The notes beneath the pieces were generated by a model. That model was not told the DNA's origin and did not search any database. It saw only the letters and a list, made by a program, of their open reading frames with translations. DNA of 64,000 nt, from the NCBI GenBank assembly GCA_021199655.1, contig JAJQHQ010000019.1, positions 12,511-76,510 on the forward strand, in the 5' to 3' direction. The position numbers and the translations under genes are program-made. This DNA is from Lachnospiraceae bacterium (GTDB lineage Bacteria; Bacillota; Clostridia; Lachnospirales; Lachnospiraceae). Every line of letters starts with the position of its first letter. The stretch's first letter is position 1. This document shows positions 1 to 64,000 of the stretch, one piece after another.

Positions 1-126
1 GCGGAAGACCTTCCGGTAACGGTAATCCTTCACAGCATGAGCAGCTATCTGTTTGACGATACAAATTATGAAGGGCTTGTATATTCCTGCGGCAACTTCG
101 TGTTTACGTATGTGACAGCACTGTAA
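1..126 (+). CDS. 3' end of an unidentified upstream gene (partial at window edge)
   Basis: Frame 1 is open from base 1 (AEDLPVTVILHS...FVFTYVTAL) and ends at TAA 124-126. No family recognised. Confidence 0.3.
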   Translation, partial: AEDLPVTVILHSMSSYLFDDTNYEGLVYSCGNFVFTYVTAL

Positions 127-141
127 GTAAATGGAATGATA

Positions 142-168
142 GTAACTGTGAAGGTACTGAACAGTTAC
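142..168 (+). repeat. GTAAC-hairpin (REP-like) repeat, archetype copy GTAACTGT-GAAGGTACTGA-ACAGTTAC
   Basis: 8-bp perfect inverted termini around an 11-nt loop. The exact reverse complement recurs at 3565-3591, and near copies occur at more than 8 other sites. Confidence 0.85.
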
Positions 169-189
169 GAATGCTAAGGGAACAGGCAC

Positions 190-403
190 GGCAGCTTCGG
201 ACGCCGTAAGCTGCCCTTACCCGATAAGCCCCCGCGCCGTGAGATGGTACGGGGGCTTATCCTTGTGATGGGATGCGTCAACCGGGACCAGACATCCAGC
301 CTCGGCATCCACCGCAGACACGTTGATTTTTGCGGTTTTCCTGCGCCGCTTATTATCCCTTGCTTCGCTGGAACTCGCTTCGCTCAGACAATGGCGAAGC
401 AAG
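190..403. repeat. Mosaic of GC-rich hairpin modules in an ORF-free spacer
   Basis: Perfect stems GGCAGCTT/AAGCTGCC (190-215), GATAAGCCCCCG/CGGGGGCTTATC (223-261) and CTTGCTTCGC/GCGAAGCAAG (359-403). CCGATAAGCCCC recurs at 14742-14753. Confidence 0.5.
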
Positions 404-517
404 GGAAGCTATGCTCGAAAACCTTGCAAAAATCTGCCTACCGTCTGCTTGCGGATGCCTGAGGCTATATTCTGTCTGACGCAGGTATGACTTGTATAGA
501 TTTCGAGGGAGACAAGG

Positions 518-1708
518 ATGAAGATTGAGAAAATTGAGTTAGGGTATGTCCACATTCCTCTGATCACGCCGTTTCGCACGGCGCTGCGGACAGTGGACGG
601 GATCAACGATCTGATCGTCAGGATCACGGCGGAGGACGGCAGCTTCGGCTTCGGGGAGGCGCCGCCTACGGCGGTGATCACCGGTGATACGAAGGAGTCT
701 ATTGAGGCGGCGATCCGCGGGTATATTGCGCCGTCGATCATCGGGATGGACCTTTTGGATCTGGATGAGGTCATGCGGAAAATGGAGAAATCTATTGCGA
801 AAAACACGTCGGCGAAAGCAGCGGTGGACATTGCTTTGTATGATCTCTACGCGAAACAGATGGGGATGCCGCTCTACCGGGTATTGTCCGGCGCGCAGGG
901 CAGCAGAATCAGAATGTCGGAACCGGACAAACCGGGCGGTGCGGCTGCCAGAATGGAATCAGGCGAACCGATCAGCGCGGCAGCTAAGGCAGAAGCTGAC
1001 GGCGCTCCAGAGCTGGAGACGGATATTACGATCAGCGTGGATGAGACGGAGAAAATGGTGCGTGACAGCCTGCGCGCGATTGCGGACGGCTTCCGTATTC
1101 TGAAGGTGAAGGTCGGCAAAGGCGGGAAAAAGGATGTCGAGCGGGTACGGGAGATACGGCGGGCGGTCGGACCGGAAATTGTACTCCGCATTGACGCGAA
1201 CCAGGGCTGGTCGGCCAAGGAAGCCATTTCCACGATTCGGGCCATGGAAGAGGAAGGATTGAAGATCGAGCTGGTAGAACAGCCGGTTTCCTGTCATGAT
1301 TTCCGCGGACTTCAGCGGGTGACGAAGGCGGTGGATACGCCGATCCTGGCGGATGAGAGTGTGTTTTCTTATGAGGATGCGGAGCGCATTATCGAGGAAC
1401 ACGCGGCGGATTATATCAATATCAAGCTGATGAAGACCGGCGGCATTCACCAGGCAATGCGCATCTGTGATCTGGCGGATCGATATCAGGTGAACTGCAT
1501 GATCGGATGTATGCTGGAGAGTAAGGTTTCCGTGAGTGCCGGTGCGCATCTGGCTGCCGCGAGAAGCTGTATTACTATGGCTGATCTGGACGGTCCGTCT
1601 CTGTGTGCCGGGGATCCGTATGAGGGCGGTCCGGTCTACAGCGGTCCGAAGATTTATCTGAATGAGGATGCCGGAATCGGAATCCGAACAGTGCCGGTGA
1701 ATCTGTGA
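518..1708 (+). CDS. L-Ala-D/L-Glu (dipeptide) epimerase, enolase superfamily MLE subgroup
   Basis: Motifs ILKVKVG (K-x-K), RIDANQGW, ELVEQP, LADES, NIKLMKTGG. RBS GAGGGAGA lies upstream of the ATG. Context is other murein-peptide enzymes. Confidence 0.85.
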   Translation: MKIEKIELGYVHIPLITPFRTALRTVDGINDLIVRITAEDGSFGFGEAPPTAVITGDTKESIEAAIRGYIAPSIIGMDLLDLDEVMRKMEKSIAKNTSAKAAVDIALYDLYAKQMGMPLYRVLSGAQGSRIRMSEPDKPGGAAARMESGEPISAAAKAEADGAPELETDITISVDETEKMVRDSLRAIADGFRILKVKVGKGGKKDVERVREIRRAVGPEIVLRIDANQGWSAKEAISTIRAMEEEGLKIELVEQPVSCHDFRGLQRVTKAVDTPILADESVFSYEDAERIIEEHAADYINIKLMKTGGIHQAMRICDLADRYQVNCMIGCMLESKVSVSAGAHLAAARSCITMADLDGPSLCAGDPYEGGPVYSGPKIYLNEDAGIGIRTVPVNL

Positions 1709-1747
1709 TTCAATGAAAACAGCGCATGATAATTGCAGAAAAGAGAT

Positions 1748-3568
1748 ATGCTTATGCAAATCAGATATGGGATTGTGACAGCACAGAACTGTTTTTTACG
1801 CGGAAATAACAACGGGATAGAAGATGAGATTTTTTCCGGCTGGGCGGTTCGGGTTTTCCCGGAGACGGAGGAGAATGGCCGGGTAAAAATTGAGACCCAT
1901 TATGGATACGAAGGATATGTGTACAAAGACCAGCTTGCCCTGATCAGCCGGGAAACGCTTGCTGACAGGCAGGATCACACCCGCTTTTTCCGTATAGGAG
2001 TCCCTGCTGCGGATGTGCTGGATCAGCCGAAGGTGCAGGGACTGCTTCTGGAGCGTCTGCTGAAAAATTCAATCGTGGAGCGGGTGACCGAAGCCTCTGA
2101 CATGGACGGCTGGTGTCTCGTGCGCACTGCCGCCGGGGGTGTCGGCTATATGCATGAGAATTATCTGCGTATGCGTCAGGATGACGACGGATATTTGCTG
2201 GAGACGGAAAATCAGACAGAACCGGAATTGCTGCAGAAGAAGACGCGGACAGAGCCGGAAACCATGTCAGCCGGAAACAATTTACCGGAGAGCCAGATGG
2301 AAAATGGCAGGATCGGATACTTTGAAAAACGATTTCAGGAGAATCCTCCGGAAGAGGAAAGTTTTCGTGACGGCGTTGTGCGAAGCGCCCGCTCTTATCT
2401 GGGGGTACAGTACCGCTGGGGAGGAAAATCTTCTCTGGGGCTGGATTGCTCCGGCCTGGCATTTATGAGTTATCTGGAAAACGGCGTTCTGATTTATCGC
2501 GATGCGAAGATAAAGCCCGGATATCCGATTTTTGAAATACCGCGGGAAAAGCTGAAACCGGGGGATCTGATTTTCTTCCCGGGACATGTGGCAATCTATC
2601 TGGGAGAAGGGCGCTACATTCATTCTACCGGATACAAAAAGACTCCGTATGTTACCATCAACAGTCTGAACCCTGCGGATGAGGATTATCGGGCGGATCT
2701 GGCAGCTTCAATCACAGCCTGCGGGAGCATATTTTCAGCGTTAGAGCCTTCGCTTTGCCCGGAGGCAGAAAGGTTTGTTCATGAACCCGATGAAAAATTC
2801 GAAGCCCTGCGCAGGCGTCTGGATGCGATGCCCGGCAATCTCAGTGCGGTATATAAAGATCTGACGACCGGAGAGGTGTTTTTGTATCGGGAAGAAGAAC
2901 CGCATATTGCCGCGAGCGTGATCAAGCTGTTTTTGATGGCGGCTGTTTTTCAGGGATTTGCGGAGGGTGCTTTTTCTCCGGAGGAGCGGATTCTGATCCG
3001 GCGTGAGGACTGTGTGCCGTCCTGCGGGGTGCTGACATACCTGCAGGGAGAGTGTACGGTCAGCGTCCGTGATCTGACGGAGCTGATGATTATTGTCAGT
3101 GACAACACTGCTGCAAATGTCCTGTTTGATCTGGTCGGGGAGGAACGTCTTGCGGAGTTTTTGTCTGATAAGCTCGGCCTGAAAAAGACGGTGTTCCGCA
3201 GAAAAATGTTTGATGCCGGACGGGCCGCACAGGGAATCGAGAATTATGTGACAGCGGCGGACGCGGCCTGGCTGCTGGAGCGGATCTATAAAGGGGAACT
3301 GGTTTCCCGGGAGGCATCAAAAGAAATGTATCAGATCCTGACGCACCAGCGGCTGAACGGTAAAATTCCGTTTTATCTGCATACCTTCGCCAATGCACCG
3401 GTGATCGCGCATAAGACCGGTGAGGACAGCGGCGTCACGCATGACGTGGCCATAGTGGAAGGCGAGAGGCCGTTTGTGCTTTGCTTTCTTGGGAACGAAA
3501 CAAATGTGGCGGACTATGAACGGCTGATGGCGGAGACGGCACGGGATCTATATCTGAAAAGCTGGTAA
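1748..3568 (+). CDS. SH3b-like + NlpC/P60 gamma-D-Glu-diamino-acid endopeptidase fused to a class-A beta-lactamase-like serine hydrolase domain
   Basis: NlpC/P60 core GLDCSGL...PGDLIFFPGHVAIYLG...IHS. The C-terminal half has S-x-x-K (ASVIK), SDN (VSDNTA) and KTG (HKTGED). Start is uncertain (TTG 1733, ATG 1748 or 1754). Confidence 0.8.
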   Translation: MLMQIRYGIVTAQNCFLRGNNNGIEDEIFSGWAVRVFPETEENGRVKIETHYGYEGYVYKDQLALISRETLADRQDHTRFFRIGVPAADVLDQPKVQGLLLERLLKNSIVERVTEASDMDGWCLVRTAAGGVGYMHENYLRMRQDDDGYLLETENQTEPELLQKKTRTEPETMSAGNNLPESQMENGRIGYFEKRFQENPPEEESFRDGVVRSARSYLGVQYRWGGKSSLGLDCSGLAFMSYLENGVLIYRDAKIKPGYPIFEIPREKLKPGDLIFFPGHVAIYLGEGRYIHSTGYKKTPYVTINSLNPADEDYRADLAASITACGSIFSALEPSLCPEAERFVHEPDEKFEALRRRLDAMPGNLSAVYKDLTTGEVFLYREEEPHIAASVIKLFLMAAVFQGFAEGAFSPEERILIRREDCVPSCGVLTYLQGECTVSVRDLTELMIIVSDNTAANVLFDLVGEERLAEFLSDKLGLKKTVFRRKMFDAGRAAQGIENYVTAADAAWLLERIYKGELVSREASKEMYQILTHQRLNGKIPFYLHTFANAPVIAHKTGEDSGVTHDVAIVEGERPFVLCFLGNETNVADYERLMAETARDLYLKSW

Positions 3569-3591
3569 CTGTTCAGTACCTTCACAGTTAC
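3565..3591 (-). repeat. GTAAC-hairpin repeat, exact inverted copy
   Basis: GTAACTGTTCAGTACCTTCACAGTTAC is the exact reverse complement of 142-168. Its TAA (3566-3568) is the stop codon of the upstream ORF. Confidence 0.9.
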
Positions 3592-3711
3592 AAAAGCTGC
3601 ACATAAGATCGTCAGGGATTTGATGTGATATCCGGGAACTCTGATACATAACGATCCGGAACAGCAGGCCGCAGGCCTGCGCATCATAAAAGATACGGAG
3701 AATCATTCGAT

Positions 3712-5130
3712 ATGAAAGAATTTTCTCATGAGGAACTGAATGCGCTGGCATACGAATTGCCGGACGAGGTAGAGAAATACAAACAGCAGGGAGACTTTGA
3801 CGCGGCGGAAGAAGCAATTGAGCGCTGGCTGCAGCGTCCGGTGGCGGAGGCGCTGAAAGTGCGGCTGCGGCTGGAAAAGAAAATCTTAAAAGGGCTTCGT
3901 GAAGATTTTCCTTATACGAAGGAGCAGGCGATTGCGCTTGTCAGGGAGCAGGCTCCCGGTTTTGATGAAGCAGATCTGGCGCGGCTGGACGAGGCGGGAC
4001 TCGCGGAATGGATTTTTCTGGACGGAGAGAAGCATTACATTCATAATCTCCTGCGGAATATCACGCGGATGGATCCGGAGATCAGGAGCAGAATGCATAA
4101 GGAGGATCCGGATGAGGAGGAAAGAGAACTGCTCAGAGAGGAGATTCATCGGATAAAAAAAGAAAAGCACATAAGCGGTCGCTTCCGGCTGCGGGCCTCC
4201 ATATCTCTCAGGGAGGATTTGTTTTATCCGGGAATCAGGCTGAAAGCGCATCTCCCGCTTCCAGCCGAACTGCACCAGACTTCGGACGTGAAGCTTCTGG
4301 CGCATTCCGACTGCAGGGTATCCATAGACCGGCCGGATTCCCTGTACCGGGCGATCTGTTTTGAAGATACACTCCAACAGAACCGGGATTTTTTTGCGGA
4401 GTATGAATATACAGTGACTGCGGATTACCATGGTTTTTCCCGGGAAGATTATGAAGATGCGGTGAAAAGAAAAACGCTATGGCAGGCAGGCCTTTGGGAG
4501 TCCGGACAGTACAACACTCCGGAAGAATTGGCGCCTTATCTTAAAGAACAGTACCCGCACATCCGGTTTTCTCCTTATTTGCGCGCATTGGCGGCGGAGA
4601 TTACGGCGAATGCCGGCAATGCACTTTCAAAAGCTTATGCCGTTTATGAGTACATAACGACGCAGGTGAAATATTCCTATATGAGAGAATACTTCCTGAT
4701 GCCGGACATTCCGCAGTATTGTGCGAGAAACCTGCGCGGAGACTGCGGAGTACAGGCGCTGCTGTTCATCACCCTCTGCAGGATCTGTGGCATACCGGCC
4801 AAATGGCAGTCCGGTCTGTATTTTGGCGGCAGAGAAAATGTCGGCGCGCATGACTGGGCATTGTTTTACGCGGAGCCATACGGATGGCTGTACGCGGATC
4901 CTTCCCTGGGAGGAAACGCTTTCCGCGCCGGAGAGGAGGAACTTCATCGTTTTTACTTTGGTAATCTGGATCCGTTCCGCATGGCGGCAAACAATGCGTT
5001 CGCGCAGCCGCTTGCGAATCCGAAACGTTTTCTTCCCGCGGATCCGTATGACAACCAGACCGGAGAACTGGAGTCGGATGTGCGCGGATACGGCAGCCGG
5101 GAGACGGTGAGGGAAGTGAAGAGAATATGA
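3712..5130 (+). CDS. Transglutaminase-like cysteine protease family protein
   Basis: Cys-His-Asp core: RGDCGVQALLFITLCRICGIPAKW, GAHDWALFY, LYADPS. Confidence 0.75.
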   Translation: MKEFSHEELNALAYELPDEVEKYKQQGDFDAAEEAIERWLQRPVAEALKVRLRLEKKILKGLREDFPYTKEQAIALVREQAPGFDEADLARLDEAGLAEWIFLDGEKHYIHNLLRNITRMDPEIRSRMHKEDPDEEERELLREEIHRIKKEKHISGRFRLRASISLREDLFYPGIRLKAHLPLPAELHQTSDVKLLAHSDCRVSIDRPDSLYRAICFEDTLQQNRDFFAEYEYTVTADYHGFSREDYEDAVKRKTLWQAGLWESGQYNTPEELAPYLKEQYPHIRFSPYLRALAAEITANAGNALSKAYAVYEYITTQVKYSYMREYFLMPDIPQYCARNLRGDCGVQALLFITLCRICGIPAKWQSGLYFGGRENVGAHDWALFYAEPYGWLYADPSLGGNAFRAGEEELHRFYFGNLDPFRMAANNAFAQPLANPKRFLPADPYDNQTGELESDVRGYGSRETVREVKRI

Positions 5131-5142
5131 GGTCATTTGATC

Positions 5143-6096
5143 ATGCAGGAAACAGCACTTAGAATGCCGGAAAGAATCCGGCCGGGAGACACGATCGGCG
5201 TGGTTGCGCCTGGATCTCCGATCAGTCCGGAAGAAGGGAAAGCCTTGACGGCTTATCTGGAAAAAGCGGGATACCGGGTACGGCCTGGGAAAACCATAGA
5301 AGACCGGATGAATTTTCACGGTTATCTCGCCGGAGACGCACATTCCAGAGCTGAAGATATCAATGCCATGTTTGCGGATCCGGCCGTGAAAGGGATTCTC
5401 TGTGCCAGAGGCGGATATGGAAGTAGCCACACTATGCAATTTTTGGATTTGGAGATGATTCGCCGCAATCCGAAAGTATTCATTGGCTACAGCGACAACA
5501 CGAACTACCATTCTGTGTTGAATAAATACTGCGATCTGATCACGTTTCACGGGCCGATGGCGGTCAGCAATATGCTTAAGGGCTTTGATGCGTACAGCCG
5601 CGGCAGCCTCCGGCAGGCACTCGGCATGAGTATGACGGATTTTTATGAATTTAAAAATCCGCCGGAAGATCCTATGAATACGTTGCATCCGGGAAAGGCA
5701 AAAGGACTTGTCACCGGAGGGAACATCAGCCTTCTGGCGCATTCCGTGGGGACGTTTTACCAGCCGGATACGGAAGGAAAAATTCTGTTTATAGAGGACG
5801 AGGAGGAAAGCATTCCGCGGCTGGACATGATGATCACGCAGATGGAACAGGCGGGAATGACAAAAGGCATCCGTGCCCTGTTGATCGGAAATTTTAAAGA
5901 CTGCTCCAATGATCATTACGACAGGAATTATCGGATCGAAGATTTCCTGCGTGACCGCTTTGCGGACTACAAAGTCCCTGTGGTCACGAATCTGTGCAGC
6001 GGACATAAACGCCCCATGGGAACCATACCGATGGGCGCTGTCTGCAGCGTCGACGCATCGGAGGAGGATGTCAAAGTTCTGTTTGGGTTGGGGTAA
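5143..6096 (+). CDS. ldcA: LD-carboxypeptidase (muramoyltetrapeptide carboxypeptidase, peptidase S66)
   Basis: GDTIGVVAPGSP, GYSDNT (nucleophile Ser) and C-terminal GHKRPMGTIPMG. GAGG lies 10 nt before ATG 5143; the track ORF starts at TTG 5137. Confidence 0.85.
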   Translation: MQETALRMPERIRPGDTIGVVAPGSPISPEEGKALTAYLEKAGYRVRPGKTIEDRMNFHGYLAGDAHSRAEDINAMFADPAVKGILCARGGYGSSHTMQFLDLEMIRRNPKVFIGYSDNTNYHSVLNKYCDLITFHGPMAVSNMLKGFDAYSRGSLRQALGMSMTDFYEFKNPPEDPMNTLHPGKAKGLVTGGNISLLAHSVGTFYQPDTEGKILFIEDEEESIPRLDMMITQMEQAGMTKGIRALLIGNFKDCSNDHYDRNYRIEDFLRDRFADYKVPVVTNLCSGHKRPMGTIPMGAVCSVDASEEDVKVLFGLG

Positions 6097-6162
6097 GAAC
6101 GAGCGAGACCAGCCTCACCGCCGCAGATGTCCGCAAGCAGCCGTCTAAATCCGACAAAACGG

Positions 6163-6191
6163 TTGACAAAAAAAATCCATACTGCTATCAT
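6163..6191 (+). promoter_or_regulatory. Candidate sigma-A promoter of glnA (TTGACA-17 nt-TATCAT)
   Basis: TTGACA at 6163-6168, a 17-nt A-rich spacer, and TATCAT at 6186-6191, about 160 nt upstream of the glnA ATG. Confidence 0.5.
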
Positions 6192-6261
6192 CCGTTCAGA
6201 TGAGCGAATGATATACCCTGTAAAAAGAATGTTGAATGTGCTTTCTCACTCGCCGGGTTTT

Positions 6262-6311
6262 GCCCACAATCTCTGATTGCGGGCGTGGCCATCCCGCACA
6301 AAGTGCGGGAT
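6262..6311 (+). promoter_or_regulatory. glnA leader with mutually exclusive hairpins
   Basis: GCCCACAAT/ATTGCGGGC (6262-6284) and ATCCCGCAC/GTGCGGGAT (6291-6311). The alternative pairing GCGGG (6280-6284)/CCCGC (6293-6297) overlaps both. Confidence 0.35.
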
Positions 6312-6349
6312 AAGGTCCTCGCCGGGTGGCAGCAATAAGGAGGAACGAT

Positions 6350-7681
6350 ATGAGCAGGTATACGAGAGCGGATATATACAAAATTATTGAGGAAGAGGAC
6401 GTGCAGTTTATCCGGCTGCAGTTCACGGATATGTTCGGCAATCTGAAAAATCTTGCCGTGACGGTCAACCAGCTGGATCGTGTGCTGGACAATAAGGTCA
6501 CGTTTGACGGCGCATCCATCGAGGGCTTTGCCCGGATCGAGCGCTCCGATCTGTGTCTGCATCCGGATCTGGATACCTTCCTGATTTTCCCATGGCGGCC
6601 GCAGAATGGAAAGGTGGCCCGTTTCATTTGTGATATTTATTACGCGGACGGCAGCCCGTTCGGTGGGGATCCGCGGTATGTGCTGAAAAAGGTGATCGCG
6701 GAAGCGAAAGAGATGGGGTATTGTCTGGAGGCAGGGCCGGAGTGTGAATTTTTCCTCTTCCATACCGATGATGAAGGCCGGCCGACTACAGTGACGCATG
6801 AGCAGGCAGGATATTTTGATGTCGCGCCGATCGATCTTGGCGAGAATGCGCGGCGGGATATGATCCTGACGATGGAGGAGATGGGTTATATTGTAGAATC
6901 TTCTCATCATGAGGCAGCCCCGGCACAGCATGAGATTGATCTGCGCTACGATGAGGCGCTGCAGAGCGCGGACGGCATCATGACATTCCGGCTCGCGGCA
7001 AAGACGGTTGCCAAGCGTCATGGACTGCATGCGTCCTTTATGCCCAAGCCGGTCGCGGGGGTGAACGGTTCCGGCATGCATCTCAATCTTTCACTGACAA
7101 AGGATGGAAAAAATGCGTTTTATGATGCTGCCGATCCCATTCATTTAAGTAAGGAAGGGCGCTGGTTCATCGGCGGCCTGCTGAAGCATATCCGTGCGGT
7201 GACGGCGGTGACGAACCCGATCGTTAATTCGTACAAACGGCTGGTGCCCGGCTTTGAGGCGCCGGTGCATGTCGCGTGGTCCGCAAAGAATCGGATTCCG
7301 CTGATCCGCATCCCGATCATGGGGAACGGTACCAAGCGCATCGAGCTTCGGAGCCCGGACAATGCGGCGAACCCGTATCTGGCACTGGCTGTCTGCATGG
7401 CTGCCGGACTGGACGGTATACGCAATCAGATCACGCCGCCGGAGAGCATGGATGAGAACCTGCACGCACTGGCGCCTGAAGACCTGAAAGCGAAAGGCGT
7501 AGAACGGCTTCCTGTTACCCTGCTTGAAGCAGTGGAGGCGCTGGAAGAGGATACATTTATCTGCGATGTGCTCGGAGAGCATGTATGCAGACGCTACATC
7601 AAGGCGAAAAAAGAGGAGTGGGAAGCCTATCAGGCGAGCGTGAGCAAATGGGAGCTTGACCGCTATCTTGCCAGAGTCTGA
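6350..7681 (+). CDS. glnA: Glutamine synthetase, type I
   Basis: Full-length GS-I similarity (FIRLQFTDMFGNLKN, GSGMHLNLS, NSYKRLVPGFEAP, RIELRSPD). AAGGAGG lies 7 nt before ATG 6350; the track ORF starts at GTG 6326. Confidence 0.95.
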   Translation: MSRYTRADIYKIIEEEDVQFIRLQFTDMFGNLKNLAVTVNQLDRVLDNKVTFDGASIEGFARIERSDLCLHPDLDTFLIFPWRPQNGKVARFICDIYYADGSPFGGDPRYVLKKVIAEAKEMGYCLEAGPECEFFLFHTDDEGRPTTVTHEQAGYFDVAPIDLGENARRDMILTMEEMGYIVESSHHEAAPAQHEIDLRYDEALQSADGIMTFRLAAKTVAKRHGLHASFMPKPVAGVNGSGMHLNLSLTKDGKNAFYDAADPIHLSKEGRWFIGGLLKHIRAVTAVTNPIVNSYKRLVPGFEAPVHVAWSAKNRIPLIRIPIMGNGTKRIELRSPDNAANPYLALAVCMAAGLDGIRNQITPPESMDENLHALAPEDLKAKGVERLPVTLLEAVEALEEDTFICDVLGEHVCRRYIKAKKEEWEAYQASVSKWELDRYLARV

Positions 7682-7815
7682 CCAGCAGGCGGGCTCATGC
7701 AAAAGCTTTGTGAGAAATGGCATGGTGTCTGCTCTGTTTTCCTGCAAAAACCAGATCATTGTTTGTGTTTCTGATTTTTGGGAAAGACGGAACGTAAACT
7801 GGCAGGAGGATACGG

Positions 7816-8373
7816 ATGATCAATACCAATATAATAGTCGTGTTTCCGAAACCGGAAGACGCGAAAAACGTTCGGAATCTCCTGATCCGCAGCGGATATG
7901 GAGTCCGGGCGGTCTGTACGAGCGGCGCACAGGCACTTTCAGCTGCTGACCGGCTGGGCTCAGGCGTGATCGTATGCGGATACAAGTTTGCGGATATGGT
8001 GTATTCAGAACTTTTTGAGGATATGCCGAAGTCCTTTGAGATGCTGCTGGTCGCTTCTCCGCGTGTAGTAAACGAGGGAATTGCGGAGGGGGTTCTCTGT
8101 GTGACGATGCCCTTTCATGTGAATGACCTGCTGGATTCCCTGGAGATGGTGATCAGCCAGCAGCAGCGCCGCAGACGTCAGAAGCGCATGATGGCGCCGC
8201 AGCGGAGCGAGGAAGAAAAGAAGCTGATCGCGGAGGCGAAATCTCTTTTGATGGAGCGCAACGGCATGACAGAGGAGGAGGCGCACCATTATCTGCAGAA
8301 AACCAGCATGGACAGCGGGACGAACATGGTGGAGACCGCGCAGATGCTGTTTGCGCTGATGTGTGACGCCTGA
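7816..8373 (+). CDS. ANTAR-domain RNA-binding regulator with an atypical receiver-like N-terminal domain
   Basis: C-terminal LIAEAKSLLMERNGMTEEEAHHYLQKTSMDSGTNMVETAQMLF fits the ANTAR pattern. The N-terminus reads IIVVFPKPED and lacks the acidic DD pair. Confidence 0.8.
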   Translation: MINTNIIVVFPKPEDAKNVRNLLIRSGYGVRAVCTSGAQALSAADRLGSGVIVCGYKFADMVYSELFEDMPKSFEMLLVASPRVVNEGIAEGVLCVTMPFHVNDLLDSLEMVISQQQRRRRQKRMMAPQRSEEEKKLIAEAKSLLMERNGMTEEEAHHYLQKTSMDSGTNMVETAQMLFALMCDA

Positions 8374-8491
8374 TCAGTGCTTTGAATCAGTGCTTCTGCG
8401 GCAGCTGAATCTGGCAGCGGCAGATTTACAGACTGAAAAATGCTAAAAAAAGAATCATTATTTTCGGAAAATAAGATATGGGAGACTGTAA

Positions 8492-9358
8492 ATGAAATTT
8501 ACCAAAATGCATGGTCTGGGGAATGACTATATCTATGTGAATTGCTTTAAAGAACAGGTTACGAATCCATCCGAAACCGCAATCCGCGTGAGCGACCGTC
8601 ACTTCGGCATTGGTTCGGACGGCCTGATTCTGATCAAGCCTTCAGACAAGGCCGATTTTCAGATGGAAATGTACAACGCGGACGGCTCACTGGGAGCGAT
8701 GTGCGGCAACGGCATCCGCTGCGTGGCAAAATACGTCTACGATTATGGCCTGACCGACAAGACACAGATTACTGTGGAGACGAAAAGCGGCATCAAATAT
8801 CTGGACTTGACGGTCGCGGATGGAAAAGTCACTTTGGTCCGCGTGGACATGGGAGCGCCGATTCTGGTGCCGGAGCAGATTCCGGTGGATATTGGGAAAT
8901 TCGGCCGGAAACAGGCTGACAGATGTGCTGCCGATGCTCCAATCATTGGAGAAGCGGTTTCTGTTGGAGCGGATATTTTTTCCATCACCTGTGTCTCCAT
9001 GGGAAACCCGCACTGCATCGTGCCTGTTGAGGATGTGGATGGGCTGGAGATTGAAAAAATCGGTCCGCGATTTGAGAACCATCCGATGTTTCCGGATCGG
9101 GTCAACACGGAATTTGTGAGAGTCCTTGATCACGACACAGTGCAGATGCGTGTCTGGGAGCGCGGTTCCGGCGAGACGCTCGCCTGCGGTACAGGTGCCT
9201 GCGCGGTTGCTGTGGCAAGTGCCTTAAACGGATGGACCGGAAACAAAGTGACGGTGAAGCTGCGCGGCGGCGATCTGCAGATCGAGTGGGACCGCGGAAA
9301 AAATACGGTATTTATGACAGGACCGGCTGCGACTGTGTTTGAGGGAGAAATTAATTGA
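8492..9358 (+). CDS. dapF: Diaminopimelate epimerase
   Basis: [16 protein letters not shown], both catalytic-Cys contexts ([18 protein letters not shown]), typical length. Confidence 0.95.
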
Positions 9359-9421
9359 TAAACAACCCGGTTTGAACCAGAAGTAAAGTGGATATATAAA
9401 TATATATTACATAATACAATC

Positions 9422-9448
9422 TTAACTGTGAAAGCACTGAACAGTTAC
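9422..9448 (+). repeat. GTAAC-hairpin repeat copy
   Basis: TTAACTGTGAAAGCACTGAACAGTTAC, ending 9 nt before the dapL Shine-Dalgarno. Confidence 0.8.
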
Positions 9449-9468
9449 GAACAACCAAGGAGGCCATT

Positions 9469-10683
9469 ATGTTTAAGATCAATGAAAACTATTTAAAGCT
9501 GCCGGGCAGCTACCTTTTTTCCACGATTGCGAAAAAGGTGAATGAATTTCAGGCGGCAAACCCGGATAAATCCGTGATCCGTCTCGGCATCGGCGACGTG
9601 ACGCAGCCGCTTGCTCCGGTGATCATCGATGCGCTGCACGGCGCGGTGGATGAGATGGGAAAGGCGGAGACTTTCCACGGATACGCGCCGGATCTCGGTT
9701 ATGAATTTTTGCGCACGGCGATCGCGAAGAATGACTACGCAGACCGCGGCTGCGACATTGCAGCGGATGAGATCTTTGTGTCTGACGGTGCGAAGTGCGA
9801 TTCGGGCAACATTCAGGAAATCTTCAGTGTGGACAATAAGATTGCAGTGTGCGATCCGGTATACCCGGTTTATGTGGATACCAACGTCATGGCAGGCCGC
9901 ACCGGCACCTATGACCCGAAGACGGAGATGTGGAGCGATGTGATCTATATGCCGTGCACGGCGGAAAATAATTTTGCACCGGAGCTTCCGAAGGAGACGC
10001 CGGACCTGATTTATCTTTGCTTCCCGAACAACCCGACCGGAGCGACTATCACAAAGGAGCAGCTTCAGGTGTGGGTAGACTATGCGAATAAAGTCGGCGC
10101 AGTCATCATCTACGACGCCGCATATGAGGCATATATTTCTGAACCGGATGTGCCGCATACGATATTTGAGTGCGAGGGCGCGCGCACCTGTGCGATCGAG
10201 CTCAAATCCTTCTCCAAGAACGCCGGTTTTACCGGAACACGTCTGGGCTATACGGTGATTCCGAAGGATTTGAAGAGCGGTGATGTGATGCTGCATTCTC
10301 TCTGGGCGAGACGCCACGGTACCAAGTACAACGGCGCTCCGTACATCCAGCAGCGTGCGGGAGAAGCCGTCTACTCACCGGAAGGCAAGGAGCAGCTTGC
10401 GAAGCAGGTGGCGTACTATATGAATAATGCAAAGGTCATCAAAGAAGGACTTCAGGAGGCCGGTTACACTGTTTCCGGCGGTGTGAACGCTCCGTATATC
10501 TGGCTTAAGACACCGGGAACGATGACATCCTGGGAATTCTTTGATTACCTGCTGGAAAACGCAAATGTGGTTGGTACGCCGGGTTCCGGCTTCGGACCGA
10601 GCGGCGAAGGCTACTTTCGCCTGACCGCGTTCGGCACCTATGAGAACACCGTGGCCGCGCTGGAGCGAATAAAAAGAATGTAA
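9469..10683 (+). CDS. dapL: LL-diaminopimelate aminotransferase
   Basis: N-terminus [27 protein letters not shown] Lys context [15 protein letters not shown], adjacent to dapF. Confidence 0.9.
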
Positions 10684-10826
10684 GTGACTATTCAGGACAG
10701 TACTTCGCACTTGCTGCGAAGTACGTATGAAAACGTATATTATGTAGGGAAAAGCCCCATCGCGGCGCGGAGACGCGATTTTAAATGGGCTTTTCCCTCG
10801 TAACTGTGAAGGGACTGAACAGTTAC
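10684..10826 (+). mobile_element. Composite MITE-like repeat (143 bp) bounded by GTAAC-family termini
   Basis: Left end GTGACTATTCAGGACAG starts one base after the dapL TAA. The right end is hairpin copy 10800-10826. Internal perfect stems are 10700-10724 and 10747-10758/10787-10798. Confidence 0.6.
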
Positions 10827-10843
10827 GAATGTAAGGAGCTCAG

Positions 10844-12583
10844 ATGGATGGTTTAAGCCTGTTATTCCCGCCCGGTAAGACCGCCCGGGAGAAAAAGCTT
10901 CCGGAGGCGACATATCATGATCTGTCTGTGGATACGATCTGCGAAAAGCTCTCAAAGCTGGAGCCGGAGCGGATGCAACTGCGCCGGATGATGCAGCGTA
11001 TTTCGGGTGATCAGGAGGTAGTTCAATACCGGTGCGATGTATTTGACGATATTTTGAGATTCCCTGGACTGCGGCAGAAGATGGAAAAGCTGCTGGAACG
11101 GGTGGATTTTCTGAAAACGTATGGGAGCTTTGACCGCGGCAGCGATGCGGCCGGCGTGTGGGAGCTGGTGCACCGTCTGGATGAGATGGATGAGTATATT
11201 CAGTGCGTACAGGCGATTTATACGGTTTTAAATGAAAATGATATCGCTTCGGAAGGGCTGCTGAACCTGAAAGAATATGTGCGGCAGCTCTACGAAGACA
11301 GCGGATTTTCCGAACTGAAAAAGGATATTGACAATCTGAAGGTGGACGCGTCGAAGGTAAAGAGCGTGACGCTCGGCGTGAATCTGAACGACCGCTTTGA
11401 GCCGATTGAGACCGGCATTGTGTCGATCAATGAGAAACCGTTCACAAAGTCCAATGTGATAGCGAATTTCTGTGATTTCCTGGATCGGAAAATGGGAGAT
11501 CAGATCCATCCGGATACGGAATGGAATGGAAATATGACGTTCCGGGCAGCATCAGAAACGGACATCATGGAGAGTGCAGAGAGTCTTGGACGGCTCGGCA
11601 TGATGCGTCAAAATCCTCTGCTTGCGGCCGGAATGGCGACGGTAGCGGACGACAGCCGCGGCGGCGACGTGATCCGGACTCTGGACCGCGCGATCAGTGC
11701 GCTGCTCTCAAGGACGGTGAAAAAACTGAAATCCGTGCTCTCAAAGCACGTATCGGTCAGTACGCACGCGATTTCAGATCTGATCCCGGAATTTCTGTTT
11801 TATATTCGTTGGGCGGAATATATTGAAAAACTGCAGGCGGAGGGATTTGTGTTCTGCAAGCCGCAGATCCTGGGCCGGGAAAAGAGAGAAATGCAGGCTA
11901 AGGGACTGTACAATCTGAAGCTTGCGCAGTCCCTGTCTGAGAAAAAGCAGGGGGCGGCGGAAATTGTGCCGAACGACCTGGATTTTTCCGCAGAACATCG
12001 GATTTATATCTTGACCGGGGCAAACCGCGGCGGCAAGACGACAATCACGCAGGCGGTAGGACTGGCGTTCCTGATGGCGCAGTGCGGCCTGTATGTCCCG
12101 GCGGAGTCGTTTGCGTTCAGCCCCGCGGACAACATCTTTACTCATTATCCGGCGGATGAGAACCAGACCATGGATCTTGGACGGCTCGGAGAGGAATCCA
12201 GCCGCTTTCATGATCTGTTCCGCGAAGCGACGCCTTACAGCCTTCTTCTGCTCAACGAGTCGTTCTCGACGACGTCTTTTGAGGAAGGATATTTTATTGC
12301 CAGGGACGTCACCCGCATCCTGCGGCTGCTTGGCGTGCGGACAATCTACAATACGCATATGCATAAACTGGCGTCCGAACTGGACGAGCTGAACCGGGAG
12401 GAAGGCGGCGACAGCTGCGTTGCCAGTCTGATCGTGGAGACAGACGGCGGGAACCGTTCCTACCGTGTGAAGGTTGCACCCCCGGGAGGCAAATCCTTTG
12501 CGCAGGATATTGCTGAAAAATACGGCGTCACGTATGAACAGCTCAGACAGGAGAAAAAAGAAGTGCTGTTTACGGATGGCTAA
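10844..12583 (+). CDS. MutS-related ATPase (MutS domain III/V only; no mismatch-binding or Smr domain recognised)
   Basis: Walker A LTGANRGGKTTITQAVG and Walker B LLLLNESFSTTS, in a MutS-type context. Confidence 0.7.
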   Translation: MDGLSLLFPPGKTAREKKLPEATYHDLSVDTICEKLSKLEPERMQLRRMMQRISGDQEVVQYRCDVFDDILRFPGLRQKMEKLLERVDFLKTYGSFDRGSDAAGVWELVHRLDEMDEYIQCVQAIYTVLNENDIASEGLLNLKEYVRQLYEDSGFSELKKDIDNLKVDASKVKSVTLGVNLNDRFEPIETGIVSINEKPFTKSNVIANFCDFLDRKMGDQIHPDTEWNGNMTFRAASETDIMESAESLGRLGMMRQNPLLAAGMATVADDSRGGDVIRTLDRAISALLSRTVKKLKSVLSKHVSVSTHAISDLIPEFLFYIRWAEYIEKLQAEGFVFCKPQILGREKREMQAKGLYNLKLAQSLSEKKQGAAEIVPNDLDFSAEHRIYILTGANRGGKTTITQAVGLAFLMAQCGLYVPAESFAFSPADNIFTHYPADENQTMDLGRLGEESSRFHDLFREATPYSLLLLNESFSTTSFEEGYFIARDVTRILRLLGVRTIYNTHMHKLASELDELNREEGGDSCVASLIVETDGGNRSYRVKVAPPGGKSFAQDIAEKYGVTYEQLRQEKKEVLFTDG

Positions 12584-12620
12584 AATCACAATCGGACAGA
12601 AAGGATAGCAAAGAAATGGT

Positions 12621-13484
12621 ATGGATTGTCAGAAAGGATTCCCAATAAAGCTTTATTGCATGTCTACAGGCATTCTTGATGATCCGGAAATATTCCGGAG
12701 GTATTACCGGGAGATGCCGGAAGGACGGCGTGCAAAGATTGACCGGGTGCGGATGGAGCAGGACAAAAAGCTTTCTCTTGCGGCAGGAATTTTGCTCAAT
12801 CGGGGTCTGCAGGAATTCGGCCTGCGTCAGGAAACAATCCGCATAGAGGAAGGCGCATACGGCAAACCATTCTTTCCGGACTTTCCGGATATCCATTTCA
12901 GTCTCTCCCATTCGCATGAGATGGCGCTGGCGGCCTTAGCTGATACCGAGGTCGGATGTGATATTGAATATCGAAAAAAGCCAAATGAAAAGCTGGCCGG
13001 ACGTTTTTTCTGCCCGGAGGAGAATGCCTGGATGACGGCCGCCCGGACGGAAACGGAGCGGGCGGAACGCTTTTATCGTCTCTGGACCTTAAAAGAGTGC
13101 TTTATCAAGGCTACCGGGCAGGGCCTGCGTCAGCCTCTGGACTCGTTTTGCTTTCGGATCGAGGATGCCAGGTTGCCATCATTGCTTCAATCGGCGGCAG
13201 GGTCTCCGCTGCCGCTTCGGTCCGCGTTAAACGTCTCCGCTTCGCTCCGGTCGGTGCTAAACGAACATCCACTGGATGTTCAGCACCGTCCACTGGACGA
13301 TCAGCGCCTCGCCGCGCATGAGAGAAACGCTTTGCGTTTGGGCGGCGCTGCCGTGGAGATTCGGCGCAGGAACAGTTCTGTGGAGGTCACGCAGACCTTT
13401 GATCAGGCGGAGTATGTGTTTGAGGAATATCGGATTGGCGGAGACGGAGAATATTGTGCGGCTGTGTGCCTGCGCAGCCAATGA
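12621..13484 (+). CDS. Sfp-type 4'-phosphopantetheinyl transferase carrying an in-frame repeat insertion
   Basis: GKPFFPD, HFSLSHS, VGCDIE, FYRLWTLKECFIKATGQG. Alternative start at ATG 12660 (MSTGILDD). Confidence 0.8.
   Translation: MDCQKGFPIKLYCMSTGILDDPEIFRRYYREMPEGRRAKIDRVRMEQDKKLSLAAGILLNRGLQEFGLRQETIRIEEGAYGKPFFPDFPDIHFSLSHSHEMALAALADTEVGCDIEYRKKPNEKLAGRFFCPEENAWMTAARTETERAERFYRLWTLKECFIKATGQGLRQPLDSFCFRIEDARLPSLLQSAAGSPLPLRSALNVSASLRSVLNEHPLDVQHRPLDDQRLAAHERNALRLGGAAVEIRRRNSSVEVTQTFDQAEYVFEEYRIGGDGEYCAAVCLRSQ
13191..13350 (+). repeat. GC-rich repeat modules (module 1 twice, module 2 once) read in frame within the PPTase ORF
   Basis: GTCTCCGCTYCGCTYCGGTCGGYG at 13202-13226 and 13233-13256. 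ATGAGAGAAACGCTTTGCGTTTGGGCGGC at 13318-13346. The same modules occur at 14525, 26302/26411 and 45716/45753. Confidence 0.8.
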
Positions 13485-13502
13485 AAAAAGGATAAAATGT
13501 CG

Positions 13503-13544
13503 AGCGCCTGTTCGGGACAGTTCCTCGCACTTGCTGCGAGGAAC
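13503..13544 (+). repeat. Partial copy of the 10684-10724 repeat arm with a compensated hairpin
   Basis: CCTGTTCGGGACAG + GTTCCTCGCA-CTTGC-TGCGAGGAAC, compared with CTATTCAGGACAG + GTACTTCGCA-CTTGC-TGCGAAGTAC at 10688-10724. Confidence 0.7.
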
Positions 13545-13577
13545 GAAACAGAATGCAAGAAAAAGGAGCAACAGAGT

Positions 13578-14498
13578 ATGAAAAAACCGGTACTGGTAGT
13601 GATGGCGGCGGGTATGGGCAGTCGCTACGGAGGATTGAAACAGATTGACCCGGTCGATCCGGAAGGGCATATTATCATGGACTTTTCTGTCTATGACGCC
13701 GTCCGCGCCGGATTTGAAAAGGTGATTTTCATTATCAAACGGGAAAATGAAGCGGATTTTCGCGCAGCCATTGGCGACCGCCTCGCCGGGCACATAGAAG
13801 TGGAATACGTTTATCAGGAGCTGACAAACCTTCCGGAAGGGTTTTCCGTGCCGGAGGGCCGTGTGAAACCGTGGGGGACCGGACATGCTGTCTTAAGCTG
13901 TCAGGGAACTGCGGACGGTCCGATGGTCGTTATCAACGCGGATGATTTCTATGGAAGAAACGCGTTTGCGCTGGCGTATGATTTTCTCACACGGAAAGAG
14001 GAAGCCGCAGGCCGCTACATGATGGTCGGCTATCGTCTGGAAAACACACTGACGGAGAACGGATCTGTGGCGCGCGGCGTTTGCAGTACAGATGAGAATG
14101 GTTATCTGAAAACGATCACAGAGCGCACCAGCATTGAACGGCATGGCGACCGGATCGCATACACAGAGGACGGCGGCGCAAGCTGGAATGAGCTTCCCCC
14201 GGATACTACCGTTTCTCTGAATATGTGGGGCTTTTCCGGGGATATTCTTACAGAACTGAACGAGCGCTTCCGGGCATTCCTCGCGGAGAATCTGCCGAAA
14301 AACCCGCTGAAATGCGAGTATTTCCTGCCCTTTGTCGTGGATGAACTGCTGACAGAAGGAAAGGCGACGGTGAAAGTCGAGAAAACTCCGGATAAATGGT
14401 ACGGGGTGACATATAAAGAAGACAAGCCGGCACTGATGGCGGCAATTCAGAAGATGAAGGATGAAGGGGTTTACCCACAGAAGCTGTGGGAAAAGTAA
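13578..14498 (+). CDS. Sugar-phosphate nucleotidyltransferase family protein (substrate unknown)
   Basis: N-terminal VVMAAGMGSRYGGLKQI signature and WGTGHAV. AAGGAG lies 9 nt before ATG 13578; the track ORF begins at 13497 inside a repeat. Confidence 0.7.
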   Translation: MKKPVLVVMAAGMGSRYGGLKQIDPVDPEGHIIMDFSVYDAVRAGFEKVIFIIKRENEADFRAAIGDRLAGHIEVEYVYQELTNLPEGFSVPEGRVKPWGTGHAVLSCQGTADGPMVVINADDFYGRNAFALAYDFLTRKEEAAGRYMMVGYRLENTLTENGSVARGVCSTDENGYLKTITERTSIERHGDRIAYTEDGGASWNELPPDTTVSLNMWGFSGDILTELNERFRAFLAENLPKNPLKCEYFLPFVVDELLTEGKATVKVEKTPDKWYGVTYKEDKPALMAAIQKMKDEGVYPQKLWEK

Positions 14499-14665
14499 CA
14501 TTAGTTCAGAACAGCAGACCACAGGTCTCCGCTCCGCTCCGGTCGGTGCTTAACGTGTGCCACTGGCACGCAGCACCCGCCCATCCCAAGAAGAAAAGAC
14601 AGCCTTTAGCAGACAAGTCTGCACAGGCTGTCTTTTCTTCTTGCTGCTGTTCTGAACTGTTTCAC
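14495..14665 (+). mobile_element. Composite MITE-like repeat (171 bp) with inverted termini
   Basis: Termini are GTAACATTAGTTCAGAACAGCAG (14495-14517) and CTGCTGTTCTGAACTGTTTCAC (14644-14665). It carries module 1 (14525-14548) and a 19-bp perfect stem (14587-14605/14625-14643). Its TAA is the stop of the upstream gene. Confidence 0.7.
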
Positions 14666-14796
14666 AATTTTACTTATTCTTTACATAAGAGGGATTATGC
14701 ATTTTACATAGCGTGACTAAAATGATTATCGTAACGGGGCACCGATAAGCCCCGGAATTCGATCAGAAAACGATTAGAAAAAGGAGATCATTTATT

Positions 14797-15684
14797 ATGA
14801 AAAGAAAAGCAATCGCAGCGGTAATCGCAGCAATGATGGCAGCAAGCCTTGGTACAACGGCTCTGGCAGACGCAACAGGTGACATTGTAGTATGCTCAAG
14901 AGAGGATGGCTCAGGTACACGCGGAGCGTTCATCGAGCTGGTAGGTGTAGAGCAGAAGGATGAGGACGGCAACAAGGTAGATATGACGACAGAAGCGGCT
15001 GAGATCACGAACAGCACATCCGCTATGATGACCAAGGTTGCAGGTGATGAGAACGCAATTGGTTACATCTCTCTTGGCTCTCTGGACGACAGCGTAACAG
15101 CAGTTGCGATCGACCAAGTAGAGGCAACGGTAGAGAACGTAGAGTCCGGTGATTACACGGTTGTTCGTCCGTTCAACATTCTGACCATGGAAGAAGTCAG
15201 CGCAGAAGCACAGGATTTCATCGACTTTATCTTAAGCGAAGAAGGTCAGGCGGTTATTTCTGACAACGGTTACATCGCACTTTCTGACGCAGAGCCTTTC
15301 GCAGGCGGCAGCGTATCCGGCAAGATCGTAGTCGGCGGTTCTTCTTCCGTAACACCGGTAATGGAGAAGCTGGCTGAGGCTTATGCGGAAGTAAACGCAG
15401 ACCTTGAGATTGAAGTAATGCAGAGCGATTCTACCACAGGTGTTACCTCCACGATCGACGGCAACTATGACATTGGTATGGCTTCCCGTGATCTGAAGGA
15501 AGAGGAAGAGGCAGAAGGCATCTCCGCTACCATGATCGCACAGGACGGCATTGCGGTGATCGTCAATAATGAGAGCGGAATCACCGAACTGACCACAGAG
15601 CAGGTTATGATGATCTACACCGGCGAGCTCACTACATGGGAAGATGTGGCTGCATATGTGCCGGAAGAGACTGAGGCTGAGTAA
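14797..15684 (+). CDS. pstS: Phosphate ABC transporter substrate-binding lipoprotein/secreted protein
   Basis: Signal peptide, SREDGSGTRGAF and GGSSSVTP PstS-type motifs, first gene of the pstSCAB-phoU order. Confidence 0.85.
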   Translation: MKRKAIAAVIAAMMAASLGTTALADATGDIVVCSREDGSGTRGAFIELVGVEQKDEDGNKVDMTTEAAEITNSTSAMMTKVAGDENAIGYISLGSLDDSVTAVAIDQVEATVENVESGDYTVVRPFNILTMEEVSAEAQDFIDFILSEEGQAVISDNGYIALSDAEPFAGGSVSGKIVVGGSSSVTPVMEKLAEAYAEVNADLEIEVMQSDSTTGVTSTIDGNYDIGMASRDLKEEEEAEGISATMIAQDGIAVIVNNESGITELTTEQVMMIYTGELTTWEDVAAYVPEETEAE

Positions 15685-15686
15685 CT

Positions 15687-16541
15687 ATGACACAGAAATT
15701 TTCAGAAAAATTTATGCGGGCCGCCTTTCTGATCGCGGCCTGCTTTTCCATTCTGGCAGTCGCTCTGATCTGCGTGTTCCTTTTTGCAAACGGAATTCCG
15801 ACCATGCTGAAGATCGGCCTGCCGGACTTCCTGTTGGGGACGACCTGGAAACCGTCCAATAACATATACGGCATTCTGCCGTTCATCCTGGGCAGTATAT
15901 ATGTCACTGCCGGCTCGATCCTGATCGGCGTGCCGATTGCGATGCTGACTGCGATATTTCTGGCCTTTTACTGCCCGAAGCGGATCTACTCGCCGCTGAA
16001 ATCCATGATCAATCTGCTTGCAGGAATCCCGTCGGTCGTATACGGCTTTTTCGGTATGGTCTGGATCGTTCCGACGATGAAAGCACTCACCGGAAAATCC
16101 GGGAGTACGATGCTTACTGCCTGCATCCTGCTCGGGATCATGATTCTTCCGACTGTCATCGGCGTCATGGAGCCTGCTATTCTGGCGGTACCGGATGCAT
16201 ATTATGAGGGCTCGCTCGCACTTGGCGCAACACATGAGCGCAGCGTGTTCTGCGTGGTCATTCCGGCCGCCAAGTCCGGTGTGATCGCAGGGATCGTACT
16301 TGGAATCGGCCGTTCTATCGGTGAGACGATGGCCGTCATCATGGTTGCCGGCAACCAGACCTGGATGCCACAGGGGCTTCTGAAAGGTGTGCGTACCATG
16401 ACGGCAAACATAGTCATTGAGATGGGCTATGCCTCCGGGCTGCACCGTCAGGCGCTGATCGCGACCGGCGTTGTCCTCTTTGTATTTATTCTGATCATCA
16501 ACCTGAGCGTGTCTCTTCTGAGAAAGAGAGCCGCATCATGA
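15687..16541 (+). CDS. pstC: Phosphate ABC transporter permease PstC
   Basis: Polytopic, with the EAA-type loop YYEGSLALGATHERSVFCVVIPAAKSG, and operon position. Confidence 0.9.
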   Translation: MTQKFSEKFMRAAFLIAACFSILAVALICVFLFANGIPTMLKIGLPDFLLGTTWKPSNNIYGILPFILGSIYVTAGSILIGVPIAMLTAIFLAFYCPKRIYSPLKSMINLLAGIPSVVYGFFGMVWIVPTMKALTGKSGSTMLTACILLGIMILPTVIGVMEPAILAVPDAYYEGSLALGATHERSVFCVVIPAAKSGVIAGIVLGIGRSIGETMAVIMVAGNQTWMPQGLLKGVRTMTANIVIEMGYASGLHRQALIATGVVLFVFILIINLSVSLLRKRAAS

Positions 16542-16573
16542 AAAGAAATCGTTCCGATTTGGATGCGGCCTTC

Positions 16574-16599
16574 GTCATGCATCCCATCGGATGCATGAC
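16574..16599 (+). other. Intercistronic 11-bp perfect hairpin between pstC and pstA
   Basis: GTCATGCATCC-CATC-GGATGCATGAC. No T-run follows. Confidence 0.5.
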
Positions 16600-16618
16600 A
16601 TATTGAGGAGGGCTGAGC

Positions 16619-17467
16619 ATGAGTAAAAGTATTGCTTATTTCAAGAATCATCCGTTTGCTGCGATCGTAAAATGTCTGGTCTGGCTGGCCGCGATCATTA
16701 CGGCGGTCGTACTGATATTCCTGATCGGTTTTATTGCGGTAAAGGGAATCCCAAACCTGAAACCGAGCCTGTTTTCTCTGAAATATACCTCGGATAACGT
16801 CTCCCTGATGCCGGCACTGATCAATACCCTGATCATGACCGCATTATCTCTGGTGATCGCGGTGCCGATCGGTATCTTTGCGGCCATTTTCCTGGTCGAG
16901 TACGCAAAAAAAGGCAGTAAGCTGGTCGGCCTTGTGCGGATCACGGCGGAAACGCTTTCCGGTATTCCTTCTATCGTATTCGGTCTGTTCGGCCTGTTGT
17001 TTTTTACAACTGCGCTGGGCTGGGGATTTTCCCTTCTTTCCGGTTCTTTTACGCTGGTCATCATGATCCTTCCGCTGATCATGCGGACGACAGAGGAAGC
17101 GCTGCTGGCGGTTCCGGACGCTTATCGTGAGGCATCCTTCGGCGTCGGCGCCGGAAAGCTGCGCACGATCTTCCGAGTGGTTTTGCCGACGGCCATACCC
17201 GGGATCCTCTCCGGTATTGTGCTGGGTACCGGCAGAATTGTAGGCGAGACCGCGGCGCTTCTCTACACAGCCGGTACAGTGGCGAAGGTACCGAGCAGCC
17301 TGCTCGGCAGCGGGCGTACGCTTGCGGTTCATATGTATGTGCTCTCCAGCGAGGGACTTTACATGGATGAGGCGTATGCGACTGCGGTCGTGCTGGTCGT
17401 TGTTGTATTGCTGCTTAACGGATTGTCCTCGCTGCTCGCGGGCAGACTGATGAAGGGACAGAAGTAG
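16619..17467 (+). CDS. pstA: Phosphate ABC transporter permease PstA
   Basis: Polytopic, with the EAA-type loop YREASFGVGAGKLRTIFRVVLPTAIPG, and operon position. Confidence 0.9.
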   Translation: MSKSIAYFKNHPFAAIVKCLVWLAAIITAVVLIFLIGFIAVKGIPNLKPSLFSLKYTSDNVSLMPALINTLIMTALSLVIAVPIGIFAAIFLVEYAKKGSKLVGLVRITAETLSGIPSIVFGLFGLLFFTTALGWGFSLLSGSFTLVIMILPLIMRTTEEALLAVPDAYREASFGVGAGKLRTIFRVVLPTAIPGILSGIVLGTGRIVGETAALLYTAGTVAKVPSSLLGSGRTLAVHMYVLSSEGLYMDEAYATAVVLVVVVLLLNGLSSLLAGRLMKGQK

Positions 17468-17482
17468 GATGCGTTTTTCCGC

Positions 17483-17509
17483 GTGATTGTAAAGGTACTG
17501 AACAGTTAC
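17483..17509 (+). repeat. GTAAC-hairpin repeat copy (left arm degenerate)
   Basis: GTGATTGTAAAGGTACTGAACAGTTAC, in the pstA-pstB spacer. Confidence 0.7.
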
Positions 17510-17642
17510 GTATGCAAAATAATCCGGGCAAAGGGAAAAATTCCGGCAGCTGTATTGTATGTAAGAGAATACAGGGAAATACTGGCATGGTAAAGAATCC
17601 AGGAATGTTTATGCAGGAGAAAGATCGAGAGGAACGAATAAA

Positions 17643-18395
17643 ATGGGAAAGATCGACATAAAACATGTAGACTTGTATTATGGGGACTTCCACGCACTCA
17701 AGGATGTAAATCTTGAGATTCCGGCCAATAAGATCACGGCATTCATCGGCCCGAGCGGCTGCGGCAAGTCCACACTTTTAAAGTCCTTAAACCGGATGAA
17801 CGATCTGGTAGAGGGCTGCAAGATCACGGGTGAGATCACCCTTGACGGCGAAGATATTTATGGAAAAAATATGGACGTCAACCATTTAAGAAAACGCGTC
17901 GGAATGGTGTTCCAGAAGGCGAATCCGTTCCCGATGAGCATTTATGACAATGTAGCGTATGGCCCGAGAACGCATGGAATCCACAACAAGGCGAAACTGG
18001 ATGAGATCGTGGAAAAAGCGCTCCGTGACGCGGCCATCTGGGATGAGGTGAAAGATCGTCTGAAAAAGAGCGCACTGGGAATGTCCGGCGGACAGCAGCA
18101 GAGACTCTGCATCGCACGGGCGCTCGCTGTGGAGCCGGATGTGCTTCTGATGGATGAATCCACCTCAGCGCTGGATCCAATCTCGACTTCCAGGATCGAG
18201 GATCTGGTCATGGAACTGAAAGAAAAATATACCATCGCGATGGTAACGCACAATATGCAGCAGGCAGCCAGAGTTTCCGACAAAACGGCGTTTTTCCTTC
18301 TCGGTGAGATGATTGAGTGCGATGATACCACGACATTGTTTTCCATGCCGAAGAACAAAAAAACAGAGGAATATATTACGGGGAGGTTTGGCTGA
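17643..18395 (+). CDS. pstB: Phosphate ABC transporter ATP-binding protein
   Basis: Walker [10 protein letters not shown], signature LSGGQQQRL, Walker B LLMDE, and the PstB-typical N-terminus. Confidence 0.95.
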
Positions 18396-18397
18396 TT

Positions 18398-19084
18398 ATG
18401 AGAGACCGTTTTGTAGAAAAACTGGATCAGCTCCAGAAAGAGCTGCTTGAGATGGGAATGCTTTGCGAGGAGGCGATCATGAAGACCTACCGCCTGCTCG
18501 TTTCCACGGAAAAACGCGAGGAGAACGCGGAAGAAATTGACCGTCTGGAGGACGAAATCGACGGGAAGGAGCAGTCGATTGAGACCATCAGTCTTCAGCT
18601 TTTGCTGCGCCAGCAGCCGGTGGCTTCTGACCTGCGCCGCATTTCCGCAGCCATGAAGATGATCACGGATCTGGAGCGTATCGGAGACCAGGCGACGGAT
18701 ATTGCCGAGATCATGAAGACAGGCAGTATCGATGTGCCGGTTGAGGGTGTGGCGATCACACAGATGGCCGAGTTTACGGTCGGCATGGTAAACAAAAGTG
18801 TTGAGGCTTATGTGAACCGCGACCTGGAGCTGGCCCGTGAAGTGATCGACAGCGACGACCGGCTGGATGCGATGTTCGATGATGTCCGCAGGACGCTGTC
18901 AGAGCCGACGGCGGCTGAAAAATTTTCAAATGATCAGATCCTTGATCTGCTGATGATCGCGAAGTATTATGAGCGGATCGGCGACCATGCGCAGAACATC
19001 GGCGAGTGGGTCGAGTTCTCCCTGACCGGTGTGCACAGGCAGGGGAAGAAGGCGTATAATGTGTTTGGGGTTTACACGAAATAG
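18398..19084 (+). CDS. phoU: Phosphate signalling accessory protein PhoU
   Basis: Two PhoU repeats (DLERIGDQATDIAE and YYERIGDHAQNIGE), directly after pstB. Confidence 0.9.
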   Translation: MRDRFVEKLDQLQKELLEMGMLCEEAIMKTYRLLVSTEKREENAEEIDRLEDEIDGKEQSIETISLQLLLRQQPVASDLRRISAAMKMITDLERIGDQATDIAEIMKTGSIDVPVEGVAITQMAEFTVGMVNKSVEAYVNRDLELAREVIDSDDRLDAMFDDVRRTLSEPTAAEKFSNDQILDLLMIAKYYERIGDHAQNIGEWVEFSLTGVHRQGKKAYNVFGVYTK

Positions 19085-19097
19085 AATTTGACGCGTC

Positions 19098-19237
19098 GAC
19101 CTGTATATAGGACAATCTCAGACACGCTCGCGCTTATAAAACAGCGTAGCGGTACTAGGTTCGACCTTCGCCACTGGCTTGGTCTCACCAAGGACCGACG
19201 CTGTCTTTAATAGTCTGAGATTGCCCTATATCAGGTC
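19098..19237. repeat. ~140-nt extended imperfect palindrome in the phoU-response regulator spacer
   Basis: Outer arms are 19098-19123 and 19213-19237. Inner arms are 19134-19147 and 19198-19212. The central hairpin is 19178-19192. Confidence 0.7.
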
Positions 19238-19427
19238 TCCGCTGATTTCAAAAAATATTCAGCACAATACAGGCACGACAGAAAATCTTTACTGCTTTTT
19301 AAATGATAATTTAAAGATAAAAGGACTTGAAAAAGAATATTTTTTTACATAGAATATAAGGAGTTTCTAAGGGTTGTAAGTTGGATTTTTTGAATAATGA
19401 ACAGCCGGGGGAAAGTGAGGAACGGAC

Positions 19428-20111
19428 GTGGCTTTGATATACGTTGTGGAGGATGATGAAAACATCCGCGAGATTGAATTATTTGCGCTGAAAAATGCGG
19501 GATATGAGGTGCAGGGTTTTGACTGCGCCTCTGCGTTTTATGCGAGGCTGAAGGAGCGGATGCCGTCGCTGGTGCTTCTGGATCTGATGCTGCCAGATGA
19601 GAGCGGACTGGATATTGTGAAGAAGCTGAGGTTTTCCGCGCAGACCCGCAAGCTTCCGATCATTCTGGTGACCGCGAAGACTTCGGAGATTGATAAGGTA
19701 AAGGGGCTTGATATCGGCGCAGATGATTATATCACCAAGCCCTTTGGCGTGATGGAGCTGATCTCGCGCGTCAAGGCACTGATGCGCCGCACCCGCGATA
19801 TGGAGCAGGAACGCATGATCCGGCTGGATTCGATTTTTATGGATGACGAAAAGCGGGCAGTGTATGTCGATGACAAGCCGGTCGACCTGACTTTTAAAGA
19901 ATACGAGCTTCTGAAGCTGCTTCTTCTGAATGCAGGTATCGTGGTGACGAGAGAGATGATTCTTGACCGGGTGTGGGGCACTGACTTTGAGGGTGAGTCC
20001 CGGACGCTTGATATGCACATTAAGACGCTTCGGCAGAAGCTTGGCACAGCCGGGGCGATGATCCGCACGGTGCGCAATGTCGGGTATATTTTGAATTCGG
20101 ATAACGGATGA
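19428..20111 (+). CDS. phoP: OmpR-family response regulator, probable phosphate regulon regulator
   Basis: Receiver (VVEDDENI, LLDLMLPD, TAKT...K) plus a winged-helix C-terminus (LTFKEYELLKLL, RTVRNVGY). GTG start with GTGAGGA RBS. Context is pst-phoU. Confidence 0.7.
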   Translation: MALIYVVEDDENIREIELFALKNAGYEVQGFDCASAFYARLKERMPSLVLLDLMLPDESGLDIVKKLRFSAQTRKLPIILVTAKTSEIDKVKGLDIGADDYITKPFGVMELISRVKALMRRTRDMEQERMIRLDSIFMDDEKRAVYVDDKPVDLTFKEYELLKLLLLNAGIVVTREMILDRVWGTDFEGESRTLDMHIKTLRQKLGTAGAMIRTVRNVGYILNSDNG

Positions 20112-20127
20112 AACGGAGAGGACGGGC

Positions 20128-21465
20128 ATGAAAAAGAAGATCAACATCTGGATGGTTCTGACCGTATTTGTGACTCTGGTGGCAACGCTGATTATAGCGG
20201 TTGCCATTTTTCGTAATATGTATAAGGAACAAGTACTCTCGGAGATGCGCACCTGCGCGGCGCTGATCTCCAGCCTGTCAACCTCGCCGGAGGAGCTTTC
20301 GGAGCAGTATACGGAGGATGTGGCCGGACTTCGCGTCACGCTGATCGATGAGGACGGGACGGTCGTGTATGACAGCGACGTCAGCGTCACGCTGGAGAAT
20401 CATGCGGACCGCGAAGAGGTGCAGGAGGCGGAAGCGGCCGGCGAAGGCTGGACAACCCGCTATTCGGACTCACTGAATTCTGAATTCTATTATTACGCGG
20501 TGAAGCTGGACGATGGATCGATTCTTCGCATCAGTAAAGAGGAAGCCAGCATCTGGGGGATTTTCACGGGCACATTAAAAGGAATTGTCGGAGTCGGCGT
20601 GATCATGCTTCTGGTGTGTATGCTTCTTTCACGCCAGATCACGGCCAGCATTGTGAATCCAATCGAGCGTATGGCGGACAACATTGACAGCGTCAGTACG
20701 GACGGCATTTATGAAGAACTCGTGCCGTTTGTGATGACGATCCGGCAGCAGCATGAGGATATCCTGCAGAGCGCGAATATGCGGCAGGAATTTACGGCAA
20801 ATGTTTCGCATGAGCTGAAAACCCCGCTGACGTCTATTTCCGGTTATGCGGAGCTGATCGAGACCGGGATGGCGGGAGAAAAAGAAGTACGGCATTTCGC
20901 ACATGAGATCCACCGCAGCGCGCAGCGGCTGCTGACCATGATCAATGACATCATCCGGTTATCGCAGCTCGACAGCGGGAAACTGGAAGCTAAAAGTACG
21001 TCCGAGGACGAAAATGCCCGGACAGATATGTTGGATTTATATGAGTCCGCGCGAAACTGTGTGGAAGGTATACGGCTGAATGCCCGTAAGAATGGCGTTC
21101 AGATTACGTGCACCGGCGCAACGTGCCTGATTCATGGAGACAAAAGTATGATCGAGGAACTGATCTCCAACCTTTGCGACAATGCCATCCGATACAACAA
21201 GCCGAATGGCAGAGTGGACGTCACCGTGAAAGAACAGAACGGTCGTCCGATGCTTCGAGTAAAAGATACGGGCATTGGCATTCCAAAGGAGAGTCAGGAA
21301 CGTGTTTTTGAACGGTTTTACTGCGTGGACAAGAGTCGGTCGAGGAATACCGGCGGCACGGGGCTGGGGCTTGCCATCGTGAAACACATTGTCGCACTGC
21401 ACCATGCGGAGATTGAACTCAAAAGCGAGGTCGGAGAAGGGACGGAGATTACGGTGTGGTTTTGA
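20128..21465 (+). CDS. phoR: Sensor histidine kinase, probable PhoR
   Basis: Two TM segments, H-box SHELKTPLTSI, N/G boxes DNAIRYN, DTGIGI, GGTGLGLAIV. Confidence 0.7.
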   Translation: MKKKINIWMVLTVFVTLVATLIIAVAIFRNMYKEQVLSEMRTCAALISSLSTSPEELSEQYTEDVAGLRVTLIDEDGTVVYDSDVSVTLENHADREEVQEAEAAGEGWTTRYSDSLNSEFYYYAVKLDDGSILRISKEEASIWGIFTGTLKGIVGVGVIMLLVCMLLSRQITASIVNPIERMADNIDSVSTDGIYEELVPFVMTIRQQHEDILQSANMRQEFTANVSHELKTPLTSISGYAELIETGMAGEKEVRHFAHEIHRSAQRLLTMINDIIRLSQLDSGKLEAKSTSEDENARTDMLDLYESARNCVEGIRLNARKNGVQITCTGATCLIHGDKSMIEELISNLCDNAIRYNKPNGRVDVTVKEQNGRPMLRVKDTGIGIPKESQERVFERFYCVDKSRSRNTGGTGLGLAIVKHIVALHHAEIELKSEVGEGTEITVWF

Positions 21466-21516
21466 TTTCAGACGTTCCCTTTTGTCTTAATCTCAGCATT
21501 CTCTTTGCGGAAACAT

Positions 21517-21795
21517 TCAGCAATAATATCTTATTTCTTTAAAATAGCCATACCATTTATTCTCGATTTCGGAATGCCGTGCCTCTATGATATCCATAAT
21601 GTTTCGCAGTTTCCGCTGTGGAATGTGAGAATTATTGTTACAGAGCAGGCATTTACCGCTTTTGGTGATCCATATTTTTGTGGCGCTTTCTGATGGAACT
21701 CCTTCTGACACATGTACATGGACAGGCTCCACTGGCTTATTTTCGTTTGACCAGAAATATATCAGGTAAGAGCCGATTTAAAAAATTTGCGGCAT
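21517..21795 (-). pseudogene. DUF4160-family gene interrupted by an in-frame TAA at codon 6
   Basis: Minus-strand reading from ATG 21795 gives MPQIF-stop(21780-21778)-IGSYLIYFWSNENKPVEPVHVHVSEG... This matches the DUF4160 N-terminal pattern MPxI..F.G..I..Y...H.PPH.H. The track ORF restarts at GTG 21732. Confidence 0.5.
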
Positions 21796-22063
21796 TATCA
21801 AAACCTCCTTCTCTTGCAAGGCGGATGATTATGTGTGCTACTGACTCCAGATATTCCTGAAAATATTTGATGTCTGCCTGCGAAAAACCATCTATGTTCT
21901 TCCATTCGTAAGAAGGAAGATAACATTCAGCTGATTGGAAGCCACCAAAGACCGGTTTTTCAAAATATACCTTTACGGTTTCGGTACCGTTTTCGTTGTA
22001 TGCATCGGAATGTACAACCTCTGTTTTGTCTGCAAGAGTCATAAATTGATACATCATGATCAA
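21737..22063 (-). CDS. Hypothetical protein (108 aa) in the AT-rich islet, partner of the DUF4160 gene
   Basis: Strong RBS GGAGGAG 7 nt upstream of ATG 22063. No family recognised. Confidence 0.55.
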   Translation of the reverse strand: MIMMYQFMTLADKTEVVHSDAYNENGTETVKVYFEKPVFGGFQSAECYLPSYEWKNIDGFSQADIKYFQEYLESVAHIIIRLAREGGFDNAANFLNRLLPDIFLVKRK

Positions 22064-22372
22064 AAGCTCCTCCTTAAATTTTTATATATACGGATTTTAT
22101 TGTATTCGCAATTTTTAGGAAATGATTTAATTGTCTATCGAGGTTTCCGTAACTTGCAGAAATGTCACCACGATCTATTCCGTTTAATCATCTGGCATAT
22201 TCTTCACCCAAAAGCTCAATGTTGGCGCACTGTCCTTTGTATATTTTTGTAAGCTGGTATATATAATATAAGGAATCTTACCTGATGTCAATGGAATATT
22301 TGAACAGGAGAGGTGGATTTGTACCGAAATGTACCGAAATAAAAATTTAAATCAATATTAAGATTCCACATC

Positions 22373-22402
22373 TTGACTATTTTTAGTGCATGGTGCCATA
22401 AT
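22373..22402 (+). promoter_or_regulatory. Candidate promoter (TTGACT-18 nt-TGc-CATAAT) for the L,D-transpeptidase gene
   Basis: TTGACT at 22373-22378, extended -10 TGCCATAAT at 22394-22402. Confidence 0.4.
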
Positions 22403-22467
22403 AAAGAAATTGTATGATTTGAGCGACCCAAAGGGTCATGATAATATTCAGAAGGGTAAGGGGCGGA

Positions 22468-23898
22468 ATGAAGAATAAGCATAAAAAATTACAGGCTGCT
22501 GTTCTTATTATCGTATGCGTAATACTGGCAGGTCTCTGCGGGGGCGGGTATTACCTTTACAGGCAGGTGAACAGCGGTCTTTTTTTTGAAGAGACGACAC
22601 TGAACGGTTATGACATTTCCGGGATGAGCTGCAGAGAAGTCTTATCGATGCTGGTGGAGGATTACAGTGCTCCGACCGTCACGATCACGGAAGGCGGAGA
22701 AACCACGCTTAGCCTGACACTGGAGGAGATGGGGTATACGATCGATCAGATGAGCCTGCTTTCTGAAATACAGAGCTGTATGCGTGAACAGAACTTAAGT
22801 CTGATCTTCAGTCTGGCGAGAGGAAATGACTTCGAGGTGGAGGTTTCCTTTGATTACGACGAGACGGTGTTTGTTTCGGCGGTGACGGGGGAGAACTTTA
22901 CCATACCGCGTGTCACCAGTTCAGACGCGACACTGGAATACAATGGCACGGAATACTATATTGAGCCGGAGAGCTACGGTACGGAGTTTGACGACGCAGA
23001 TCTGCAGACACTTGTCAAAGACTATGTAGACAATCTGGTGGCGGAAGACCGTCCGCAGGAGGACACTGTGATTGAATTCCCGGAGTCTTTCTATTATGTG
23101 CCGGAGGTCACGCAGGACAATCTGGATCTGAATTCTCTGATGGATATTTACAATTCCTACTGTAAGGCTGTGATTACCCTCACCTTTGGCGAAGAGGAGA
23201 TCGTGCTGGACTGGTCGACACTGCAGGACTGGCTGATCATTGACGGCGAACTTGTCTCAATTGATGAGCAGCAGGTCGAAGATTTTGTCTATAACCTTGC
23301 GGCGACATACAATACGCTCTATCTGCCGCGCACCTTTACGACAAGCAATGGGGAGACGATTGAATATGAGAGCAGTGACTATGGCTATCAGATTGACCAG
23401 AGCGCTGAGAAAGAGCAGCTGATCGCGGATATTACTTCAAACACAGAGGTCACCCGTGAACCGACCTATTCGACAACCGGGCGTTCCCGTAATGGCGTTG
23501 ACGATATCTGCGGCACTTATGTGGAGGTCGATCTCACCGGCCAGCATATCTGGTATTACAAAGACGGCGAGCTCATTGTAGAGAGTGACTGCGTTACCGG
23601 CAAGCCGACTGAAGAACGGGAGACGACGACCGGCGTATTCAAGATTCCTTATAAACAGATGAATGTCACTCTTTCAGGCGGCACCGGATCAAGCGCGTGG
23701 GAGACGGACGTGACCTACTGGATGCCGTTCCACGAAGGGCAGGGGCTGCATGACGCGACCTGGAGGTCATCATTTGGCGGGAGCATCTATAAGACCAACG
23801 GCTCGCATGGCTGTGTGAATCTGCCGTATAATGTGGCTGAGACCATTTACAATGAACTGGAAGAGGGTACACCGATTTTCTTATACAAGACGGAATAA
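22468..23898 (+). CDS. Membrane-anchored L,D-transpeptidase (YkuD domain) with a long N-terminal extracellular region
   Basis: N-terminal TM helix. The C-terminal YkuD core is FKIPYK...WMPFHEGQGLHDATWR...GSHGCVNLP. Start taken at ATG 22468. Confidence 0.85.
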   Translation: MKNKHKKLQAAVLIIVCVILAGLCGGGYYLYRQVNSGLFFEETTLNGYDISGMSCREVLSMLVEDYSAPTVTITEGGETTLSLTLEEMGYTIDQMSLLSEIQSCMREQNLSLIFSLARGNDFEVEVSFDYDETVFVSAVTGENFTIPRVTSSDATLEYNGTEYYIEPESYGTEFDDADLQTLVKDYVDNLVAEDRPQEDTVIEFPESFYYVPEVTQDNLDLNSLMDIYNSYCKAVITLTFGEEEIVLDWSTLQDWLIIDGELVSIDEQQVEDFVYNLAATYNTLYLPRTFTTSNGETIEYESSDYGYQIDQSAEKEQLIADITSNTEVTREPTYSTTGRSRNGVDDICGTYVEVDLTGQHIWYYKDGELIVESDCVTGKPTEERETTTGVFKIPYKQMNVTLSGGTGSSAWETDVTYWMPFHEGQGLHDATWRSSFGGSIYKTNGSHGCVNLPYNVAETIYNELEEGTPIFLYKTE

Positions 23899-24001
23899 GG
23901 ATTCCGGGCCTGCTCTGTTTGGAATATTTATGGATGAGCAGGGCGTTTTGCTTGACAGATCGGACAGATAAAGAGCAGAAGTAAATTCGGGAGGATGACT
24001 T

Positions 24002-24898
24002 ATGAAAGGAATTATACTGGCGGGCGGCTCGGGTACACGCCTTTATCCGCTGACAAAAGTGACGAGCAAACAACTGCTGCCGATTTATGATAAACCCATG
24101 ATCTACTATCCGATGTCTGTGCTGATGAATGCAGGCATCCGTGACATCCTGATCATCTCAACGCCGATGGATACCCCGCGGTTTGAGGCTCTTTTAGGTG
24201 ATGGCCATCAGTTTGGCATCCGGCTGTCTTACGCGGAACAGCCGAGCCCGGACGGACTGGCTCAGGCCTTCATTATCGGCGCGGATTTTATCGGAGATGA
24301 TACAGTAGCAATGGTGCTTGGCGACAACATTTTTGCCGGACACGGACTGAAGAAACGTCTGAAAGCCGCGGTGGAAAATGCCGAGAACGGGAAGGGCGCG
24401 ACAGTATTCGGCTACTATGTGGACGATCCGGAGCGTTTTGGCATCGTGGAATTTAATCATGAAGGCCATGCTGTTTCTATTGAAGAAAAACCGGAACATC
24501 CGAAGAGCAATTACTGTGTGACAGGTCTCTATTTTTATGACAATAAAGTGGTTGACTACGCAAAAAATCTCCGGCCTTCCGCCAGAGGCGAGCTGGAGAT
24601 TACGGATCTGAACCGTCTTTACCTTGACGCGGGGGACTTGAATGTCGAGCTTCTGGGACAGGGATTTACCTGGATGGATACCGGTACGCATGAAAGCCTT
24701 GTGGAGGCTACGAATTTTGTCAAGACGATGGAGGATCACCAGCACAGGAAAATTGCCTGCCTGGAAGAGATTGCCTATCTGAACGGCTGGATTTCCCGTG
24801 AGGAAGTTCTTGAATTATATGAGGAATTGAAGAAGAACCAGTACGGGCAGTATCTGATGGATGTTCTGGACGGGAAATACCTGGATGTGCTGCATTAA
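24002..24898 (+). CDS. rfbA: Glucose-1-phosphate thymidylyltransferase
   Basis: [43 protein letters not shown] and full-length RmlA similarity. Confidence 0.95.
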
Positions 24899-24906
24899 AA
24901 TGGAAA

Positions 24907-27090
24907 ATGAATATGCGTACAGAATATCAAAACAAAATGTGCGGCACTGAACAATTGTTTCTTGCAGCCTATGCACTGTGGCTGACCGCCACAGACCTGA
25001 AGCTGACGATGTGGGCATACGTTGCTCCTGCGTCGAGATTGTTCAGCTGTATGCAGCTTGCCGCGTATCTGCTGCTCGGGATACAGTTTTTGGTAAAGCC
25101 TGCATCAAAGAAACACTATGGGAAAAAGGATCTGGCCGGTGTCCTTCTGATTTTGTTCTGCTCGGTGCTTGTCTGGCATGCCGGCAGAACGAACCGGCAG
25201 ATTTTTCCGGTGTTGTTGTTTCTGTATTTTTCCGCTGATATTCCTTACAAAAAGATTCTCAAATGCTCTGTGGCAATACAGCTTGCGGTTATGACATTTG
25301 CCATTGCAACATCCGGCTGCGGGCTGATTGAGGATGTCCTCTGGTACGAAGGAGATCGCGTAAGACACAGCCTCGGATATGATTATTGCGGCTATCCTGC
25401 ACATATCATGCTGTTTGTGACGATGAGCTGGCTTTGTATCCGGGGAAAAGCGCATCTTGCAGACGCAGCGGTTCTTCTGGCTTTGAACGGTGTACTCTTT
25501 ATCCTCACGGACTCCAGATCGGATCTGCTTCTGGCAGTTCTGGGGATTGCAGGAGCATTCCTGTGGGGACGTGATTTTACAGTGGAGCCTGAAGGAAATC
25601 CTTTAGGAAGATGTTTGTCCCGCGTTTTTTGCCATGTCAGAAATTTTCTTGCAAAATTCGGCTTTCTGATCGCGTTTGTGATTTCGGTTGTCGTGCAGTT
25701 TTTTTATAATTCGGACAGCACCTTCTGGTACCGCATCAACGAGACTCTGAACGGGCGTTTGCAGCTGGGACATTCCGCGATACAGGAATATGGATTTTCT
25801 CTGTTTGGGAAGGCGATTCACTGGTACGGACAGGGCAGCCTGCGGCTGGGGATGTCGGATACCTATAATTATGTGGACAACTCATTTTTAAAAGAACTTC
25901 TGACGTATGGCTGGGTATTCGCTGTACTGCTGCTCATCGGATTTTACTTTACAGGGAAAAAACTGGCGCAGCAGGAAGAATGGATGCTCTGCTGGGCGCT
26001 GCTGATCACGATTGCTTACTCTGTCATTAATGCGCAGCTTTGCGTCCTTTCCTTTCAGCCGTTTATCCTGCTTCCGGGGATGCTGTTTGCATCAGAGAAA
26101 GGGGCGGGTAATTCGGGCGCAGAGTCTCCGCACACAGGTTCAAAGAAATCCGGGGAAACAAAAGAATTGAAAGAACTGAAAAAAACGGAAGAAACTGCCG
26201 GAAACAGCCGTATGAGATTCCTCAACACAGAGATTGATAATGTCACATTTGAGGAAGCGCTTACGTGGATCGAGGCATATCTGGATGACGCAGAGGAAGT
26301 GCTCTCCGCTCCGCTTCGGTCGGCGGATATCCCGCCCGAAGGGCGAGGATGCCCGCGCCCCACAATCGGAGATTGGGGGCATAACCCGGCGAGGGCAGAA
26401 TGTGCCGCCCATGAGAGAAACGCTGCGCGTTTGGGCGGCTACATTGTCACCCCGAATGTGGATCATATCGTCCGGCTGGAGACAGACCAGGCGCTGCAAA
26501 AGGCATATGAGAGCGCGTCCCTGGTGTTGACGGACGGGCAGCCGCTCATCTGGATTTCCAAATGGCTGGGTACCCCGATCAAAGAGAAAATATCCGGTTC
26601 GGATCTGTTCCCGAGAGTCTGTCAGCTGGCCGCGAAAAAAGGCTATCGGATGTATTTCCTCGGCGCGGGTCCGGGAGTGGCTGATATGGCAGCCCAAAAG
26701 CTGACAACAGACTATCCCGGACTGCAGGTGGTCGGCACCTTCTCTCCGGCATATGGATTTGAAAAGGATGAAAGTCAGATAAAAGAAGTCTGGCAGAAGA
26801 TACACCAGGCAAAGCCGGATATCCTGATCGCAGCACTTGGCACGCCGAAACAGGAAATTTTCCTGTGGGAGAGCCGGGAAGAACTGAACGGGATGCTGGC
26901 GTTCGGCATCGGTGCGGGACTTGACTTTGCGGCCGGGAACGTAAAACGCGCGCCGCACTGGATGCAGAAATGCGGTCTTGAGTGGTTCTACCGCCTCTGC
27001 CATGAGCCGAAACGGCTTTTTAAACGCTATCTCGTCGATGGCCTGAGGATCCTGCCGATCGTGTGGAAATATCGGAAAGAAAAGGGATAA
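24907..27090 (+). CDS. Fusion: polytopic O-antigen polymerase/ligase-like membrane domain + WecG/TagA (GT26) glycosyltransferase domain
   Basis: About 400 aa of multiple TM helices, a K/E-rich linker, then the GT26 core IVTPNVDHIV, TDGQPLIW, LGTPKQEIF, GAGLDFAAG. One continuous ORF. Confidence 0.7.
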   Translation: MNMRTEYQNKMCGTEQLFLAAYALWLTATDLKLTMWAYVAPASRLFSCMQLAAYLLLGIQFLVKPASKKHYGKKDLAGVLLILFCSVLVWHAGRTNRQIFPVLLFLYFSADIPYKKILKCSVAIQLAVMTFAIATSGCGLIEDVLWYEGDRVRHSLGYDYCGYPAHIMLFVTMSWLCIRGKAHLADAAVLLALNGVLFILTDSRSDLLLAVLGIAGAFLWGRDFTVEPEGNPLGRCLSRVFCHVRNFLAKFGFLIAFVISVVVQFFYNSDSTFWYRINETLNGRLQLGHSAIQEYGFSLFGKAIHWYGQGSLRLGMSDTYNYVDNSFLKELLTYGWVFAVLLLIGFYFTGKKLAQQEEWMLCWALLITIAYSVINAQLCVLSFQPFILLPGMLFASEKGAGNSGAESPHTGSKKSGETKELKELKKTEETAGNSRMRFLNTEIDNVTFEEALTWIEAYLDDAEEVLSAPLRSADIPPEGRGCPRPTIGDWGHNPARAECAAHERNAARLGGYIVTPNVDHIVRLETDQALQKAYESASLVLTDGQPLIWISKWLGTPIKEKISGSDLFPRVCQLAAKKGYRMYFLGAGPGVADMAAQKLTTDYPGLQVVGTFSPAYGFEKDESQIKEVWQKIHQAKPDILIAALGTPKQEIFLWESREELNGMLAFGIGAGLDFAAGNVKRAPHWMQKCGLEWFYRLCHEPKRLFKRYLVDGLRILPIVWKYRKEKG
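26299..26439 (+). repeat. GC-rich repeat modules read in frame inside the GT26 domain
   Basis: Module 1 at 26302-26326 and module 2 at 26411-26439. The centre 26327-26353 has an inverted copy at 38890-38915 (24/26 nt). Confidence 0.8.
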
Positions 27091-27095
27091 GATAT

Positions 27096-28349
27096 ATGAT
27101 CATCGCGATGGATCTTACTTCGCTGGACGACAATTTCACAGGGATTGAGCGCTATGCGCTGAACATGGCTCTGGAGCTTATCAGGGCAGCGGACGGGGAC
27201 AGCTTCGAACTTATTTTCAAGAATCAGATTTTTCCTGATTTTAAGCAGTATGAAAGTCAGGATAATATTCATTTTCATATCCTGCCGGGATGCAGCAAGC
27301 TGCTCTTCAACCAGTGGAGGCTGCCGCGCTTCCTGAACCGGCTGAACGCGGATTATTACCTGTTTTTTGCGTTTCCGATGCCGGTTCTCCTGCACAAAAA
27401 ACATGTGCTCTCCACCATCCATGACCTGGGCTGCTGGGACTGCCCGGAGACCATGAAGACGCAGATGGTCTGGTATTTTCGCCTGTCCTACCGGTGGGCG
27501 GTACGGCATGCGGAACGTACCATTACCGTTTCCGAATTCAGCAAAAGCCGGATACAGCAGATTCTGCATGTGCCTGAGGAAAAAATACTGGTCACTTACA
27601 ATGGTGTGTGCGGAAAGTTCCTGACAGATGAAGGAAAAAGACAGACGTCTGTATCGGAAGATTTTGCCGAAAAATATCACCTTCCCGACGAGTATATGCT
27701 TTGTCTTTCTACGTTGGAACCGCGCAAGAACATGACGCTGCTTTTAAACGCATATCTGGATCTTTACAGACAGGGGAAAATACGGACAAAGCTGGTGCTT
27801 GCCGGGCGGAAGGGCTGGAAGATCGATGAGCTGCTGCGGAAAGTGGGAGTGGCAGAGCCTGTAAACAGTTCAGACATTGCGTCTGACGCTACAGATGCAA
27901 CGGGTATTTCAGAGGCAACGGATGCATCAGATACAGCGGATGCGACAGATGCAATTCCTGTGACAATAACCGGATTTGTCGACGACGACGACCTACCGGA
28001 GGTGTACCGGATGGCAAAGTACTTTGTCTTCCCATCCATCTATGAAGGCTTCGGGATTCCGCCTCTGGAGGCAATGTCGCAGGGAGTGCCGGTGATTTCT
28101 TCCGATGCGGCATCCATGCCGGAAGTGCTCGGTGACGCACCGGTGTATTTTAAAAGCCAAGATGAGGAAGACCTGAAACGGGCGATTCTTGCGATGGAAA
28201 GCCTTACAGAGGCGGCGAGAGCGGATCGGGCGGCTGCCGGGATGCGGCAGAGTCAAAAATTCCGGTATGGACAGGAAGCGGAAAAAGTGAGAGACTGTCT
28301 GCATGGGCATGGATACCCATACCATCGGGCAGAACGAAAACGTTCATGA
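27096..28349 (+). CDS. Glycosyltransferase family 4 (group 1)
   Basis: E-x7-E motif EGFGIPPLEAM and GT-B architecture. ATG 27096 lies 6 nt after the upstream stop. Confidence 0.85.
   Translation: MIIAMDLTSLDDNFTGIERYALNMALELIRAADGDSFELIFKNQIFPDFKQYESQDNIHFHILPGCSKLLFNQWRLPRFLNRLNADYYLFFAFPMPVLLHKKHVLSTIHDLGCWDCPETMKTQMVWYFRLSYRWAVRHAERTITVSEFSKSRIQQILHVPEEKILVTYNGVCGKFLTDEGKRQTSVSEDFAEKYHLPDEYMLCLSTLEPRKNMTLLLNAYLDLYRQGKIRTKLVLAGRKGWKIDELLRKVGVAEPVNSSDIASDATDATGISEATDASDTADATDAIPVTITGFVDDDDLPEVYRMAKYFVFPSIYEGFGIPPLEAMSQGVPVISSDAASMPEVLGDAPVYFKSQDEEDLKRAILAMESLTEAARADRAAAGMRQSQKFRYGQEAEKVRDCLHGHGYPYHRAERKRS
27861..27953 (+). repeat. In-frame low-complexity (S/D/A/T) insertion beginning with a GTAAC-family terminus
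   Basis: GTAAACAGTTCAGAC (27861-27875) matches terminus GTAACAGTTCAGAAC of 51634. It is followed by degenerate ACAGATGCA-type repeats encoding SDATDATGISEATDASDTADATDA. Confidence 0.55.
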
Positions 28350-28397
28350 ACAGCGGATCATGCTGATGCAGACAGATCCATATGAGGGAAAACAGCT

Positions 28398-29780
28398 ATG
28401 AGTAATTACAGCAAGCTTTACTTTACAATAAAAAAATACGGTGGTGTATTCAAAAATATTGTCCCCAGGCAGACACGTATGGCTCTGAAGGACAAGCTGG
28501 TGCAGAAGAATATCGCAGAGTTTTTAAGTACAAAAAAATCGTATGACAGCAAGGCATGGCCTGACGGGGTGAACCTGATCGGCAGCATACGCGCCGAGAT
28601 GGGGCTTGGACAGAGCTGCCGCCTTGTAGCACGGCAGCTGCAGATGAGCGGCTGTCCGTTTTCTATCTGCAACATCGGATTCGACGATAACCTGCGGGAG
28701 GACGACCACTCCTGGGATGACTATATTTCCGTAGAAGTGCCGCCACTCTCACGGGCAACACTGGACGATCGCTTACAGAACAATCAGCGTCCGCCCTCGC
28801 AGGCTGCGGAATATGCCGCTGACGGGACAAACGCTTCGCGTCCGAATGGCTCATCGGCATTACCCTTTGGGATCAATCTCTTTCATGTGAACCTGTGCGA
28901 GATGGGAAACATGTTTTCTGCCAATTCATCGTTCTGGGACGGGCATTACAATATTGCATTCTGGCTCTGGGAGCTCGAAGACTTCCCAAAAGAGTGGGTG
29001 AAATACTGCAGTCTTTTTGACGAGATATGGACGCCCTCCGCATTTGCGGGGCGCGGCATGCAGAAGGTGATCGATGTGCCGGTGCGCACGGTGCCATACC
29101 GTCCGACGGCGCCCTTCGATGATTCCTGTACGAGAGAAACATTTGGGCTGCCGGAACATAAATTCCTCGCTCTGATCATGTATGATTCCAACAGCACCAC
29201 CGGGCGCAAGAACCCGCAGGGTGCGATCACGGCTTACCGAAAGGCTTTCCCACAGGAAGATAAGGACTGCGGGCTCGTGATCAAGATCAATAACGCAAAG
29301 GATGAGGATGTACGGTGCCTGAAAAAGGAACTTGATGGGTATCGTAATGTGTATTTTATCACTGAAGTGCTGGAAAAAGAGAAAGTAAACAGCCTGATTC
29401 GCTGCTGCGACGTCTATCTTTCCCTGCACCGCTCGGAAGGCTTCGGTCTGGTCATTGCGGAGGCCATGCTTCTTGGCACACCCGTGATCGCCACCAACTA
29501 TTCCTCGAACGTTGAATTCATGAGCGAAGAGGCATCCTGCCTTGTGGATTATCAGCTGATCAAAAATCCGCACACCGAGGGTGCGTACAAAAAGGGCTGT
29601 GTGTGGGCTGACCCGGATCTGGATCAGGCTGCCGAATACATCCGCCGCCTGAAAAACGACCGGGCATACTATGAATCAAAAGTAAAAAACGGAGCGGCAT
29701 ATCTCGACCGGGCATTGAATGAAGAAAAGCTGAATGCACTGTGGAGAGAGAGAATTGGAGCTGTGGGGGCTGATCATTGA
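28398..29780 (+). CDS. Glycosyltransferase, group-1-like C-terminal domain
   Basis: RSEGFGLVIAEAMLLGTPVIAT (E-x7-E). GAGGGA RBS. Confidence 0.75.
   Translation: MSNYSKLYFTIKKYGGVFKNIVPRQTRMALKDKLVQKNIAEFLSTKKSYDSKAWPDGVNLIGSIRAEMGLGQSCRLVARQLQMSGCPFSICNIGFDDNLREDDHSWDDYISVEVPPLSRATLDDRLQNNQRPPSQAAEYAADGTNASRPNGSSALPFGINLFHVNLCEMGNMFSANSSFWDGHYNIAFWLWELEDFPKEWVKYCSLFDEIWTPSAFAGRGMQKVIDVPVRTVPYRPTAPFDDSCTRETFGLPEHKFLALIMYDSNSTTGRKNPQGAITAYRKAFPQEDKDCGLVIKINNAKDEDVRCLKKELDGYRNVYFITEVLEKEKVNSLIRCCDVYLSLHRSEGFGLVIAEAMLLGTPVIATNYSSNVEFMSEEASCLVDYQLIKNPHTEGAYKKGCVWADPDLDQAAEYIRRLKNDRAYYESKVKNGAAYLDRALNEEKLNALWRERIGAVGADH
28738..28856 (+). repeat. Degenerate copy of the GC-rich module set, in frame in the glycosyltransferase ORF
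   Basis: CACTGGACGATC (28759-28770) is identical to 13291-13302. GACAAACGCTTCGCGTCCGAATGGC (28826-28850) matches module 2 at 18/25 nt in the same reading frame (LDD..., NA.R..G). Confidence 0.5.
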
Positions 29781-29825
29781 CTTGCAGGAATGTTACCCAT
29801 ACCGGTCTGATAAGGAGAATCGATT

Positions 29826-32009
29826 TTGAACAGAAATTTGAATGCGTCCACTCGTTTGACCGCACGGAAATACAAACAAAATGCACTCCTCTACCTGCTG
29901 GCAATTCTGTTGTCCTCCGCAGCGGCTTTCTTCGCGTATCGTCTGTGGAGGATCAATCTGTCTGAGACACCCATAGATTACTACAACGATGCGCTTCCCG
30001 GTCTGGTCAATATCAGATTAATGATGGAAAACGGCGGTATGGGCTACACAAGTGACCGGCTGGGTACGCCTTTTGGTTATACCACATTTGATTTTCTGCA
30101 AAATGATTATATTCCGCAGCTTCTCACAAAGTTTCTGACACTTTTCACCTCTAACTGGATTCTGGTGTTCAACCTGACCAACCTGCTGTCGTTCCCGATC
30201 GTCGCCTGCGTTGCGTTATGCGTGCTGCGGAAGCTGGACGTGGAGCCGCGGGTGGCAGTGGTGATGGCAGTGCTGTTCTCCTGCAGCCCGTTCCATTATT
30301 ACAGAGCATTTCGGCACGGCTCCTTTGCACTCTGTGTATCGATTCCGGTCGCGGTGTACTATATTCTGCGGTTGATGCGGGGGGAGGCCATACTGGAGGC
30401 AAAGAATCATTATCTGAACCGCAATAATTTCGGGTATGTGCTGGCGATGATCCTGCTCGGGATATGCGGGGTTTATTATGCGTTCTTTACCTGCTTTTTC
30501 CTGTGCGTCGCGGGCGTCTATATTCTGATCCGGGAAAAGAAGCTGAGCCGTCTGAAAGAGACGGTCCTCAGCATTGTGCTGATTGTGTGTACGACGGTCA
30601 TCGGATATCTGCCGACGATTCTTTACCGGATGAAAAACGGGGCCAATACGGCCGTGGCAGTTCGCACAGCGGCAGAATCGGAGCTGTACAGCCTGAAACT
30701 CTCTCAGCTGCTTCTGCCTGTGACCAATCATTGTGTCTCGTTTCTGGCTTCCCTCAAGGATTTCTTTAACACCAGTTTTTCTGTGAATGCAAATGAAAAT
30801 GATTCTGTCACATTGGGGCTGATCTTTGCGATTGGCTTTCTTATTCTTCTGCTGTCCTTTTTCCAAAAACGGAGCAAAGAGAACACAGAGATCCGCTATA
30901 TACAGGAGCTGGCATGTCTGAACCTGTCCGCCCTGCTCTATGCGTCCTCCGGCGGACTGATCCTGATACAGGCACTTATTTTTACCCAGATCCGCTGCGG
31001 GAACCGGATTTCTGTTTTTATTTCCTTCTTTTCCTGCGTTTGCGTGGGGCTGCTTTTAAGCAGGCTGCTTAAGCAGACGAGAGTTTCACGTATTCCGTCG
31101 GGAGTGATTTCTCTGGGGCTGGCGGTCCTTCTTGCGGTCGGACTTCTGGATCAAACGTCTACGGATCTTGCGCGTGATTATGAAGAGATCAGCAGTCAGG
31201 TGCAGAGCGACAGAAGCTTTGTGGAAACGATTGAGGAAATGGAAGAGGAGGGCAGCATGATCCTGCAACTGCCCGTCGTGCGCTATCCGGAAGCCGGCAC
31301 GGTCAATGAGATGAAGGATTATTCGCATTTTGTGGGATTTCTTTATTCGGACACGCTGCGCTGGTCCTACGGCGTTATGTATGGAAGAGACGGCTATGAT
31401 GCGCTGGATGATCTGAAAGCGGACGATCTGACTGCGGAGGAACTGGTACGGATCGCAGCGTCCATGGGGTATACCGGCATCTATATTGATGAAGACGGAT
31501 ACACAGAGGAAGAGCTTTCCTCTTTGAAAGAGGGACTGGAGGAGATACTGGACGAGACGCCGCTTGTGAGTGACAAAGGGGATAAGCTTTATTTTTCATT
31601 GACAGAGTATGTCAGCCGAAACGGGGTCGAGACGGATTACTTAAGCCTGATCTGTGCGGAAGGCTTTTACGGAGAAGAAACCGGCGGCGACTCTTCCTGG
31701 AACTGGATGCAGGAGGAAGGAACCATCCGCATCTTTAACTGGTCGGATCAGGAGCAGTCGGTTACGCTGACTCTGACGATCTCCTCACCCTGGGAGGAAG
31801 AATATTCATTCCTGTTATCTTCTGATGAAGGCAATGAAGAATCAGAATATGTGCTTACGAAAGGAGAAAACCAGTGTGTGCTGGATATCACACTGGAGCC
31901 GGGCTGCAATACATTTACATTTTCTACGGATGCTCCGGCAATAGAAACGGAGAGTGACCCAAGGAATATGCACATCATGCTGACGGAAGTAAGGATGGAG
32001 CCGGCATGA
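29826..32009 (+). CDS. Large polytopic membrane protein with an extracytoplasmic C-terminal domain; probable GT-C-type glycopolymer-modifying enzyme
   Basis: More than 10 predicted TM helices followed by about 300 soluble residues. TTG start 8 nt after AAGGAG. Family not firmly recognised. Confidence 0.5.
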   Translation: MNRNLNASTRLTARKYKQNALLYLLAILLSSAAAFFAYRLWRINLSETPIDYYNDALPGLVNIRLMMENGGMGYTSDRLGTPFGYTTFDFLQNDYIPQLLTKFLTLFTSNWILVFNLTNLLSFPIVACVALCVLRKLDVEPRVAVVMAVLFSCSPFHYYRAFRHGSFALCVSIPVAVYYILRLMRGEAILEAKNHYLNRNNFGYVLAMILLGICGVYYAFFTCFFLCVAGVYILIREKKLSRLKETVLSIVLIVCTTVIGYLPTILYRMKNGANTAVAVRTAAESELYSLKLSQLLLPVTNHCVSFLASLKDFFNTSFSVNANENDSVTLGLIFAIGFLILLLSFFQKRSKENTEIRYIQELACLNLSALLYASSGGLILIQALIFTQIRCGNRISVFISFFSCVCVGLLLSRLLKQTRVSRIPSGVISLGLAVLLAVGLLDQTSTDLARDYEEISSQVQSDRSFVETIEEMEEEGSMILQLPVVRYPEAGTVNEMKDYSHFVGFLYSDTLRWSYGVMYGRDGYDALDDLKADDLTAEELVRIAASMGYTGIYIDEDGYTEEELSSLKEGLEEILDETPLVSDKGDKLYFSLTEYVSRNGVETDYLSLICAEGFYGEETGGDSSWNWMQEEGTIRIFNWSDQEQSVTLTLTISSPWEEEYSFLLSSDEGNEESEYVLTKGENQCVLDITLEPGCNTFTFSTDAPAIETESDPRNMHIMLTEVRMEPA

Positions 32010-32028
32010 TCGGATGATCAGTACATGA

Positions 32029-32055
32029 GAATGCGCCAGAGCGCATTCTTTTTTT
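32029..32055 (+). terminator. Rho-independent terminator
   Basis: GAATGCGC-CAGA-GCGCATTC followed by T7. A nearly identical hairpin is at 62922-62947. Confidence 0.75.
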
Positions 32056-32391
32056 GTCCAATAGGAAAGTTCTCCGAACTTCCTTATTGGACAAAAATTT
32101 ATGCGCACAGATGCGTAGGGTGTTTTATTGCTTCGCAATACGCATCTGGCGCAGCAAAAAAGTGTGCTTCCAGAAGATTGATCGGTACGCGAGAGTGAGC
32201 AGAGCACACTTTTTTGTTGATTTTGCTGCAGGGGTCTCCTGCAAAAAGTAGGAGATAAAACAGGGAAAATGGAATTTCGTGACGGATTTACCGCGGATTC
32301 AAAAGATGATACTATAAAAACACAATTGTACGTATACTGGTCAAACAGTAGGAAACAAAAAGAAATCAAATCATGAAAGGAGGAGTTTTTT

Positions 32392-33399
32392 GTGCTGACA
32401 CCGAAGCAAAATCTGCTGGAGACACTGAAAAAGGATGGGAAACCGGAGTGTCTCTGCAATTCGTTTACGATGTTCCGCGGCATTCCGGGAGATCCTGTTT
32501 TTAAGCTTGTGAGAGGAAACCGTATCCGTGGGACAACGTCCCATGACCAGTGGGGGACGCTGATCCTGTTTCCGGAGGACGCGCCTGCGGCCGTGCCTTA
32601 CGTGACGCCGGAGAATCAGGTCATTCAGGATATCTCGGAGTGGCAAAAGTATGTAAAAGTACCGGATCTGGAAGGAAAATGCCAGGAAGGCTGGGAGGAC
32701 GCGATCGCGGCTGAGAAAGCCATCGACCACGAGAAATATCTGACCATGACCGTCATGGGGACGGGTATTTTCGAACAGCTGCATATGCTGATGACATTTG
32801 AGGATACGCTCATGAATTTCCTGCTGGAGCCGGAGGCCATGCACGAGCTGATCGATGTGATCTGCGAATACCGTCTCACTTACATGAAGCTGATCGTAGA
32901 GCATCTGCATCCGGACTGCATCTGTTCCCACGATGACTGGGGTTCCAAAAACAGTATGTTCATGTCGCCGGAAGTCTGGCGTGAGTTTTTCAAAGAGCCA
33001 TTCCGCAAACTGTATGATTATCTGCACGCCAACGGCGTTATTGTCATGCATCACGGGGATTCTTATATGGAGCCGATCGTGGAAGACATGGCAGAGATCG
33101 GCGTTGATATCTGGCAGGGTGTGCTGCCGACAAACAATATCAAAGCGATATCCGAAAAAGTCGGCGACCGGATGCTTCTGATGGGCGGGATCGACTCGGT
33201 GATCGACCGGGCAGATGCTACGGAGGAAGAGATCCGCAAAGAGACACGCAGAGCCTGCACGGAATACGGTGATCTGAAAGGGTTTATGCCGTGCATGACC
33301 TACGGAGGTCCCGGAACCATCTATCCTGAAGTGGAAACCATCATCATTGATGAGATCAACCGGTACAATATGGAAAAATATGGCGTAGCCATCTGCTGA
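32392..33399 (+). CDS. URO-D/MtaA-CmuA-fold methyltransferase (candidate substrate:corrinoid methyltransferase)
   Basis: Family-typical blocks FEQLHMLMTFEDTLMNFLLEPEAMHEL, SHDDWGSKNSMFMSPE, VMHHGDSYMEPIV, LMGGID. GTG start after AAAGGAGG. Confidence 0.7.
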   Translation: MLTPKQNLLETLKKDGKPECLCNSFTMFRGIPGDPVFKLVRGNRIRGTTSHDQWGTLILFPEDAPAAVPYVTPENQVIQDISEWQKYVKVPDLEGKCQEGWEDAIAAEKAIDHEKYLTMTVMGTGIFEQLHMLMTFEDTLMNFLLEPEAMHELIDVICEYRLTYMKLIVEHLHPDCICSHDDWGSKNSMFMSPEVWREFFKEPFRKLYDYLHANGVIVMHHGDSYMEPIVEDMAEIGVDIWQGVLPTNNIKAISEKVGDRMLLMGGIDSVIDRADATEEEIRKETRRACTEYGDLKGFMPCMTYGGPGTIYPEVETIIIDEINRYNMEKYGVAIC

Positions 33400-33424
33400 A
33401 CCCGGGGGAAGGAGGGTATCTTTC

Positions 33425-34837
33425 ATGAGTACAAAACAAGAAAAACCCAAGAAAAAGGAACTCAGCAAAGCGCTGAAAATGTTTTACGGCGTCGGTGACT
33501 GCGGTTTCACCCTGATGTCCAATATCGAGAGCTATTATTTCAGCTATTTCCTGACGAATCTGGCACAGTTCAGTCTGCCGATGGTGACCTTTATCACAAC
33601 GGTCTCCAGCACGGTAGATGCGCTGCTTTCCTGGATTTACGGCGCGATCATCAACAGCGTGAAGCCGATGAAGTGGGGGCGCTACCGTTCCTGGCTCGTC
33701 GTCCTGCCCTGGCTGGTGCCGTTTCTGTATGCGTTTCAGTTTATCAAGGTCGGGGACGGGGTACTTTCGGCGGCCGTCATTATCATTGCGGCTATCGCCA
33801 GCCATATCGCCTGGAATATCCCTTACGTAGCCAACGTCTCCATGATTTCTGTCGCCGGTAAAACGCCGGAAGACCGTTCACAGCTGGCAGCCACCAGAGG
33901 CGCCTGGGCGAACCTGTCGAAGGTCATCTTTTCCTATGCCGGCCCGGCGGTAGCCAGCATCATGGCGGGACTGATCGGGGAAGTGAACCAGTACGGCGGC
34001 GCCGCGTTCGCATTTGGATGTGTCATGGCGATCCTGTATTATGCGCATTTCAAAATGTTTGACGGCTATGAAGATATAGAACCTCAGAATGCCTCCGCGG
34101 ATGCCGCAAAGAAAAAGGCGGCCGCGAAGGATAAAACGAGCGGCATGGATCTTGTCCGCGCCCTTTTCCAGACGCCTCCGCTCATCGCCCTTCTGATCGC
34201 GGATCTGGCGATGTTTATGTTTAACTTCGTCCTGATGGGCATCGCCACTTATTACTTCACTTATGTGGCGGGCAACGGCGGCATGCTGTCCACCTACATT
34301 CTGGTCACCAATATTTTCTGCGTCATCGGCGCGTACCTGAGCAAGACGCTGAGCAATAAGTTTACCACGAGAACCACATCGATCGGCGTTATGGCGATCC
34401 AGGCGGCCCTGCTCATCGTATCGTTCCTGTTCTATAATAACATCACTCTGGTTATCGTCCTGATGAGCGTTGCGATGTTTGGCTATGGTATTACCTACTC
34501 CTGTATGCCGGCACTGTTTGGCGACACGATCGTCTACAGCGAGTGGAAGACCGGGAAAAACGCTGCAGGCTGGATCAGCGGGCTTCAGAATGTGCCGCTG
34601 AAGGTCAGCATCATGACCCGCGGCATTATCATTTCGGCCTGCCTGGCCATGGGCTCTTTCAGCTCGGACATTGATGCTTCACAGGCGTCAGAGCAGCTGA
34701 AGCGTGCCATCAGCATCGGCTTCATGGTAATCCCGGCAATCGCACTGATCGTTGCGGTGCTGTGCCTGCTGTTCGGCTTCCGGCTGACAAAGGATAAGGT
34801 AGATAAGTACGCGGCGGAGATCGCGGCCCGGTCATAA
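33425..34837 (+). CDS. GPH-family (glycoside-pentoside-hexuronide:cation) symporter
   Basis: 12-TM profile with N-terminal YGVGDCGFTLMSN and the GRYRSW loop motif. Confidence 0.8.
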   Translation: MSTKQEKPKKKELSKALKMFYGVGDCGFTLMSNIESYYFSYFLTNLAQFSLPMVTFITTVSSTVDALLSWIYGAIINSVKPMKWGRYRSWLVVLPWLVPFLYAFQFIKVGDGVLSAAVIIIAAIASHIAWNIPYVANVSMISVAGKTPEDRSQLAATRGAWANLSKVIFSYAGPAVASIMAGLIGEVNQYGGAAFAFGCVMAILYYAHFKMFDGYEDIEPQNASADAAKKKAAAKDKTSGMDLVRALFQTPPLIALLIADLAMFMFNFVLMGIATYYFTYVAGNGGMLSTYILVTNIFCVIGAYLSKTLSNKFTTRTTSIGVMAIQAALLIVSFLFYNNITLVIVLMSVAMFGYGITYSCMPALFGDTIVYSEWKTGKNAAGWISGLQNVPLKVSIMTRGIIISACLAMGSFSSDIDASQASEQLKRAISIGFMVIPAIALIVAVLCLLFGFRLTKDKVDKYAAEIAARS

Positions 34838-34965
34838 GGATGAACAGATTTACAGAAAAAAGACGCAGTATTTATGCTGCCCGATTATTATAAGCAGTTG
34901 TTATTGCAGAAATGCTGTGCGGCTGATACCGCGAAACAGTTATAAAAAATAAGGAGACTATGATC

Positions 34966-35979
34966 ATGTTATCAGCAAAAGAAAACTTTTTTGAGACAGT
35001 AAAACCGGACGGACATCCTGACAGAATCATGAAGCAGTATGAAAATCTGGCATTCCTCAATTCTAACCCGATTCTTCTCTATATCAGAGGAAAACGGTAT
35101 CCGGGCATGGCTCCGTCCAAAGACAAATTCGGGACAGAAGTTCTGTGGCCGGAAAACCAGATCGCGGCGATGCCCCATGTGACGGCAGATAACAAAGTAA
35201 TTCCGGATATTACGGAATGGCAAAAATATCTGAAGATCCCGGATATCGTATCGGAGTGCTCGGATCCGGCCCTGTGGGAGCCGTTTATCAAACAGGCGGA
35301 AGAATACCGCGCGGAGGGGAAGGTGTTGATGGGATACCTGCCCACCGGACTTTTTGAGAGACTGCATTTCCTGATGGGATTTGAGGATATGCTGATGAAC
35401 TTCCTGCTGGAGCCGGAAGCCATGCATGAGCTGATCGATGCGATCGGAGAGTATCGTTTCCAGTTTATGAAGATGTCGGTGGACTTCCTTCATCCGGACG
35501 TGATAATCTCCCATGACGACTGGGGATCAAAGAGAGCTCTGTTTATCAGCCCGGATACCTGGCGTGAATTCATCAAGCCGCAGTATGTCAGAATGTATAA
35601 ATACATGAACGACCACGGCGTGCTGGTTATGCATCACGCGGACTCTTATCTGGAGCCGATCGTGGACGATATGGTGGAGCTCGGCATCGACATCTGGCAG
35701 GGAGCACTTCCGGAGAACGACATTCCGAAGATCCAGAAACAGGTAAACGGCAAGATGACGCTGATGGGCGGCATCGACGCGTCAATCGTAGACCGCGTGG
35801 ATTCCACTGAGGAAGAGATCCGCAGGGAGACCAGACGTGCGCTTGAGGAATATGCTCCGAATGGACATTTTATCCCCTGCATCACCTATGGCGGCCCCGG
35901 CACCCTGTTTAAACATGTAGATCCGATCATCAACGATGAGATCGACAGATACAACAAAGAGGTATATGGGATCGGATGA
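34966..35979 (+). CDS. URO-D/MtaA-CmuA-fold methyltransferase, paralogue of 32392-33399
   Basis: Same conserved blocks (FERLHFLMGFEDMLMNFLLEPEAMHEL, SHDDWGSKRALFISPD, VMHHADSYLEPIV). ATG 34966 has better spacing to AAGGAG than ATG 34960. Confidence 0.7.
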   Translation: MLSAKENFFETVKPDGHPDRIMKQYENLAFLNSNPILLYIRGKRYPGMAPSKDKFGTEVLWPENQIAAMPHVTADNKVIPDITEWQKYLKIPDIVSECSDPALWEPFIKQAEEYRAEGKVLMGYLPTGLFERLHFLMGFEDMLMNFLLEPEAMHELIDAIGEYRFQFMKMSVDFLHPDVIISHDDWGSKRALFISPDTWREFIKPQYVRMYKYMNDHGVLVMHHADSYLEPIVDDMVELGIDIWQGALPENDIPKIQKQVNGKMTLMGGIDASIVDRVDSTEEEIRRETRRALEEYAPNGHFIPCITYGGPGTLFKHVDPIINDEIDRYNKEVYGIG

Positions 35980-36086
35980 TGATCTGTATTGCAGAGGCTG
36001 CCGCGTATGCGGCAGCCTTTTTTGCAGATGCGCACGGCCGGGCATGCCGTTTACGACCGGTGCCGGGCAGATAAGGAGGAGTGTGC

Positions 36087-36950
36087 ATGGAACAGGAAAA
36101 ACAGAGAATGTATTTTAAAAGGCTTGGGCTGACACAGACCGACACTACAGTCGGAGAGGAGCAGCTGAATGCCATCATCCGTGCCCATCTGGAGAAGATT
36201 CCGTTTGAGAATCTGGATGTCTGTGATTTTCATAAGGTTCCGGCCCTTGACCCGGACTCGCTTTTTGAAAAGATCATCACAGGACGGCGGGGCGGATACT
36301 GTTTCGAACTGAATCGCCTGCTTCTGGCGCTTCTGGAATCACTTGGATACGAGGTTCATCCGGTGGCGGTGCGGGTGATGTGGAACCGAACGGTGCTTCC
36401 GCCGACAACCCATATGGGGATCATTGCGCAGTGTGACGGAAAGCACTATTACTGCGATGTGGGATACGGCGGTCCGGGACCAAAAGGTCTGCTGAGGCTG
36501 ACACCGGAGTCGCAGACAATCTGCGGTGAGCAATTTCGCGTCACGCAGGCAGGACTCCCGGAACAATCGGATGTGCAGCCGGAGACGCCGGAATGTTATG
36601 CCGCACGGATCGAAGCTTCGGAACGCAGTACTGCCCGGCATGGGTTCACAGAATATAAGATTGAGAAAGACTATCACGGGGAATGGAAGGCGGTCCTGCA
36701 GTTCGAAGATCATCCGTGCCGCCCTGTTGATTTCGAACCGCTGAATTTTTACTGTGCGAAAAACCCGGCTGTCCTGTTCACACAGAAAAGGGTGCTGTAT
36801 CTCTATATGCCGAACGGGTGGAAATCCCTGATGGATATGGAGCTGACGATCTCTGAGAATGGTGAGATTACGAAGACCGTCTATCATCAGAAAGAACAGT
36901 TGGAGCAGGGACTTCTGGAAGAGTTCGGGATACAGATTTCGCTTCCGTGA
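36087..36950 (+). CDS. Arylamine N-acetyltransferase (NAT) family protein
   Basis: Catalytic triad contexts RGGYCFELN (Cys), THMGII (His), CDVGYGG (Asp). AAGGAGGA lies 6 nt before ATG 36087. Confidence 0.75.
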   Translation: MEQEKQRMYFKRLGLTQTDTTVGEEQLNAIIRAHLEKIPFENLDVCDFHKVPALDPDSLFEKIITGRRGGYCFELNRLLLALLESLGYEVHPVAVRVMWNRTVLPPTTHMGIIAQCDGKHYYCDVGYGGPGPKGLLRLTPESQTICGEQFRVTQAGLPEQSDVQPETPECYAARIEASERSTARHGFTEYKIEKDYHGEWKAVLQFEDHPCRPVDFEPLNFYCAKNPAVLFTQKRVLYLYMPNGWKSLMDMELTISENGEITKTVYHQKEQLEQGLLEEFGIQISLP

Positions 36951-37100
36951 AACCTTTTCCTACAAATCGCAGGAAAACAGAAAAAATATCAACAGTTTTG
37001 TGGATGGAGAACCAGATAAAGATATGGTAAATTTATGGCATGGACAAATTGCACAGAGACAAAGAACTGACCGTTCGGCAACCTGTGCAGAATGAACGAA

Positions 37101-37211
37101 ACAGTAATTGCGAAGGTGCTGAACAGATTGTACGAAGCGACAGCTGCGAAGGTACTGAACATACTGAACAGATTGTACGAAGCGGCAGCTGTGAAGACAC
37201 CGGGCAGTTAT
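37101..37211 (+). repeat. Tandem array of three degenerate GTAAC-hairpin units
   Basis: Units are 37101-37139, 37140-37184 and 37185-37211, each containing GCGAAGGTRCTGAACAG-like cores. The array ends 5 nt before the SD of the next gene. Confidence 0.7.
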
Positions 37212-37230
37212 AAAACAAGGAGGTAAGTGC

Positions 37231-38034
37231 ATGATTATCATTGGTGAAAAAATCAATGGTTCCATTCCGGTCGTGGCGGACGCCATTGCCAGACGGGATG
37301 CGGATTTTATCAAAAACAGAGCAAAAATACAGGCTGATGCCGGCGCGACATTTATTGACTGCTGCGCATCCGTGCCGGAGGCAGAAGAGGTGGAGACGCT
37401 GAAATGGATGATCGACTGCATTCAGGAAGCAACCGACCTTCCGATCTCGGTGGACAGCCCGAGTGCGAACGTTCTGGCGCAGGTCATTCCGTATGTGAAT
37501 AAGCCGGGACTGGTGAATTCCGTATCCGGAGAGGGAGACAAGATCGACAAGCTTTTCCCGCTGATTGCCGGCACCAAATGGCAGGTGATCTGCTTGTTGT
37601 CAGATGATAAGGGTATTCCGAAGAGTGCAGCGGATCGTCTGCGAGTCTTTGATCATATTCTGGAGAAAGCCAGCGAGTATGGAATCAAGCAGTCTCAGAT
37701 GCATATCGACCCGCTGGTCGAGATGCTCTGCACTTCGGAGGACGGTATCGCGCTGAATGAAGAAGTTATCTCAACTGTAAGGGAGCGCTGCCCGAGCATC
37801 CATATCACGGCAGCGGTCAGCAACATTTCTTTCAACCTTCCGGTCAGAAAGATGGTCAACTTAGGTTTCACGGTTCTTGCGATGAAGGCAGGACTGGACA
37901 GTGCTATCCTTGACCCGACGAACCGGGATATGATGGGTGTAATCTATGCGACAGAAGCGCTTCTCGGACTGGATGACTACTGCATGGAGTACATCGGTGC
38001 GTACAGAGAAGGAATCTTTGGACCGAAGAAGTGA
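37231..38034 (+). CDS. Methyltetrahydrofolate:corrinoid methyltransferase (pterin-binding, MeTr/AcsE-like)
   Basis: IIGEKINGS N-terminus, NSVSGE, and SNISFNLP typical of the pterin-binding TIM barrel. Confidence 0.8.
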   Translation: MIIIGEKINGSIPVVADAIARRDADFIKNRAKIQADAGATFIDCCASVPEAEEVETLKWMIDCIQEATDLPISVDSPSANVLAQVIPYVNKPGLVNSVSGEGDKIDKLFPLIAGTKWQVICLLSDDKGIPKSAADRLRVFDHILEKASEYGIKQSQMHIDPLVEMLCTSEDGIALNEEVISTVRERCPSIHITAAVSNISFNLPVRKMVNLGFTVLAMKAGLDSAILDPTNRDMMGVIYATEALLGLDDYCMEYIGAYREGIFGPKK

Positions 38035-38097
38035 TTTAATAAATAATTCAGGATTTAAAAATAATTCAAATAATTCAAAAAAATGGAGGTAACAGAT

Positions 38098-38733
38098 ATG
38101 GCAGGAATTCAGGAAGTATATGATCTCGTAGTAAAAGGAAAAGCGAAGCTGATCGCTGCAACGGTACAGGAAGCTCTGGATGATGGATGCGATCCCACCG
38201 CGCTGCTGAACGACGGCATGATCGCGGCGATGGATGAAGTCGGCGCGAAGTTCAAGGATGGAGAAATCTTTGTGCCGGAGATGCTGGTAGCGGCGAGAGC
38301 CATGAAGAAGGGCGTAGAAGTATTGAAGCCGCATCTTGCGACCGGCGTAGCGGGCGCGGCCGGAAAGGTGGTTATCGGCACAGTAGCGGGTGATCTGCAT
38401 GATATCGGCAAGAACCTTGTCGCCATGATGCTCGAGTCTGCCGGATTCGAAGTTATTGATCTGGGCGTAGATGTGCCGAAGGAGAAATTCGTTGAAGCTG
38501 TCGAGCAGAATCCGGGGACAAAGATTGTCTGCTGCTCCGCTCTTCTGACCACGACAATGCCGGCTCTTAAGGATGCGGTGGCGCTTCTGAACACCCAGCC
38601 GTTCCGCTCGGAGATCAAGGTCATGGTCGGCGGCGCTCCGATTACGCAGGAGTTTGCGGATGAGATTGGTGCGGACGCTTACACGGAAGACGCTGCGTCC
38701 TGCGCACAGAGAGCGAAAGAACTTGTAGCATAA
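38098..38733 (+). CDS. Corrinoid (B12-binding) protein
   Basis: D-x-H-x-x-G motif GDLHDIGKN, helical cap domain, GGAP loop. GGAGG lies 8 nt before ATG 38098. Confidence 0.9.
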   Translation: MAGIQEVYDLVVKGKAKLIAATVQEALDDGCDPTALLNDGMIAAMDEVGAKFKDGEIFVPEMLVAARAMKKGVEVLKPHLATGVAGAAGKVVIGTVAGDLHDIGKNLVAMMLESAGFEVIDLGVDVPKEKFVEAVEQNPGTKIVCCSALLTTTMPALKDAVALLNTQPFRSEIKVMVGGAPITQEFADEIGADAYTEDAASCAQRAKELVA

Positions 38734-38804
38734 AAGCTGCGGCGAGAAAATTTATATTTATTTATGTAGTATAAAAATGGGGTTGTAAAAAAGATCCCTG
38801 AAAA

Positions 38805-38843
38805 AAGCTTCCGATATACATTTGTGTACCGGGAGCTTTTTTT
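38805..38843 (+). terminator. Rho-independent terminator after the corrinoid island
   Basis: AAGCTTCCG ... CGGGAGCTT stem followed by T7. Confidence 0.6.
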
Positions 38844-39043
38844 ACGCGCAGGGGCATGTAAGGAGTTCTGTGGCCTGCGCTCGCCGCGTGGCATCCTCGT
38901 CCTTCGGACGGGATAAGCGCCACACGCGCCCCGCGCGGGCAAGCAGGAGTCGACAAGCCGCCGCCCACTCGATTCCGCCATAAATGAAATATGCACACGG
39001 CTGATTCGGTCAATGAAAATTATCAGACAAATAGCAAAAAAAT

Positions 39044-39083
39044 ATCAAAAAATCAAAAAAATCAAAAAAATCAAAAAAATCAG
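39044..39083 (+). repeat. Tandem 8/9-nt repeat (ATCAAAAAA) x5
   Basis: TCA recurs at 39045, 39053, 39062, 39071 and 39080, separated by A-runs. Confidence 0.85.
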
Positions 39084-39115
39084 ATCCCCCTATGCGGGGG
39101 ATCATACACTGCCTA

Positions 39116-39152
39116 TTTGAAAATGTCAATAAAAACCATTGACATTTTCAAA
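39116..39152. promoter_or_regulatory. Perfect 15-bp inverted repeat (candidate operator) upstream of the sigma-like gene
   Basis: TTTGAAAATGTCAAT-N7-ATTGACATTTTCAAA, with a TTGACA in each half. Confidence 0.5.
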
Positions 39153-39213
39153 TTAAACATTCTGTCATCCCAAAAAGAAATAAGAGGCGTCGGCCCGGCA
39201 AAACAGATACGGA

Positions 39214-40245
39214 ATGCACGATAGTGTATCATCTGCTATGCCTTGTTTTATGAACAAAATCACCTGTTTGTGTAACAAGAAACGGAAGCTGAAAACCCAG
39301 ATGAATGTGTCAAACGATGAAGATCAGGAATACACAACAGAAGGCAGAAATAATAATGCAAAGGCGAAACGTACGCGGCTGGATGATGCAGCTTTACGTG
39401 ACGCTATTGACATCCTGGATTCTATAAAATTCGCACTGACAGATGTCCTGCTGAATGCGGATTCGTTTGCGGGAGCCTGTAAAAAAAGGGGTTTGTATCA
39501 TATAAATATAAAAAAATTGTTGATTTCAAAAGCGTTTTCAGCCTGCCGGACAGAAGGGCCGCCTTTGCGGCTGGAAGAAACTGTTGTCCTGGAACCGGAT
39601 GGGTTTGAACAGCTTTATCTGGATGTTTTCGGGATGGATGCGATATGCGATGCAGAGCTTCCATTGGACTTCCGTCAGACGGTTTTTGATGTGATCGGGC
39701 AATTAAACGAGCAGGAGCAGAAGGTCCTCCGTTTACGATACGGGTTTTGCGACAAATACGGCATTCCGTTAACATTGGAAAAAACAGGATGTGAACTTGG
39801 CATTACAGCCCCTCGGGTTAAGGTAATTCAGAATAATGCTCTTTGCAAATTGCAGCACCCGCCTTTAAAAACCTGGCTGATGGAAGGATCCATTCAATAT
39901 CAGGCCAGACAGAAAGTTCTTCAGTCGGATCTGGATACATACAAAGCTACTGTTTACTCCTGGTTGAATAGTCATATTGCAAAAACAGACCGAGCCGGGC
40001 GGCAGGAAAACGATATAAAAAGCGACATAAAAGCCGAAGACATTTATTCACTGGGGATTGATGCCATGGGTTTTTCAAATCGAACCGGCAACTGTCTGAA
40101 ACGTGCCGGGAAAAACACGTTTCGTGACGTTCTTGAGCTTACGGAAGAGGATATGTCTAAAATACGCGGACTGGGGTGGAAATGCCGGGAGGAAATCAAT
40201 CGGAAACGCATGGAATGGCTGACGAAGCAAGATGATAATATTTAA
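39214..40245 (+). CDS. Protein combining a sigma-70 region-4-like HTH with an RNAP alpha-CTD-like helix-hairpin-helix domain
   Basis: EQEQKVLRLRYGF...LTLEKTGCELGITAPRVKVIQNNALCKLQHP fits the sigma region 4 pattern. GFSNRTGNCLKRAGKNTFRDVLELTEEDMSKIRGLGWKCREEI fits the alpha-CTD pattern. Start codon uncertain. Confidence 0.55.
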   Translation: MHDSVSSAMPCFMNKITCLCNKKRKLKTQMNVSNDEDQEYTTEGRNNNAKAKRTRLDDAALRDAIDILDSIKFALTDVLLNADSFAGACKKRGLYHINIKKLLISKAFSACRTEGPPLRLEETVVLEPDGFEQLYLDVFGMDAICDAELPLDFRQTVFDVIGQLNEQEQKVLRLRYGFCDKYGIPLTLEKTGCELGITAPRVKVIQNNALCKLQHPPLKTWLMEGSIQYQARQKVLQSDLDTYKATVYSWLNSHIAKTDRAGRQENDIKSDIKAEDIYSLGIDAMGFSNRTGNCLKRAGKNTFRDVLELTEEDMSKIRGLGWKCREEINRKRMEWLTKQDDNI

Positions 40246-40261
40246 GGTACTGAAGAGTTAC
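40244..40261 (+). repeat. Partial GTAAC-hairpin repeat (right half)
   Basis: AAGGTACTGAAGAGTTAC, overlapping the TAA stop (40243-40245) of the upstream gene. Confidence 0.6.
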
Positions 40262-40280
40262 GAACGAGCAGGTTCCGCAT

Positions 40281-40568
40281 ATGGTGCATGGCGGGAAGAA
40301 TAAAGGCAGCAGGAGGAGAAACAGAGAATTTATGGAAAATCAGGGGCAGCGAAGGACGCATAAATGTGAGATTGTTCAGCCGGTTCATCCGGCTAAATCG
40401 GGCAAAACAGATAAAACAGTTAAAACAGTTAAAACAGCTGAATCAGCTGTCTTCCCAAAAGAAGAGAACAAAATAAAGAAAGAGGATATCTGCCTCAATT
40501 GTTTTGGCGCAGGAATGGGAGATTGTGACAGGTGTACACGGTATGGCGAGCGGAGGAGAGACATTTAG
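40281..40568 (+). CDS. Small basic protein with a C-terminal CxxC...CxxC motif (hypothetical)
   Basis: ORF with CLNCFGAGMGDCDRCTRYG. It contains a 9-bp tandem repeat. No clear RBS. Confidence 0.3.
   Translation: MVHGGKNKGSRRRNREFMENQGQRRTHKCEIVQPVHPAKSGKTDKTVKTVKTAESAVFPKEENKIKKEDICLNCFGAGMGDCDRCTRYGERRRDI
40403..40448 (+). repeat. Tandem 9-bp repeat (TAAAACAGT-like) x5
   Basis: CAAAACAGA TAAAACAGT TAAAACAGT TAAAACAGC TGAATCAGC. The unit length is a multiple of 3. Confidence 0.8.
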
Positions 40569-40706
40569 GGTTGCAACCCCACATGAATTATGATAATATA
40601 GAACATAGTTTGCTGTGGAAAATTACTTACGATTTTATCTGACATCAATTCTGCAGACTATCTGAAATACAAAATATAACAATAAGATACAAAAGCAGGA
40701 GGCCAT

Positions 40707-41492
40707 ATGAAAGTCGTAATGCTTGCGGGCGGCTTCGGAACACGGATCAGTGAGGAGAGCCATCTGCGTCCGAAGCCAATGGTCGAGATCGGCGGGAAAC
40801 CGATTCTCTGGCATATCATGAAAGAATATTCTTACTACGGATTTAATGAATTTATCATCTGCGCCGGCTATAAACAGCATGTGATCAAAGAATGGTTCGC
40901 GAATTATCACCTTCACAACAGCGATGTGACGTTCGATTTTACATCCAATGGGAAAATGCAGGTGCATAACAATGTCTCTGAACCATGGAAAGTGACGATC
41001 GTGGACACTGGACTGTACACGCAGACCGGCGGACGGATCAAACGGATTCAGAAATATGTGAAGGACGAGCCTTTTTTTCTGACTTATGGAGATGGTGTCT
41101 GTGATATTGACATTCGTAAGCTTCTGGAGTTTCACAAAAGCCATGGAAAGATAGCGACTCTGACCGCCGTCCATATCGGTCAGCGGTTTGGCGTGCTGGA
41201 TATTGACCGGGAAGATCTGACTGTGCGTGCATTCCGCGAAAAGTCGATGGCGGACGGTTCCCGGATCAATGCAGGCTATATGGTGCTTCAGCCGGAGATT
41301 TTTGACTATATTGATGACGGCGACGACGCTGTTTTTGAGAAAGAGCCTCTGGAGCGGCTGGTGCAGGATGGGCAGTTGGCGGCTTATAAGCACAATGGCT
41401 TCTGGCAGTGCATGGACACGCAGAGAGAAAAAGAACAGCTGGAAGAGATGATCGCTGCGGGGAAGGCACCCTGGATGGTATGGGACAAATGA
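40707..41492 (+). CDS. rfbF: Glucose-1-phosphate cytidylyltransferase
   Basis: MKVVMLAGGFGTRISEES, KPMVEIGGKPILWHIM and full-length RfbF/DdhA similarity. AGGAGG RBS. Confidence 0.9.
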   Translation: MKVVMLAGGFGTRISEESHLRPKPMVEIGGKPILWHIMKEYSYYGFNEFIICAGYKQHVIKEWFANYHLHNSDVTFDFTSNGKMQVHNNVSEPWKVTIVDTGLYTQTGGRIKRIQKYVKDEPFFLTYGDGVCDIDIRKLLEFHKSHGKIATLTAVHIGQRFGVLDIDREDLTVRAFREKSMADGSRINAGYMVLQPEIFDYIDDGDDAVFEKEPLERLVQDGQLAAYKHNGFWQCMDTQREKEQLEEMIAAGKAPWMVWDK

Positions 41493-42553
41493 ACGAGTTT
41501 GACTGGTATAAAGGAAAAAAAGTTCTGGTGACCGGGCACACCGGATTTAAAGGAACATGGCTTTGCAAAATGCTGCTGATGGCGGGAGCGGAAGTGACCG
41601 GCTATGCGCTTAAGCCGCCGACCGAGCCGAATCTGTTTGATATCAGCGGTGTACAGCCGTGTATCCGGTCCATTATCGGCGATATCCGCGATCTGGAGCA
41701 TCTGAAAGCGGTATTTCAGGAAGTACAGCCGGAGATAGTGCTTCATCTGGCAGCGCAGCCGATCGTCCGGGATTCTTATAAGGAGCCGGTCTATACGTAT
41801 GAGACGAATGTCATGGGGACAGTGAATGTCTGTGAGTGTGTCCGGTTGAATCCATGCGTGAAGTCTTTTTTGAATGTCACGACCGACAAAGTCTACGAGA
41901 ACAAAGAGTGGGCGTGGGGCTACCGGGAAAACGAACCGCTGGACGGCTACGATCCCTACTCCAACAGCAAGTCCTGCTCGGAGCTGGTGACGCACAGCTA
42001 TATTCATTCGTTTTTTGAAAAGATGGAAGTGGCTGTCTCTACCGCGCGCGCGGGTAATGTGATCGGCGGGGGCGATTTCGCCAACGACCGGATTCTTCCG
42101 GATTGCATCCGGGCAGCAGGCCGGAAAGAGGATATCGTTGTACGGAATCCTCATTCGACACGGCCTTATCAGCATGTGCTGGAGCCGCTGACCGTCTATC
42201 TGACGATCGTGAAAGAACAATATGAGGACAGAACAAAGGCGGGCTTTTATAATGTTGGTCCGGACGACTGCGACTGCGTGACGACCGGACAGCTGGTCGA
42301 CCTCTTCTGTGAAAAATGGGGTGAGGGTCAGACCTGGATCAACCAGTGTGACAACGGCCCTCATGAGGCTAATTTTCTGAAGCTGGACTGCTCGAAAGTA
42401 AAGCATGTGTTCGGCTGGAAGCCGCGTTGGCATGTCGAAGAGGCAGTTGCGAAGACGGTTGAATGGGCAAAGGTATATTACGCGGGTCAGGATGTACCGG
42501 CCTGTATGGAAACACAGATCAGGGAATTTACGCGGACTGGGGCAACGGTATGA
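41489..42553 (+). CDS. rfbG: CDP-glucose 4,6-dehydratase
   Basis: VTGHTGFKGTWL Rossmann motif, YSNSK (YxxxK), and ATGA start/stop overlap with rfbF. The track ORF's upstream extension is rejected. Confidence 0.9.
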   Translation: MNEFDWYKGKKVLVTGHTGFKGTWLCKMLLMAGAEVTGYALKPPTEPNLFDISGVQPCIRSIIGDIRDLEHLKAVFQEVQPEIVLHLAAQPIVRDSYKEPVYTYETNVMGTVNVCECVRLNPCVKSFLNVTTDKVYENKEWAWGYRENEPLDGYDPYSNSKSCSELVTHSYIHSFFEKMEVAVSTARAGNVIGGGDFANDRILPDCIRAAGRKEDIVVRNPHSTRPYQHVLEPLTVYLTIVKEQYEDRTKAGFYNVGPDDCDCVTTGQLVDLFCEKWGEGQTWINQCDNGPHEANFLKLDCSKVKHVFGWKPRWHVEEAVAKTVEWAKVYYAGQDVPACMETQIREFTRTGATV

Positions 42554-42595
42554 TTAAAATGGTGTTTTTAAACGGTTCCGTTTGAGGAGAACTAT

Positions 42596-45500
42596 ATGAA
42601 AGCAGGGCATCTGAAAAATAATACACATACAAAGACTGCTTTTTTAATATTTTGTATTGTATTATTTACAGTCTCTATGAGTATAATGAAGGTCCGTGCT
42701 GAAGATACAGAGTTTCCGTTTTCGGGAGATGGCTCAAAGGATTCCCCTTATCTGATTCAAAGTGTGGAAGAACTGTGCGAATTTCGGGATCTGGTGAATG
42801 AAGGAGAAGAGTTTCAGGACTGTTATTTTTACCAGACCGGGAATCTTGATCTCGGCGGTATGGATTGGGTTCCGATCGGGATTTATGGGAGCGGCCATTA
42901 CTTTTATGGTGTCTATGACGGCGGAGGACACTATCTGGAAAATCTTACAATTGTCGAGCCAATCGATCCGGGAGAGAATGAGTCATCCAGTAAGCCGGGG
43001 CTGTTTGGACAGCTGGCAGGCATTGTCCTGAATCTGGGAATCGAAAGCGGTGAGATTGAAGGCACTTACTGCGGCTCCATTGCAAGCCATGCTGTGTCAG
43101 GTGCTTCTCCTTATATTATCAACTGCTATAATAAAGCGGATGTTAAGGGCCGGCGGGCCGGCGGGATCGCTGACAACTTCAGCGGTGGAACGATCATTAA
43201 CTGCTGGTACAGCGCGAATATAGAGAGCTTATCCGGGACGGCATCAGGACCGGCTTCTTATGATGGAATACTGATTGACTGTTTCGGCATCACGGATGAT
43301 TACGCGGATTCCTTTCTGGGAACGATCATTGCCGCCCGCGGGACCGGTTCGGAATCGGATCAGTCGGGTGACAGCCGGATTTTTGATGCAGGTCTTTTTT
43401 ATTTGCCTGAGGAAATTGATATTGATATGCTGATCCCATGGGAATGGGACGAAGATGAAAATGAGCTGGTTTTTTCAGAAAACACTTCTGCACAGGTATC
43501 GGTAAATGCGGAAACGGCCTTTGAGGGAGAAGGGACAGAAGCGGAGCCTTATCTGATTCAATCCTGGTCGGATCTGTGTATGTTCCGCTATCTGGTAAAT
43601 ACAGGGAATGAGTTTTCCGGTATTTATTTTCAGCAGACAGCGGATATTGCAATAGAAAGTGACGACTGGATTCCTGTTGGTATCTGCGGGAGCGGGAATT
43701 ACTTTTACGGCATATACGACGGTGCGGGACATGCCATTACGGGCCTGAGAACCAAATACCATATGGATTCGGAACAGGACAGCAAAGGGCTTTTTGGGCA
43801 GCTGGGCGGTGTGGTAGCCAATCTCAGACTGGAAGCGGTCGATATGGAAGGGGCTTATTGCGGAGCAATCGCCGCAATGGCTGCAGGCAAAGGTGAGGAA
43901 CGTACCGCTGCTATTTTGAACTGCTTTGTCAGTGGTTCCATAACCGGATACCGTGTTGGCGGAATTGCAGATTACTTTTCAGAGGCAACCATAGCGAATT
44001 GTATCAGCGATGTTACGATCACATTATATGAAGATGCCGGGGACTGGGAAGACAATACCGGCGGTATTCTTTCTTCCAGTCTGGACACGAAGGTCTATGG
44101 ATGCCGTACAACGGCAGCGCAGGTCATGCCGGATGCATATACCAGCGCTACATCAGGTGTGATCACGGCAGAGGATCTGCAGGATAAAGGATTTGTCCTC
44201 CGGCAGAACATACGCACTGCATTGACTCAGGAACTGTTTGCAAACCGGTTTGGCGTCCGCCTGATGCAGTGGGAACTGACAGAGGAAGGCATTCTACAAT
44301 TCGGGGAAGGGCAGCTGTATCTCCTGCTGTTTGACTGGATGAATCTGTATCTGCTTCCGGTCCTGCTGCTTGTTTTTATCATTTCCATTCTGATATTAAT
44401 GAAAAAAACCGGTATTAAGAGGTTTGAAGATCGATATCATCAGCAGATTTCTGCGGTTCTGATCATTTCGGCGATCCTTTCCGTATTTGTTGACTGTGCC
44501 GCGTTTGGAACCGCAAAAGGGTCATTATGTTTTGGTAATCTGTGTTTTGTTATACAGATCCATGTTGTTTTTGCAGCATCGCTCCTGTTGTTTACAGGAT
44601 ATGTTCGTACTCACGGTCGGAGGAATATCCGCATTGGCCGCGGAAACAGGACCGGCCTCATTACATTGTCTGCAGTGATGCTGCTGACATTGATTCTGGA
44701 GCTGCGGCAATTTGGCATTACGCCTCTCTATGATGCCTCTCTATATTATGGAAGCCTGGTGAGAGGAGTGAAATTATTTCGCCTGGATCTGTTCAGCTAT
44801 ATCGGCGCTTTTGTATGCTGGAAATGGGCGCAGGGAAGTGCTTTGCTGATCGCTCCGCTTGAGTTTCTGCTGCCGGGACAGATGACAGGCGTATATGTGT
44901 CAAATATTATCATAACGGAAATTACGATCGTGGTCATGTACCGTCTCTTAAAAGAATCCATAAGTGACTGCTCTCCTGTGCTTGCGGCTCTGTCGGGCGC
45001 CATTTTGATTTTTTGTCCCTATCAGTTAGGAATGTTTACGTATCTTAATTTTGATACGTACCTTTCCTGTTATGTAATCTGGCTGTTATACAGCTACAGA
45101 CGAAAGAACAATCTGATGATTGCGTTTTGCGGCTATTTGCTTTGCTTCACCAAGATAACCGGGGGTATCTTTTACGTGTTGTTTCTTGTGGCAGCTTCTG
45201 TGTATGAAGCGCTCAGACGATATACCGGATCCTGGCTCAGACGTATGGCCGGATGGTGGAGCTGGCCCAGATGTATCATCTGGATGGTCCCGGGATTTCT
45301 CTATCTGGGCGCCTATCTGTTCGGCGACTGGCTGACTATACAGCACTTCGAGGGAGCCTATGTGATCTCGGCAATGGCTTCGGCAAAAACACTGGTTTCC
45401 GCAGGAAATACTCTGGTGCAGGCATTTGTATTTGGATTTCGGTGGCTTTTCCTGCTGATCATCATCGCTGCGGGGATTCTGTGGCTGATATGCCCTCCGG

Positions 45501-46432
45501 GACGCCATCAGACGATCGATCAGGAAGGCACACAGCTTGTCTGCGGGTTACTGGCAGGAACTGTTTTTGTTATTCTGATGCTGCTTTTGTATAATGGCAA
45601 TGCGGAATGTCCCCGATATACGGCGATCCTGAATTCGGTATATTGCATTCTGATTCCGATTGTGGTATCATTTCTCGGGCATCAGGCAGCAACTGCCGGC
45701 CATGCGGTGGAAGCGCCCCCTCCCTTACGGTCGGCGGCAGGTTGCGCCGTCAATGAGAGAAACGCTGCGCGTTTGGACGGCGCTGCAGTATCTGCGGGAA
45801 AGCAGACTCCTCTGCCGGCAGCTGTGATGGGGGTTCTGGCCGTCCTGCTGCTGATACAGACGTACTGGACGATCGATCCGGTCATCCTGGTGCATGGTTC
45901 GGGAATTGATACCGGAAAGAAGACATTGTATCGTCTGGCTCTTGATCAGGATTCCCGTTCAGGGATGAATCTGGGAGCTGATTATAGTGAATATACAGCT
46001 GTAGGGGATATTTATGCTTATAATATTGAGTACAGCTATTATAACAGCCTGATCCGGGAAGCAATGACGGAGATTGAGCCTGATAAAGAGGATCAGTTTT
46101 ACATTCTGGATCTGATCACATATGAGATGCATCTTAGCGGGGAGCAGTATCCCATTTACTGGAACTCCCGATTAGGAAAAATGACCTATGACGGCGAGGA
46201 TGAGGACAGTATATTACTTTCACAGGAAAGTATAAAAACGGAAGATCTCTGTGCGGCAGATATCGGCTCATTGGAATTAGAAGAGGAATTTTATCTGGTA
46301 GTTGCGGCGCGCGTGGATGAGCAGGCCGCGGTGGACCGCATTCTGGAAGAAGGATATGAAGCAGCGGAAGTACTCGAATATGAGAATCTATACGGGGCGA
46401 TGAGTGTATACCGCTTTGTTAAACAGTCCTGA
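42596..46432 (+). CDS. 1278-aa surface/membrane protein: signal peptide, two GLUG-like modules, GT-C-like polytopic domain, C-terminal soluble domain
   Basis: Modules are at about 42715-43215 and 43520-44010 (PYLIQS...QTxDxxL...WxPIG...YDGxGH...GLFGQL...NCxN...GGIADxF), followed by more than 10 TM helices. Confidence 0.6.
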   Translation: MKAGHLKNNTHTKTAFLIFCIVLFTVSMSIMKVRAEDTEFPFSGDGSKDSPYLIQSVEELCEFRDLVNEGEEFQDCYFYQTGNLDLGGMDWVPIGIYGSGHYFYGVYDGGGHYLENLTIVEPIDPGENESSSKPGLFGQLAGIVLNLGIESGEIEGTYCGSIASHAVSGASPYIINCYNKADVKGRRAGGIADNFSGGTIINCWYSANIESLSGTASGPASYDGILIDCFGITDDYADSFLGTIIAARGTGSESDQSGDSRIFDAGLFYLPEEIDIDMLIPWEWDEDENELVFSENTSAQVSVNAETAFEGEGTEAEPYLIQSWSDLCMFRYLVNTGNEFSGIYFQQTADIAIESDDWIPVGICGSGNYFYGIYDGAGHAITGLRTKYHMDSEQDSKGLFGQLGGVVANLRLEAVDMEGAYCGAIAAMAAGKGEERTAAILNCFVSGSITGYRVGGIADYFSEATIANCISDVTITLYEDAGDWEDNTGGILSSSLDTKVYGCRTTAAQVMPDAYTSATSGVITAEDLQDKGFVLRQNIRTALTQELFANRFGVRLMQWELTEEGILQFGEGQLYLLLFDWMNLYLLPVLLLVFIISILILMKKTGIKRFEDRYHQQISAVLIISAILSVFVDCAAFGTAKGSLCFGNLCFVIQIHVVFAASLLLFTGYVRTHGRRNIRIGRGNRTGLITLSAVMLLTLILELRQFGITPLYDASLYYGSLVRGVKLFRLDLFSYIGAFVCWKWAQGSALLIAPLEFLLPGQMTGVYVSNIIITEITIVVMYRLLKESISDCSPVLAALSGAILIFCPYQLGMFTYLNFDTYLSCYVIWLLYSYRRKNNLMIAFCGYLLCFTKITGGIFYVLFLVAASVYEALRRYTGSWLRRMAGWWSWPRCIIWMVPGFLYLGAYLFGDWLTIQHFEGAYVISAMASAKTLVSAGNTLVQAFVFGFRWLFLLIIIAAGILWLICPPGRHQTIDQEGTQLVCGLLAGTVFVILMLLLYNGNAECPRYTAILNSVYCILIPIVVSFLGHQAATAGHAVEAPPPLRSAAGCAVNERNAARLDGAAVSAGKQTPLPAAVMGVLAVLLLIQTYWTIDPVILVHGSGIDTGKKTLYRLALDQDSRSGMNLGADYSEYTAVGDIYAYNIEYSYYNSLIREAMTEIEPDKEDQFYILDLITYEMHLSGEQYPIYWNSRLGKMTYDGEDEDSILLSQESIKTEDLCAADIGSLELEEEFYLVVAARVDEQAAVDRILEEGYEAAEVLEYENLYGAMSVYRFVKQS
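45712..45790 (+). repeat. GC-rich repeat modules read in frame in the 1278-aa ORF
   Basis: Degenerate module 1 at 45716-45737 (..CTTACGGTCGGCGG). Module 2 ATGAGAGAAACGCTGCGCGTTTGGACGGC at 45753-45781. Confidence 0.75.
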
Positions 46433-46468
46433 ACAGCAGCAAAAGAAACAGAAAGGAACAGACCTATC

Positions 46469-47824
46469 ATGAACCACTGGGAAAATGAGACAGAGGCACG
46501 GGAAGAAATTAAAAGCCTGGTAACGGAATATTACCATCAGTTCAAAGAAAAGAAAAACGATTTTCACGAGGGAGACCGCATCTCCTATGCCTCAAGAGTG
46601 TATGACGAAAAAGAAATGTGCGCGCTGACGGACGCGACGCTGGACTTCTGGCTGACGACGGGCCGCTTTGCGGATCAGTTTGAAAAAGATTTTGCGAAGT
46701 GGATCGGTGTGCGGTATGCGCATCTGGTCAACAGCGGTTCCTCTGCGAATCTGATCGCGTTTATGGCGCTGACGGCGCCGGAGCTTGGGGAGCGGCAGAT
46801 CCGGCGGGGAGATGAGATCATTACCGTCGCCTGTGGGTTTCCCACCACTGTGACGCCGATCCTGAACTACGGCGCGGTGCCGGTCTTTGTGGATGTGACC
46901 GTTCCGCAGTACAACATTGACGTCACAAAACTGGAGGCTGCTCTCTCAGAAAAGACGAAAGCCGTCATGATCGCGCATACGCTCGGCAATCCGTTTGATC
47001 TTCAGCAGGTAAAGGCATTCTGCGATGCGCATGATCTCTGGCTGGTGGAGGACAACTGCGACGCACTCGGCACACAGTATACGATCAACGGTGAGACGAA
47101 ATACACCGGCACCTGGGGCGATATCGGGACCAGCAGCTTCTATCCGCCGCACCATATGACGATGGGGGAAGGCGGATGCGTCTATACGGATAATCCTCTG
47201 CTTCATAAGCTGATCCTATCCTACCGCGACTGGGGACGCGACTGTATCTGCCCATCCGGAAGAGACAATTTCTGCGGGCACCGGTTCGATGGGCAGCACG
47301 GGGAGCTTCCGCAGGGCTATGATCATAAATATGTCTACAGTCATTTTGGATATAATTTAAAGGTGACCGATCTGCAGGCGGCGATTGGCTGCGAGCAGCT
47401 GAAGAAATTCCCGTCCTTTATCGAGCGCCGCCGGCACAACTGGGACAGGCTGTATGCGGCTCTGGAAGGCGCGCAGGATAAGCTGATCCTGCCCGAGCCG
47501 GCGGATCACAGCCGCCCGTCATGGTTTGGTTTTCTGATCAGTGTGAGGGAAGAGAGCGGTCTGGATCGCAACAAAGTGACCCGGTATATCGAAGAGCACA
47601 ATGTACAGACGAGACTTTTGTTTTCCGGGAACCTGATCAAACATCCCTGTTTCGATCAGATTCGAGGCACGGACGCGTATCGTGTGGCGGGAAGTCTGGA
47701 TGCGACGGAATTTATCATGAACAACACGTTCTGGGTGGGCGTCTACCCGGGGATGACAGATGAAATGATCGACTATATGGCAAAGGTGATACTTGAGGCG
47801 ACAGATTGCCGGAGAAACAGGTAA
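46469..47824 (+). CDS. rfbH: CDP-4-keto-6-deoxy-D-glucose 3-dehydrase (E1, RfbH/DdhC type)
   Basis: DegT-fold with SSFYPPHHMTMGEGG (His where aminotransferases have the Schiff-base Lys) and a C-x-C-x7-C cluster (DCICPSGRDNFC). Confidence 0.85.
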   Translation: MNHWENETEAREEIKSLVTEYYHQFKEKKNDFHEGDRISYASRVYDEKEMCALTDATLDFWLTTGRFADQFEKDFAKWIGVRYAHLVNSGSSANLIAFMALTAPELGERQIRRGDEIITVACGFPTTVTPILNYGAVPVFVDVTVPQYNIDVTKLEAALSEKTKAVMIAHTLGNPFDLQQVKAFCDAHDLWLVEDNCDALGTQYTINGETKYTGTWGDIGTSSFYPPHHMTMGEGGCVYTDNPLLHKLILSYRDWGRDCICPSGRDNFCGHRFDGQHGELPQGYDHKYVYSHFGYNLKVTDLQAAIGCEQLKKFPSFIERRRHNWDRLYAALEGAQDKLILPEPADHSRPSWFGFLISVREESGLDRNKVTRYIEEHNVQTRLLFSGNLIKHPCFDQIRGTDAYRVAGSLDATEFIMNNTFWVGVYPGMTDEMIDYMAKVILEATDCRRNR

Positions 47825-47858
47825 CTGTGATGGTACGGAACAGTATTGAAACAGTTAC
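47821..47858 (+). repeat. GTAAC-hairpin repeat copy with expanded loop
   Basis: GTAACTGTGATGGTACGGAACAGTATTGAAACAGTTAC. Its TAA (47822-47824) is the rfbH stop. Confidence 0.75.
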
Positions 47859-47883
47859 AAAACAGTAAGAAGGAGATGACTGG

Positions 47884-49719
47884 ATGAAACAGAGATTAGC
47901 GGACTATGTGGCGGATTTTCTGGTGGAGCATGGCGTGACCGACTGTTTCAGCGTGGTCGGCGGAGGCGCCATGCATTTAAATGACGCACTGGGGCACAAA
48001 GAAGGCCTGCATGTGACGTATAATCATCACGAACAGGCCTGCGCGATCGCTGCGGAAGCCTATGCGCGCCTTGACAACAGGATTGCGGCTGTCTGTGTGA
48101 CGACAGGACCGGGCGGAACGAATGCACTGACTGGTGTAGTCGGCGGATGGCTGGACTCGATCCCGATGTTCATTATCAGCGGGCAGGTGCGCTATGATAC
48201 GACAGCCAGATATGCGCTGCAGTTTACAGGGACACCGCTGCGGGCGATGGGGGATCAGGAGTATGATATCGTAAAATCGGTGGAACCGATGACAAAATAC
48301 GCGACCATGATCGAGGATCCCACGCAGATCCGGTATGCGCTCGAAAAGGGCTGGCATCTTGCCACGACGGGCAGACCGGGGCCGGTCTGGATCGATATTC
48401 CGGTGAATTACCAGGGCGGCTACATTGAAACGGATGAACTGGAAGGCTATGATCCGGCAGAGGATGACGCGCTTCTTCCGCCGAAGGTCTCTGATGAGAC
48501 GATCGATGCCGTTCTGGAAAAGATAAAGAACGCAAAGCGACCGGTCTTCCATGCGGGATATGGAATCCGGCTTTCCGGAGGGTACGAAGCCTTCCGCGAA
48601 GCGGCGGACAGGCTGCAGATACCGGTCGTCACCTACTGGAACGCGGCGGATCTGATTGAGGATGAGAACCCATTGTACTGCGGCCGTGCCGGAAACATGG
48701 GTGACCGGCCGGGCAACTGGGCGATCCAGAACGCGGATCTGATCCTCGCGGTCGGTACGCGGATCTCCATCCGGCAGGTCGGATATAACTGGAAGACATG
48801 GGCACGCGCCGCGGAAGTGATCATGGTCGATATTGACCAGGCAGAGATGAAAAAGCCCACGCTGCATGTGGATATGCCCATCTGGGCAGATGCGAAGGAT
48901 TTTCTGACAAAGCTGAATTCCAGGATCCTGCAGACACCGGTCAGCACAGCTTCTGACTGGCTTGCGACCTGTCAGCGCTGGAAGCGGGAATATCCTGTAG
49001 TGCAGCCGCGTCAGTGGGAAGAGAACGGGACAACAGCAAATGTCTATGCATTTGTGCGCTACCTTTCCAGCCGGCTTCCGGAAAACAGCCTTACAGCGGT
49101 ATCGAACGGAGCCTGCTGCGTGGTAGGCAATCAGGCTTATGTGATCCAGAAAGGAAGCCGTATGGCCAACAACAGTGCGATCGCCAGCATGGGGTATGGC
49201 CTTCCGGCCGCGATCGGCACCTGCATCGGCGGCGGCAGGAGAACAACAATCTGCCTGGAGGGAGACGGCAGCATTATGATGAACCTGCAGGAGCTGCAGA
49301 CCGTGCTGACCAACCGGCTTCCCATCAAGCTGTTTCTGATTAACAACAACGGGTATCATTCCATCCGTATAACGCAGACCAATCTGTTCGGAGAGCATAC
49401 GAAGGTGGGGATCGGGCCGGAGTCAGGCGACCTTTCCTTCCCGGAATTCCGGAAGATTGCGGAAGCGTTTGGGTATCCTTATTACAGCGCATCCAGCAAT
49501 GCCGAAATGAAGGAAGTCGTAGATCAGGTGCTGATCGCGGACGGACCGGTATTCTGCGAGATCTTTACGGACACAAAGCAGGTATGGGAGCCGAAGAGCA
49601 GCACGAAACGTCTGGAGGACGGAACGCTTGTCAGCCCGCCGCTTGAAGACCTTGCTCCGTTCCTGCCAAAAGAGGAACTCGAAAAGAACATGTTTATTCC
49701 GCTGGTACCGGAGGAGTAA
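47884..49719 (+). CDS. Thiamine-diphosphate-dependent enzyme (acetolactate-synthase-like; YerE-like candidate sugar C-branching enzyme)
   Basis: ThDP motif GDGSIMMNLQELQT...INNNGY and three-domain ALS-like length. Located between rfbH and an SDR. Confidence 0.75.
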   Translation: MKQRLADYVADFLVEHGVTDCFSVVGGGAMHLNDALGHKEGLHVTYNHHEQACAIAAEAYARLDNRIAAVCVTTGPGGTNALTGVVGGWLDSIPMFIISGQVRYDTTARYALQFTGTPLRAMGDQEYDIVKSVEPMTKYATMIEDPTQIRYALEKGWHLATTGRPGPVWIDIPVNYQGGYIETDELEGYDPAEDDALLPPKVSDETIDAVLEKIKNAKRPVFHAGYGIRLSGGYEAFREAADRLQIPVVTYWNAADLIEDENPLYCGRAGNMGDRPGNWAIQNADLILAVGTRISIRQVGYNWKTWARAAEVIMVDIDQAEMKKPTLHVDMPIWADAKDFLTKLNSRILQTPVSTASDWLATCQRWKREYPVVQPRQWEENGTTANVYAFVRYLSSRLPENSLTAVSNGACCVVGNQAYVIQKGSRMANNSAIASMGYGLPAAIGTCIGGGRRTTICLEGDGSIMMNLQELQTVLTNRLPIKLFLINNNGYHSIRITQTNLFGEHTKVGIGPESGDLSFPEFRKIAEAFGYPYYSASSNAEMKEVVDQVLIADGPVFCEIFTDTKQVWEPKSSTKRLEDGTLVSPPLEDLAPFLPKEELEKNMFIPLVPEE

Positions 49720-49722
49720 ATT

Positions 49723-50697
49723 ATGGAAACCGGGGACAATATACAGGTGAAACAGAGTATGATACACAGAACGATCAGAAATGCGGTAGTGACAGGACCT
49801 ACCGGAGCGATTGGAACTGCCTTATGCAAAAAACTGCTGTCGGAAGGCATTCATGTATGGGCCGTCTGCCGGCCGGGGAGTGCACGGGCAGCTGACCTGC
49901 CCGAAGACGAGCATTTGGATATCGTCTATTGTGATGCAAAGGACATTCTGACACTGCCTGACCGGATTCCTGTCAGAGTGCAGGCTTTCTTTCATCTGGC
50001 ATGGGCCCATACGATCGGGGAAGGCCGGAATGATATGATCGCTCAGACGGAAAATATACAGTACACGCTGTATGCTGTGCAGTGTGCCGCGAGGCTGGGC
50101 TGTCAGGTATTTATCGGAGCCGGGAGTCAGGCGGAGTATGGCCGGGTAAATGGTCCGCTTCGCGCGGATACCCCCTGCAATCCTGAAAATGGATATGGCA
50201 TGGCCAAGCTGTGTGCGGGACAGATGAGCCGTGTGGAAGCCGGGAAACTTCAGGTTGCACATGTCTGGCCGCGGGTATTGTCGGTATATGGTCCGCATGA
50301 GCACCCGTCAACGATGACCTCATTTTTGACGAAGACTCTTTTGAGAGGGGAAAAACCTGCTCTGACAGCGGGAGAACAGATATGGGATTATCTGTATTCG
50401 GCGGACGCGGCAGATGCTTTTTACCGAATGGCTGTATCGGGCAGGGACGGTGCGGTGTATCCGCTTGGAAGCGGCGAAGCGCGTCCCTTAAAAGAGTATA
50501 TTGGCAAGATCCGGGATACGATCGATCCGGCTCTGCCACTGGGGCTGGGAGAGATCCCTTATGGTAAGCTTCAGGTGATGCATCTGGAAGCGGATATCAC
50601 TGCTCTTAAGGAAGATACAGGCTTTGAAGCACATACGGATTTTGCGACAGGAATAAAAGAGACAATAGACTGGATCAGGAGTCGGGAAAATGAGTAA
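49723..50697 (+). CDS. NAD(P)-dependent epimerase/reductase (extended SDR)
   Basis: VTGPTGAIGTAL and YGMAK (YxxxK). GGAGGAG lies 6 nt before the ATG. Confidence 0.8.
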   Translation: METGDNIQVKQSMIHRTIRNAVVTGPTGAIGTALCKKLLSEGIHVWAVCRPGSARAADLPEDEHLDIVYCDAKDILTLPDRIPVRVQAFFHLAWAHTIGEGRNDMIAQTENIQYTLYAVQCAARLGCQVFIGAGSQAEYGRVNGPLRADTPCNPENGYGMAKLCAGQMSRVEAGKLQVAHVWPRVLSVYGPHEHPSTMTSFLTKTLLRGEKPALTAGEQIWDYLYSADAADAFYRMAVSGRDGAVYPLGSGEARPLKEYIGKIRDTIDPALPLGLGEIPYGKLQVMHLEADITALKEDTGFEAHTDFATGIKETIDWIRSRENE

Positions 50698-51637
50698 AGA
50701 GAAGAAAAAGATATCTGTGATGATCCCCTGCTATAATGAGGAAGAAAATGTGGTTCCCATCAGCGAAGCGGTCGTAGATATTTTAAATAAAGAACTGCCG
50801 GAATATGATTATGAAATCCTGTTTATCGACAACTGCTCTACGGATAAGACCAGAGATCTGCTTCGGGCTATCTGCAGTCAGAACAAAAAGATCAGGGCAA
50901 TCCTGAACGCCAGAAATTTTGGACAGTTTAATTCCCCCTACTATGGACTTTGCCAGACGACGGGAGACTGTACGATCTCTCTGTGCTGTGATTTTCAGGA
51001 TCCGGTGGAACTGATCCCGGTGTTTGTTCATGAATGGGAAAAAGGCTATAAGATCGTCAGCGGGATTAAGACGTCCAGCAAGGAAAATCGTTTTATTTAT
51101 TTTTTGAGAACCGTATATTATAAGCTGATCAAAAATATGTCGTCCGTGGATATGATCGAGCACTTCACCGGTTTTGGACTGTATGATAAAGACTTTATCC
51201 AGCTGCTTCGCGATCTGGAGGATCCGATTCCGTTTATCCGTGGGGTGGTTGCGGAATTTGGCTATAAACGAAAGGAAATCGAATACGAGCAGCCGAAACG
51301 GAGAGCGGGGAAAACACACAACAATTTTTATTCCCTGTATGATGCCGCCATGTTGAGCTTCACTTCTTACACGAAGGTCGGACTGCGGCTGGCAAGCTTT
51401 GTGGGATATATCTGTGCGTTTTTCAGTTTTGTAGTCGGAATCGTATATTTTGTTCAGAAGCTTCTGCACTGGAACGACTTTTCAGCCGGCATGGCGCCGC
51501 TGGTCATAGGACTGTTTTTCCTGTCCGGCATTGAGCTGATCTTTATCGGATTTCTGGGAGAATATGTCATGAATATCAACCAGAGAGTGATGAACAGGCC
51601 TCTGGTGATAGAAGAAGAGAGAATCAATTTTGAGTAA
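50690..51637 (+). CDS. GT2 polyprenyl-phosphate glycosyltransferase (GtrB/ArnC-like) with two C-terminal TM helices
   Basis: ISVMIPCYNEEENV, FIDNCSTDKT, CDFQDP. The C-terminal TM pair is typical of GtrB. Confidence 0.8.
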   Translation: MSKEKKKISVMIPCYNEEENVVPISEAVVDILNKELPEYDYEILFIDNCSTDKTRDLLRAICSQNKKIRAILNARNFGQFNSPYYGLCQTTGDCTISLCCDFQDPVELIPVFVHEWEKGYKIVSGIKTSSKENRFIYFLRTVYYKLIKNMSSVDMIEHFTGFGLYDKDFIQLLRDLEDPIPFIRGVVAEFGYKRKEIEYEQPKRRAGKTHNNFYSLYDAAMLSFTSYTKVGLRLASFVGYICAFFSFVVGIVYFVQKLLHWNDFSAGMAPLVIGLFFLSGIELIFIGFLGEYVMNINQRVMNRPLVIEEERINFE

Positions 51638-51809
51638 CAGTTCAGAACAGCATCGAAATGAAAAGACAGACCGTGCAGGTTTACCTGCAAAAGGCTGTAT
51701 TTTCATTTCGGGATGGGCGGAACGCCCATCAAGCCTCAGACATATGACGCGCAGGCGGCATATAGCCTTCGAAGAAGGCGGTCTGTGGCCTGCTGTTCTG
51801 AACAGTTAC
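51634..51809 (+). mobile_element. Composite MITE-like repeat (176 bp) with near-perfect inverted termini
   Basis: GTAACAGTTCAGAACAGCA (51634-51652) / TGCTGTTCTGAACAGTTAC (51791-51809), 18/19 complementary. The interior shares GAAAAGACAG with 14495-14665. Its TAA is the stop of the GT2 gene. Confidence 0.7.
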
Positions 51810-51884
51810 AATTTTGAGGGCGACGACGATAATACTTAATACCAGAAACCATTCAGGAACTGTCTGAATGTCAGGAGAAGAAGA

Positions 51885-54242
51885 ATGCGGAAGGAAAGAT
51901 ACCTGCGGAAGAAAAAGAACATGGGTACAGACCCTGTGTTTTTGATTTTTCTGATTTTTTCTGTTATCATACCCGGTCTGTATGCCGGAATCCTGTATAA
52001 TCAGACCATGCCGTTTGCGGAGGGATGGTATACTTATTATGCGCAGTGCATCAACGACGGACTGATGCCATACCGGGACTTTGAGTATCTGTTTTCCCCG
52101 GTATATATTTATTTTATAGCGCTGGTAACGAGGATTTTCGGCTATAAGATCATTGTGCTTCGCGTGCTTGGCGTGCTGTTTTTCTGTATCATTTCGGCAC
52201 TGCTCTATATTCTGATCTGCAATATTCTGGAGACAAGAAATAAATACTGTGTTGCTTTCATTGCGGCCGCAACAGCGGTTTTTTATCTGCAGTCGGAAGT
52301 GGTGCAGATCTTTTATGATTATATCCGGATGATGGATATTTTTGCCATTCTCTCGGTATTGTTCCTTGTAAAAACGGTAAAAACAGCCGAAAGAGCGGAA
52401 AGCTGTACCCGGGATCTTCTGCTGTGCGGTCTGTTTACCGGCCTGTTTATCAATGTGAAACAGAACATGGGGCTTGTTTTTCTGGCGTACGCCTTTATCC
52501 TGCTGATCTATGTCGGTCTCTATATGAAAAAAGGGATAAAAGAGACAGGAAAAGCTCTTCTGCTGTTTCTGGCGCCGATCGCTGTTCTGACGGGAATCAT
52601 CTATGCCTTTTTGTTCTCTCATGGGGCTTTATCTGCTTATCTGCAGTCTACGGGCGCGGGCGCGGTCAGCACCAAAGGCGGGATGGCAAAGATCCTGTTC
52701 GGCTGGATTGTGAATAACAGCGCCTCTTTCATAAGGGCGTTGCCTTTTGCTGTCATTGGTCTCTGTGTCATTTGCCTGCTGCTGTTTCGCAATGAAAAAA
52801 GAAAAGATCAGGCGATCGGCGGCCATTTGGACAGCCTGTACGGTATTGCCTTTTTTCTGGCTGCCGGTGCGCTGATCCTGCTGCTTGCGTTCCAGAAATC
52901 CTTTGCATATGCGGTCTCTTTTGAACACTATCCAAGCCCATATCTTTTGTTTCTTATTGTGTTTCCCCTGTTTGTTTTTTGGGGAGTATGCGGAATAGCT
53001 GACATGATCAGGGGAAGCGCATTGCTTAAGAAGTATATGCTGTATTTTGTTGTGGCCGGTTCTTATTTCGCGATCGCATTCGGATGCGGGACTTCAGGCG
53101 GTCTGGCGGAAGGACAGTCATCCTTAGGGGTCGCGCTTCTGGTTACTTTGCTCTTTACGCTTCTTGCCGGCGGAACGGATGCGCAGGGAAACAATAAGGC
53201 AGAAAAAATAGTAAAGGGGGCTGTGTCCATTGCCTGTCTTTTTCTTGTTCTGCAATGCGCGGATAAGAAAATGATCAATACGTATTACTGGTGGGGCATG
53301 GATGAATCTGATTTCTGGTCCAACACGGCTGTGTCGGATATTCCTCTTCTGGAAGGGATCGGGCTGTCTGCGGAAACAAAAGAGGTATATGAGGGAATCT
53401 ATGATGCCATCGTAAATCATACGGAAGAGGATGACGCCATTTTCTGTTTTCCTCAGATTCCCATATTCTATAGCTTATGCGACAGAACGGATCCGGGTAC
53501 GACGACCAAAGTGCAGTGGTTTGATGTTTCCACTGACGAATCCATAGAGGAAGATATCGAATATCTGAAAGAAAATCTGCCGAAGGCGATCATTCTGTAT
53601 AATACGACGGAAGAGACTTATGATTCCCATGAGAGTGCCTTTCGGAATGGAGAAGTCTCCGGGACCAGAGAAATGCGGGAGTTTTTATATAATCTGGTGT
53701 ACGAATATGACTATACCTTTTATGGCCGCTATGAAGCAAACAGCAATGTGATACAGGTGTGGATACTGGAAGAAGATGGATACGAAGCCGGAAGCACGAC
53801 GGAAGTGTTTGCCGGCGGCAGCGGCACGTATGAAGACCCGTATCTGATCGAGACGGCAGACCAGCTGATGCTGTTTGCCAGGATGGTAAATGAGGGAAGA
53901 AGCTTTGAAGGCAGTTATATCAGGCAGACCGCGGATATCGATCTGGAAGGTTATGACTGGGTGCCCATCGGCGAATATGGTTCCGGCGCATATTTTTACG
54001 GCACCTACGATGGCGCGGGTCATGTGATCCGAAATATGACCTTTGATGATTCGGGAAGCAATGGAGGCCTGTTCGGAGCGTTGGCAGGAGAAGTCTATAA
54101 TCTGGGCCTTGAGGGCGGCCTGATCAATGGTAACTGTGCAGGGGGGGATCACCAGCCACTCTTATGGAGAAAACGCAAAAATTGTCAACTGCTATACGGA
54201 TCTGGCTGTTTCCGGAAACAGGGCCGGAGGCATTGCGGATAA
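51885..54242 (+). CDS. GT-C-like (ArnT/PMT-like) polytopic glycosyltransferase with a C-terminal GLUG-like module; reading frame lost at a G7 tract
   Basis: N-terminal TM bundle with the MPYRDFEY loop. The GLUG-like module starts at about 53800 (EDPYLIE...QTADIDL...WVPIG...YDGAGH). The last 31 codons after 54147 are out of frame. Confidence 0.7.
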   Translation: MRKERYLRKKKNMGTDPVFLIFLIFSVIIPGLYAGILYNQTMPFAEGWYTYYAQCINDGLMPYRDFEYLFSPVYIYFIALVTRIFGYKIIVLRVLGVLFFCIISALLYILICNILETRNKYCVAFIAAATAVFYLQSEVVQIFYDYIRMMDIFAILSVLFLVKTVKTAERAESCTRDLLLCGLFTGLFINVKQNMGLVFLAYAFILLIYVGLYMKKGIKETGKALLLFLAPIAVLTGIIYAFLFSHGALSAYLQSTGAGAVSTKGGMAKILFGWIVNNSASFIRALPFAVIGLCVICLLLFRNEKRKDQAIGGHLDSLYGIAFFLAAGALILLLAFQKSFAYAVSFEHYPSPYLLFLIVFPLFVFWGVCGIADMIRGSALLKKYMLYFVVAGSYFAIAFGCGTSGGLAEGQSSLGVALLVTLLFTLLAGGTDAQGNNKAEKIVKGAVSIACLFLVLQCADKKMINTYYWWGMDESDFWSNTAVSDIPLLEGIGLSAETKEVYEGIYDAIVNHTEEDDAIFCFPQIPIFYSLCDRTDPGTTTKVQWFDVSTDESIEEDIEYLKENLPKAIILYNTTEETYDSHESAFRNGEVSGTREMREFLYNLVYEYDYTFYGRYEANSNVIQVWILEEDGYEAGSTTEVFAGGSGTYEDPYLIETADQLMLFARMVNEGRSFEGSYIRQTADIDLEGYDWVPIGEYGSGAYFYGTYDGAGHVIRNMTFDDSGSNGGLFGALAGEVYNLGLEGGLINGNCAGGDHQPLLWRKRKNCQLLYGSGCFRKQGRRHCG

Positions 54243-54597
54243 TTTTGCCGGTGTGATAGAAAACTGCTTTTGCGCCGGTGAGATAACCGGAACATACGCT
54301 GCAAATATCATATCGAGTAATACTGTGCTGGAGGTTTCAAACGTATTTGTAGAGGAAAGCGACCTGAACTGCGGCTTTTATTCGATGGATAAGTACGATG
54401 AAAGGATTACGTACTGCAGTGATGAGACATTAGACTCAGACGCACTGCTTAATATCATAAATGAATATGCAGACAATGTAAATAAAGGGAATGCCGGTGA
54501 TGAAACAGAAAATACAGAAGCAGAGGCGGAAGATCAGGATCCGATCACTCTGGTCTACTGGAAAAAAGGGGAAGACGGGCATCCGGTATTCCAATAG
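54127..54597 (+). CDS. C-terminal fragment (frame +1) of the GT-C/GLUG gene 51885-
   Basis: ITSHSYGENAKIVNCYTDLAVSGNRAGGIADNFAGVIENCF continues the GLUG-like module. Confidence 0.7.
   Translation: MVTVQGGITSHSYGENAKIVNCYTDLAVSGNRAGGIADNFAGVIENCFCAGEITGTYAANIISSNTVLEVSNVFVEESDLNCGFYSMDKYDERITYCSDETLDSDALLNIINEYADNVNKGNAGDETENTEAEAEDQDPITLVYWKKGEDGHPVFQ
54141..54147 (+). other. Poly-G (G7) tract at the frameshift point
   Basis: With G6 the sequence reads NCAGG-ITSHSYGENAKIVNCY. This matches paralogues at CGSIASHAV..IINCY and CGGITSHGG..IINCY. Confidence 0.85.
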
Positions 54598-54629
54598 AGT
54601 TTACAGGGCAGGATAAGGCATTCGGATCC

Positions 54630-54656
54630 GTAATTGTTCAGTACCTTCACAGCTAC
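54630..54656 (-). repeat. GTAAC-hairpin repeat, inverted copy
   Basis: GTAATTGTTCAGTACCTTCACAGCTAC, 25/27 identical to 3565-3591. Confidence 0.8.
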
Positions 54657-54696
54657 TCGAATTCTATTATACCGAACTGGGGGATGAAAAATTTTC

Positions 54697-56031
54697 ATGA
54701 AGACAGGTCAGGAAGCTTCAAAAAAACATGTTTTTTCAAAACAACCGGCTTTTTTCAGGCGGTATGAGTATTTATGGAAAAAGCCCTCGTTTGCTTTTAT
54801 GCTGCTGATGCTCATAAGCCTGTTTGCGCTGGCGGCAGTTTTCCTGTTTACGCGAGGAAACGCCATGGAGCATTTCTGGTTTTACTCGACGATTGACACG
54901 GGAATGGATTTCTTTCACAGCATCGAGTATGTAAGAGGCAGATGGCCGTATAAAATATTCGAGACCTTATACCCGCCGCTGGCCAACCTGTTTTTTCTGT
55001 TTATCTATGCATTCATACCGGAAAGCGTAACGGAAAACTGGACGTATGATTTCACAGAGTCTGTGAATATGCGGCAGACAGCTTATGATCTGCGGACGTA
55101 TCAAAGCTGCTTTATGATGTTTCTTTTCTTCGTGATCCTTGTCACTTTTATGCTGGCGATTCTGGTCAGCCGATATCTGCGGAAAAAGGGAATCCGCAGC
55201 GCGGGAGCCTGCGCGCTTGGCTTTGTTTTAAGCTATGGAGTTCTTCAGGCGCTGGAGCGGGGAAATATTGTGATCCTTGCCGCCGGATTTTCCCTGCTTT
55301 TTGTTTCGTTTTATCGTTCAGACAATAAAATCCTGAAAGAACTGGCACTGATCTCTCTGGCGGCCGCCGCGGGATTGAAAGTATATCCCTGCCTGCTGGG
55401 AGTGCTGATCCTGAAGGAAAAAGATTTTTCTGCCGCCATCCGCACGGTCCTGTATGGCATAGCCGCATTTATCCTTCCGTGTTTTGCGTTCCGGGAAGGG
55501 CTTGAGGCGATACCCATGTGGCTGACTATTTTAATAAATCATACGAACAGTCTGGAAGAACCATGGCTGGGGATCGGTATCTCAAATGCCTTTGCTGATG
55601 GCGCGCATCTGATCGACATGATCTTTGGAAGCAGTCTCGCTGACAGCTCATTTGGTATTGCAGGTATTGTCGTTGCGGTATTTTTCCTGATCTCATCCCT
55701 GTTTCTGAAAAAAACGTGGATGAGCGCATTGGCCATAACCTTTGCAATGCTGTTTCAGGATCAGGGAAGTTATTTTTTCTGCATGGCGCTGATACCGCTG
55801 ATGCTGTTTCTGGGAGAGGAAAAGGAATTCACACGCGAAAACAGCATTCCGTTTCTGGTCATGATGACCATGACATTGCCGCTTCCGCTGCTTTATACGT
55901 ATAATGTGAGCAATGCGAGAAGCAGTGTTTTTCATATAGCCATACTTATTTTCCTGATATGGAGCATTACAGATCTGGCTAAAAACGGGTTAAAGGAAGG
56001 ACAGGAAAGGCATTCATGGAATCGCGTGTAG
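54697..56031 (+). CDS. Polytopic membrane protein, putative GT-C-type glycosyltransferase (DUF2029/GT87-like)
   Basis: More than 10 TM helices with a GLKVYPCLL-type motif. Functional assignment is tentative. Confidence 0.45.
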   Translation: MKTGQEASKKHVFSKQPAFFRRYEYLWKKPSFAFMLLMLISLFALAAVFLFTRGNAMEHFWFYSTIDTGMDFFHSIEYVRGRWPYKIFETLYPPLANLFFLFIYAFIPESVTENWTYDFTESVNMRQTAYDLRTYQSCFMMFLFFVILVTFMLAILVSRYLRKKGIRSAGACALGFVLSYGVLQALERGNIVILAAGFSLLFVSFYRSDNKILKELALISLAAAAGLKVYPCLLGVLILKEKDFSAAIRTVLYGIAAFILPCFAFREGLEAIPMWLTILINHTNSLEEPWLGIGISNAFADGAHLIDMIFGSSLADSSFGIAGIVVAVFFLISSLFLKKTWMSALAITFAMLFQDQGSYFFCMALIPLMLFLGEEKEFTRENSIPFLVMMTMTLPLPLLYTYNVSNARSSVFHIAILIFLIWSITDLAKNGLKEGQERHSWNRV

Positions 56032-56264
56032 AAAGAAGAATTTGCAGTTTATTGTCAGCAATCCTGATGATCGGGGTTGAAATTCTTTATATGCTCTTAT
56101 GGCAGCATACCGATATCATAAAAAGCAGAATCGGTGATCTCGCGAGTTATGATCTGCTGTATTATTGCTCCGCTGTGGTGCTGTCTGCAGCAATATTTGT
56201 ACTGCTTTTTTTTTCTCCTGGATCGCTGTGTCTTTCGTATCCGGGGGATCCGTTTGCTGCTTGA
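56016..56264 (+). CDS. Probable true N-terminus of the next polytopic membrane protein; frame lost at a T9 tract
   Basis: The ATG overlaps the upstream stop (ATGGAATCGCGTGTAG). It encodes two plausible TM helices up to 56214. Confidence 0.45.
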   Translation: MESRVERRICSLLSAILMIGVEILYMLLWQHTDIIKSRIGDLASYDLLYYCSAVVLSAAIFVLLFFSPGSLCLSYPGDPFAA

Positions 56265-58011
56265 AAAAAACAGGGATCGCGCAGGAAGGGAGTATTTTCT
56301 GGAGATCATTCTTTCCTTTCTTTTACTGGCCGCTGTGGGTGCTGTTTTTTTGTACGAGCCTGCTATGTACGATGCGGGCAGCTACTATATGCCATGGCAT
56401 GGCAGCCGGATGATGGAATGCCTTGTTCTCGGATTTGGAGTCCTTCTTGGAATGCAGATCAGAAAACAGCTTCCTGATTTTTACGGCCGTATTTCCGGCG
56501 GCAGGAAAAAAAAGATCACACTTTATCCGATGTATCTGTTTCTGAGTCTGGCAGGGGGATATGCGCTTTATCAGCCGGACTGCTTTTCTAAATATTATAA
56601 TCTGTATCATTCGGATGCGTATTTTCATTCCATTTACCGCGTACTCCAATTGCAACCTTATACGGAGGCCAATACCGGTGTTTACGGATTCTATGGTCTG
56701 ATAGCGGCTCCGTTTGTGAAGCTTCTGGGAGGAGACTTTAAAGCGTGCGCGGTGTTTCTGGCGCTGCTGGCGTCCGTGTCCATCCTCTGCCTGTTTTACG
56801 TACTGGAAAATCTGGTCGAAACCATGTGGCTGCGGCTGGCCGGAGGGGTTCTGATCGTGAACCTTTACGTCGCCCTGACGTCCCATATTTATTACCAGCT
56901 GATTCCGCATCGGATTGTTTTTGTGGCATTCGTTCTGGCTTATTGCGTCTGGATGCATAAAAATGACAGGCTGCAGGCAAAATGGCAGATCGCGGGATTT
57001 GTTTTGCTGGTATTGTCCGTGATCTGGAATATGGAAACCGGAATCGCGTGTCTGACGGCGTATGTGGGAAGCTGTGTGGTAAGGAGTCTTCAGAACGGAT
57101 CCGTTTTTTCCAAAGAGACGATAAAGAAAATCCTTTTAGCTGTGCTGATGATACCGGCGGTGCCGGCTGCTGCTTTTTTCAGTGTCGGTCTTTATGATCT
57201 GTGTGTGTCCGGCAGCTTTATAACGGGGAAAGCGTTCCTTTATCCGTTTGTCGGGACATCCTATGTGGGGAAGCTGAACATTGCCCTTGAAACAAAGCCT
57301 GCGGCATGGATGCTGGTATGCCTCCTGTTTTTTGTCATGGTTTCGATCGTTCTGATCTCAACGTCTCTGTGCGGAAGGAGCGGAAAAACCAGTAAAAAAG
57401 AGCTTTATCTGACTGCGTGTGTGATTGCGGCGGCGGTTCAGATGGTGTATTATATCAATCGTGCGGTTTATGGGAATCTTTACATTGTATTACCGGTGTG
57501 TTCCATCCTCCTTGCTTATCTGGGGGATTCGCTGCTGCATAAAAATATCTGGAAAAATCACTTTATTGGGAATGGGGCTCTTAGGGCGGTCTGTACGACG
57601 AGCTGTGTTCTGCTCGGCCTTCTGGCACTGCAGACGATCATTGCGTATTTTCCTGCGGAAAAGGAGCGCTCGGAGAACAGAGATATGGAAGAACTTACAG
57701 CGTTTATTGAGAGCGTACGGGAGGGCGTACCGGAAGATACTCCGGCGATCGGCATCGGCATCTCGGAGCTGTACAGTTTTTTGGGCTGGGATTCCGGTTA
57801 TTATGGTTCTGATATTCCGGATCTTGTCTCTGCGACCGAAGAAGGGCAGGCTTACGCAAAAGAATTTGTCCTGAACTCGGAGAGCATTTTGATTAACGAG
57901 TCGAATCTTGGTGATATTGTCGGGGATGATGAGGAGTTTTATCTGGACTACGAACTGGTCGCACAGTATTCTTACGGCGAGAGCGTGTACTCGCTGTATA
58001 GTCGGAAATAA
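56134..58011 (+). CDS. Polytopic membrane protein (GT-C-like); body of a putative frameshifted gene
   Basis: More than 12 TM helices and a soluble C-terminal tail. The first ~25 codons of this ORF are the out-of-frame shadow of 56016-56264. Confidence 0.6.
   Translation: MISRVMICCIIAPLWCCLQQYLYCFFFLLDRCVFRIRGIRLLLEKNRDRAGREYFLEIILSFLLLAAVGAVFLYEPAMYDAGSYYMPWHGSRMMECLVLGFGVLLGMQIRKQLPDFYGRISGGRKKKITLYPMYLFLSLAGGYALYQPDCFSKYYNLYHSDAYFHSIYRVLQLQPYTEANTGVYGFYGLIAAPFVKLLGGDFKACAVFLALLASVSILCLFYVLENLVETMWLRLAGGVLIVNLYVALTSHIYYQLIPHRIVFVAFVLAYCVWMHKNDRLQAKWQIAGFVLLVLSVIWNMETGIACLTAYVGSCVVRSLQNGSVFSKETIKKILLAVLMIPAVPAAAFFSVGLYDLCVSGSFITGKAFLYPFVGTSYVGKLNIALETKPAAWMLVCLLFFVMVSIVLISTSLCGRSGKTSKKELYLTACVIAAAVQMVYYINRAVYGNLYIVLPVCSILLAYLGDSLLHKNIWKNHFIGNGALRAVCTTSCVLLGLLALQTIIAYFPAEKERSENRDMEELTAFIESVREGVPEDTPAIGIGISELYSFLGWDSGYYGSDIPDLVSATEEGQAYAKEFVLNSESILINESNLGDIVGDDEEFYLDYELVAQYSYGESVYSLYSRK
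56206..56214 (+). other. Poly-T (T9) tract at a putative frameshift point
   Basis: With T8 the 56016 frame continues as ...VLLFFLLDRCVFRIRGIRLLLEKNRDRAGREYFLEIILSF... into ORF 56134-58011. Confidence 0.7.
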
Positions 58012-58014
58012 ATA

Positions 58015-60420
58015 ATGAAAGGGCTTTTGATGAAGAAAATTTTATTAAAGTATATTTTGCTGCTTCTGTGTCTGTGTACCGCTTTTGTGTTTGCGAACCC
58101 GGTATACGCCAAAGGCAGTGATTACACATATGAAGGAAGCGGAACGAAGGAAGATCCGTATCTGATCTCCTCGAAAGAAGAACTGCTGCAGTTTCAATCG
58201 GATGTAAATGAAGGCACATCTTTCTCCGGAATCTGTTTTCTGCAGACGGCGGATATCGATCTGGATGGGATTGAATGGACTCCGATCGGTATTTATGGAG
58301 AAAAAAACTACTTCAGAGACGTGTACAATGGCGGCGGTCATGTGATAAAGAATCTTGTTACGGTTACGGAAGGCAATAATGGCTTCTTCGGTCTGCTTCA
58401 GGGTACCGTGATGAATTTAGGGATAGAAAGCGGCTGCATATCCGGTTCCTGCTGCGGAGGAATCACCAGTCATGGGGGCAATGGCTGCCTGATTATCAAC
58501 TGCTATAACAGAGCGGCGGTCGACGCGACGGACCGGGCCGGCGGAATCGGAGATAATCTGACGGATGGGACGGTAATTAACTGCTGGTCGGATGCCAGTC
58601 TGAGCGCAGATGTGACCGGCGGAATTGTATCCTATAATGCCAGCCTGGTATCCTGCTGTTTCAGCTCCTCCGACTGTGTTCCTTCAGAAACATTTTCCGG
58701 GGAAGTTTCAGAGAGTACGGCAACAGGCGATGCTCTGAAAAACGTTGTCCGGAAACTGAATCGGAATTTAGTTACCTTGATCTTTTCCGGGGATTATCAG
58801 GAACTCCCGGCACTGATTCAATGGAATTACAGCCCGGATGGTGAAACGATCGGATATGGCCGTGAAATATCCGGTGTGTTTTATGGGTTAGCGTACCTTT
58901 ATCGCGCAGCGGGCAGGGCACTTCCTTTCATCGCCCTGGCCGGTCTTTTGCTTCTGACCGTTATGTTTCTGATACGCAGACGAAAAGAGATCAGCATAAG
59001 ACGCTGGGGCAGGTATTCCGGAAAGGCGGCAGCATTTATACTGATCGGGCTGCTGTTGTTTGGTCTGATCAATAAGGTGTTCACATTTAAAGGGTCTTAT
59101 GGTGTTACAGAACTGTGGTCGTTTTACCAGCAGGAAGAGGAAAGCATCGATGTCCTGCTGCTTGGCTCCAGCCATGCGGGGATGAATCTGGACGCTGCCT
59201 GGCTGTGGGATTCCTATGGCATTTCCGCTTATGCATTATGGGGAAGCGCCCAGCCGTTCTGGAACAGCTATTATTTCCTCAAAGAAGCGCTGAAATCCCA
59301 GCAGCCGGAGGTCGTCGTGCTGGATGTGGAGGCCGCAAGCTATACGTTTGAGTATTCAGATAATGCGACGCAGGCGGTCAATATAACAGGTCTGCGATTC
59401 TCTATGGACAGGCTGCGGGCGGTCACAGTATCGGCGCCGCAGGAACGCTGGGTGGAACTCTTCTTTGGACTTCCTGTTTTTCACAGCAGATATACGGAAC
59501 TGACGGAGAATGATTTCAGCTATTTTGTATGGTCAGACGGCCTTAAGGAAAACAAAGGATCCGGATACCGCTATGGGACGACAGATTCGGTCGGGCTGTC
59601 TGATGTGTCCGGGATTACGGATGTGCTGGAGCTTTATGAAAAAGAAGAGCTGTGGCTTCGAAAAATCATTGAATTATGCCTGCAGGAGGAAATTCCCATT
59701 GTGCTGTGCAAGACGCCCGTAGCGGACCGGGAATACTATCAACCGTACTGGAACGCGGTGCAGGAAATTGCGGATGAATATGGGATAGACTTTTACAATT
59801 TTGCGCTTTATGATGAAGAGACAGGATTTGATTCTTCCGATTTTTATCTGGACGATTCCCATTTGAATACTTCGGGAGCCCGGAAGATATCAGAGTATCT
59901 GGGACAATTACTGACAGATACGTACGAACTGGCGGATCACAGAGGCGACAGTGCTTATGAGAGCTGGGAGGTTTTTTCTGAGAACATATCCAATGGTTAT
60001 CTTCAGGAAATTACGCAGACAGCGGATTACGCTAAGGAACTGGAAAGGAAAGACCGGAAACTTATCTTCGTGGTGAATGGCAGCTGGGAGCAGACGGACA
60101 ATTATCTGGAAGTCATGAGTTATTTATCAAAGTTTGGATTGTCAGAAGAGATTTCTGATGACGGTGCCGGTATCTATGTTTGCGAAAGCTCCGCCACGGA
60201 GGATACGGAAAAGATTCTGGATGGCCTGGAGGATGCTTATCTTCTGGCGGAAGAGGATTCCATCGAGATACAGGATGGGGGGCTCCTCCTCAACGGGACG
60301 AAGGTTTGTGAGATCAGCGGCAATGGCCTGTGGTGTATCACGGTGGATAAAGAGACCGGAGACTGCATTGATGTGGCTGCGTTTTTACAGGCGGGTGATT
60401 TCGTGCTGCAGCGTCAGTGA
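58015..60420 (+). CDS. Secreted GLUG-like module + 2 TM + extracytoplasmic SGNH/DltD-AlgJ-like O-acyltransferase domain
   Basis: Signal peptide (ATG 58015 or 58030), a GLUG-like module at about 58130-58600, then LLLGSSHAG (block I) and YLDDSHLNTSGA (Asp/His block). Confidence 0.65.
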   Translation: MKGLLMKKILLKYILLLLCLCTAFVFANPVYAKGSDYTYEGSGTKEDPYLISSKEELLQFQSDVNEGTSFSGICFLQTADIDLDGIEWTPIGIYGEKNYFRDVYNGGGHVIKNLVTVTEGNNGFFGLLQGTVMNLGIESGCISGSCCGGITSHGGNGCLIINCYNRAAVDATDRAGGIGDNLTDGTVINCWSDASLSADVTGGIVSYNASLVSCCFSSSDCVPSETFSGEVSESTATGDALKNVVRKLNRNLVTLIFSGDYQELPALIQWNYSPDGETIGYGREISGVFYGLAYLYRAAGRALPFIALAGLLLLTVMFLIRRRKEISIRRWGRYSGKAAAFILIGLLLFGLINKVFTFKGSYGVTELWSFYQQEEESIDVLLLGSSHAGMNLDAAWLWDSYGISAYALWGSAQPFWNSYYFLKEALKSQQPEVVVLDVEAASYTFEYSDNATQAVNITGLRFSMDRLRAVTVSAPQERWVELFFGLPVFHSRYTELTENDFSYFVWSDGLKENKGSGYRYGTTDSVGLSDVSGITDVLELYEKEELWLRKIIELCLQEEIPIVLCKTPVADREYYQPYWNAVQEIADEYGIDFYNFALYDEETGFDSSDFYLDDSHLNTSGARKISEYLGQLLTDTYELADHRGDSAYESWEVFSENISNGYLQEITQTADYAKELERKDRKLIFVVNGSWEQTDNYLEVMSYLSKFGLSEEISDDGAGIYVCESSATEDTEKILDGLEDAYLLAEEDSIEIQDGGLLLNGTKVCEISGNGLWCITVDKETGDCIDVAAFLQAGDFVLQRQ

Positions 60421-60443
60421 CAGCCGGACGGAGGCTAAGGATT

Positions 60444-62015
60444 ATGTCTTATATTTCATTTGGGTTTTATGTGTTTTTTCTCTTTTTTGTATTATACAGT
60501 CTGCTGGTCCCAGCCAGGCACAGGTGGAAAGTGTTTCTGACATTCAGCATTGTTTTCTATGCATACGCGGGGATCGGAAAGCTTTTGATGGTGATCTTAT
60601 CTTCCCTTTTTGTATATCTTTTTGCACGGCTGATGGGCAGGCAATATGAAAAATACGAACAGGAGATCAGAGAAAAAGAACTTCCTTCACGTGAACGGAT
60701 GGCCCTGCTGTCAGAATATAAAAAGAAAACAAAACGTCTGGTGGTCATTGCCCTCGCAGGTATGATCGGAGTGCTGGTGTTATGCAAAACATATTCTAAA
60801 ATACTGGGTTTATGGGAAGCCGTGACCGGCGATGAACTGCTGCTGACCATAATCGTTCCTCTCGGAATTTCCTATTATACGTTTTCGTCAGTGGGTTATC
60901 TTCTGGATGTCTACTGGAGGAAAACAAAACCGGAAAAAAACTACGGAAAACTTCTTCTTTGCATGATTTATTTTCCGCAGATCGTGGAAGGCCCAATCTC
61001 ACGGTATGATAAACTGCTGCCTCAGTTCGAAAATCCAAAGAAGATTTCGTGGCAGCGTCTTTGCAACGGCCTGCAGTTCATGATCTGGGGATATTTCAAA
61101 AAGATGGTGATCGCGGACAGACTGTCTGTGGTCGTGACGACTGTGCTGGGAGATCCGGGATCTTATGAGGGCTTTGTGATCTTAATTGCGATGATATTCA
61201 GCGCGTTTCACATCTATGCGGATTTCTCAGGCTGCATGGATATCGTGACAGGTGCCTCCTATATCGTGGGTGTGGATCTGGATCCTAACTTTAACCACCC
61301 GTTTTTCAGCCGCAGCGTGGCGGAATTCTGGAGAAGATGGCATATTACGCTTGGAACATGGTTTAAAGATTATGTGTATATGCCGATTGCGACGTCGCCG
61401 ACCATGATGAAGATCAGCAAAAAATTAAAAAAAGGATTTGGTATAAAGGCCGCCAAAAATTTTTCGTTTGTGATTCCGACAGCTGTCGTCTGGCTTTTGA
61501 CGGGACTGTGGCATAATGCCAGTTTTAACTACTTGTTATGGGGGATTTATTATGGTACACTGATCACAGGCTCTCAGCTTCTGACGCCATGGTTTGCAAA
61601 GATGGCAAAGCTTTTCCATATAAAAACGGAAGGAGCCTCCTGGCATGTATTTCAAATGGTCCGCACATTCTGTGTGTTTATGGTGGGAAGACTGATCACC
61701 GTGCCTGGAACCTTACAGGGGACCTGGATTGCCATCCGACAGCTCTTTTCGGCATGTAACGTATGGGTATTCTTTGATGAAACGTTTTATTCTCTGGGCC
61801 TTGGACGGACGGAATTCCATATTGCGCTGGCCGGAGCACTGCTGCTGCTCCTTGTCGATGCTCTGCAGGAAAAATGCTGTCTCAGAGAGAAGATTGCCGA
61901 CCGGAATATCGTACTGCGCTGGACGATATACTTTGCCGCGTTTTTTCTGGTTTTGATTCTGGGTATGTATGGGAGCGAATATTCAACCGGTTCTTTTATC
62001 TATGCGGGCTTTTGA
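60444..62015 (+). CDS. MBOAT-family membrane O-acyltransferase (DltB/AlgI-like)
   Basis: FWRRWHITLGTWFKDYVYMPI (catalytic His) and a polytopic profile. Start taken at ATG 60444, after GGAGG/AAGGA. Confidence 0.85.
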   Translation: MSYISFGFYVFFLFFVLYSLLVPARHRWKVFLTFSIVFYAYAGIGKLLMVILSSLFVYLFARLMGRQYEKYEQEIREKELPSRERMALLSEYKKKTKRLVVIALAGMIGVLVLCKTYSKILGLWEAVTGDELLLTIIVPLGISYYTFSSVGYLLDVYWRKTKPEKNYGKLLLCMIYFPQIVEGPISRYDKLLPQFENPKKISWQRLCNGLQFMIWGYFKKMVIADRLSVVVTTVLGDPGSYEGFVILIAMIFSAFHIYADFSGCMDIVTGASYIVGVDLDPNFNHPFFSRSVAEFWRRWHITLGTWFKDYVYMPIATSPTMMKISKKLKKGFGIKAAKNFSFVIPTAVVWLLTGLWHNASFNYLLWGIYYGTLITGSQLLTPWFAKMAKLFHIKTEGASWHVFQMVRTFCVFMVGRLITVPGTLQGTWIAIRQLFSACNVWVFFDETFYSLGLGRTEFHIALAGALLLLLVDALQEKCCLREKIADRNIVLRWTIYFAAFFLVLILGMYGSEYSTGSFIYAGF

Positions 62016-62104
62016 CCGCAGCGAATACAAGGGACTGTTTTGAATAGTTACCTGCAGCTTACAGCTGCATGATCATACAATAAAAGTGAAAGGACTTAAG
62101 AAGA

Positions 62105-62326
62105 ATGAAAGAAAAAGTATTAGCGTTACTGGAAGAAGAATTTGCGGATATTGATTTTTCACAGGATGCTCTGGTAGACGATGGCATCCTGGATTCCCTG
62201 ACGATCGTATCCATGATCACGACCCTGTCGCTGGAATTTGGGATCACAATCCCCTATGATGAGGTAATCCCGGAGAACTTTAATTCTGTGGACGCGATTA
62301 CGGAACTGGTTGAAAAGCTTAGCTGA
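62105..62326 (+). CDS. Small acyl/D-alanyl carrier protein (DltC-like)
   Basis: 73 aa and acidic, with a phosphopantetheine-Ser context GILDSLTIVSMI. Directly follows the MBOAT gene. Confidence 0.75.
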   Translation: MKEKVLALLEEEFADIDFSQDALVDDGILDSLTIVSMITTLSLEFGITIPYDEVIPENFNSVDAITELVEKLS

Positions 62327-62329
62327 TAT

Positions 62330-62382
62330 GTAACTGCTCGGGAGGGCATCTCGTGACGTAAAAGTACGGAACAGTTGCGTAC
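62330..62382 (+). repeat. Degenerate, expanded GTAAC-hairpin repeat
   Basis: GTAACTGC...GTAAAAGTACGGAACAGTTGCGTAC, ending at the SD of the next gene. Confidence 0.55.
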
Positions 62383-62404
62383 AAAGGAGCATATTGATAT
62401 TAAA

Positions 62405-62902
62405 ATGAAAATTGTCGAGTACATTGTCCGAAAATTCTTTGAAATTCTGGAGAAGGTTTTCAAAATAAAAGTAAAGCCGGGTACGGTGGACGCCATCGTG
62501 CAGTTTGGAAAATTTGGCGTTGTTGGAGTGAGCAATACGGTCATTTCCTATGTGCTGTACGCCGGGACTCTGCTTGTGCTGCAGCGTGCGCAGCTGTTTG
62601 AGCGGGTTGATTATCTGATCTCTCAGGTGGTTGCGTTTGTGCTCAGCGTGCTATGGTCGTTCTACTGGAATAATCGGCTGGTATTCACCAGGACGGAAGG
62701 GAAACACCGCTCCTGGTGGCGTACTCTGCTGAAGACATACATATCGTATTCTTTTACAGGCCTGTTTTTAAGCAGCTTTCTGCTGATTCTCTGGGTGCAG
62801 GTCCTGGGTATTTCGGAGTTTATCGCGCCGATCTTCAATCTGATCATCAGCGTGCCGCTGAATTTTATCATCAATAAATTCTGGGCGTTCCGGGAGAAGT
62901 AA
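62405..62902 (+). CDS. GtrA-family membrane protein (polyprenyl-phosphate-sugar translocation)
   Basis: FGKFGVVGVSNTVISYVLY and C-terminal NFIINKFWAFR. Four TM helices. Confidence 0.8.
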   Translation: MKIVEYIVRKFFEILEKVFKIKVKPGTVDAIVQFGKFGVVGVSNTVISYVLYAGTLLVLQRAQLFERVDYLISQVVAFVLSVLWSFYWNNRLVFTRTEGKHRSWWRTLLKTYISYSFTGLFLSSFLLILWVQVLGISEFIAPIFNLIISVPLNFIINKFWAFREK

Positions 62903-62921
62903 GATCGGAAATGTTCCGCGA

Positions 62922-62947
62922 GAATGCGCCTGGCGCATTCTTTTATT
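62922..62947 (+). terminator. Rho-independent terminator (near-duplicate of 32029-32055)
   Basis: GAATGCGC-CTG-GCGCATTC followed by TTTTATT. Confidence 0.7.
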
Positions 62948-63050
62948 GTAAACGGCCGGATATTGGGTTATAATGCACGTGTTGGTTTAGGCGGCACATC
63001 TGAGCCGGATGTGCATGACTATGTGATACATTCAGGAGAATCATCTGTTT

Positions 63051-63827
63051 ATGAAAAAATTTTCAGAGATTTATCATTACCGCACCATGATAGCCAGTCT
63101 GATTAAACGGGATCTGCGCGGCAGATACAAAGGCTCCGTGCTCGGATTTGCATGGACTTTTTTGAATCCGCTCCTGCAGCTGCTGGTCTATACCATGGTA
63201 TTTTCAACGATCATGCGGGCGGGGATCGAGGATTACTATCTGTTTCTGTTTGTGGCGCTGATCCCCTGGATTTTCTTCAGCTCTTCCCTGACCGGCGGAG
63301 CCAGCTGTATCTGGGCGCAGAAAGAGATGGTCAAAAAGATTTATTTTCCGCGGGAAGTGCTGCCCATCTCCCATGTGACCTGCCAGCTGGTCAATATGCT
63401 GCTTTCTTTTATTATCGTATTTGCGGCGCTGCTGATATCGGGGAAGGGCGTGAAGGTGACGATTCTCTGTTATCTGATACCGGTGATCCTGGTAGAATAT
63501 CTGCTGGCGATCGGCATTGCCTTTATTTCTTCATCGCTGACCGTTTATTTTCGTGACCTGGAGCATATTCTGGGGATTGTTTCCATGGCCTGGCAGTTTC
63601 TGACTCCGGTCATGTATTCAGTGGATATGGTGCCGGAGAGCGTCATGCCCATATTTATGCTGAATCCCATGACGCCGATCATTACCGCTTACCGGGACGT
63701 TTTATACTATCATCAGGCACCGCAACTTTCCACGCTGGGGCATGCGTTTGGCCTGGGTATCGTATTTTTGCTGTTTGGCTGGTTCCTGTTCGGAAGGCTG
63801 GAACGGCATTTTGCGGAGGAATTGTAG
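63051..63827 (+). CDS. ABC-2-type polysaccharide/teichoic-acid export permease (TagG/Wzm-like)
   Basis: 6 TM helices, N-terminal YRTMIASLIKRDLRGRYKGSVLGFAWTFLNP (typical ABC-2 start), followed by an ATPase gene. Confidence 0.85.
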   Translation: MKKFSEIYHYRTMIASLIKRDLRGRYKGSVLGFAWTFLNPLLQLLVYTMVFSTIMRAGIEDYYLFLFVALIPWIFFSSSLTGGASCIWAQKEMVKKIYFPREVLPISHVTCQLVNMLLSFIIVFAALLISGKGVKVTILCYLIPVILVEYLLAIGIAFISSSLTVYFRDLEHILGIVSMAWQFLTPVMYSVDMVPESVMPIFMLNPMTPIITAYRDVLYYHQAPQLSTLGHAFGLGIVFLLFGWFLFGRLERHFAEEL

Positions 63828-64000
63828 ATGGAAGAGACTTACGCGATCGAAGTCGAGCATATATCGAAGCGTTTTAAAATCTATCCGGACAAGGGACATG
63901 AGATCAAAGATTATGTCACTTCCAGCCGGCGAAGAAAACATGAGAACCGGGAAGTCTTAAAGGACGTCAGCTTTAAGGTGAAAAAAGGGGAGGCAATCGG
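63828..64000 (+). CDS. ABC exporter ATP-binding protein (TagH/Wzt-like), 5' partial at window end
   Basis: The ATG is immediately after the TAG of the permease gene. MEETYAIEVEHISKRFKIY...VLKDVSFKVKKGEAIG runs into Walker A at the window edge. Confidence 0.75.
   Translation, partial: MEETYAIEVEHISKRFKIYPDKGHEIKDYVTSSRRRKHENREVLKDVSFKVKKGEAI

Follow-up and report, generated by a model that had tools for sequence, protein, structure and literature searches.

Extra codons in a GT26 glycosyltransferase gene of a Lachnospiraceae bacterium probably represent a dispersed, GA-cis-related hairpin repeat

Introduction

What interrupts the N-terminus of a GT26 glycosyltransferase domain in a Lachnospiraceae bacterium, and does the interruption belong to the protein or to the nucleic acid? 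The 64,000-nucleotide stretch of DNA analysed here (the window) contains a 727-aa ORF whose GT26 domain corresponds to Pfam PF03808 (residues 537-708, E 6e-61), and which reads the block MRFLNTEIDNVTFEEALTWIEAYL, then DDAEE plus 47 residues, and then YIVTPNVDHIV (Table 1). According to the initial annotation, 47 extra codons bordered by two repeat modules split blocks that follow each other almost directly in other GT26 enzymes, and the cause is a structured DNA or RNA element rather than a protein-encoded feature. The extra codons are probably one copy of a dispersed, GC-rich, non-autonomous hairpin repeat, resembling MITEs and Rickettsia palindromic elements (RPEs) and predicted to be carried by the enzyme as a passenger loop.

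The GT26 domain and its insertion

The ORF translation bears out the split: 47-49 extra codons (26293/26299-26439) separate helix α1 from the YIVTPN strand β2 with the frame kept, the insert reaching 67% GC versus 50% in the host gene. The close spacing expected for the family is equally real, since IVATPN starts at residue 34 in the solved TagA structures (7mpk, 5wb4) versus residue 77 in this domain. Two NCBIfam profiles, TarA and EpsA, align unbroken from residue 4-7 through IVTPN once the insert has been removed in silico, whereas with the insert left in their alignments begin only at residue 72-77. No room for the insert was found in the TagA structures or in the TarA, EpsA and WecG profiles, and at the insert site the orthologue P0004, one of those compared (P0001-P0005), reads DGTAAYIVTPN. 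An intrinsic variable loop of the GT26 family was considered and rejected, the segment matching no family profile positions and no solved homologue; a variable filler does occur here in orthologues of related species, but it consists of decayed copies of the element rather than of a family loop. The predicted translation of the insert region includes the stretch SADIPPEGRGCPRPTIGDWGHNPAR. AlphaFold on a 6-sequence alignment gave an unusable model (pLDDT 38), and the loop is placed by sequence alignment to TagA.

Table 1. Coordinates of the host gene, the parts of the inserted element (copy A) and its sibling copies in the window
Feature	Position	Strand	Evidence or context
Host gene	24907..27090	+	727-aa ORF; polytopic membrane domain fused to C-terminal GT26 (WecG/TagA/CpsF) glycosyltransferase domain
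GT26 N-terminal strand/helix block MRFLNTEIDNVTFEEALTWIEAYL	26212..26283	+	Translation; unvaried in orthologue alignment
YIVTPNVDHIV block (strand β2 to conserved T-P-N motif)	26440..26472	+	Aligned to TagA residues 34-44; unvaried in orthologue alignment
Copy A, whole inserted repeat (147 nt)	26293..26439	- (GA-cis-sense strand, antisense to gene)	nhmmer 26294-26440, E 8e-28; alignments
5' arm (module 1) GAGGAAGTGCTCTCCGCTCCGCTTCGGTCGGCG	26293..26325	-	Matches 14525-14555, 13233-13263; folding and consensus structure
Hairpin M2 (centre) GATATCCCGCCCGAAGGGCGAGGATGCC	26326..26353	-	9-bp stem, one bulge; inverted copy 38890-38921; covariation
Optional hairpin M3 CGCGCCCCACAATCGGAGATTGGGGGCATA	26354..26383	-	Alignments; inverted copy 6249-6283
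Linker ACCCGGCGAGGGCAG, 3' half of closing stem (CCCTCGCC/GGCGAGGG)	26384..26398	-	Kept in all composite copies
Hairpin M4 (module 2), equivalent to Rfam GA-cis hairpin 1	26399..26439	-	Matches 13311-13346, 45753-45781; covariation
Cluster B	13191..13350	-	In frame in Sfp-type phosphopantetheinyl transferase (PPTase) gene 12621-13484; Pfam
Copy C, intergenic, 3' of gene 13497-14498	14525..14578	-	Module 1 and CCACTGG hairpin
Copy D, canonical two-hairpin element	45703..45788	-	In frame in 1278-aa ORF 42596-46432 (...AVEAPPPLRSAAGCAVNERNAARLDGA...)
Copy E, glnA 5' leader	6249..6330	+	GA-cis-sense relative to glnA; linker, M3, variant M2 (stem GCAC/GTGC)
Copy F, intergenic (between 38733 and 39214)	38873..38922	+	M2 with stem GTCC/GGAC and flanking arms; nhmmer E 5e-8
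Copy G, decayed M4	28809..28853	-	In frame in GT4 gene 28398-29780 (...AAEYAADGTNASRPNG...); nhmmer

Architecture of the inserted element

Copy A, read in frame in the GT26 gene as EEVLSAP...ARLGG, is a composite element comprising (i) a 5' arm, (ii) hairpin M2, (iii) an optional hairpin M3, (iv) a linker, and (v) hairpin M4. Laid out in gene orientation, TGGAAR is followed by the CGCCCCCTCGC arm, M2, the optional M3, the linker GGCGAGGG pairing back to the arm, and M4, with the ends of the element reading TGGAAR-CGCCCCC...GGCGGCGC. The 5' arm of copy A is a divergent version of the family arm TGGAAACGCCCCCTCGC...TCGGCG and, according to folding and the consensus structure, its pairing with the linker closes a branched stem. 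In the alignments, M3 behaves as a clean 30-nt block, present in copies A and E, L018, L019 and L020 and missing from L003k, L016 and L017, and the order of the parts is identical in copies A and D, L003k and L016-L021. The minus-strand RNA fold of the insert reaches -73.3 kcal/mol (z = -3.8).

The repeat matches listed in the initial annotation are all recovered, but the modules are not separate repeats: they belong to a single composite element with kinship to Rfam GA-cis. At the start of the insert, 26303-26323 (module 1) matches 14526-14546 (20/21) and 13234-13254 (19/21), and at its end module 2 matches cluster B (26404-26439 against 13311-13346, 33/36, E 3e-8) and copy D (26411-26439 against 45753-45781, 28/29, E 7e-9). 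The inverted copy of the centre is also there, 26328-26353 agreeing with the reverse complement of 38890-38915 at 24/26 positions (E 1e-4 in the 64-kb window), a match extendable to 28/32 over 26322-26353 and 38890-38921. The two differences had been read as compensatory, and they do fall on the two sides of a single stem base pair (GCCC/GGGC versus GTCC/GGAC). A further match, previously unlisted, links 26363-26393 with the reverse complement of 6249-6279 (28/31, E 3e-5).

Covariation tests on the aligned copies likewise indicate paired stems in M2 and M4, the observed score being reached by none of 500 shuffles in either case. Three of the nine M2 pairs are changed on both sides, with 98.8% of cells paired, as are 8 of the 15 pairs of M4. 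Nearly all one-sided stem changes create G·U pairs on the GA-cis strand, an asymmetry that favours one strand (five G·U pairs in alignment A6; 10 versus 3 in A4).

Sibling copies in the window

The 64-kb window contains seven copies or fragments, four of them coding, as most copies outside the window also are. Elements of the family measure 66-160 nt and have no transposase gene inside; hairpins M2, M3, M4 and CCACTGG combine differently from copy to copy. Cluster B comprises two module-1 units, two CCACTGG hairpins and M4, and in orthologues of its PPTase host the insert is longer, shorter or missing. Copy C does not occur in the orthologous spacer of L003, L006 or L023. The decayed copy G has better preserved counterparts in L006 (14456-14504) and L005 (4583-4630). 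Copy E lies downstream of a promoter-like site (6163-6191), and its orthologue in L022 (2664-2733) keeps both hairpins by means of one double change and G·U pairs. ANTAR-type dual hexaloop sites were considered for this glnA leader copy and rejected, as the loops do not fit.

Hosts, reading frames and orientation beyond the window

The proteins that carry the element include GT26, PPTase, the 1278-aa ORF product, GT4, a PhoR-like kinase, PstA, and GT8-like, MerR-like and rhodanese-like proteins; overall, at least eight unrelated host genes and several spacers are occupied, with at least three frames or orientations in use. The element is read (i) in frame 0 in the GT26 gene, the kinase and the GT8-like gene, (ii) in frame +1 in the PPTase orthologues, where PQSEIGDKTRQGNIP corresponds to insert frame +1 over M3 and the linker, and (iii) on the reverse strand in a membrane protein of L018, while in P0156 the frame shifts inside the element. 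Non-coding copies are found in spacers, namely C, E and F in the window and one in L019. Of five intergenic copies, four run in the sense direction of the gene that follows them (Fisher p = 0.023). Stop codons were rejected as the cause of the orientation and frame bias because the insert is open in all but one of its six frames.

Profile searches recover full copies at E 1e-21 to 1e-33 in independent NCBI, Logan and JGI assemblies, and elements 87-95% identical are shared by contigs with nothing else in common, one of 37.6% GC. MAGs with members of the family are GCA_965304635.1, GCA_965328685.1, GCA_965295635.1, GCA_021199235.1 and GCA_020860345.1. Positions 26320-26353, that is, M2 plus six flanking bases, are identical (34/34) to L003 7041-7074 at a non-orthologous locus. 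A word-indexed protein search with the 47-aa peptide found nothing, and an exhaustive search of representative proteins with the insert peptide, which is biased towards frame 0, returned five proteins. Viral contigs, plasmids and phages contained no copies of the element, and thus offer no hint that a phage or plasmid carries it. Among species-representative genomes, a collection without this lineage, the pattern of the centre hairpin had nine matches, none belonging to the element family; four of the nine are one identical Collinsella sequence (145 nt examined), without a match in Rfam.

Polymorphism and mobility

The GT26 insertion is polymorphic between close relatives. A strain about 99% identical (L001) is without window positions 26295-26421, between flanks 98.6% and 99.3% identical; 126 nt of the insert are gone and the last 18 nt of M4 (26422-26439) are retained. 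Judged by its sequence, this allele probably arose by deletion and is not an untouched empty site, so that it gives no direct view of gain at the GT26 locus. The imperfect direct repeats AGAGGAAGTGC and AGAGAAACGCT were considered as a source of this deletion by slippage, a route rejected because the junction it predicts is not exactly that of L001. The insert is missing from the GT26 site in L003, and other species have nothing there or decayed remnants (L002, L005, L006), the remnants pointing either to a long-occupied site renewed by conversion or to repeated insertion at a single place.

Insertion is more directly visible at the 3' end of pstA, empty in the window, L003 and L006 and filled in L023 by a 66-nt GA-cis element (48.2 bits) bordered by CTAATGAAG and CTGATGAAG, a 9-bp target duplication. 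Abutting 9-bp repeats, matching at 8/9 positions, accompany the element in L016. Such a 9-bp duplication is found at two of nine copies; copy A and a further six copies have no flanking direct repeat. A search for terminal inverted repeats found none, the ends CGCCCCCTCGC... and ...GGGCGGCGC forming no conserved inverted repeat, and the 3' end of the element is not conserved because it covaries with its stem partner. The lack of terminal inverted repeats implies a mode of movement other than that of a classical MITE. Presence or absence of inserts between strains provides usable markers, and such inserts would account for otherwise puzzling loops, 20-60 residues long and modelled with low confidence, in enzymes of Lachnospiraceae.

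Relation to the Rfam family GA-cis

The Rfam model GA-cis (RF02987) describes the minimal, two-hairpin form of the element family. Full-length matches above the gathering score of 34.7 bits comprise copy D (45.6 bits, full model length, minus strand) and L023 15723-15802, copy D being the only GA-cis match in the whole window at E ≤ 5. At relaxed thresholds, the region of copy A (26100-26600) has no match to any Rfam family, and none to GA-cis at E ≤ 10. The GA-cis model misses it owing to the expansion of hairpin 2 by M2 and M3. Copy A has its ends, its closing stem and hairpin 1 in common with copy D and L023. In GA-cis, hairpin 1 consists of two stacked stems and an internal loop, and M4 is its counterpart here, 28/29 identical to hairpin 1 of copy D and with covarying stems. 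Hairpin 2 of GA-cis contains GA/GA internal loops and a GNRA tetraloop, whereas the closing stem of copy A bears M2 and M3 instead. In copy A, an expanded derivative, M2 and M3 thus replace the tip of GA-cis hairpin 2.

The name GA-cis suggests a position upstream of genes; by contrast, copy A and both full matches are antisense and lie inside or overlap coding sequence. This placement, together with the fresh insertion in L023, is more in keeping with a mobile repeat than with a dedicated cis-regulator. A curated Rfam family is to be read differently as a result, and pipelines that call these matches "sRNA" probably label a repeat. The term GA-cis does not appear in the main text of PMC5737381.

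Origin of the insert and alternative readings

The family would have spread by a transposition-like process using the single-stranded, folded GA-cis strand, in-gene copies being the survivors of selection for harmless peptides and decaying or losing parts after insertion. The GT26 insert would be read as a surface loop rich in Pro, Gly, Ala and Arg, tolerated by the enzyme as a passenger rather than a designed part of the protein. A broader and more tentative proposal, which we regard as possible but rather doubtful, is that elements of the GA-cis type belong to an active mobile family which lacks terminal inverted repeats and moves via a folded single-stranded intermediate of one strand (RNA, in a SINE-like retro-mobility, or ssDNA), that their 5'-leader copies are transcribed or functional, and that copies lying in genes in the opposite orientation provide gut Lachnospiraceae with new peptide loops in their envelope and signalling proteins. 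If true, this would turn a family that Rfam lists as an "RNA gene" into a new type of mobile element in bacteria, and would add an independent example, the second, of palindromes that code for protein.

The same structural data could also be explained by a functional structured RNA, a cis-regulator or antisense RNA, with the GT26 copy kept for its RNA role, for instance as an antisense transcript or a fold in the mRNA tuning expression of the polysaccharide locus. The strong stem covariation and the G·U asymmetry would suit this explanation, as would the sense orientation of most intergenic copies and copy E, which follows a promoter-like site and is retained in L022 through compensatory and G·U changes. 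The element is also conserved more than its flanking coding DNA, 58/64 versus 352/465 positions in the kinase comparison (p = 0.006), and this conservation and the G·U bias hint at constraint beyond selfish spread. Nevertheless, an RNA role for the GT26 copy seems unlikely, given that the GA-cis strand is antisense in this gene, that the insert is dispensable in a nearly identical strain, that old in-gene copies decay (L005 and copy G), that the host genes are functionally unrelated, and that the GA-cis model fails to recognise copy A. Owing to the asymmetries in orientation and G·U pairs, the choice between RNA function and selfish DNA can be tested with existing metatranscriptomes.

Adaptation at the protein level, a flexible loop or linker selected for its amino acids with the nucleotide repeats a by-product of shared peptide modules, would account for the hydrophilic, Pro- and Gly-rich composition and for the common frame and similar peptides of most in-gene copies (SADIPPEGRGC..., AAHERNAARLGG). 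The search that yielded these same-frame hosts is, however, itself biased towards frame 0, and the same DNA is read elsewhere in frame +1 and on the reverse strand, exists in non-coding copies, undergoes compensatory stem changes that include synonymous or non-conservative codon changes, and is missing from a near-identical strain; this explanation is accordingly very improbable. Chance similarity of GC-rich, low-complexity stretches, or an assembly artefact, might be invoked for single matches of only 21-36 nt, but carries a negligible probability in view of E-values of 1e-4 to 7e-9 within 64 kb, of full copies in independent assemblies with the same part order throughout, and of shuffled sequences, none of which gave a match. 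The mixed frames and orientations, spacer copies, stem covariation and strain polymorphism thus support the structured element of the initial annotation, and with it the reading of the extra codons as a dispersed hairpin repeat.

Relation to other repeat families

Correia/NEMIS, ERIC and BOX elements are small, non-autonomous, multi-copy and structured MITEs that make target duplications and occasionally form in-frame gene fusions (PMC10969869, PMC2229807). The family described here is likewise small and multi-copy, with no transposase gene within; classical MITEs differ in having terminal inverted repeats and a uniform duplication. REP and BIME sequences of enterobacteria and pseudomonads are comparable in their short imperfect palindromes, variable mosaics and occurrence in both orientations, in compensatory changes that keep the stems, and in the lack of terminal inverted repeats. 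REPs and BIMEs are extragenic by definition, whereas most copies of the present family lie inside genes, and to our knowledge REPs do not make 9-bp target duplications. REPs and BIMEs are also associated with a RAYT (Y1) transposase gene that the repeats flank.

Like the present element, RPEs, the in-frame palindromic repeats found in unrelated genes and spacers of Rickettsia (Ogata et al. 2000, 2002, summarised in PMC10969869), are not known to have an associated transposase. The present element resembles RPEs in its size (147 nt here, against ~100-150 bp), its palindromic nature and its occurrence in frame in unrelated genes and also in spacers, and in adding translated peptide segments compatible with the host fold, a compatibility that is here predicted. 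The likeness is one of form, sequence kinship not being expected given taxon and GC content: RPEs belong to an obligate intracellular alphaproteobacterium, whereas the present family occurs in gut Lachnospiraceae, is GC-rich, consists of separable hairpin modules with optional parts, uses several frames and both orientations, and includes one insertion with a 9-bp duplication. In-frame colonisation of genes by palindromic repeats has so far been treated as a peculiarity of Rickettsia, and the copies described here represent an independent case in a free-living gut Firmicute, involving at least eight unrelated host proteins.

The extra codons of the GT26 domain

Translation places DDAEE and the 47 residues listed in the initial annotation between the GT26 domain start MRFLNTEIDNVTFEEALTWIEAYL and the YIVTPNVDHIV block, and the claim that these codons split the N-terminus of the domain is borne out by comparison with homologues. 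IVATPN starts at residue 34 in solved TagA structures versus residue 77 in the window domain. When the insert is deleted in silico, the NCBIfam profiles TarA and EpsA align from residue 4-7 onwards and run unbroken across the IVTPN strand; when it is kept, they align only from residue 72-77. Structures and profiles leave no place for the insert, and P0004, an orthologue of the fusion protein, reads DGTA-AYIVTPN with zero intervening residues. Compared with the GT26 family, the extra codons are thus inserted sequence, with a GC content of 67% versus 50% for the host gene.

The alternative, a variable loop of ~45 residues general to the family, could appeal to the orthologues P0002, P0003 and P0005, which carry 20-36 filler residues at this site; at the DNA level the filler can be recognised as degenerate remains of the element (e.g. 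AACGAAAGAAACGCTGCGCGTCCGGACGGC in L002, GAAGAAACAC...GGGGCGGC in L005; loci from other assemblies), which argues against such a loop. The site displays a fresh-looking copy in the window versus decayed copies in other species. The allele encoding P0001 (98% identical over aligned columns; DNA 98.6% and 99.3% identical on the two sides of the indel) is without window 26295-26421 and keeps of the element only the final 18 nt, GCTGCGCGTTTGGGCGGC, so that it looks like a deletion derivative rather than a virgin site.

Coordinates and parts of the host gene, the composite element and the palindrome family
Feature	Position	Strand or orientation	Context, sequence or support
Host gene	24907-27090	+	polytopic membrane domain fused to GT26 WecG/TagA domain, 727 aa; Pfam PF03808, E 6e-61
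GT26 domain start	26212-26283	+	MRFLNTEIDNVTFEEALTWIEAYL; translation
YIVTPNVDHIV block	from 26440	+	GT26 sequence picks up again; translation
Copy A	26293-26439		in frame, GT26 fusion gene
Copy B	13191-13350		in frame, Sfp-type phosphopantetheinyl transferase (PPTase) gene
Copy C	14525-14578		spacer
Copy D	45703-45788		in frame, 1278-aa ORF
Copy E	6249-6330		glnA leader
Copy F	38873-38922		spacer
Copy G	28809-28853		decayed, in GT4 gene
Arm		GT26-gene orientation	CGCCCCCTCGC-N5-TCGGCG
M2		GT26-gene orientation	GATATCCCGCCCGAAGGGCGAGGATGCC
M3, optional		GT26-gene orientation	CRCGCCCCACAATCGGAGATTGGGGGCATA
Linker		GT26-gene orientation	ACCCGGCGAGGGCAG
M4		GT26-gene orientation	GCGCCGCC-ATGAGAG-AAACGC-TGC-GCGTTT-GGGCGGCGC
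27-nt palindrome family	142-168, 3565-3591, 9423-9449, 10800-10826, 17483-17509, 40231-40264, 47821-47847, 54630-54656

Composite architecture and relation to GA-cis

The repeat matches proposed for the insert were reproduced by alignment, and comprise (i) module 1, the 5' arm, at its start (26303-26323 vs 14526-14546, 20/21 identical); (ii) module 2, the M4 hairpin, at its end (26404-26439 vs 13311-13346, 33/36; 26411-26439 vs 45753-45781, 28/29); and (iii) the inverted copy of the centre (26328-26353 vs the reverse complement of 38890-38915, 24/26; longer match 28/32), whose two differences, described as compensatory, do sit on both partners of one stem pair (GCCC/GGGC vs GTCC/GGAC). A further match, absent from that list, links 26363-26393 to the reverse complement of 6249-6279 (28/31). 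E-values inside the window span 1e-4 to 7e-9, and shuffled sequence gave zero matches of this kind.

Alignment of copy A with copies of other loci and assemblies discloses a constant order of parts (GT26-gene orientation): TGGAAR, arm, M2, optional M3, linker and M4. The modules are therefore parts of one composite element; the matches stand, the notion of separate repeats does not. Because the arm pairs with the linker, the opposite strand is predicted to fold as the M4 hairpin followed by a branched stem bearing M3 and M2 (-73.3 kcal/mol, z = -3.8). Copy D (45705-45788, minus strand) ends as copy A does, has a second stem capped by GUAA and is a full-length match to GA-cis (Rfam RF02987; 45.6 bits vs a gathering score of 34.7), an RNA family of proposed cis-regulatory role; the GA-cis covariance model gives no match to copy A. 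The shared ends and the copy D match make copy A an expanded relative of GA-cis, with a 5' arm of a divergent type common to copies B and C and a 3' end that falls short of the consensus by a few bases.

An extra hairpin module with a constant CCACTGG core occurs at window 13260-13300, 14555-14578 and L018 6540-6570; its flanks covary fully (GAACATCC/GGATGTTC, CGTCC/GGACG, GTGCC/GGCAC), and its translation in the PPTase is a repeated (H/R)PLD. Four Collinsella assemblies (L007 3171-3315, L011, L012, L015) share one identical sequence (145 nt examined) containing the M2-like GGCATCCTCGCCCTTCGG, to which an Rfam search gave no match.

Distribution, mobility and target sites

Seven copies or fragments (A-G) lie in the 64-kb window. 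An orthologous PhoR-like kinase is insert-free in the window and L006, and carries a 117-nt in-frame copy (TPPRQGSADIPPEGRGCHPARAGCAAHAENASRLYGAQN) in L003 and L023 and a truncated one in L002. A pattern scan of JGI metagenomes yielded six contigs, one with a GC content of only 37.6%, whose elements are 87-95% identical to copy A and which have no other DNA in common with the window; among the hosts are a GT8-like enzyme that reads the element in frame 0, a 553-aa membrane protein that takes it from the reverse strand, a small gene (at its 5' end) and a spacer. Module-bearing proteins found by exhaustive peptide search are MerR-like, rhodanese-like and two others. The viral contigs, plasmids and phages searched held zero copies, and homologue names assign the lineage to Lachnospiraceae.

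The 3' end of pstA reads GCGGGCAGA-CTGATGAAG-GGACAG in the window, L003 and L006, and GCGGGCAGA-CTAATGAAG-[66-nt element]-CTGATGAAG-GGACAG in L023, where the insertion (48.2 bits with GA-cis) bears a 9-bp target duplication. Abutting repeats CTGTGGAAG/CTGTGGATG occur in L016; a flanking repeat was sought and is absent at seven other copies, copy A among them. TGGAAR stands directly left of the arm in every copy, no terminal inverted repeats were found, and the sequence of the 3' terminus is unconserved because it is part of a covarying stem. Taken together, the target duplication, flanks and ends indicate that the family inserts by a transposition-like event but does not match classical MITEs as defined. 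Insertion sites tend to be used again or to gain modules; at the PPTase site, different relatives have 0, 15, ~55 or ~75 extra residues.

Probable constraint at the nucleic acid level

That the insert is a structured DNA or RNA element, not a protein-encoded feature, as initially proposed, is supported by its several frames and orientations, its covariation and its GC content. The PPTase orthologues P0035-P0037 read PQSE[IM]..KTR.GNIP, corresponding to M3 and linker in frame +1 (confirmed in DNA), L018 reads the element in frame -1, P0156 displays a frame change within it, and five of six frames are open in copy A. Across aligned copies, 8/15 pairs of M4 are changed on both sides; its covariation score is reached by 0/500 shuffles, with slid controls far lower. 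The central M2 shows double changes in 3/9 pairs, 98.8% of cells being paired; its variants are GCCC/GGGC, GTCC/GGAC and GCAC/GTGC, and the L022 orthologue of copy E adds a change from CG to UA. A peptide module is thus disfavoured by the sequence comparisons, which support a DNA/RNA-level feature.

The GA-cis strand is antisense to the host mRNA at 8/9 in-gene sites and sense to the downstream gene in 4/5 intergenic copies (Fisher p = 0.023, the sample being small and partly non-independent). Where only one side of a stem has changed, the result is nearly always a G·U pair on this strand (5 in alignment A6; 10 vs 3 in alignment A4). Copy E has a promoter-like site upstream of it and is kept in L022 via compensatory and G·U changes, and in the kinase comparison conservation is higher in the element (58/64) than in the codons beside it (352/465; p = 0.006). 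From these asymmetries, the constraint on the family seems to act on a single strand (RNA or ssDNA) of GA-cis polarity; an RNA-level role is possible for leader copies, and in glnA the repeat may have become a domesticated leader structure. The glnA leader (window 6163-6350; L022 2560-2770) comprises a near-consensus promoter (TTGACA-17-TATCAT with TG) and a 5' UTR made almost entirely of the copy E hairpins, reaching the ribosome-binding site; an ANTAR-domain gene (window 7816-8373) follows glnA.

Comparison with known repeat systems

In the account of PMC10969869, citing Ogata et al. 2000, 2002, Rickettsia palindromic elements (RPEs) are palindromic repeats that lie in frame within unrelated genes and are translated. 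They offer the closest functional precedent; the family is RPE-like in its in-frame palindromes, but it has a modular build, occurs in Firmicutes and coincides in part with a curated RNA family. Other systems fit in part: GA-cis overlaps the family in sequence, but copy A falls outside it on score and on hairpin 2 (the main text of PMC5737381 does not use the term GA-cis); REP/BIME arrays share the mosaic structure, but copy A is not extragenic; and classical MITEs have the terminal inverted repeats that copy A lacks. Very probably, copy A belongs to a mobile family of GC-rich, structured repeats, and the GT26 enzyme carries its translation as a passenger loop between α1 and β2. The significance would be greater if the strand-specific constraint stemmed from a new way of moving, RNA-mediated or other.

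Other repeats and RNA elements

A second, unrelated family, the 27-nt imperfect palindrome GTAACTGTGAAGGTACTGAACAGTTAC, is found, forward and inverted, in numerous short spacers separating co-directional genes, and is also conserved after pstA in L003 and L023; it has the look of a terminator, an operator or a REP-like site. A 91-nt inverted repeat pair (window 14577-14667 and 51630-51720, 81% identity) contains a hairpin followed by CTGTTCTGAACTGTTTCAC, related to the palindrome. A 300-nt direct repeat (32761-33060 and 35344-35643, 70% identity, spacing 2583 nt) points to paralogous genes in the polysaccharide locus. The low-complexity run SDIASDATDATGISEATDASDTADATDA (window 27880-27990) in the GT4 gene 27063-28349 looks like a variable in-frame insert of another kind. 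A tandem A-rich 9-nt repeat (AAAAAATCA, ~5 units; window 39037-39080) adjoins copy F in the spacer upstream of gene 39214-40245, and in the related genome of L023, positions 202-422 hold a Clostridiales-1 RNA (RF01699, 93.7 bits) upstream of a DXP synthase gene.

Follow-up and report, generated by a model that had tools for sequence, protein, structure and literature searches.

The window (the whole stretch of 64,000 nucleotides of Lachnospiraceae DNA that was analysed) carries, all on its plus strand, a series of genes whose families place its module-bearing enzymes in one operon for the decoration of a glycopolymer, in line with an earlier, sequence-only reading in which these enzymes decorate the same polymer. 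A glucose-1-phosphate cytidylyltransferase (40707..41492; TIGR02623, 388.6 bits vs 300) and a CDP-glucose 4,6-dehydratase (ORF 41408..42553; TIGR02622, 439.8 bits vs 278) precede the 1278-residue protein P0001 (ORF 42596..46432), which is followed by RfbH (46469..47824; RfbH model, 713.8 bits vs 423), an acetolactate-synthase-like ThDP enzyme (47884..49719; below all equivalog cut-offs) and an SDR epimerase/reductase (49723..50697; Pfam); to judge from their sequences, the last three would together form a donor-sugar pathway. Next come a GT2 polyprenyl-phosphate glycosyltransferase of GtrB/ArnC/PgfS-like type (50690..51637; Glycos_transf_2 E 8.7e-21; PgfS model 1.1e-52 and ArnC model 1.3e-37, both below the equivalog cut-offs), with C-terminal transmembrane (TM) helices at residues 237-255 and 271-289, the GT39/ArnT-like GT-C gene (P0002/3, 51885..54597), and a GT87-like GT-C (54697..56031; PF09594, 32.1 bits vs a cut-off of 25) which bears no module here, its relatives elsewhere bearing two. 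The SGNH/DltD-like acyltransferase P0004 (801 aa, 58015..60420) is accompanied by its partners, a DltB-like MBOAT (60417..62015; MBOAT E 6.7e-13; DltB model 4.5e-42, below cut-off) and a 73-aa carrier-protein-like ORF (62105..62326; PP-binding E 8e-4, 20.0 bits vs 20.8), and a GtrA-family flippase candidate lies at 62375..62902 (PF04138, E 1.3e-20, 74 bits). The locus thus encodes a GtrA protein, a GT2 enzyme and GT-C enzymes (P0001, P0002/3 and the GT87-like protein) side by side; a gene for an ABC-2 polymer exporter is also present. From these gene families, the operon would make a CDP-3,6-dideoxyhexose-derived sugar, probably branched; the GT2 enzyme would put it on polyprenyl phosphate, GtrA would flip the loaded sugar across the membrane, and outside the cell the sugar, as well as an acyl group, would be moved onto a surface glycopolymer.

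The description of the hosts as GT-C and SGNH membrane enzymes was borne out. P0001 consists, in this order, of a signal peptide, two beta-helix modules, a GT-C-fold membrane domain and a C-terminal alpha/beta domain, and finds no family match in Pfam and NCBIfam. The AF2 model of its residues 301-1278 (978 residues; pLDDT 89.8, pTM 0.91) is matched by Foldseek at prob 1.0 to ALG9 (7e-5), ArnT (1.6e-4), ALG12 (2e-4) and Pmt4 (7.6e-4), with further matches to AglB, EmbB and AftD; by its predicted polytopic fold, P0001 is a GT-C enzyme, previously unclassified. Its TM domain (44315..45865, from invariant alignment columns and fold matches) holds the family-invariant D713 (in YDAxLYYGS), E756, R1007/Y1008 and D1094 (in QTYWTIDP), the first of which is invariant in 43 sequences and is placed by AF2 in a loop between TM helices. 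An Ala/Pro-rich insertion between late TM helices (45712..45790; aa 1045-1068, model residues 745-768; pLDDT <50) is predicted to be disordered and is absent from P0001 homologues such as P0006. In loci L001 and L002, a GT2 gene lies directly upstream of the P0001-family gene. The GT39/ArnT-like gene (PMT_2 E 5.6e-9, 36.8 bits vs a cut-off of 26.1), previously taken for a single ORF, is split here into two (51885-54242 and 54127-54597) by a +1 frameshift in a run of seven G (54141..54147) inside its module; removal of one G joins them into a reading of 903 aa. Its orthologues are each encoded by one uninterrupted ORF (880-905 aa), and the syntenic one in locus L003 is intact at 940 aa, with GGAGGG at the site of the run. 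In P0004 (AF2 pLDDT 85.5, pTM 0.66) a signal peptide is followed by one module, a TM hairpin (aa 286-358), an SGNH/DltD-like domain (aa 364-665) and a C-terminal beta domain. Its Pfam match stays below threshold (17.5 bits vs 32.9); the Foldseek matches to TesA (TMt 0.68), DltD (3bma, prob 0.99) and PatB, together with S386 (GSSH) as block I serine and D613 and H616 (DDSHLN) as block V, all three invariant or nearly so in 42 sequences, identify an SGNH/DltD-like fold.

The four segments that had been read as paralogous copies are, by their sequences, clearly homologous: any two of them are 38-50% identical across 169-182 aligned residues, each module used as a tblastn query against the whole genome retrieves the other three at E 1e-30 to 1e-48, and tblastn and profile alike assign them to one family rather than to different ones. 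Module a, membrane-distal in P0001, covers aa 34-230 (nt 42695..43285, HMM envelope; 47-50% identity to the other copies), its cap extending to about nt 43480. Module b, membrane-proximal in P0001 (nt 43496..44305; HMM envelope aa 301-495, nt 43496-44080), comprises a beta-helix (aa 301-505) and a C-cap helix plus hairpin (aa 525-570), and abuts TM1; in the numbering of the AF2 model of aa 301-1278, its secondary structure reads E19-201, H231-252 and E258-270, followed by the TM helix H274-305. Module c, lying C-terminally in the GT39/ArnT-like enzyme, occupies nt 53787..54375 (HMM envelope aa 635-830 of the joined reading), with a cap continuing to about nt 54594, and module d, in P0004, nt 58105..58857 (HMM envelope aa 31-215, nt 58105-58659), with its beta-helix at aa 31-215, a cap helix at aa 241-258 and a hairpin at aa 268-281 (AF2). 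Beyond each beta-helix there is a helix and a beta-hairpin with the conserved motif [LI]xW...G..F, and in P0001 the AF2 secondary structure gives a repeat period of about 265 aa, from aa 36 to aa 301; the repetition reported earlier stands, whereas the size of about 170 aa falls short of the full unit, which includes these C-terminal elements. The position on either side of the membrane domain likewise holds for the order in sequence only: signal peptides precede the copies at N-termini, P0004 contains a TM hairpin, the GT-C copy comes after a C-terminal soluble domain, and all window copies are predicted to be extracytoplasmic. Two more distant copies, with 27-34% identity to the window modules, were found by tblastn elsewhere in the genome, at C18:154418-155059 in a protein of >2182 aa and at C94:5066-5590 in a true GLUG-repeat protein.

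The module is a short, non-catalytic right-handed beta-helix of about 6-7 rungs, whose GLUG-type turns are degenerate; an N-cap helix stands before it, and a C-cap helix and a hairpin close it. Its pLDDT is mostly >90 in both AF2 models. Its profile finds PDB entry 3N6Z at E 7e-15 (built from three rows) or 5e-22 (26 rows) and the IgA1 protease chain 7uvl_P at E 1.9e-5, while Foldseek, from two independent AF2 models, finds 3N6Z at E 3.1e-6 (P0001) and 2.5e-7 (P0004), both at prob 1.0, and the IgA1 protease chains 7uvl, 7jgj and 6xja at prob 0.98-1.0; sequence profile and predicted fold thus both place the module in the superfamily of 3N6Z and of the second N-terminal domain (NTD2) of M26 proteases. 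The earlier label of GLUG-like is apt as to kinship, which extends to the genome's own GLUG-repeat proteins, distant paralogues of the module by sequence (the C94 protein, Glug E 2.9e-20, aligns with it at tblastn E 3e-13), but not as to the Pfam family: no window module reaches the gathering score of 20.5 bits for PF07581, modules a and d are unmatched at E up to 10, module b is the best at 12.1 bits (E 0.28), and Glug at E 1e-4 or better is absent from 45 of 46 related module-bearing proteins. Neither sequence nor fold matched the module to a known CBM family.

Homology with the M26 domain, which there serves as a gating helix (PMC9637739), raises the reading that the proximal beta-helix is a gate or lid over the extracytoplasmic active site, controlling access or processivity rather than affinity. 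The pTM of 0.91 for P0001, suggestive of a module docked in a fixed manner on the enzyme, and the co-evolution of modules with their host family would agree with it; nevertheless we consider it decidedly unlikely, given that in P0004 a low-confidence linker and the TM hairpin separate module and catalytic domain in the AF2 model (pTM 0.66), that unrelated folds (GT-C, SGNH, sulfatase-fold, AT3) share the same module, and that a lid function is closed to a stand-alone anchored protein and to a second or third copy in distal position. That the module might be an inert spacer or folding aid, a rigid beta-helix adding just bulk or stability outside the membrane with no specific ligand, is suggested by its conserved residues (PYLI, WxPIG, YDGxGH, GLFG, NCY, AGGIAD), which are likewise conserved in 3N6Z and look, from sequence comparison, like fold determinants, no obvious ligand site being found among them, and by a copy number free to vary from 0 to 3; several enzyme families, however, have kept the module at defined sites through long divergence, and dedicated stand-alone genes are retained within glycan operons, and this reading is in our view very unlikely.

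The module matches 41,477 clusters at 50% identity, mostly giant surface proteins; few extracellular domains of Clostridia are as common, and it is not peculiar to the enzymes considered here. As in the sequence-only reading, no characterised function turned up for the module-enzyme architecture. Its partner enzymes are P0001-family GT-C, GT39-like, GT87-like (in 15 of 46 module proteins), LtaS-like sulfatase-fold, Acyl_transf_3 (AT3) and SGNH proteins; each host family is seen with 0, 1, 2 or 3 modules, which makes of the module an optional accessory. Stand-alone proteins also occur, with a signal peptide, 2-4 modules and a TM anchor (among short top matches, 17 of 46 have a signal peptide, two modules and a C-terminal TM anchor). 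One of these, P0093, is encoded between an RfbH-like gene and those for GtrA, a ThDP enzyme and a GT2, next to GT-C enzymes devoid of a module, and takes up the operon position that belongs to the fused enzyme. The occurrence of such anchored forms, the presence of the module on several enzymes of one operon and its massive repetition in giant surface proteins, two of them in this genome, could also indicate a protein-protein scaffold, in which modules would pair among themselves or with the GLUG modules carried by the cell's giant surface proteins to build a complex or a surface-layer tether. This seems unlikely, in that many loci have a single module-bearing protein and co-resident modules are only 38-50% identical, each tracking its own host lineage, which is unexpected for a co-evolving homotypic interface.

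This tracking is apparent in a tree of 116 modules, where modules a, b and c group with orthologous copies from the same host family and position in other genomes, with starred clade supports of 97/98 (module a, clade P1_dist1), 99/93 and 98/94 (module c, clade GTC_prox); the placement of the SGNH module d is not resolved, and no window module groups with another copy from the same genome (0 of 4). Since modules cluster by host family and position and not by genome, the fusions are old and were not recently shuffled; the domain shuffling proposed by the sequence-only reading is thus retained as an ancient event and not as a local or recent one, three of the four copies following host family and position.

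On these grounds we propose, at about even chances, that the outward-facing module of the three operon enzymes binds or positions the acceptor polymer: it would hold the polymer beside the membrane-embedded active site, a stand-alone, membrane-anchored two-module protein would do the same job in trans in other genomes, and the fusions would be ancient and passed on with each enzyme family. In favour of this are the partners, in general polymer-modifying ecto-enzymes of several families, the anchored stand-alone forms, which point to an autonomous function (P0093 lying inside a glycan operon), and the rigid placement of the module in the P0001 model; it has moreover been described that larger GT-C enzymes have extracellular carbohydrate-binding domains and speculated that smaller ones require a second protein for acceptor recognition (PMC8035078). 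Against it stand the one copy in four that is out of frame in this assembly, the conserved residues of the module, which resemble fold determinants more than a ligand site, and the only characterised relative, IgA1 protease NTD2, which gates and contacts a protein substrate and is no glycan binder (PMC9637739).

That relative's binding of a protein bears also on a reading in which the GT-Cs O-glycosylate Ser/Thr-rich regions of surface proteins and the module recognises the protein substrate. GT39 protein mannosyltransferases O-glycosylate such regions, and one of the GT-Cs here is GT39/PMT_2-like. The best model match of the GT2 enzyme, below cut-off, is PgfS, and glycosylation of Ser/Thr-rich regions is documented for streptococcal Pgf/GtrB-type systems (PMC12041528); the genome's giant GLUG proteins, in addition, start with long Thr/Glu/Ala-rich tracts. 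Recognition of a protein acceptor is nonetheless quite unlikely, as the substrates of some partners (LtaS-like, AT3 and DltD/MBOAT-type enzymes) are teichoic acids or polysaccharides, and the locus includes the gene for the polymer exporter. A wider reading is that the module represents a novel domain family for the recognition of wall glycopolymers, which, taken jointly with its three consequences, we regard as rather doubtful. The module would then be the postulated second protein for acceptor recognition of extracytoplasmic glycosylation, either fused or separately anchored; it would be a recognition domain common to GT-C, SGNH/MBOAT, LtaS-like and AT3 enzymes; and the domain, which recurs in tens of thousands of giant surface proteins of clostridia, would anchor these non-covalently to the polymer decorated by such operons.

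Compared with known systems, the module shares its right-handed beta-helix, N-cap and rung motifs with 3N6Z (BACOVA_03286, a "putative immunoglobulin A1 protease" of Bacteroides ovatus), which differs in being a soluble structural-genomics target of unknown function, longer (339 residues) and unfused to a membrane enzyme. NTD2 of the M26 metallo-IgA1 proteases (S. pneumoniae, G. haemolysans; 6xja, 7uvl, 7jgj) is a homologous short beta-helix and an accessory domain that adjoins the catalytic domain and contacts the substrate; its partner, however, is a secreted zinc protease acting on IgA1, whereas the module here sits on wall-polymer enzymes of the membrane, GT-C and SGNH among them. The AGGIAD..NC rungs resemble those of Pfam GLUG proteins (PF07581), from which the module is set apart by a helix with few, degenerate rungs and defined caps. 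In the alginate acetylation protein AlgX, which combines SGNH and CBM, a soluble domain is thought to hold the acceptor polymer. The same is thought of the extra soluble domain of the mycobacterial AftD and EmbA/B/C, extracytoplasmic lipid-linked-donor enzymes (PMC8035078), of which EmbB and AftD are matched in fold by the TM domain of P0001 (Foldseek); the AftD, Emb and AlgX domains are beta-sandwich CBMs with shown glycan binding, while the module is a beta-helix whose role is predicted. Finally, the locus recalls the three-component GtrA/GtrB-type GT2/GT-C systems of Firmicutes, namely GtlA-GtcA-GtlB, CsbB-YfhO and lactococcal Csd (PMC8035078, PMC11127046) in combining several GT-C-fold enzymes with a GtrA-family protein and with a GT2 that bears two TM helices at its C-terminus, and departs from them in its probably CDP-dideoxyhexose-derived donor, in a GT-C (P0001) outside the Pfam families and in the beta-helix modules on its enzymes. 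The accessory-domain logic known from AftD, Emb and AlgX would here be served by a beta-helix of a widespread type.

Four homologous modules are present in the window where the sequence-only reading had placed them: two, one distal and one proximal, in P0001 (a 1278-aa protein with a GT-C fold; 42596-46432), one at the C-terminus of the GT39/ArnT-like GT-C, and one in P0004 (an 801-aa SGNH/DltD-like protein; 58015-60420). The four segments share 38-50% pairwise identity over 169-182 aligned residues and, in tblastn searches of the whole 3.98-Mb genome, each module retrieves the other three with E values of 1e-30 to 1e-48; judged from the sequences, this similarity is far beyond chance and supports the proposed four copies, while the proposed length of about 170 aa falls short of the full repeat unit, which spans about 265 aa. 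The GT-C protein with its module is at the expected place, but its gene is read as two ORFs (51885-54242 and 54127-54597) separated by a +1 frameshift. Two additional, distant copies occur in the source genome, each within a large secreted protein, one of the two being a true Pfam GLUG-repeat protein. Both proteins (at C18:152150-158698 and C94:4301-5938 of the source contigs) carry long N-terminal Thr/Glu/Ala-rich tracts and a common Cys-containing segment, CxHGNxAxxCAxC...; one of them exceeds 2182 aa and continues past the contig edge.

Scans of whole proteins and isolated modules against Pfam and NCBIfam returned no usable family for either the module or P0001. The best Pfam match of the isolated modules is Glug, at E 0.28 and for one copy only, so that the suggested GLUG assignment does not hold at the level of Pfam; the suggested β-helix does, the module being homologous to 3N6Z, a 'putative IgA1 protease' from Bacteroides ovatus. 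This is the sole solved structure matched by a three-sequence module profile (E 7e-15), and with a 26-sequence profile its E value improves to 5e-22, the Gemella IgA1 protease chain 7uvl_P being matched at E 1.9e-5. In the AlphaFold2 models of P0001 (aa 301-1278; pLDDT 89.8, pTM 0.91) and of full-length P0004 (pLDDT 85.5, pTM 0.66) the anatomy of the module is the same: a short strand (PYLI), an N-cap helix, a β-helix of about 6-7 rungs, and then a long helix and a β-hairpin directly ahead of the first transmembrane (TM) helix. The top Foldseek match of both models is again 3N6Z (E 3.1e-6 and 2.5e-7), with the pneumococcal and Gemella IgA1 proteases among the matches at probabilities of 0.98-1.0. 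Signal peptides, TM predictions and family topology place all four modules on the outer side of the membrane; the module is an outward-located β-helix of the 3N6Z type.

The matching β-helix of the IgA1 proteases, NTD2, partially covers the active site, moves to admit IgA1 and touches the substrate (PMC9637739). That the module is a comparable gate is quite improbable: the IgA1 protease homology agrees with such a role, as does the high pTM obtained for P0001, while module copies that are distal or free are at odds with it. A catalytic β-helix (lyase or hydrolase) was rejected, as neither fold nor sequence matches such enzymes and the conserved residues recur in the helices of 3N6Z and NTD2, which are non-enzymatic.

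When 1.84 billion representative proteins were searched exhaustively by profile, the module was matched in 41,477 proteins at E <=1e-3, in 19,157 at <=1e-10 and in 2,613 at <=1e-30. The highest-ranking matches are mostly proteins of 2,000-8,000 aa, with up to 36 matched stretches; by these results, surface proteins of Clostridia very commonly have the module as a building block. A literature search on GLUG and the GLUG motif found no functional study of the module, in agreement with the earlier remark that no characterised function is known for this architecture.

The membrane domain of P0001 adopts the GT-C fold (Foldseek probability 1.0 with ALG9, ALG12, ArnT, Pmt4, AglB, EmbB and AftD), and the protein belongs to a GT-C family for which Pfam has no model and whose invariant residues are D713 (in YDAxLYYGS), E756, R1007/Y1008 and D1094. 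An Ala/Pro/Gly-rich insertion of about 25 residues in its late TM region (45712-45790) is missing in homologues and predicted to be disordered (pLDDT <50); the identical protein in the public collection is recorded with 1248 aa, starting 30 codons later (42686 instead of 42596) and lacking a signal peptide, while the start at 42596 gives a normal one, like those of the orthologues. The second host enzyme is assigned to the GT39/ArnT-like group by its PMT_2 match (36.8 bits against a cut-off of 26.1) and by the source names of its homologues. The fold of P0004 is of the SGNH type and lies near those of TesA, DltD and PatB (Foldseek), with Ser386, Asp613 and His616 conserved; PF27429 is annotated on some of its homologues.

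The operon encodes RfbF, RfbG and RfbH, each above the curated equivalog cut-off, and after them an acetolactate-synthase-like ThDP enzyme and an SDR, which we take to resemble YerE/YerF of yersiniose synthesis; this set (window 40707-50697) looks like a route to a branched, yersiniose-like 3,6-dideoxyhexose in a Lachnospiraceae-type genome, and in related loci an HMGL-like enzyme and a HAD phosphatase are added to it. Also encoded are an ArnC/PgfS-like GT2 that has two TM helices at its C-terminus, a GT87-like GT-C, another polytopic protein, GtrA and an ABC-2 permease. The SGNH/DltD-like gene forms a Dlt-like acylation set with the genes downstream of it (60417-62326), which encode a DltB-like MBOAT and then a 73-aa carrier-protein-like protein with a DSL motif, whose PP-binding match reaches 20.0 bits (cut-off 20.8); no adenylating ligase of this set is seen in the stretch examined. 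Immediately upstream of the sugar operon, a 343-aa ORF (39214-40245) has matches to both Sigma70 region 4 (E 2.3e-10) and the C-terminal domain of RNA polymerase alpha (E 4.9e-15). The operon can be read, within the framework of PMC8035078 and PMC11127046, as an extracytoplasmic glycosylation system of three components accompanied by an O-acylation pair, with a surface glycopolymer as the presumed target of both. That the region came from a prophage or another mobile element was rejected, as composition is even across the window and gene order is kept in a related Lachnospiraceae MAG.

The frameshift in the GT39/ArnT-like gene lies within its module, at a G7 run (54141-54147); deletion of one G restores ...GNCAGGITSH..., a residue-for-residue match to the paralogues. 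In all 119 other homologues listed for this enzyme the reading frame is unbroken (about 580-1120 aa), and the closest named relative, Lachnospiraceae bacterium U.9_8, has an intact syntenic gene with GGAGGG at the same site. Assembly error, pseudogene and phase variation are the candidate readings. Across the genome, about 5-6 of roughly 37 G/C runs of at least 7 nt form the exact junction of two long ORFs in different frames, as compared to about 7 of 218 A/T runs of at least 8 nt; besides window 54141-54147, such G/C tracts lie at C10:141730, C14:75813, C18:122284 and C34:41066. The genes affected encode a pilin/Cna-B-like protein (953+696 codons), a giant protein (3660+810 codons), an LtaS-like enzyme and the GT39/ArnT-like GT-C, and such tracts may either mediate phase variation of surface genes or reflect a G/C-specific assembly artefact. 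A second homopolymer frameshift of the operon is a T9 run (56206-56214) between a short ORF with two TM helices (56016-56264) and a 625-aa polytopic ORF in another frame (56134-58011); T8 in its place would fuse the two.

Fusion of the module is optional and modular, and free-standing forms exist in the same operons. The P0001 family comprises members with no module (one Bacteroides MAG match), one (about 940 aa), two (about 1200 aa) and three (1474 aa); the SGNH family, members with none (about 475 aa), one (about 800 aa) and two (about 1100 aa); the GT39-like family, likewise, none (about 630 aa), one (about 890 aa) and two (about 1120 aa), three being seen in neither of the latter. Among 46 short top matches, GT87-like enzymes are the fusion partners in 15, and 17 consist of a signal peptide, two modules and a single C-terminal TM anchor, with nothing else; further partners are an LtaS-like sulfatase-fold enzyme, Acyl_transf_3 and PMT_2. 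The gene of one stand-alone protein, P0093, lies between an RfbH-like gene and GtrA/ThDP enzyme/GT2 genes, the slot of the fused GT-C in the window, and its GT-C neighbours lack the module; another, P0109, is found in a different sugar locus, adjoining AT3 and GT87 genes. The P0001 family is consistently linked to the CDP-dideoxyhexose and ThDP-enzyme sugar pathway; a GT2 gene is immediately 5' of the P0001-family gene in two other loci (L001 and L002), and a third (L003, from U.9_8) is fully syntenic. Named carriers are Lachnospiraceae and relatives (Pseudobutyrivibrio, Coprococcus hominis, Jutongia hominis, Eubacterium sp. MSJ-21), with a single Collinsella MAG and a single Bacteroides MAG.

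In a maximum-likelihood tree of 116 modules, grouping follows host family and position in the protein, not genome: seven labels require 9 changes (minimum 6; shuffled-label mean 65). The window copies fall into the P1-distal (97/98), P1-proximal (99/93) and GT-C (98/94) clades, the SGNH copy being the exception, which is not placed. The fusions are therefore old, each module having evolved with its own enzyme, and tandem duplication inside a host family gave rise to the second copies. Recent intragenomic duplication or gene conversion was rejected, as identity is just 38-50%, three of the four copies group with orthologues elsewhere and the SGNH copy does not group with the other window copies. 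Domain shuffling, as earlier proposed, is right as history and wrong as a recent event in this genome; what stands of that interpretation is a single GLUG-like family of outward-facing modules on enzymes of a putative polymer-decorating operon.

As to function, the module may bind or position the acceptor polymer, to which we give about an even chance. This reading is preferred because action on wall polymers outside the membrane is the sole common denominator of six unrelated catalytic folds, because the module occurs in cis or in trans, and because acceptor-binding domains are found in large GT-C enzymes and in AlgX, which carries such a domain, while a separate recognition protein has been postulated; indeed, a review speculated that one exists for extracytoplasmic GT-C enzymes (PMC8035078). 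A protein-protein scaffold is unlikely; that the module recognises acceptors which are proteins, in the manner of Pgf/GT39-type O-glycosylation, is slightly less likely still, and an inert spacer is the least probable. Little is understood of the way in which Gram-positive bacteria's GT-C and acyl-transfer enzymes outside the membrane select an acceptor polymer, and the module, being compact, well predicted, soluble, joined to six or more classes of enzyme and also free in the same operon slot, is a candidate recognition domain through which the question is open to a cheap and direct test. If it binds wall polymer, this would be the first function for a domain family that numbers >40,000 sequence clusters among Clostridia of the gut and rumen. 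Nothing in the locus overturns current ideas: accessory acceptor-side domains on extracytoplasmic polymer-modifying enzymes are a known theme, and what is new here is the use of a very common, uncharacterised β-helix as the building block.
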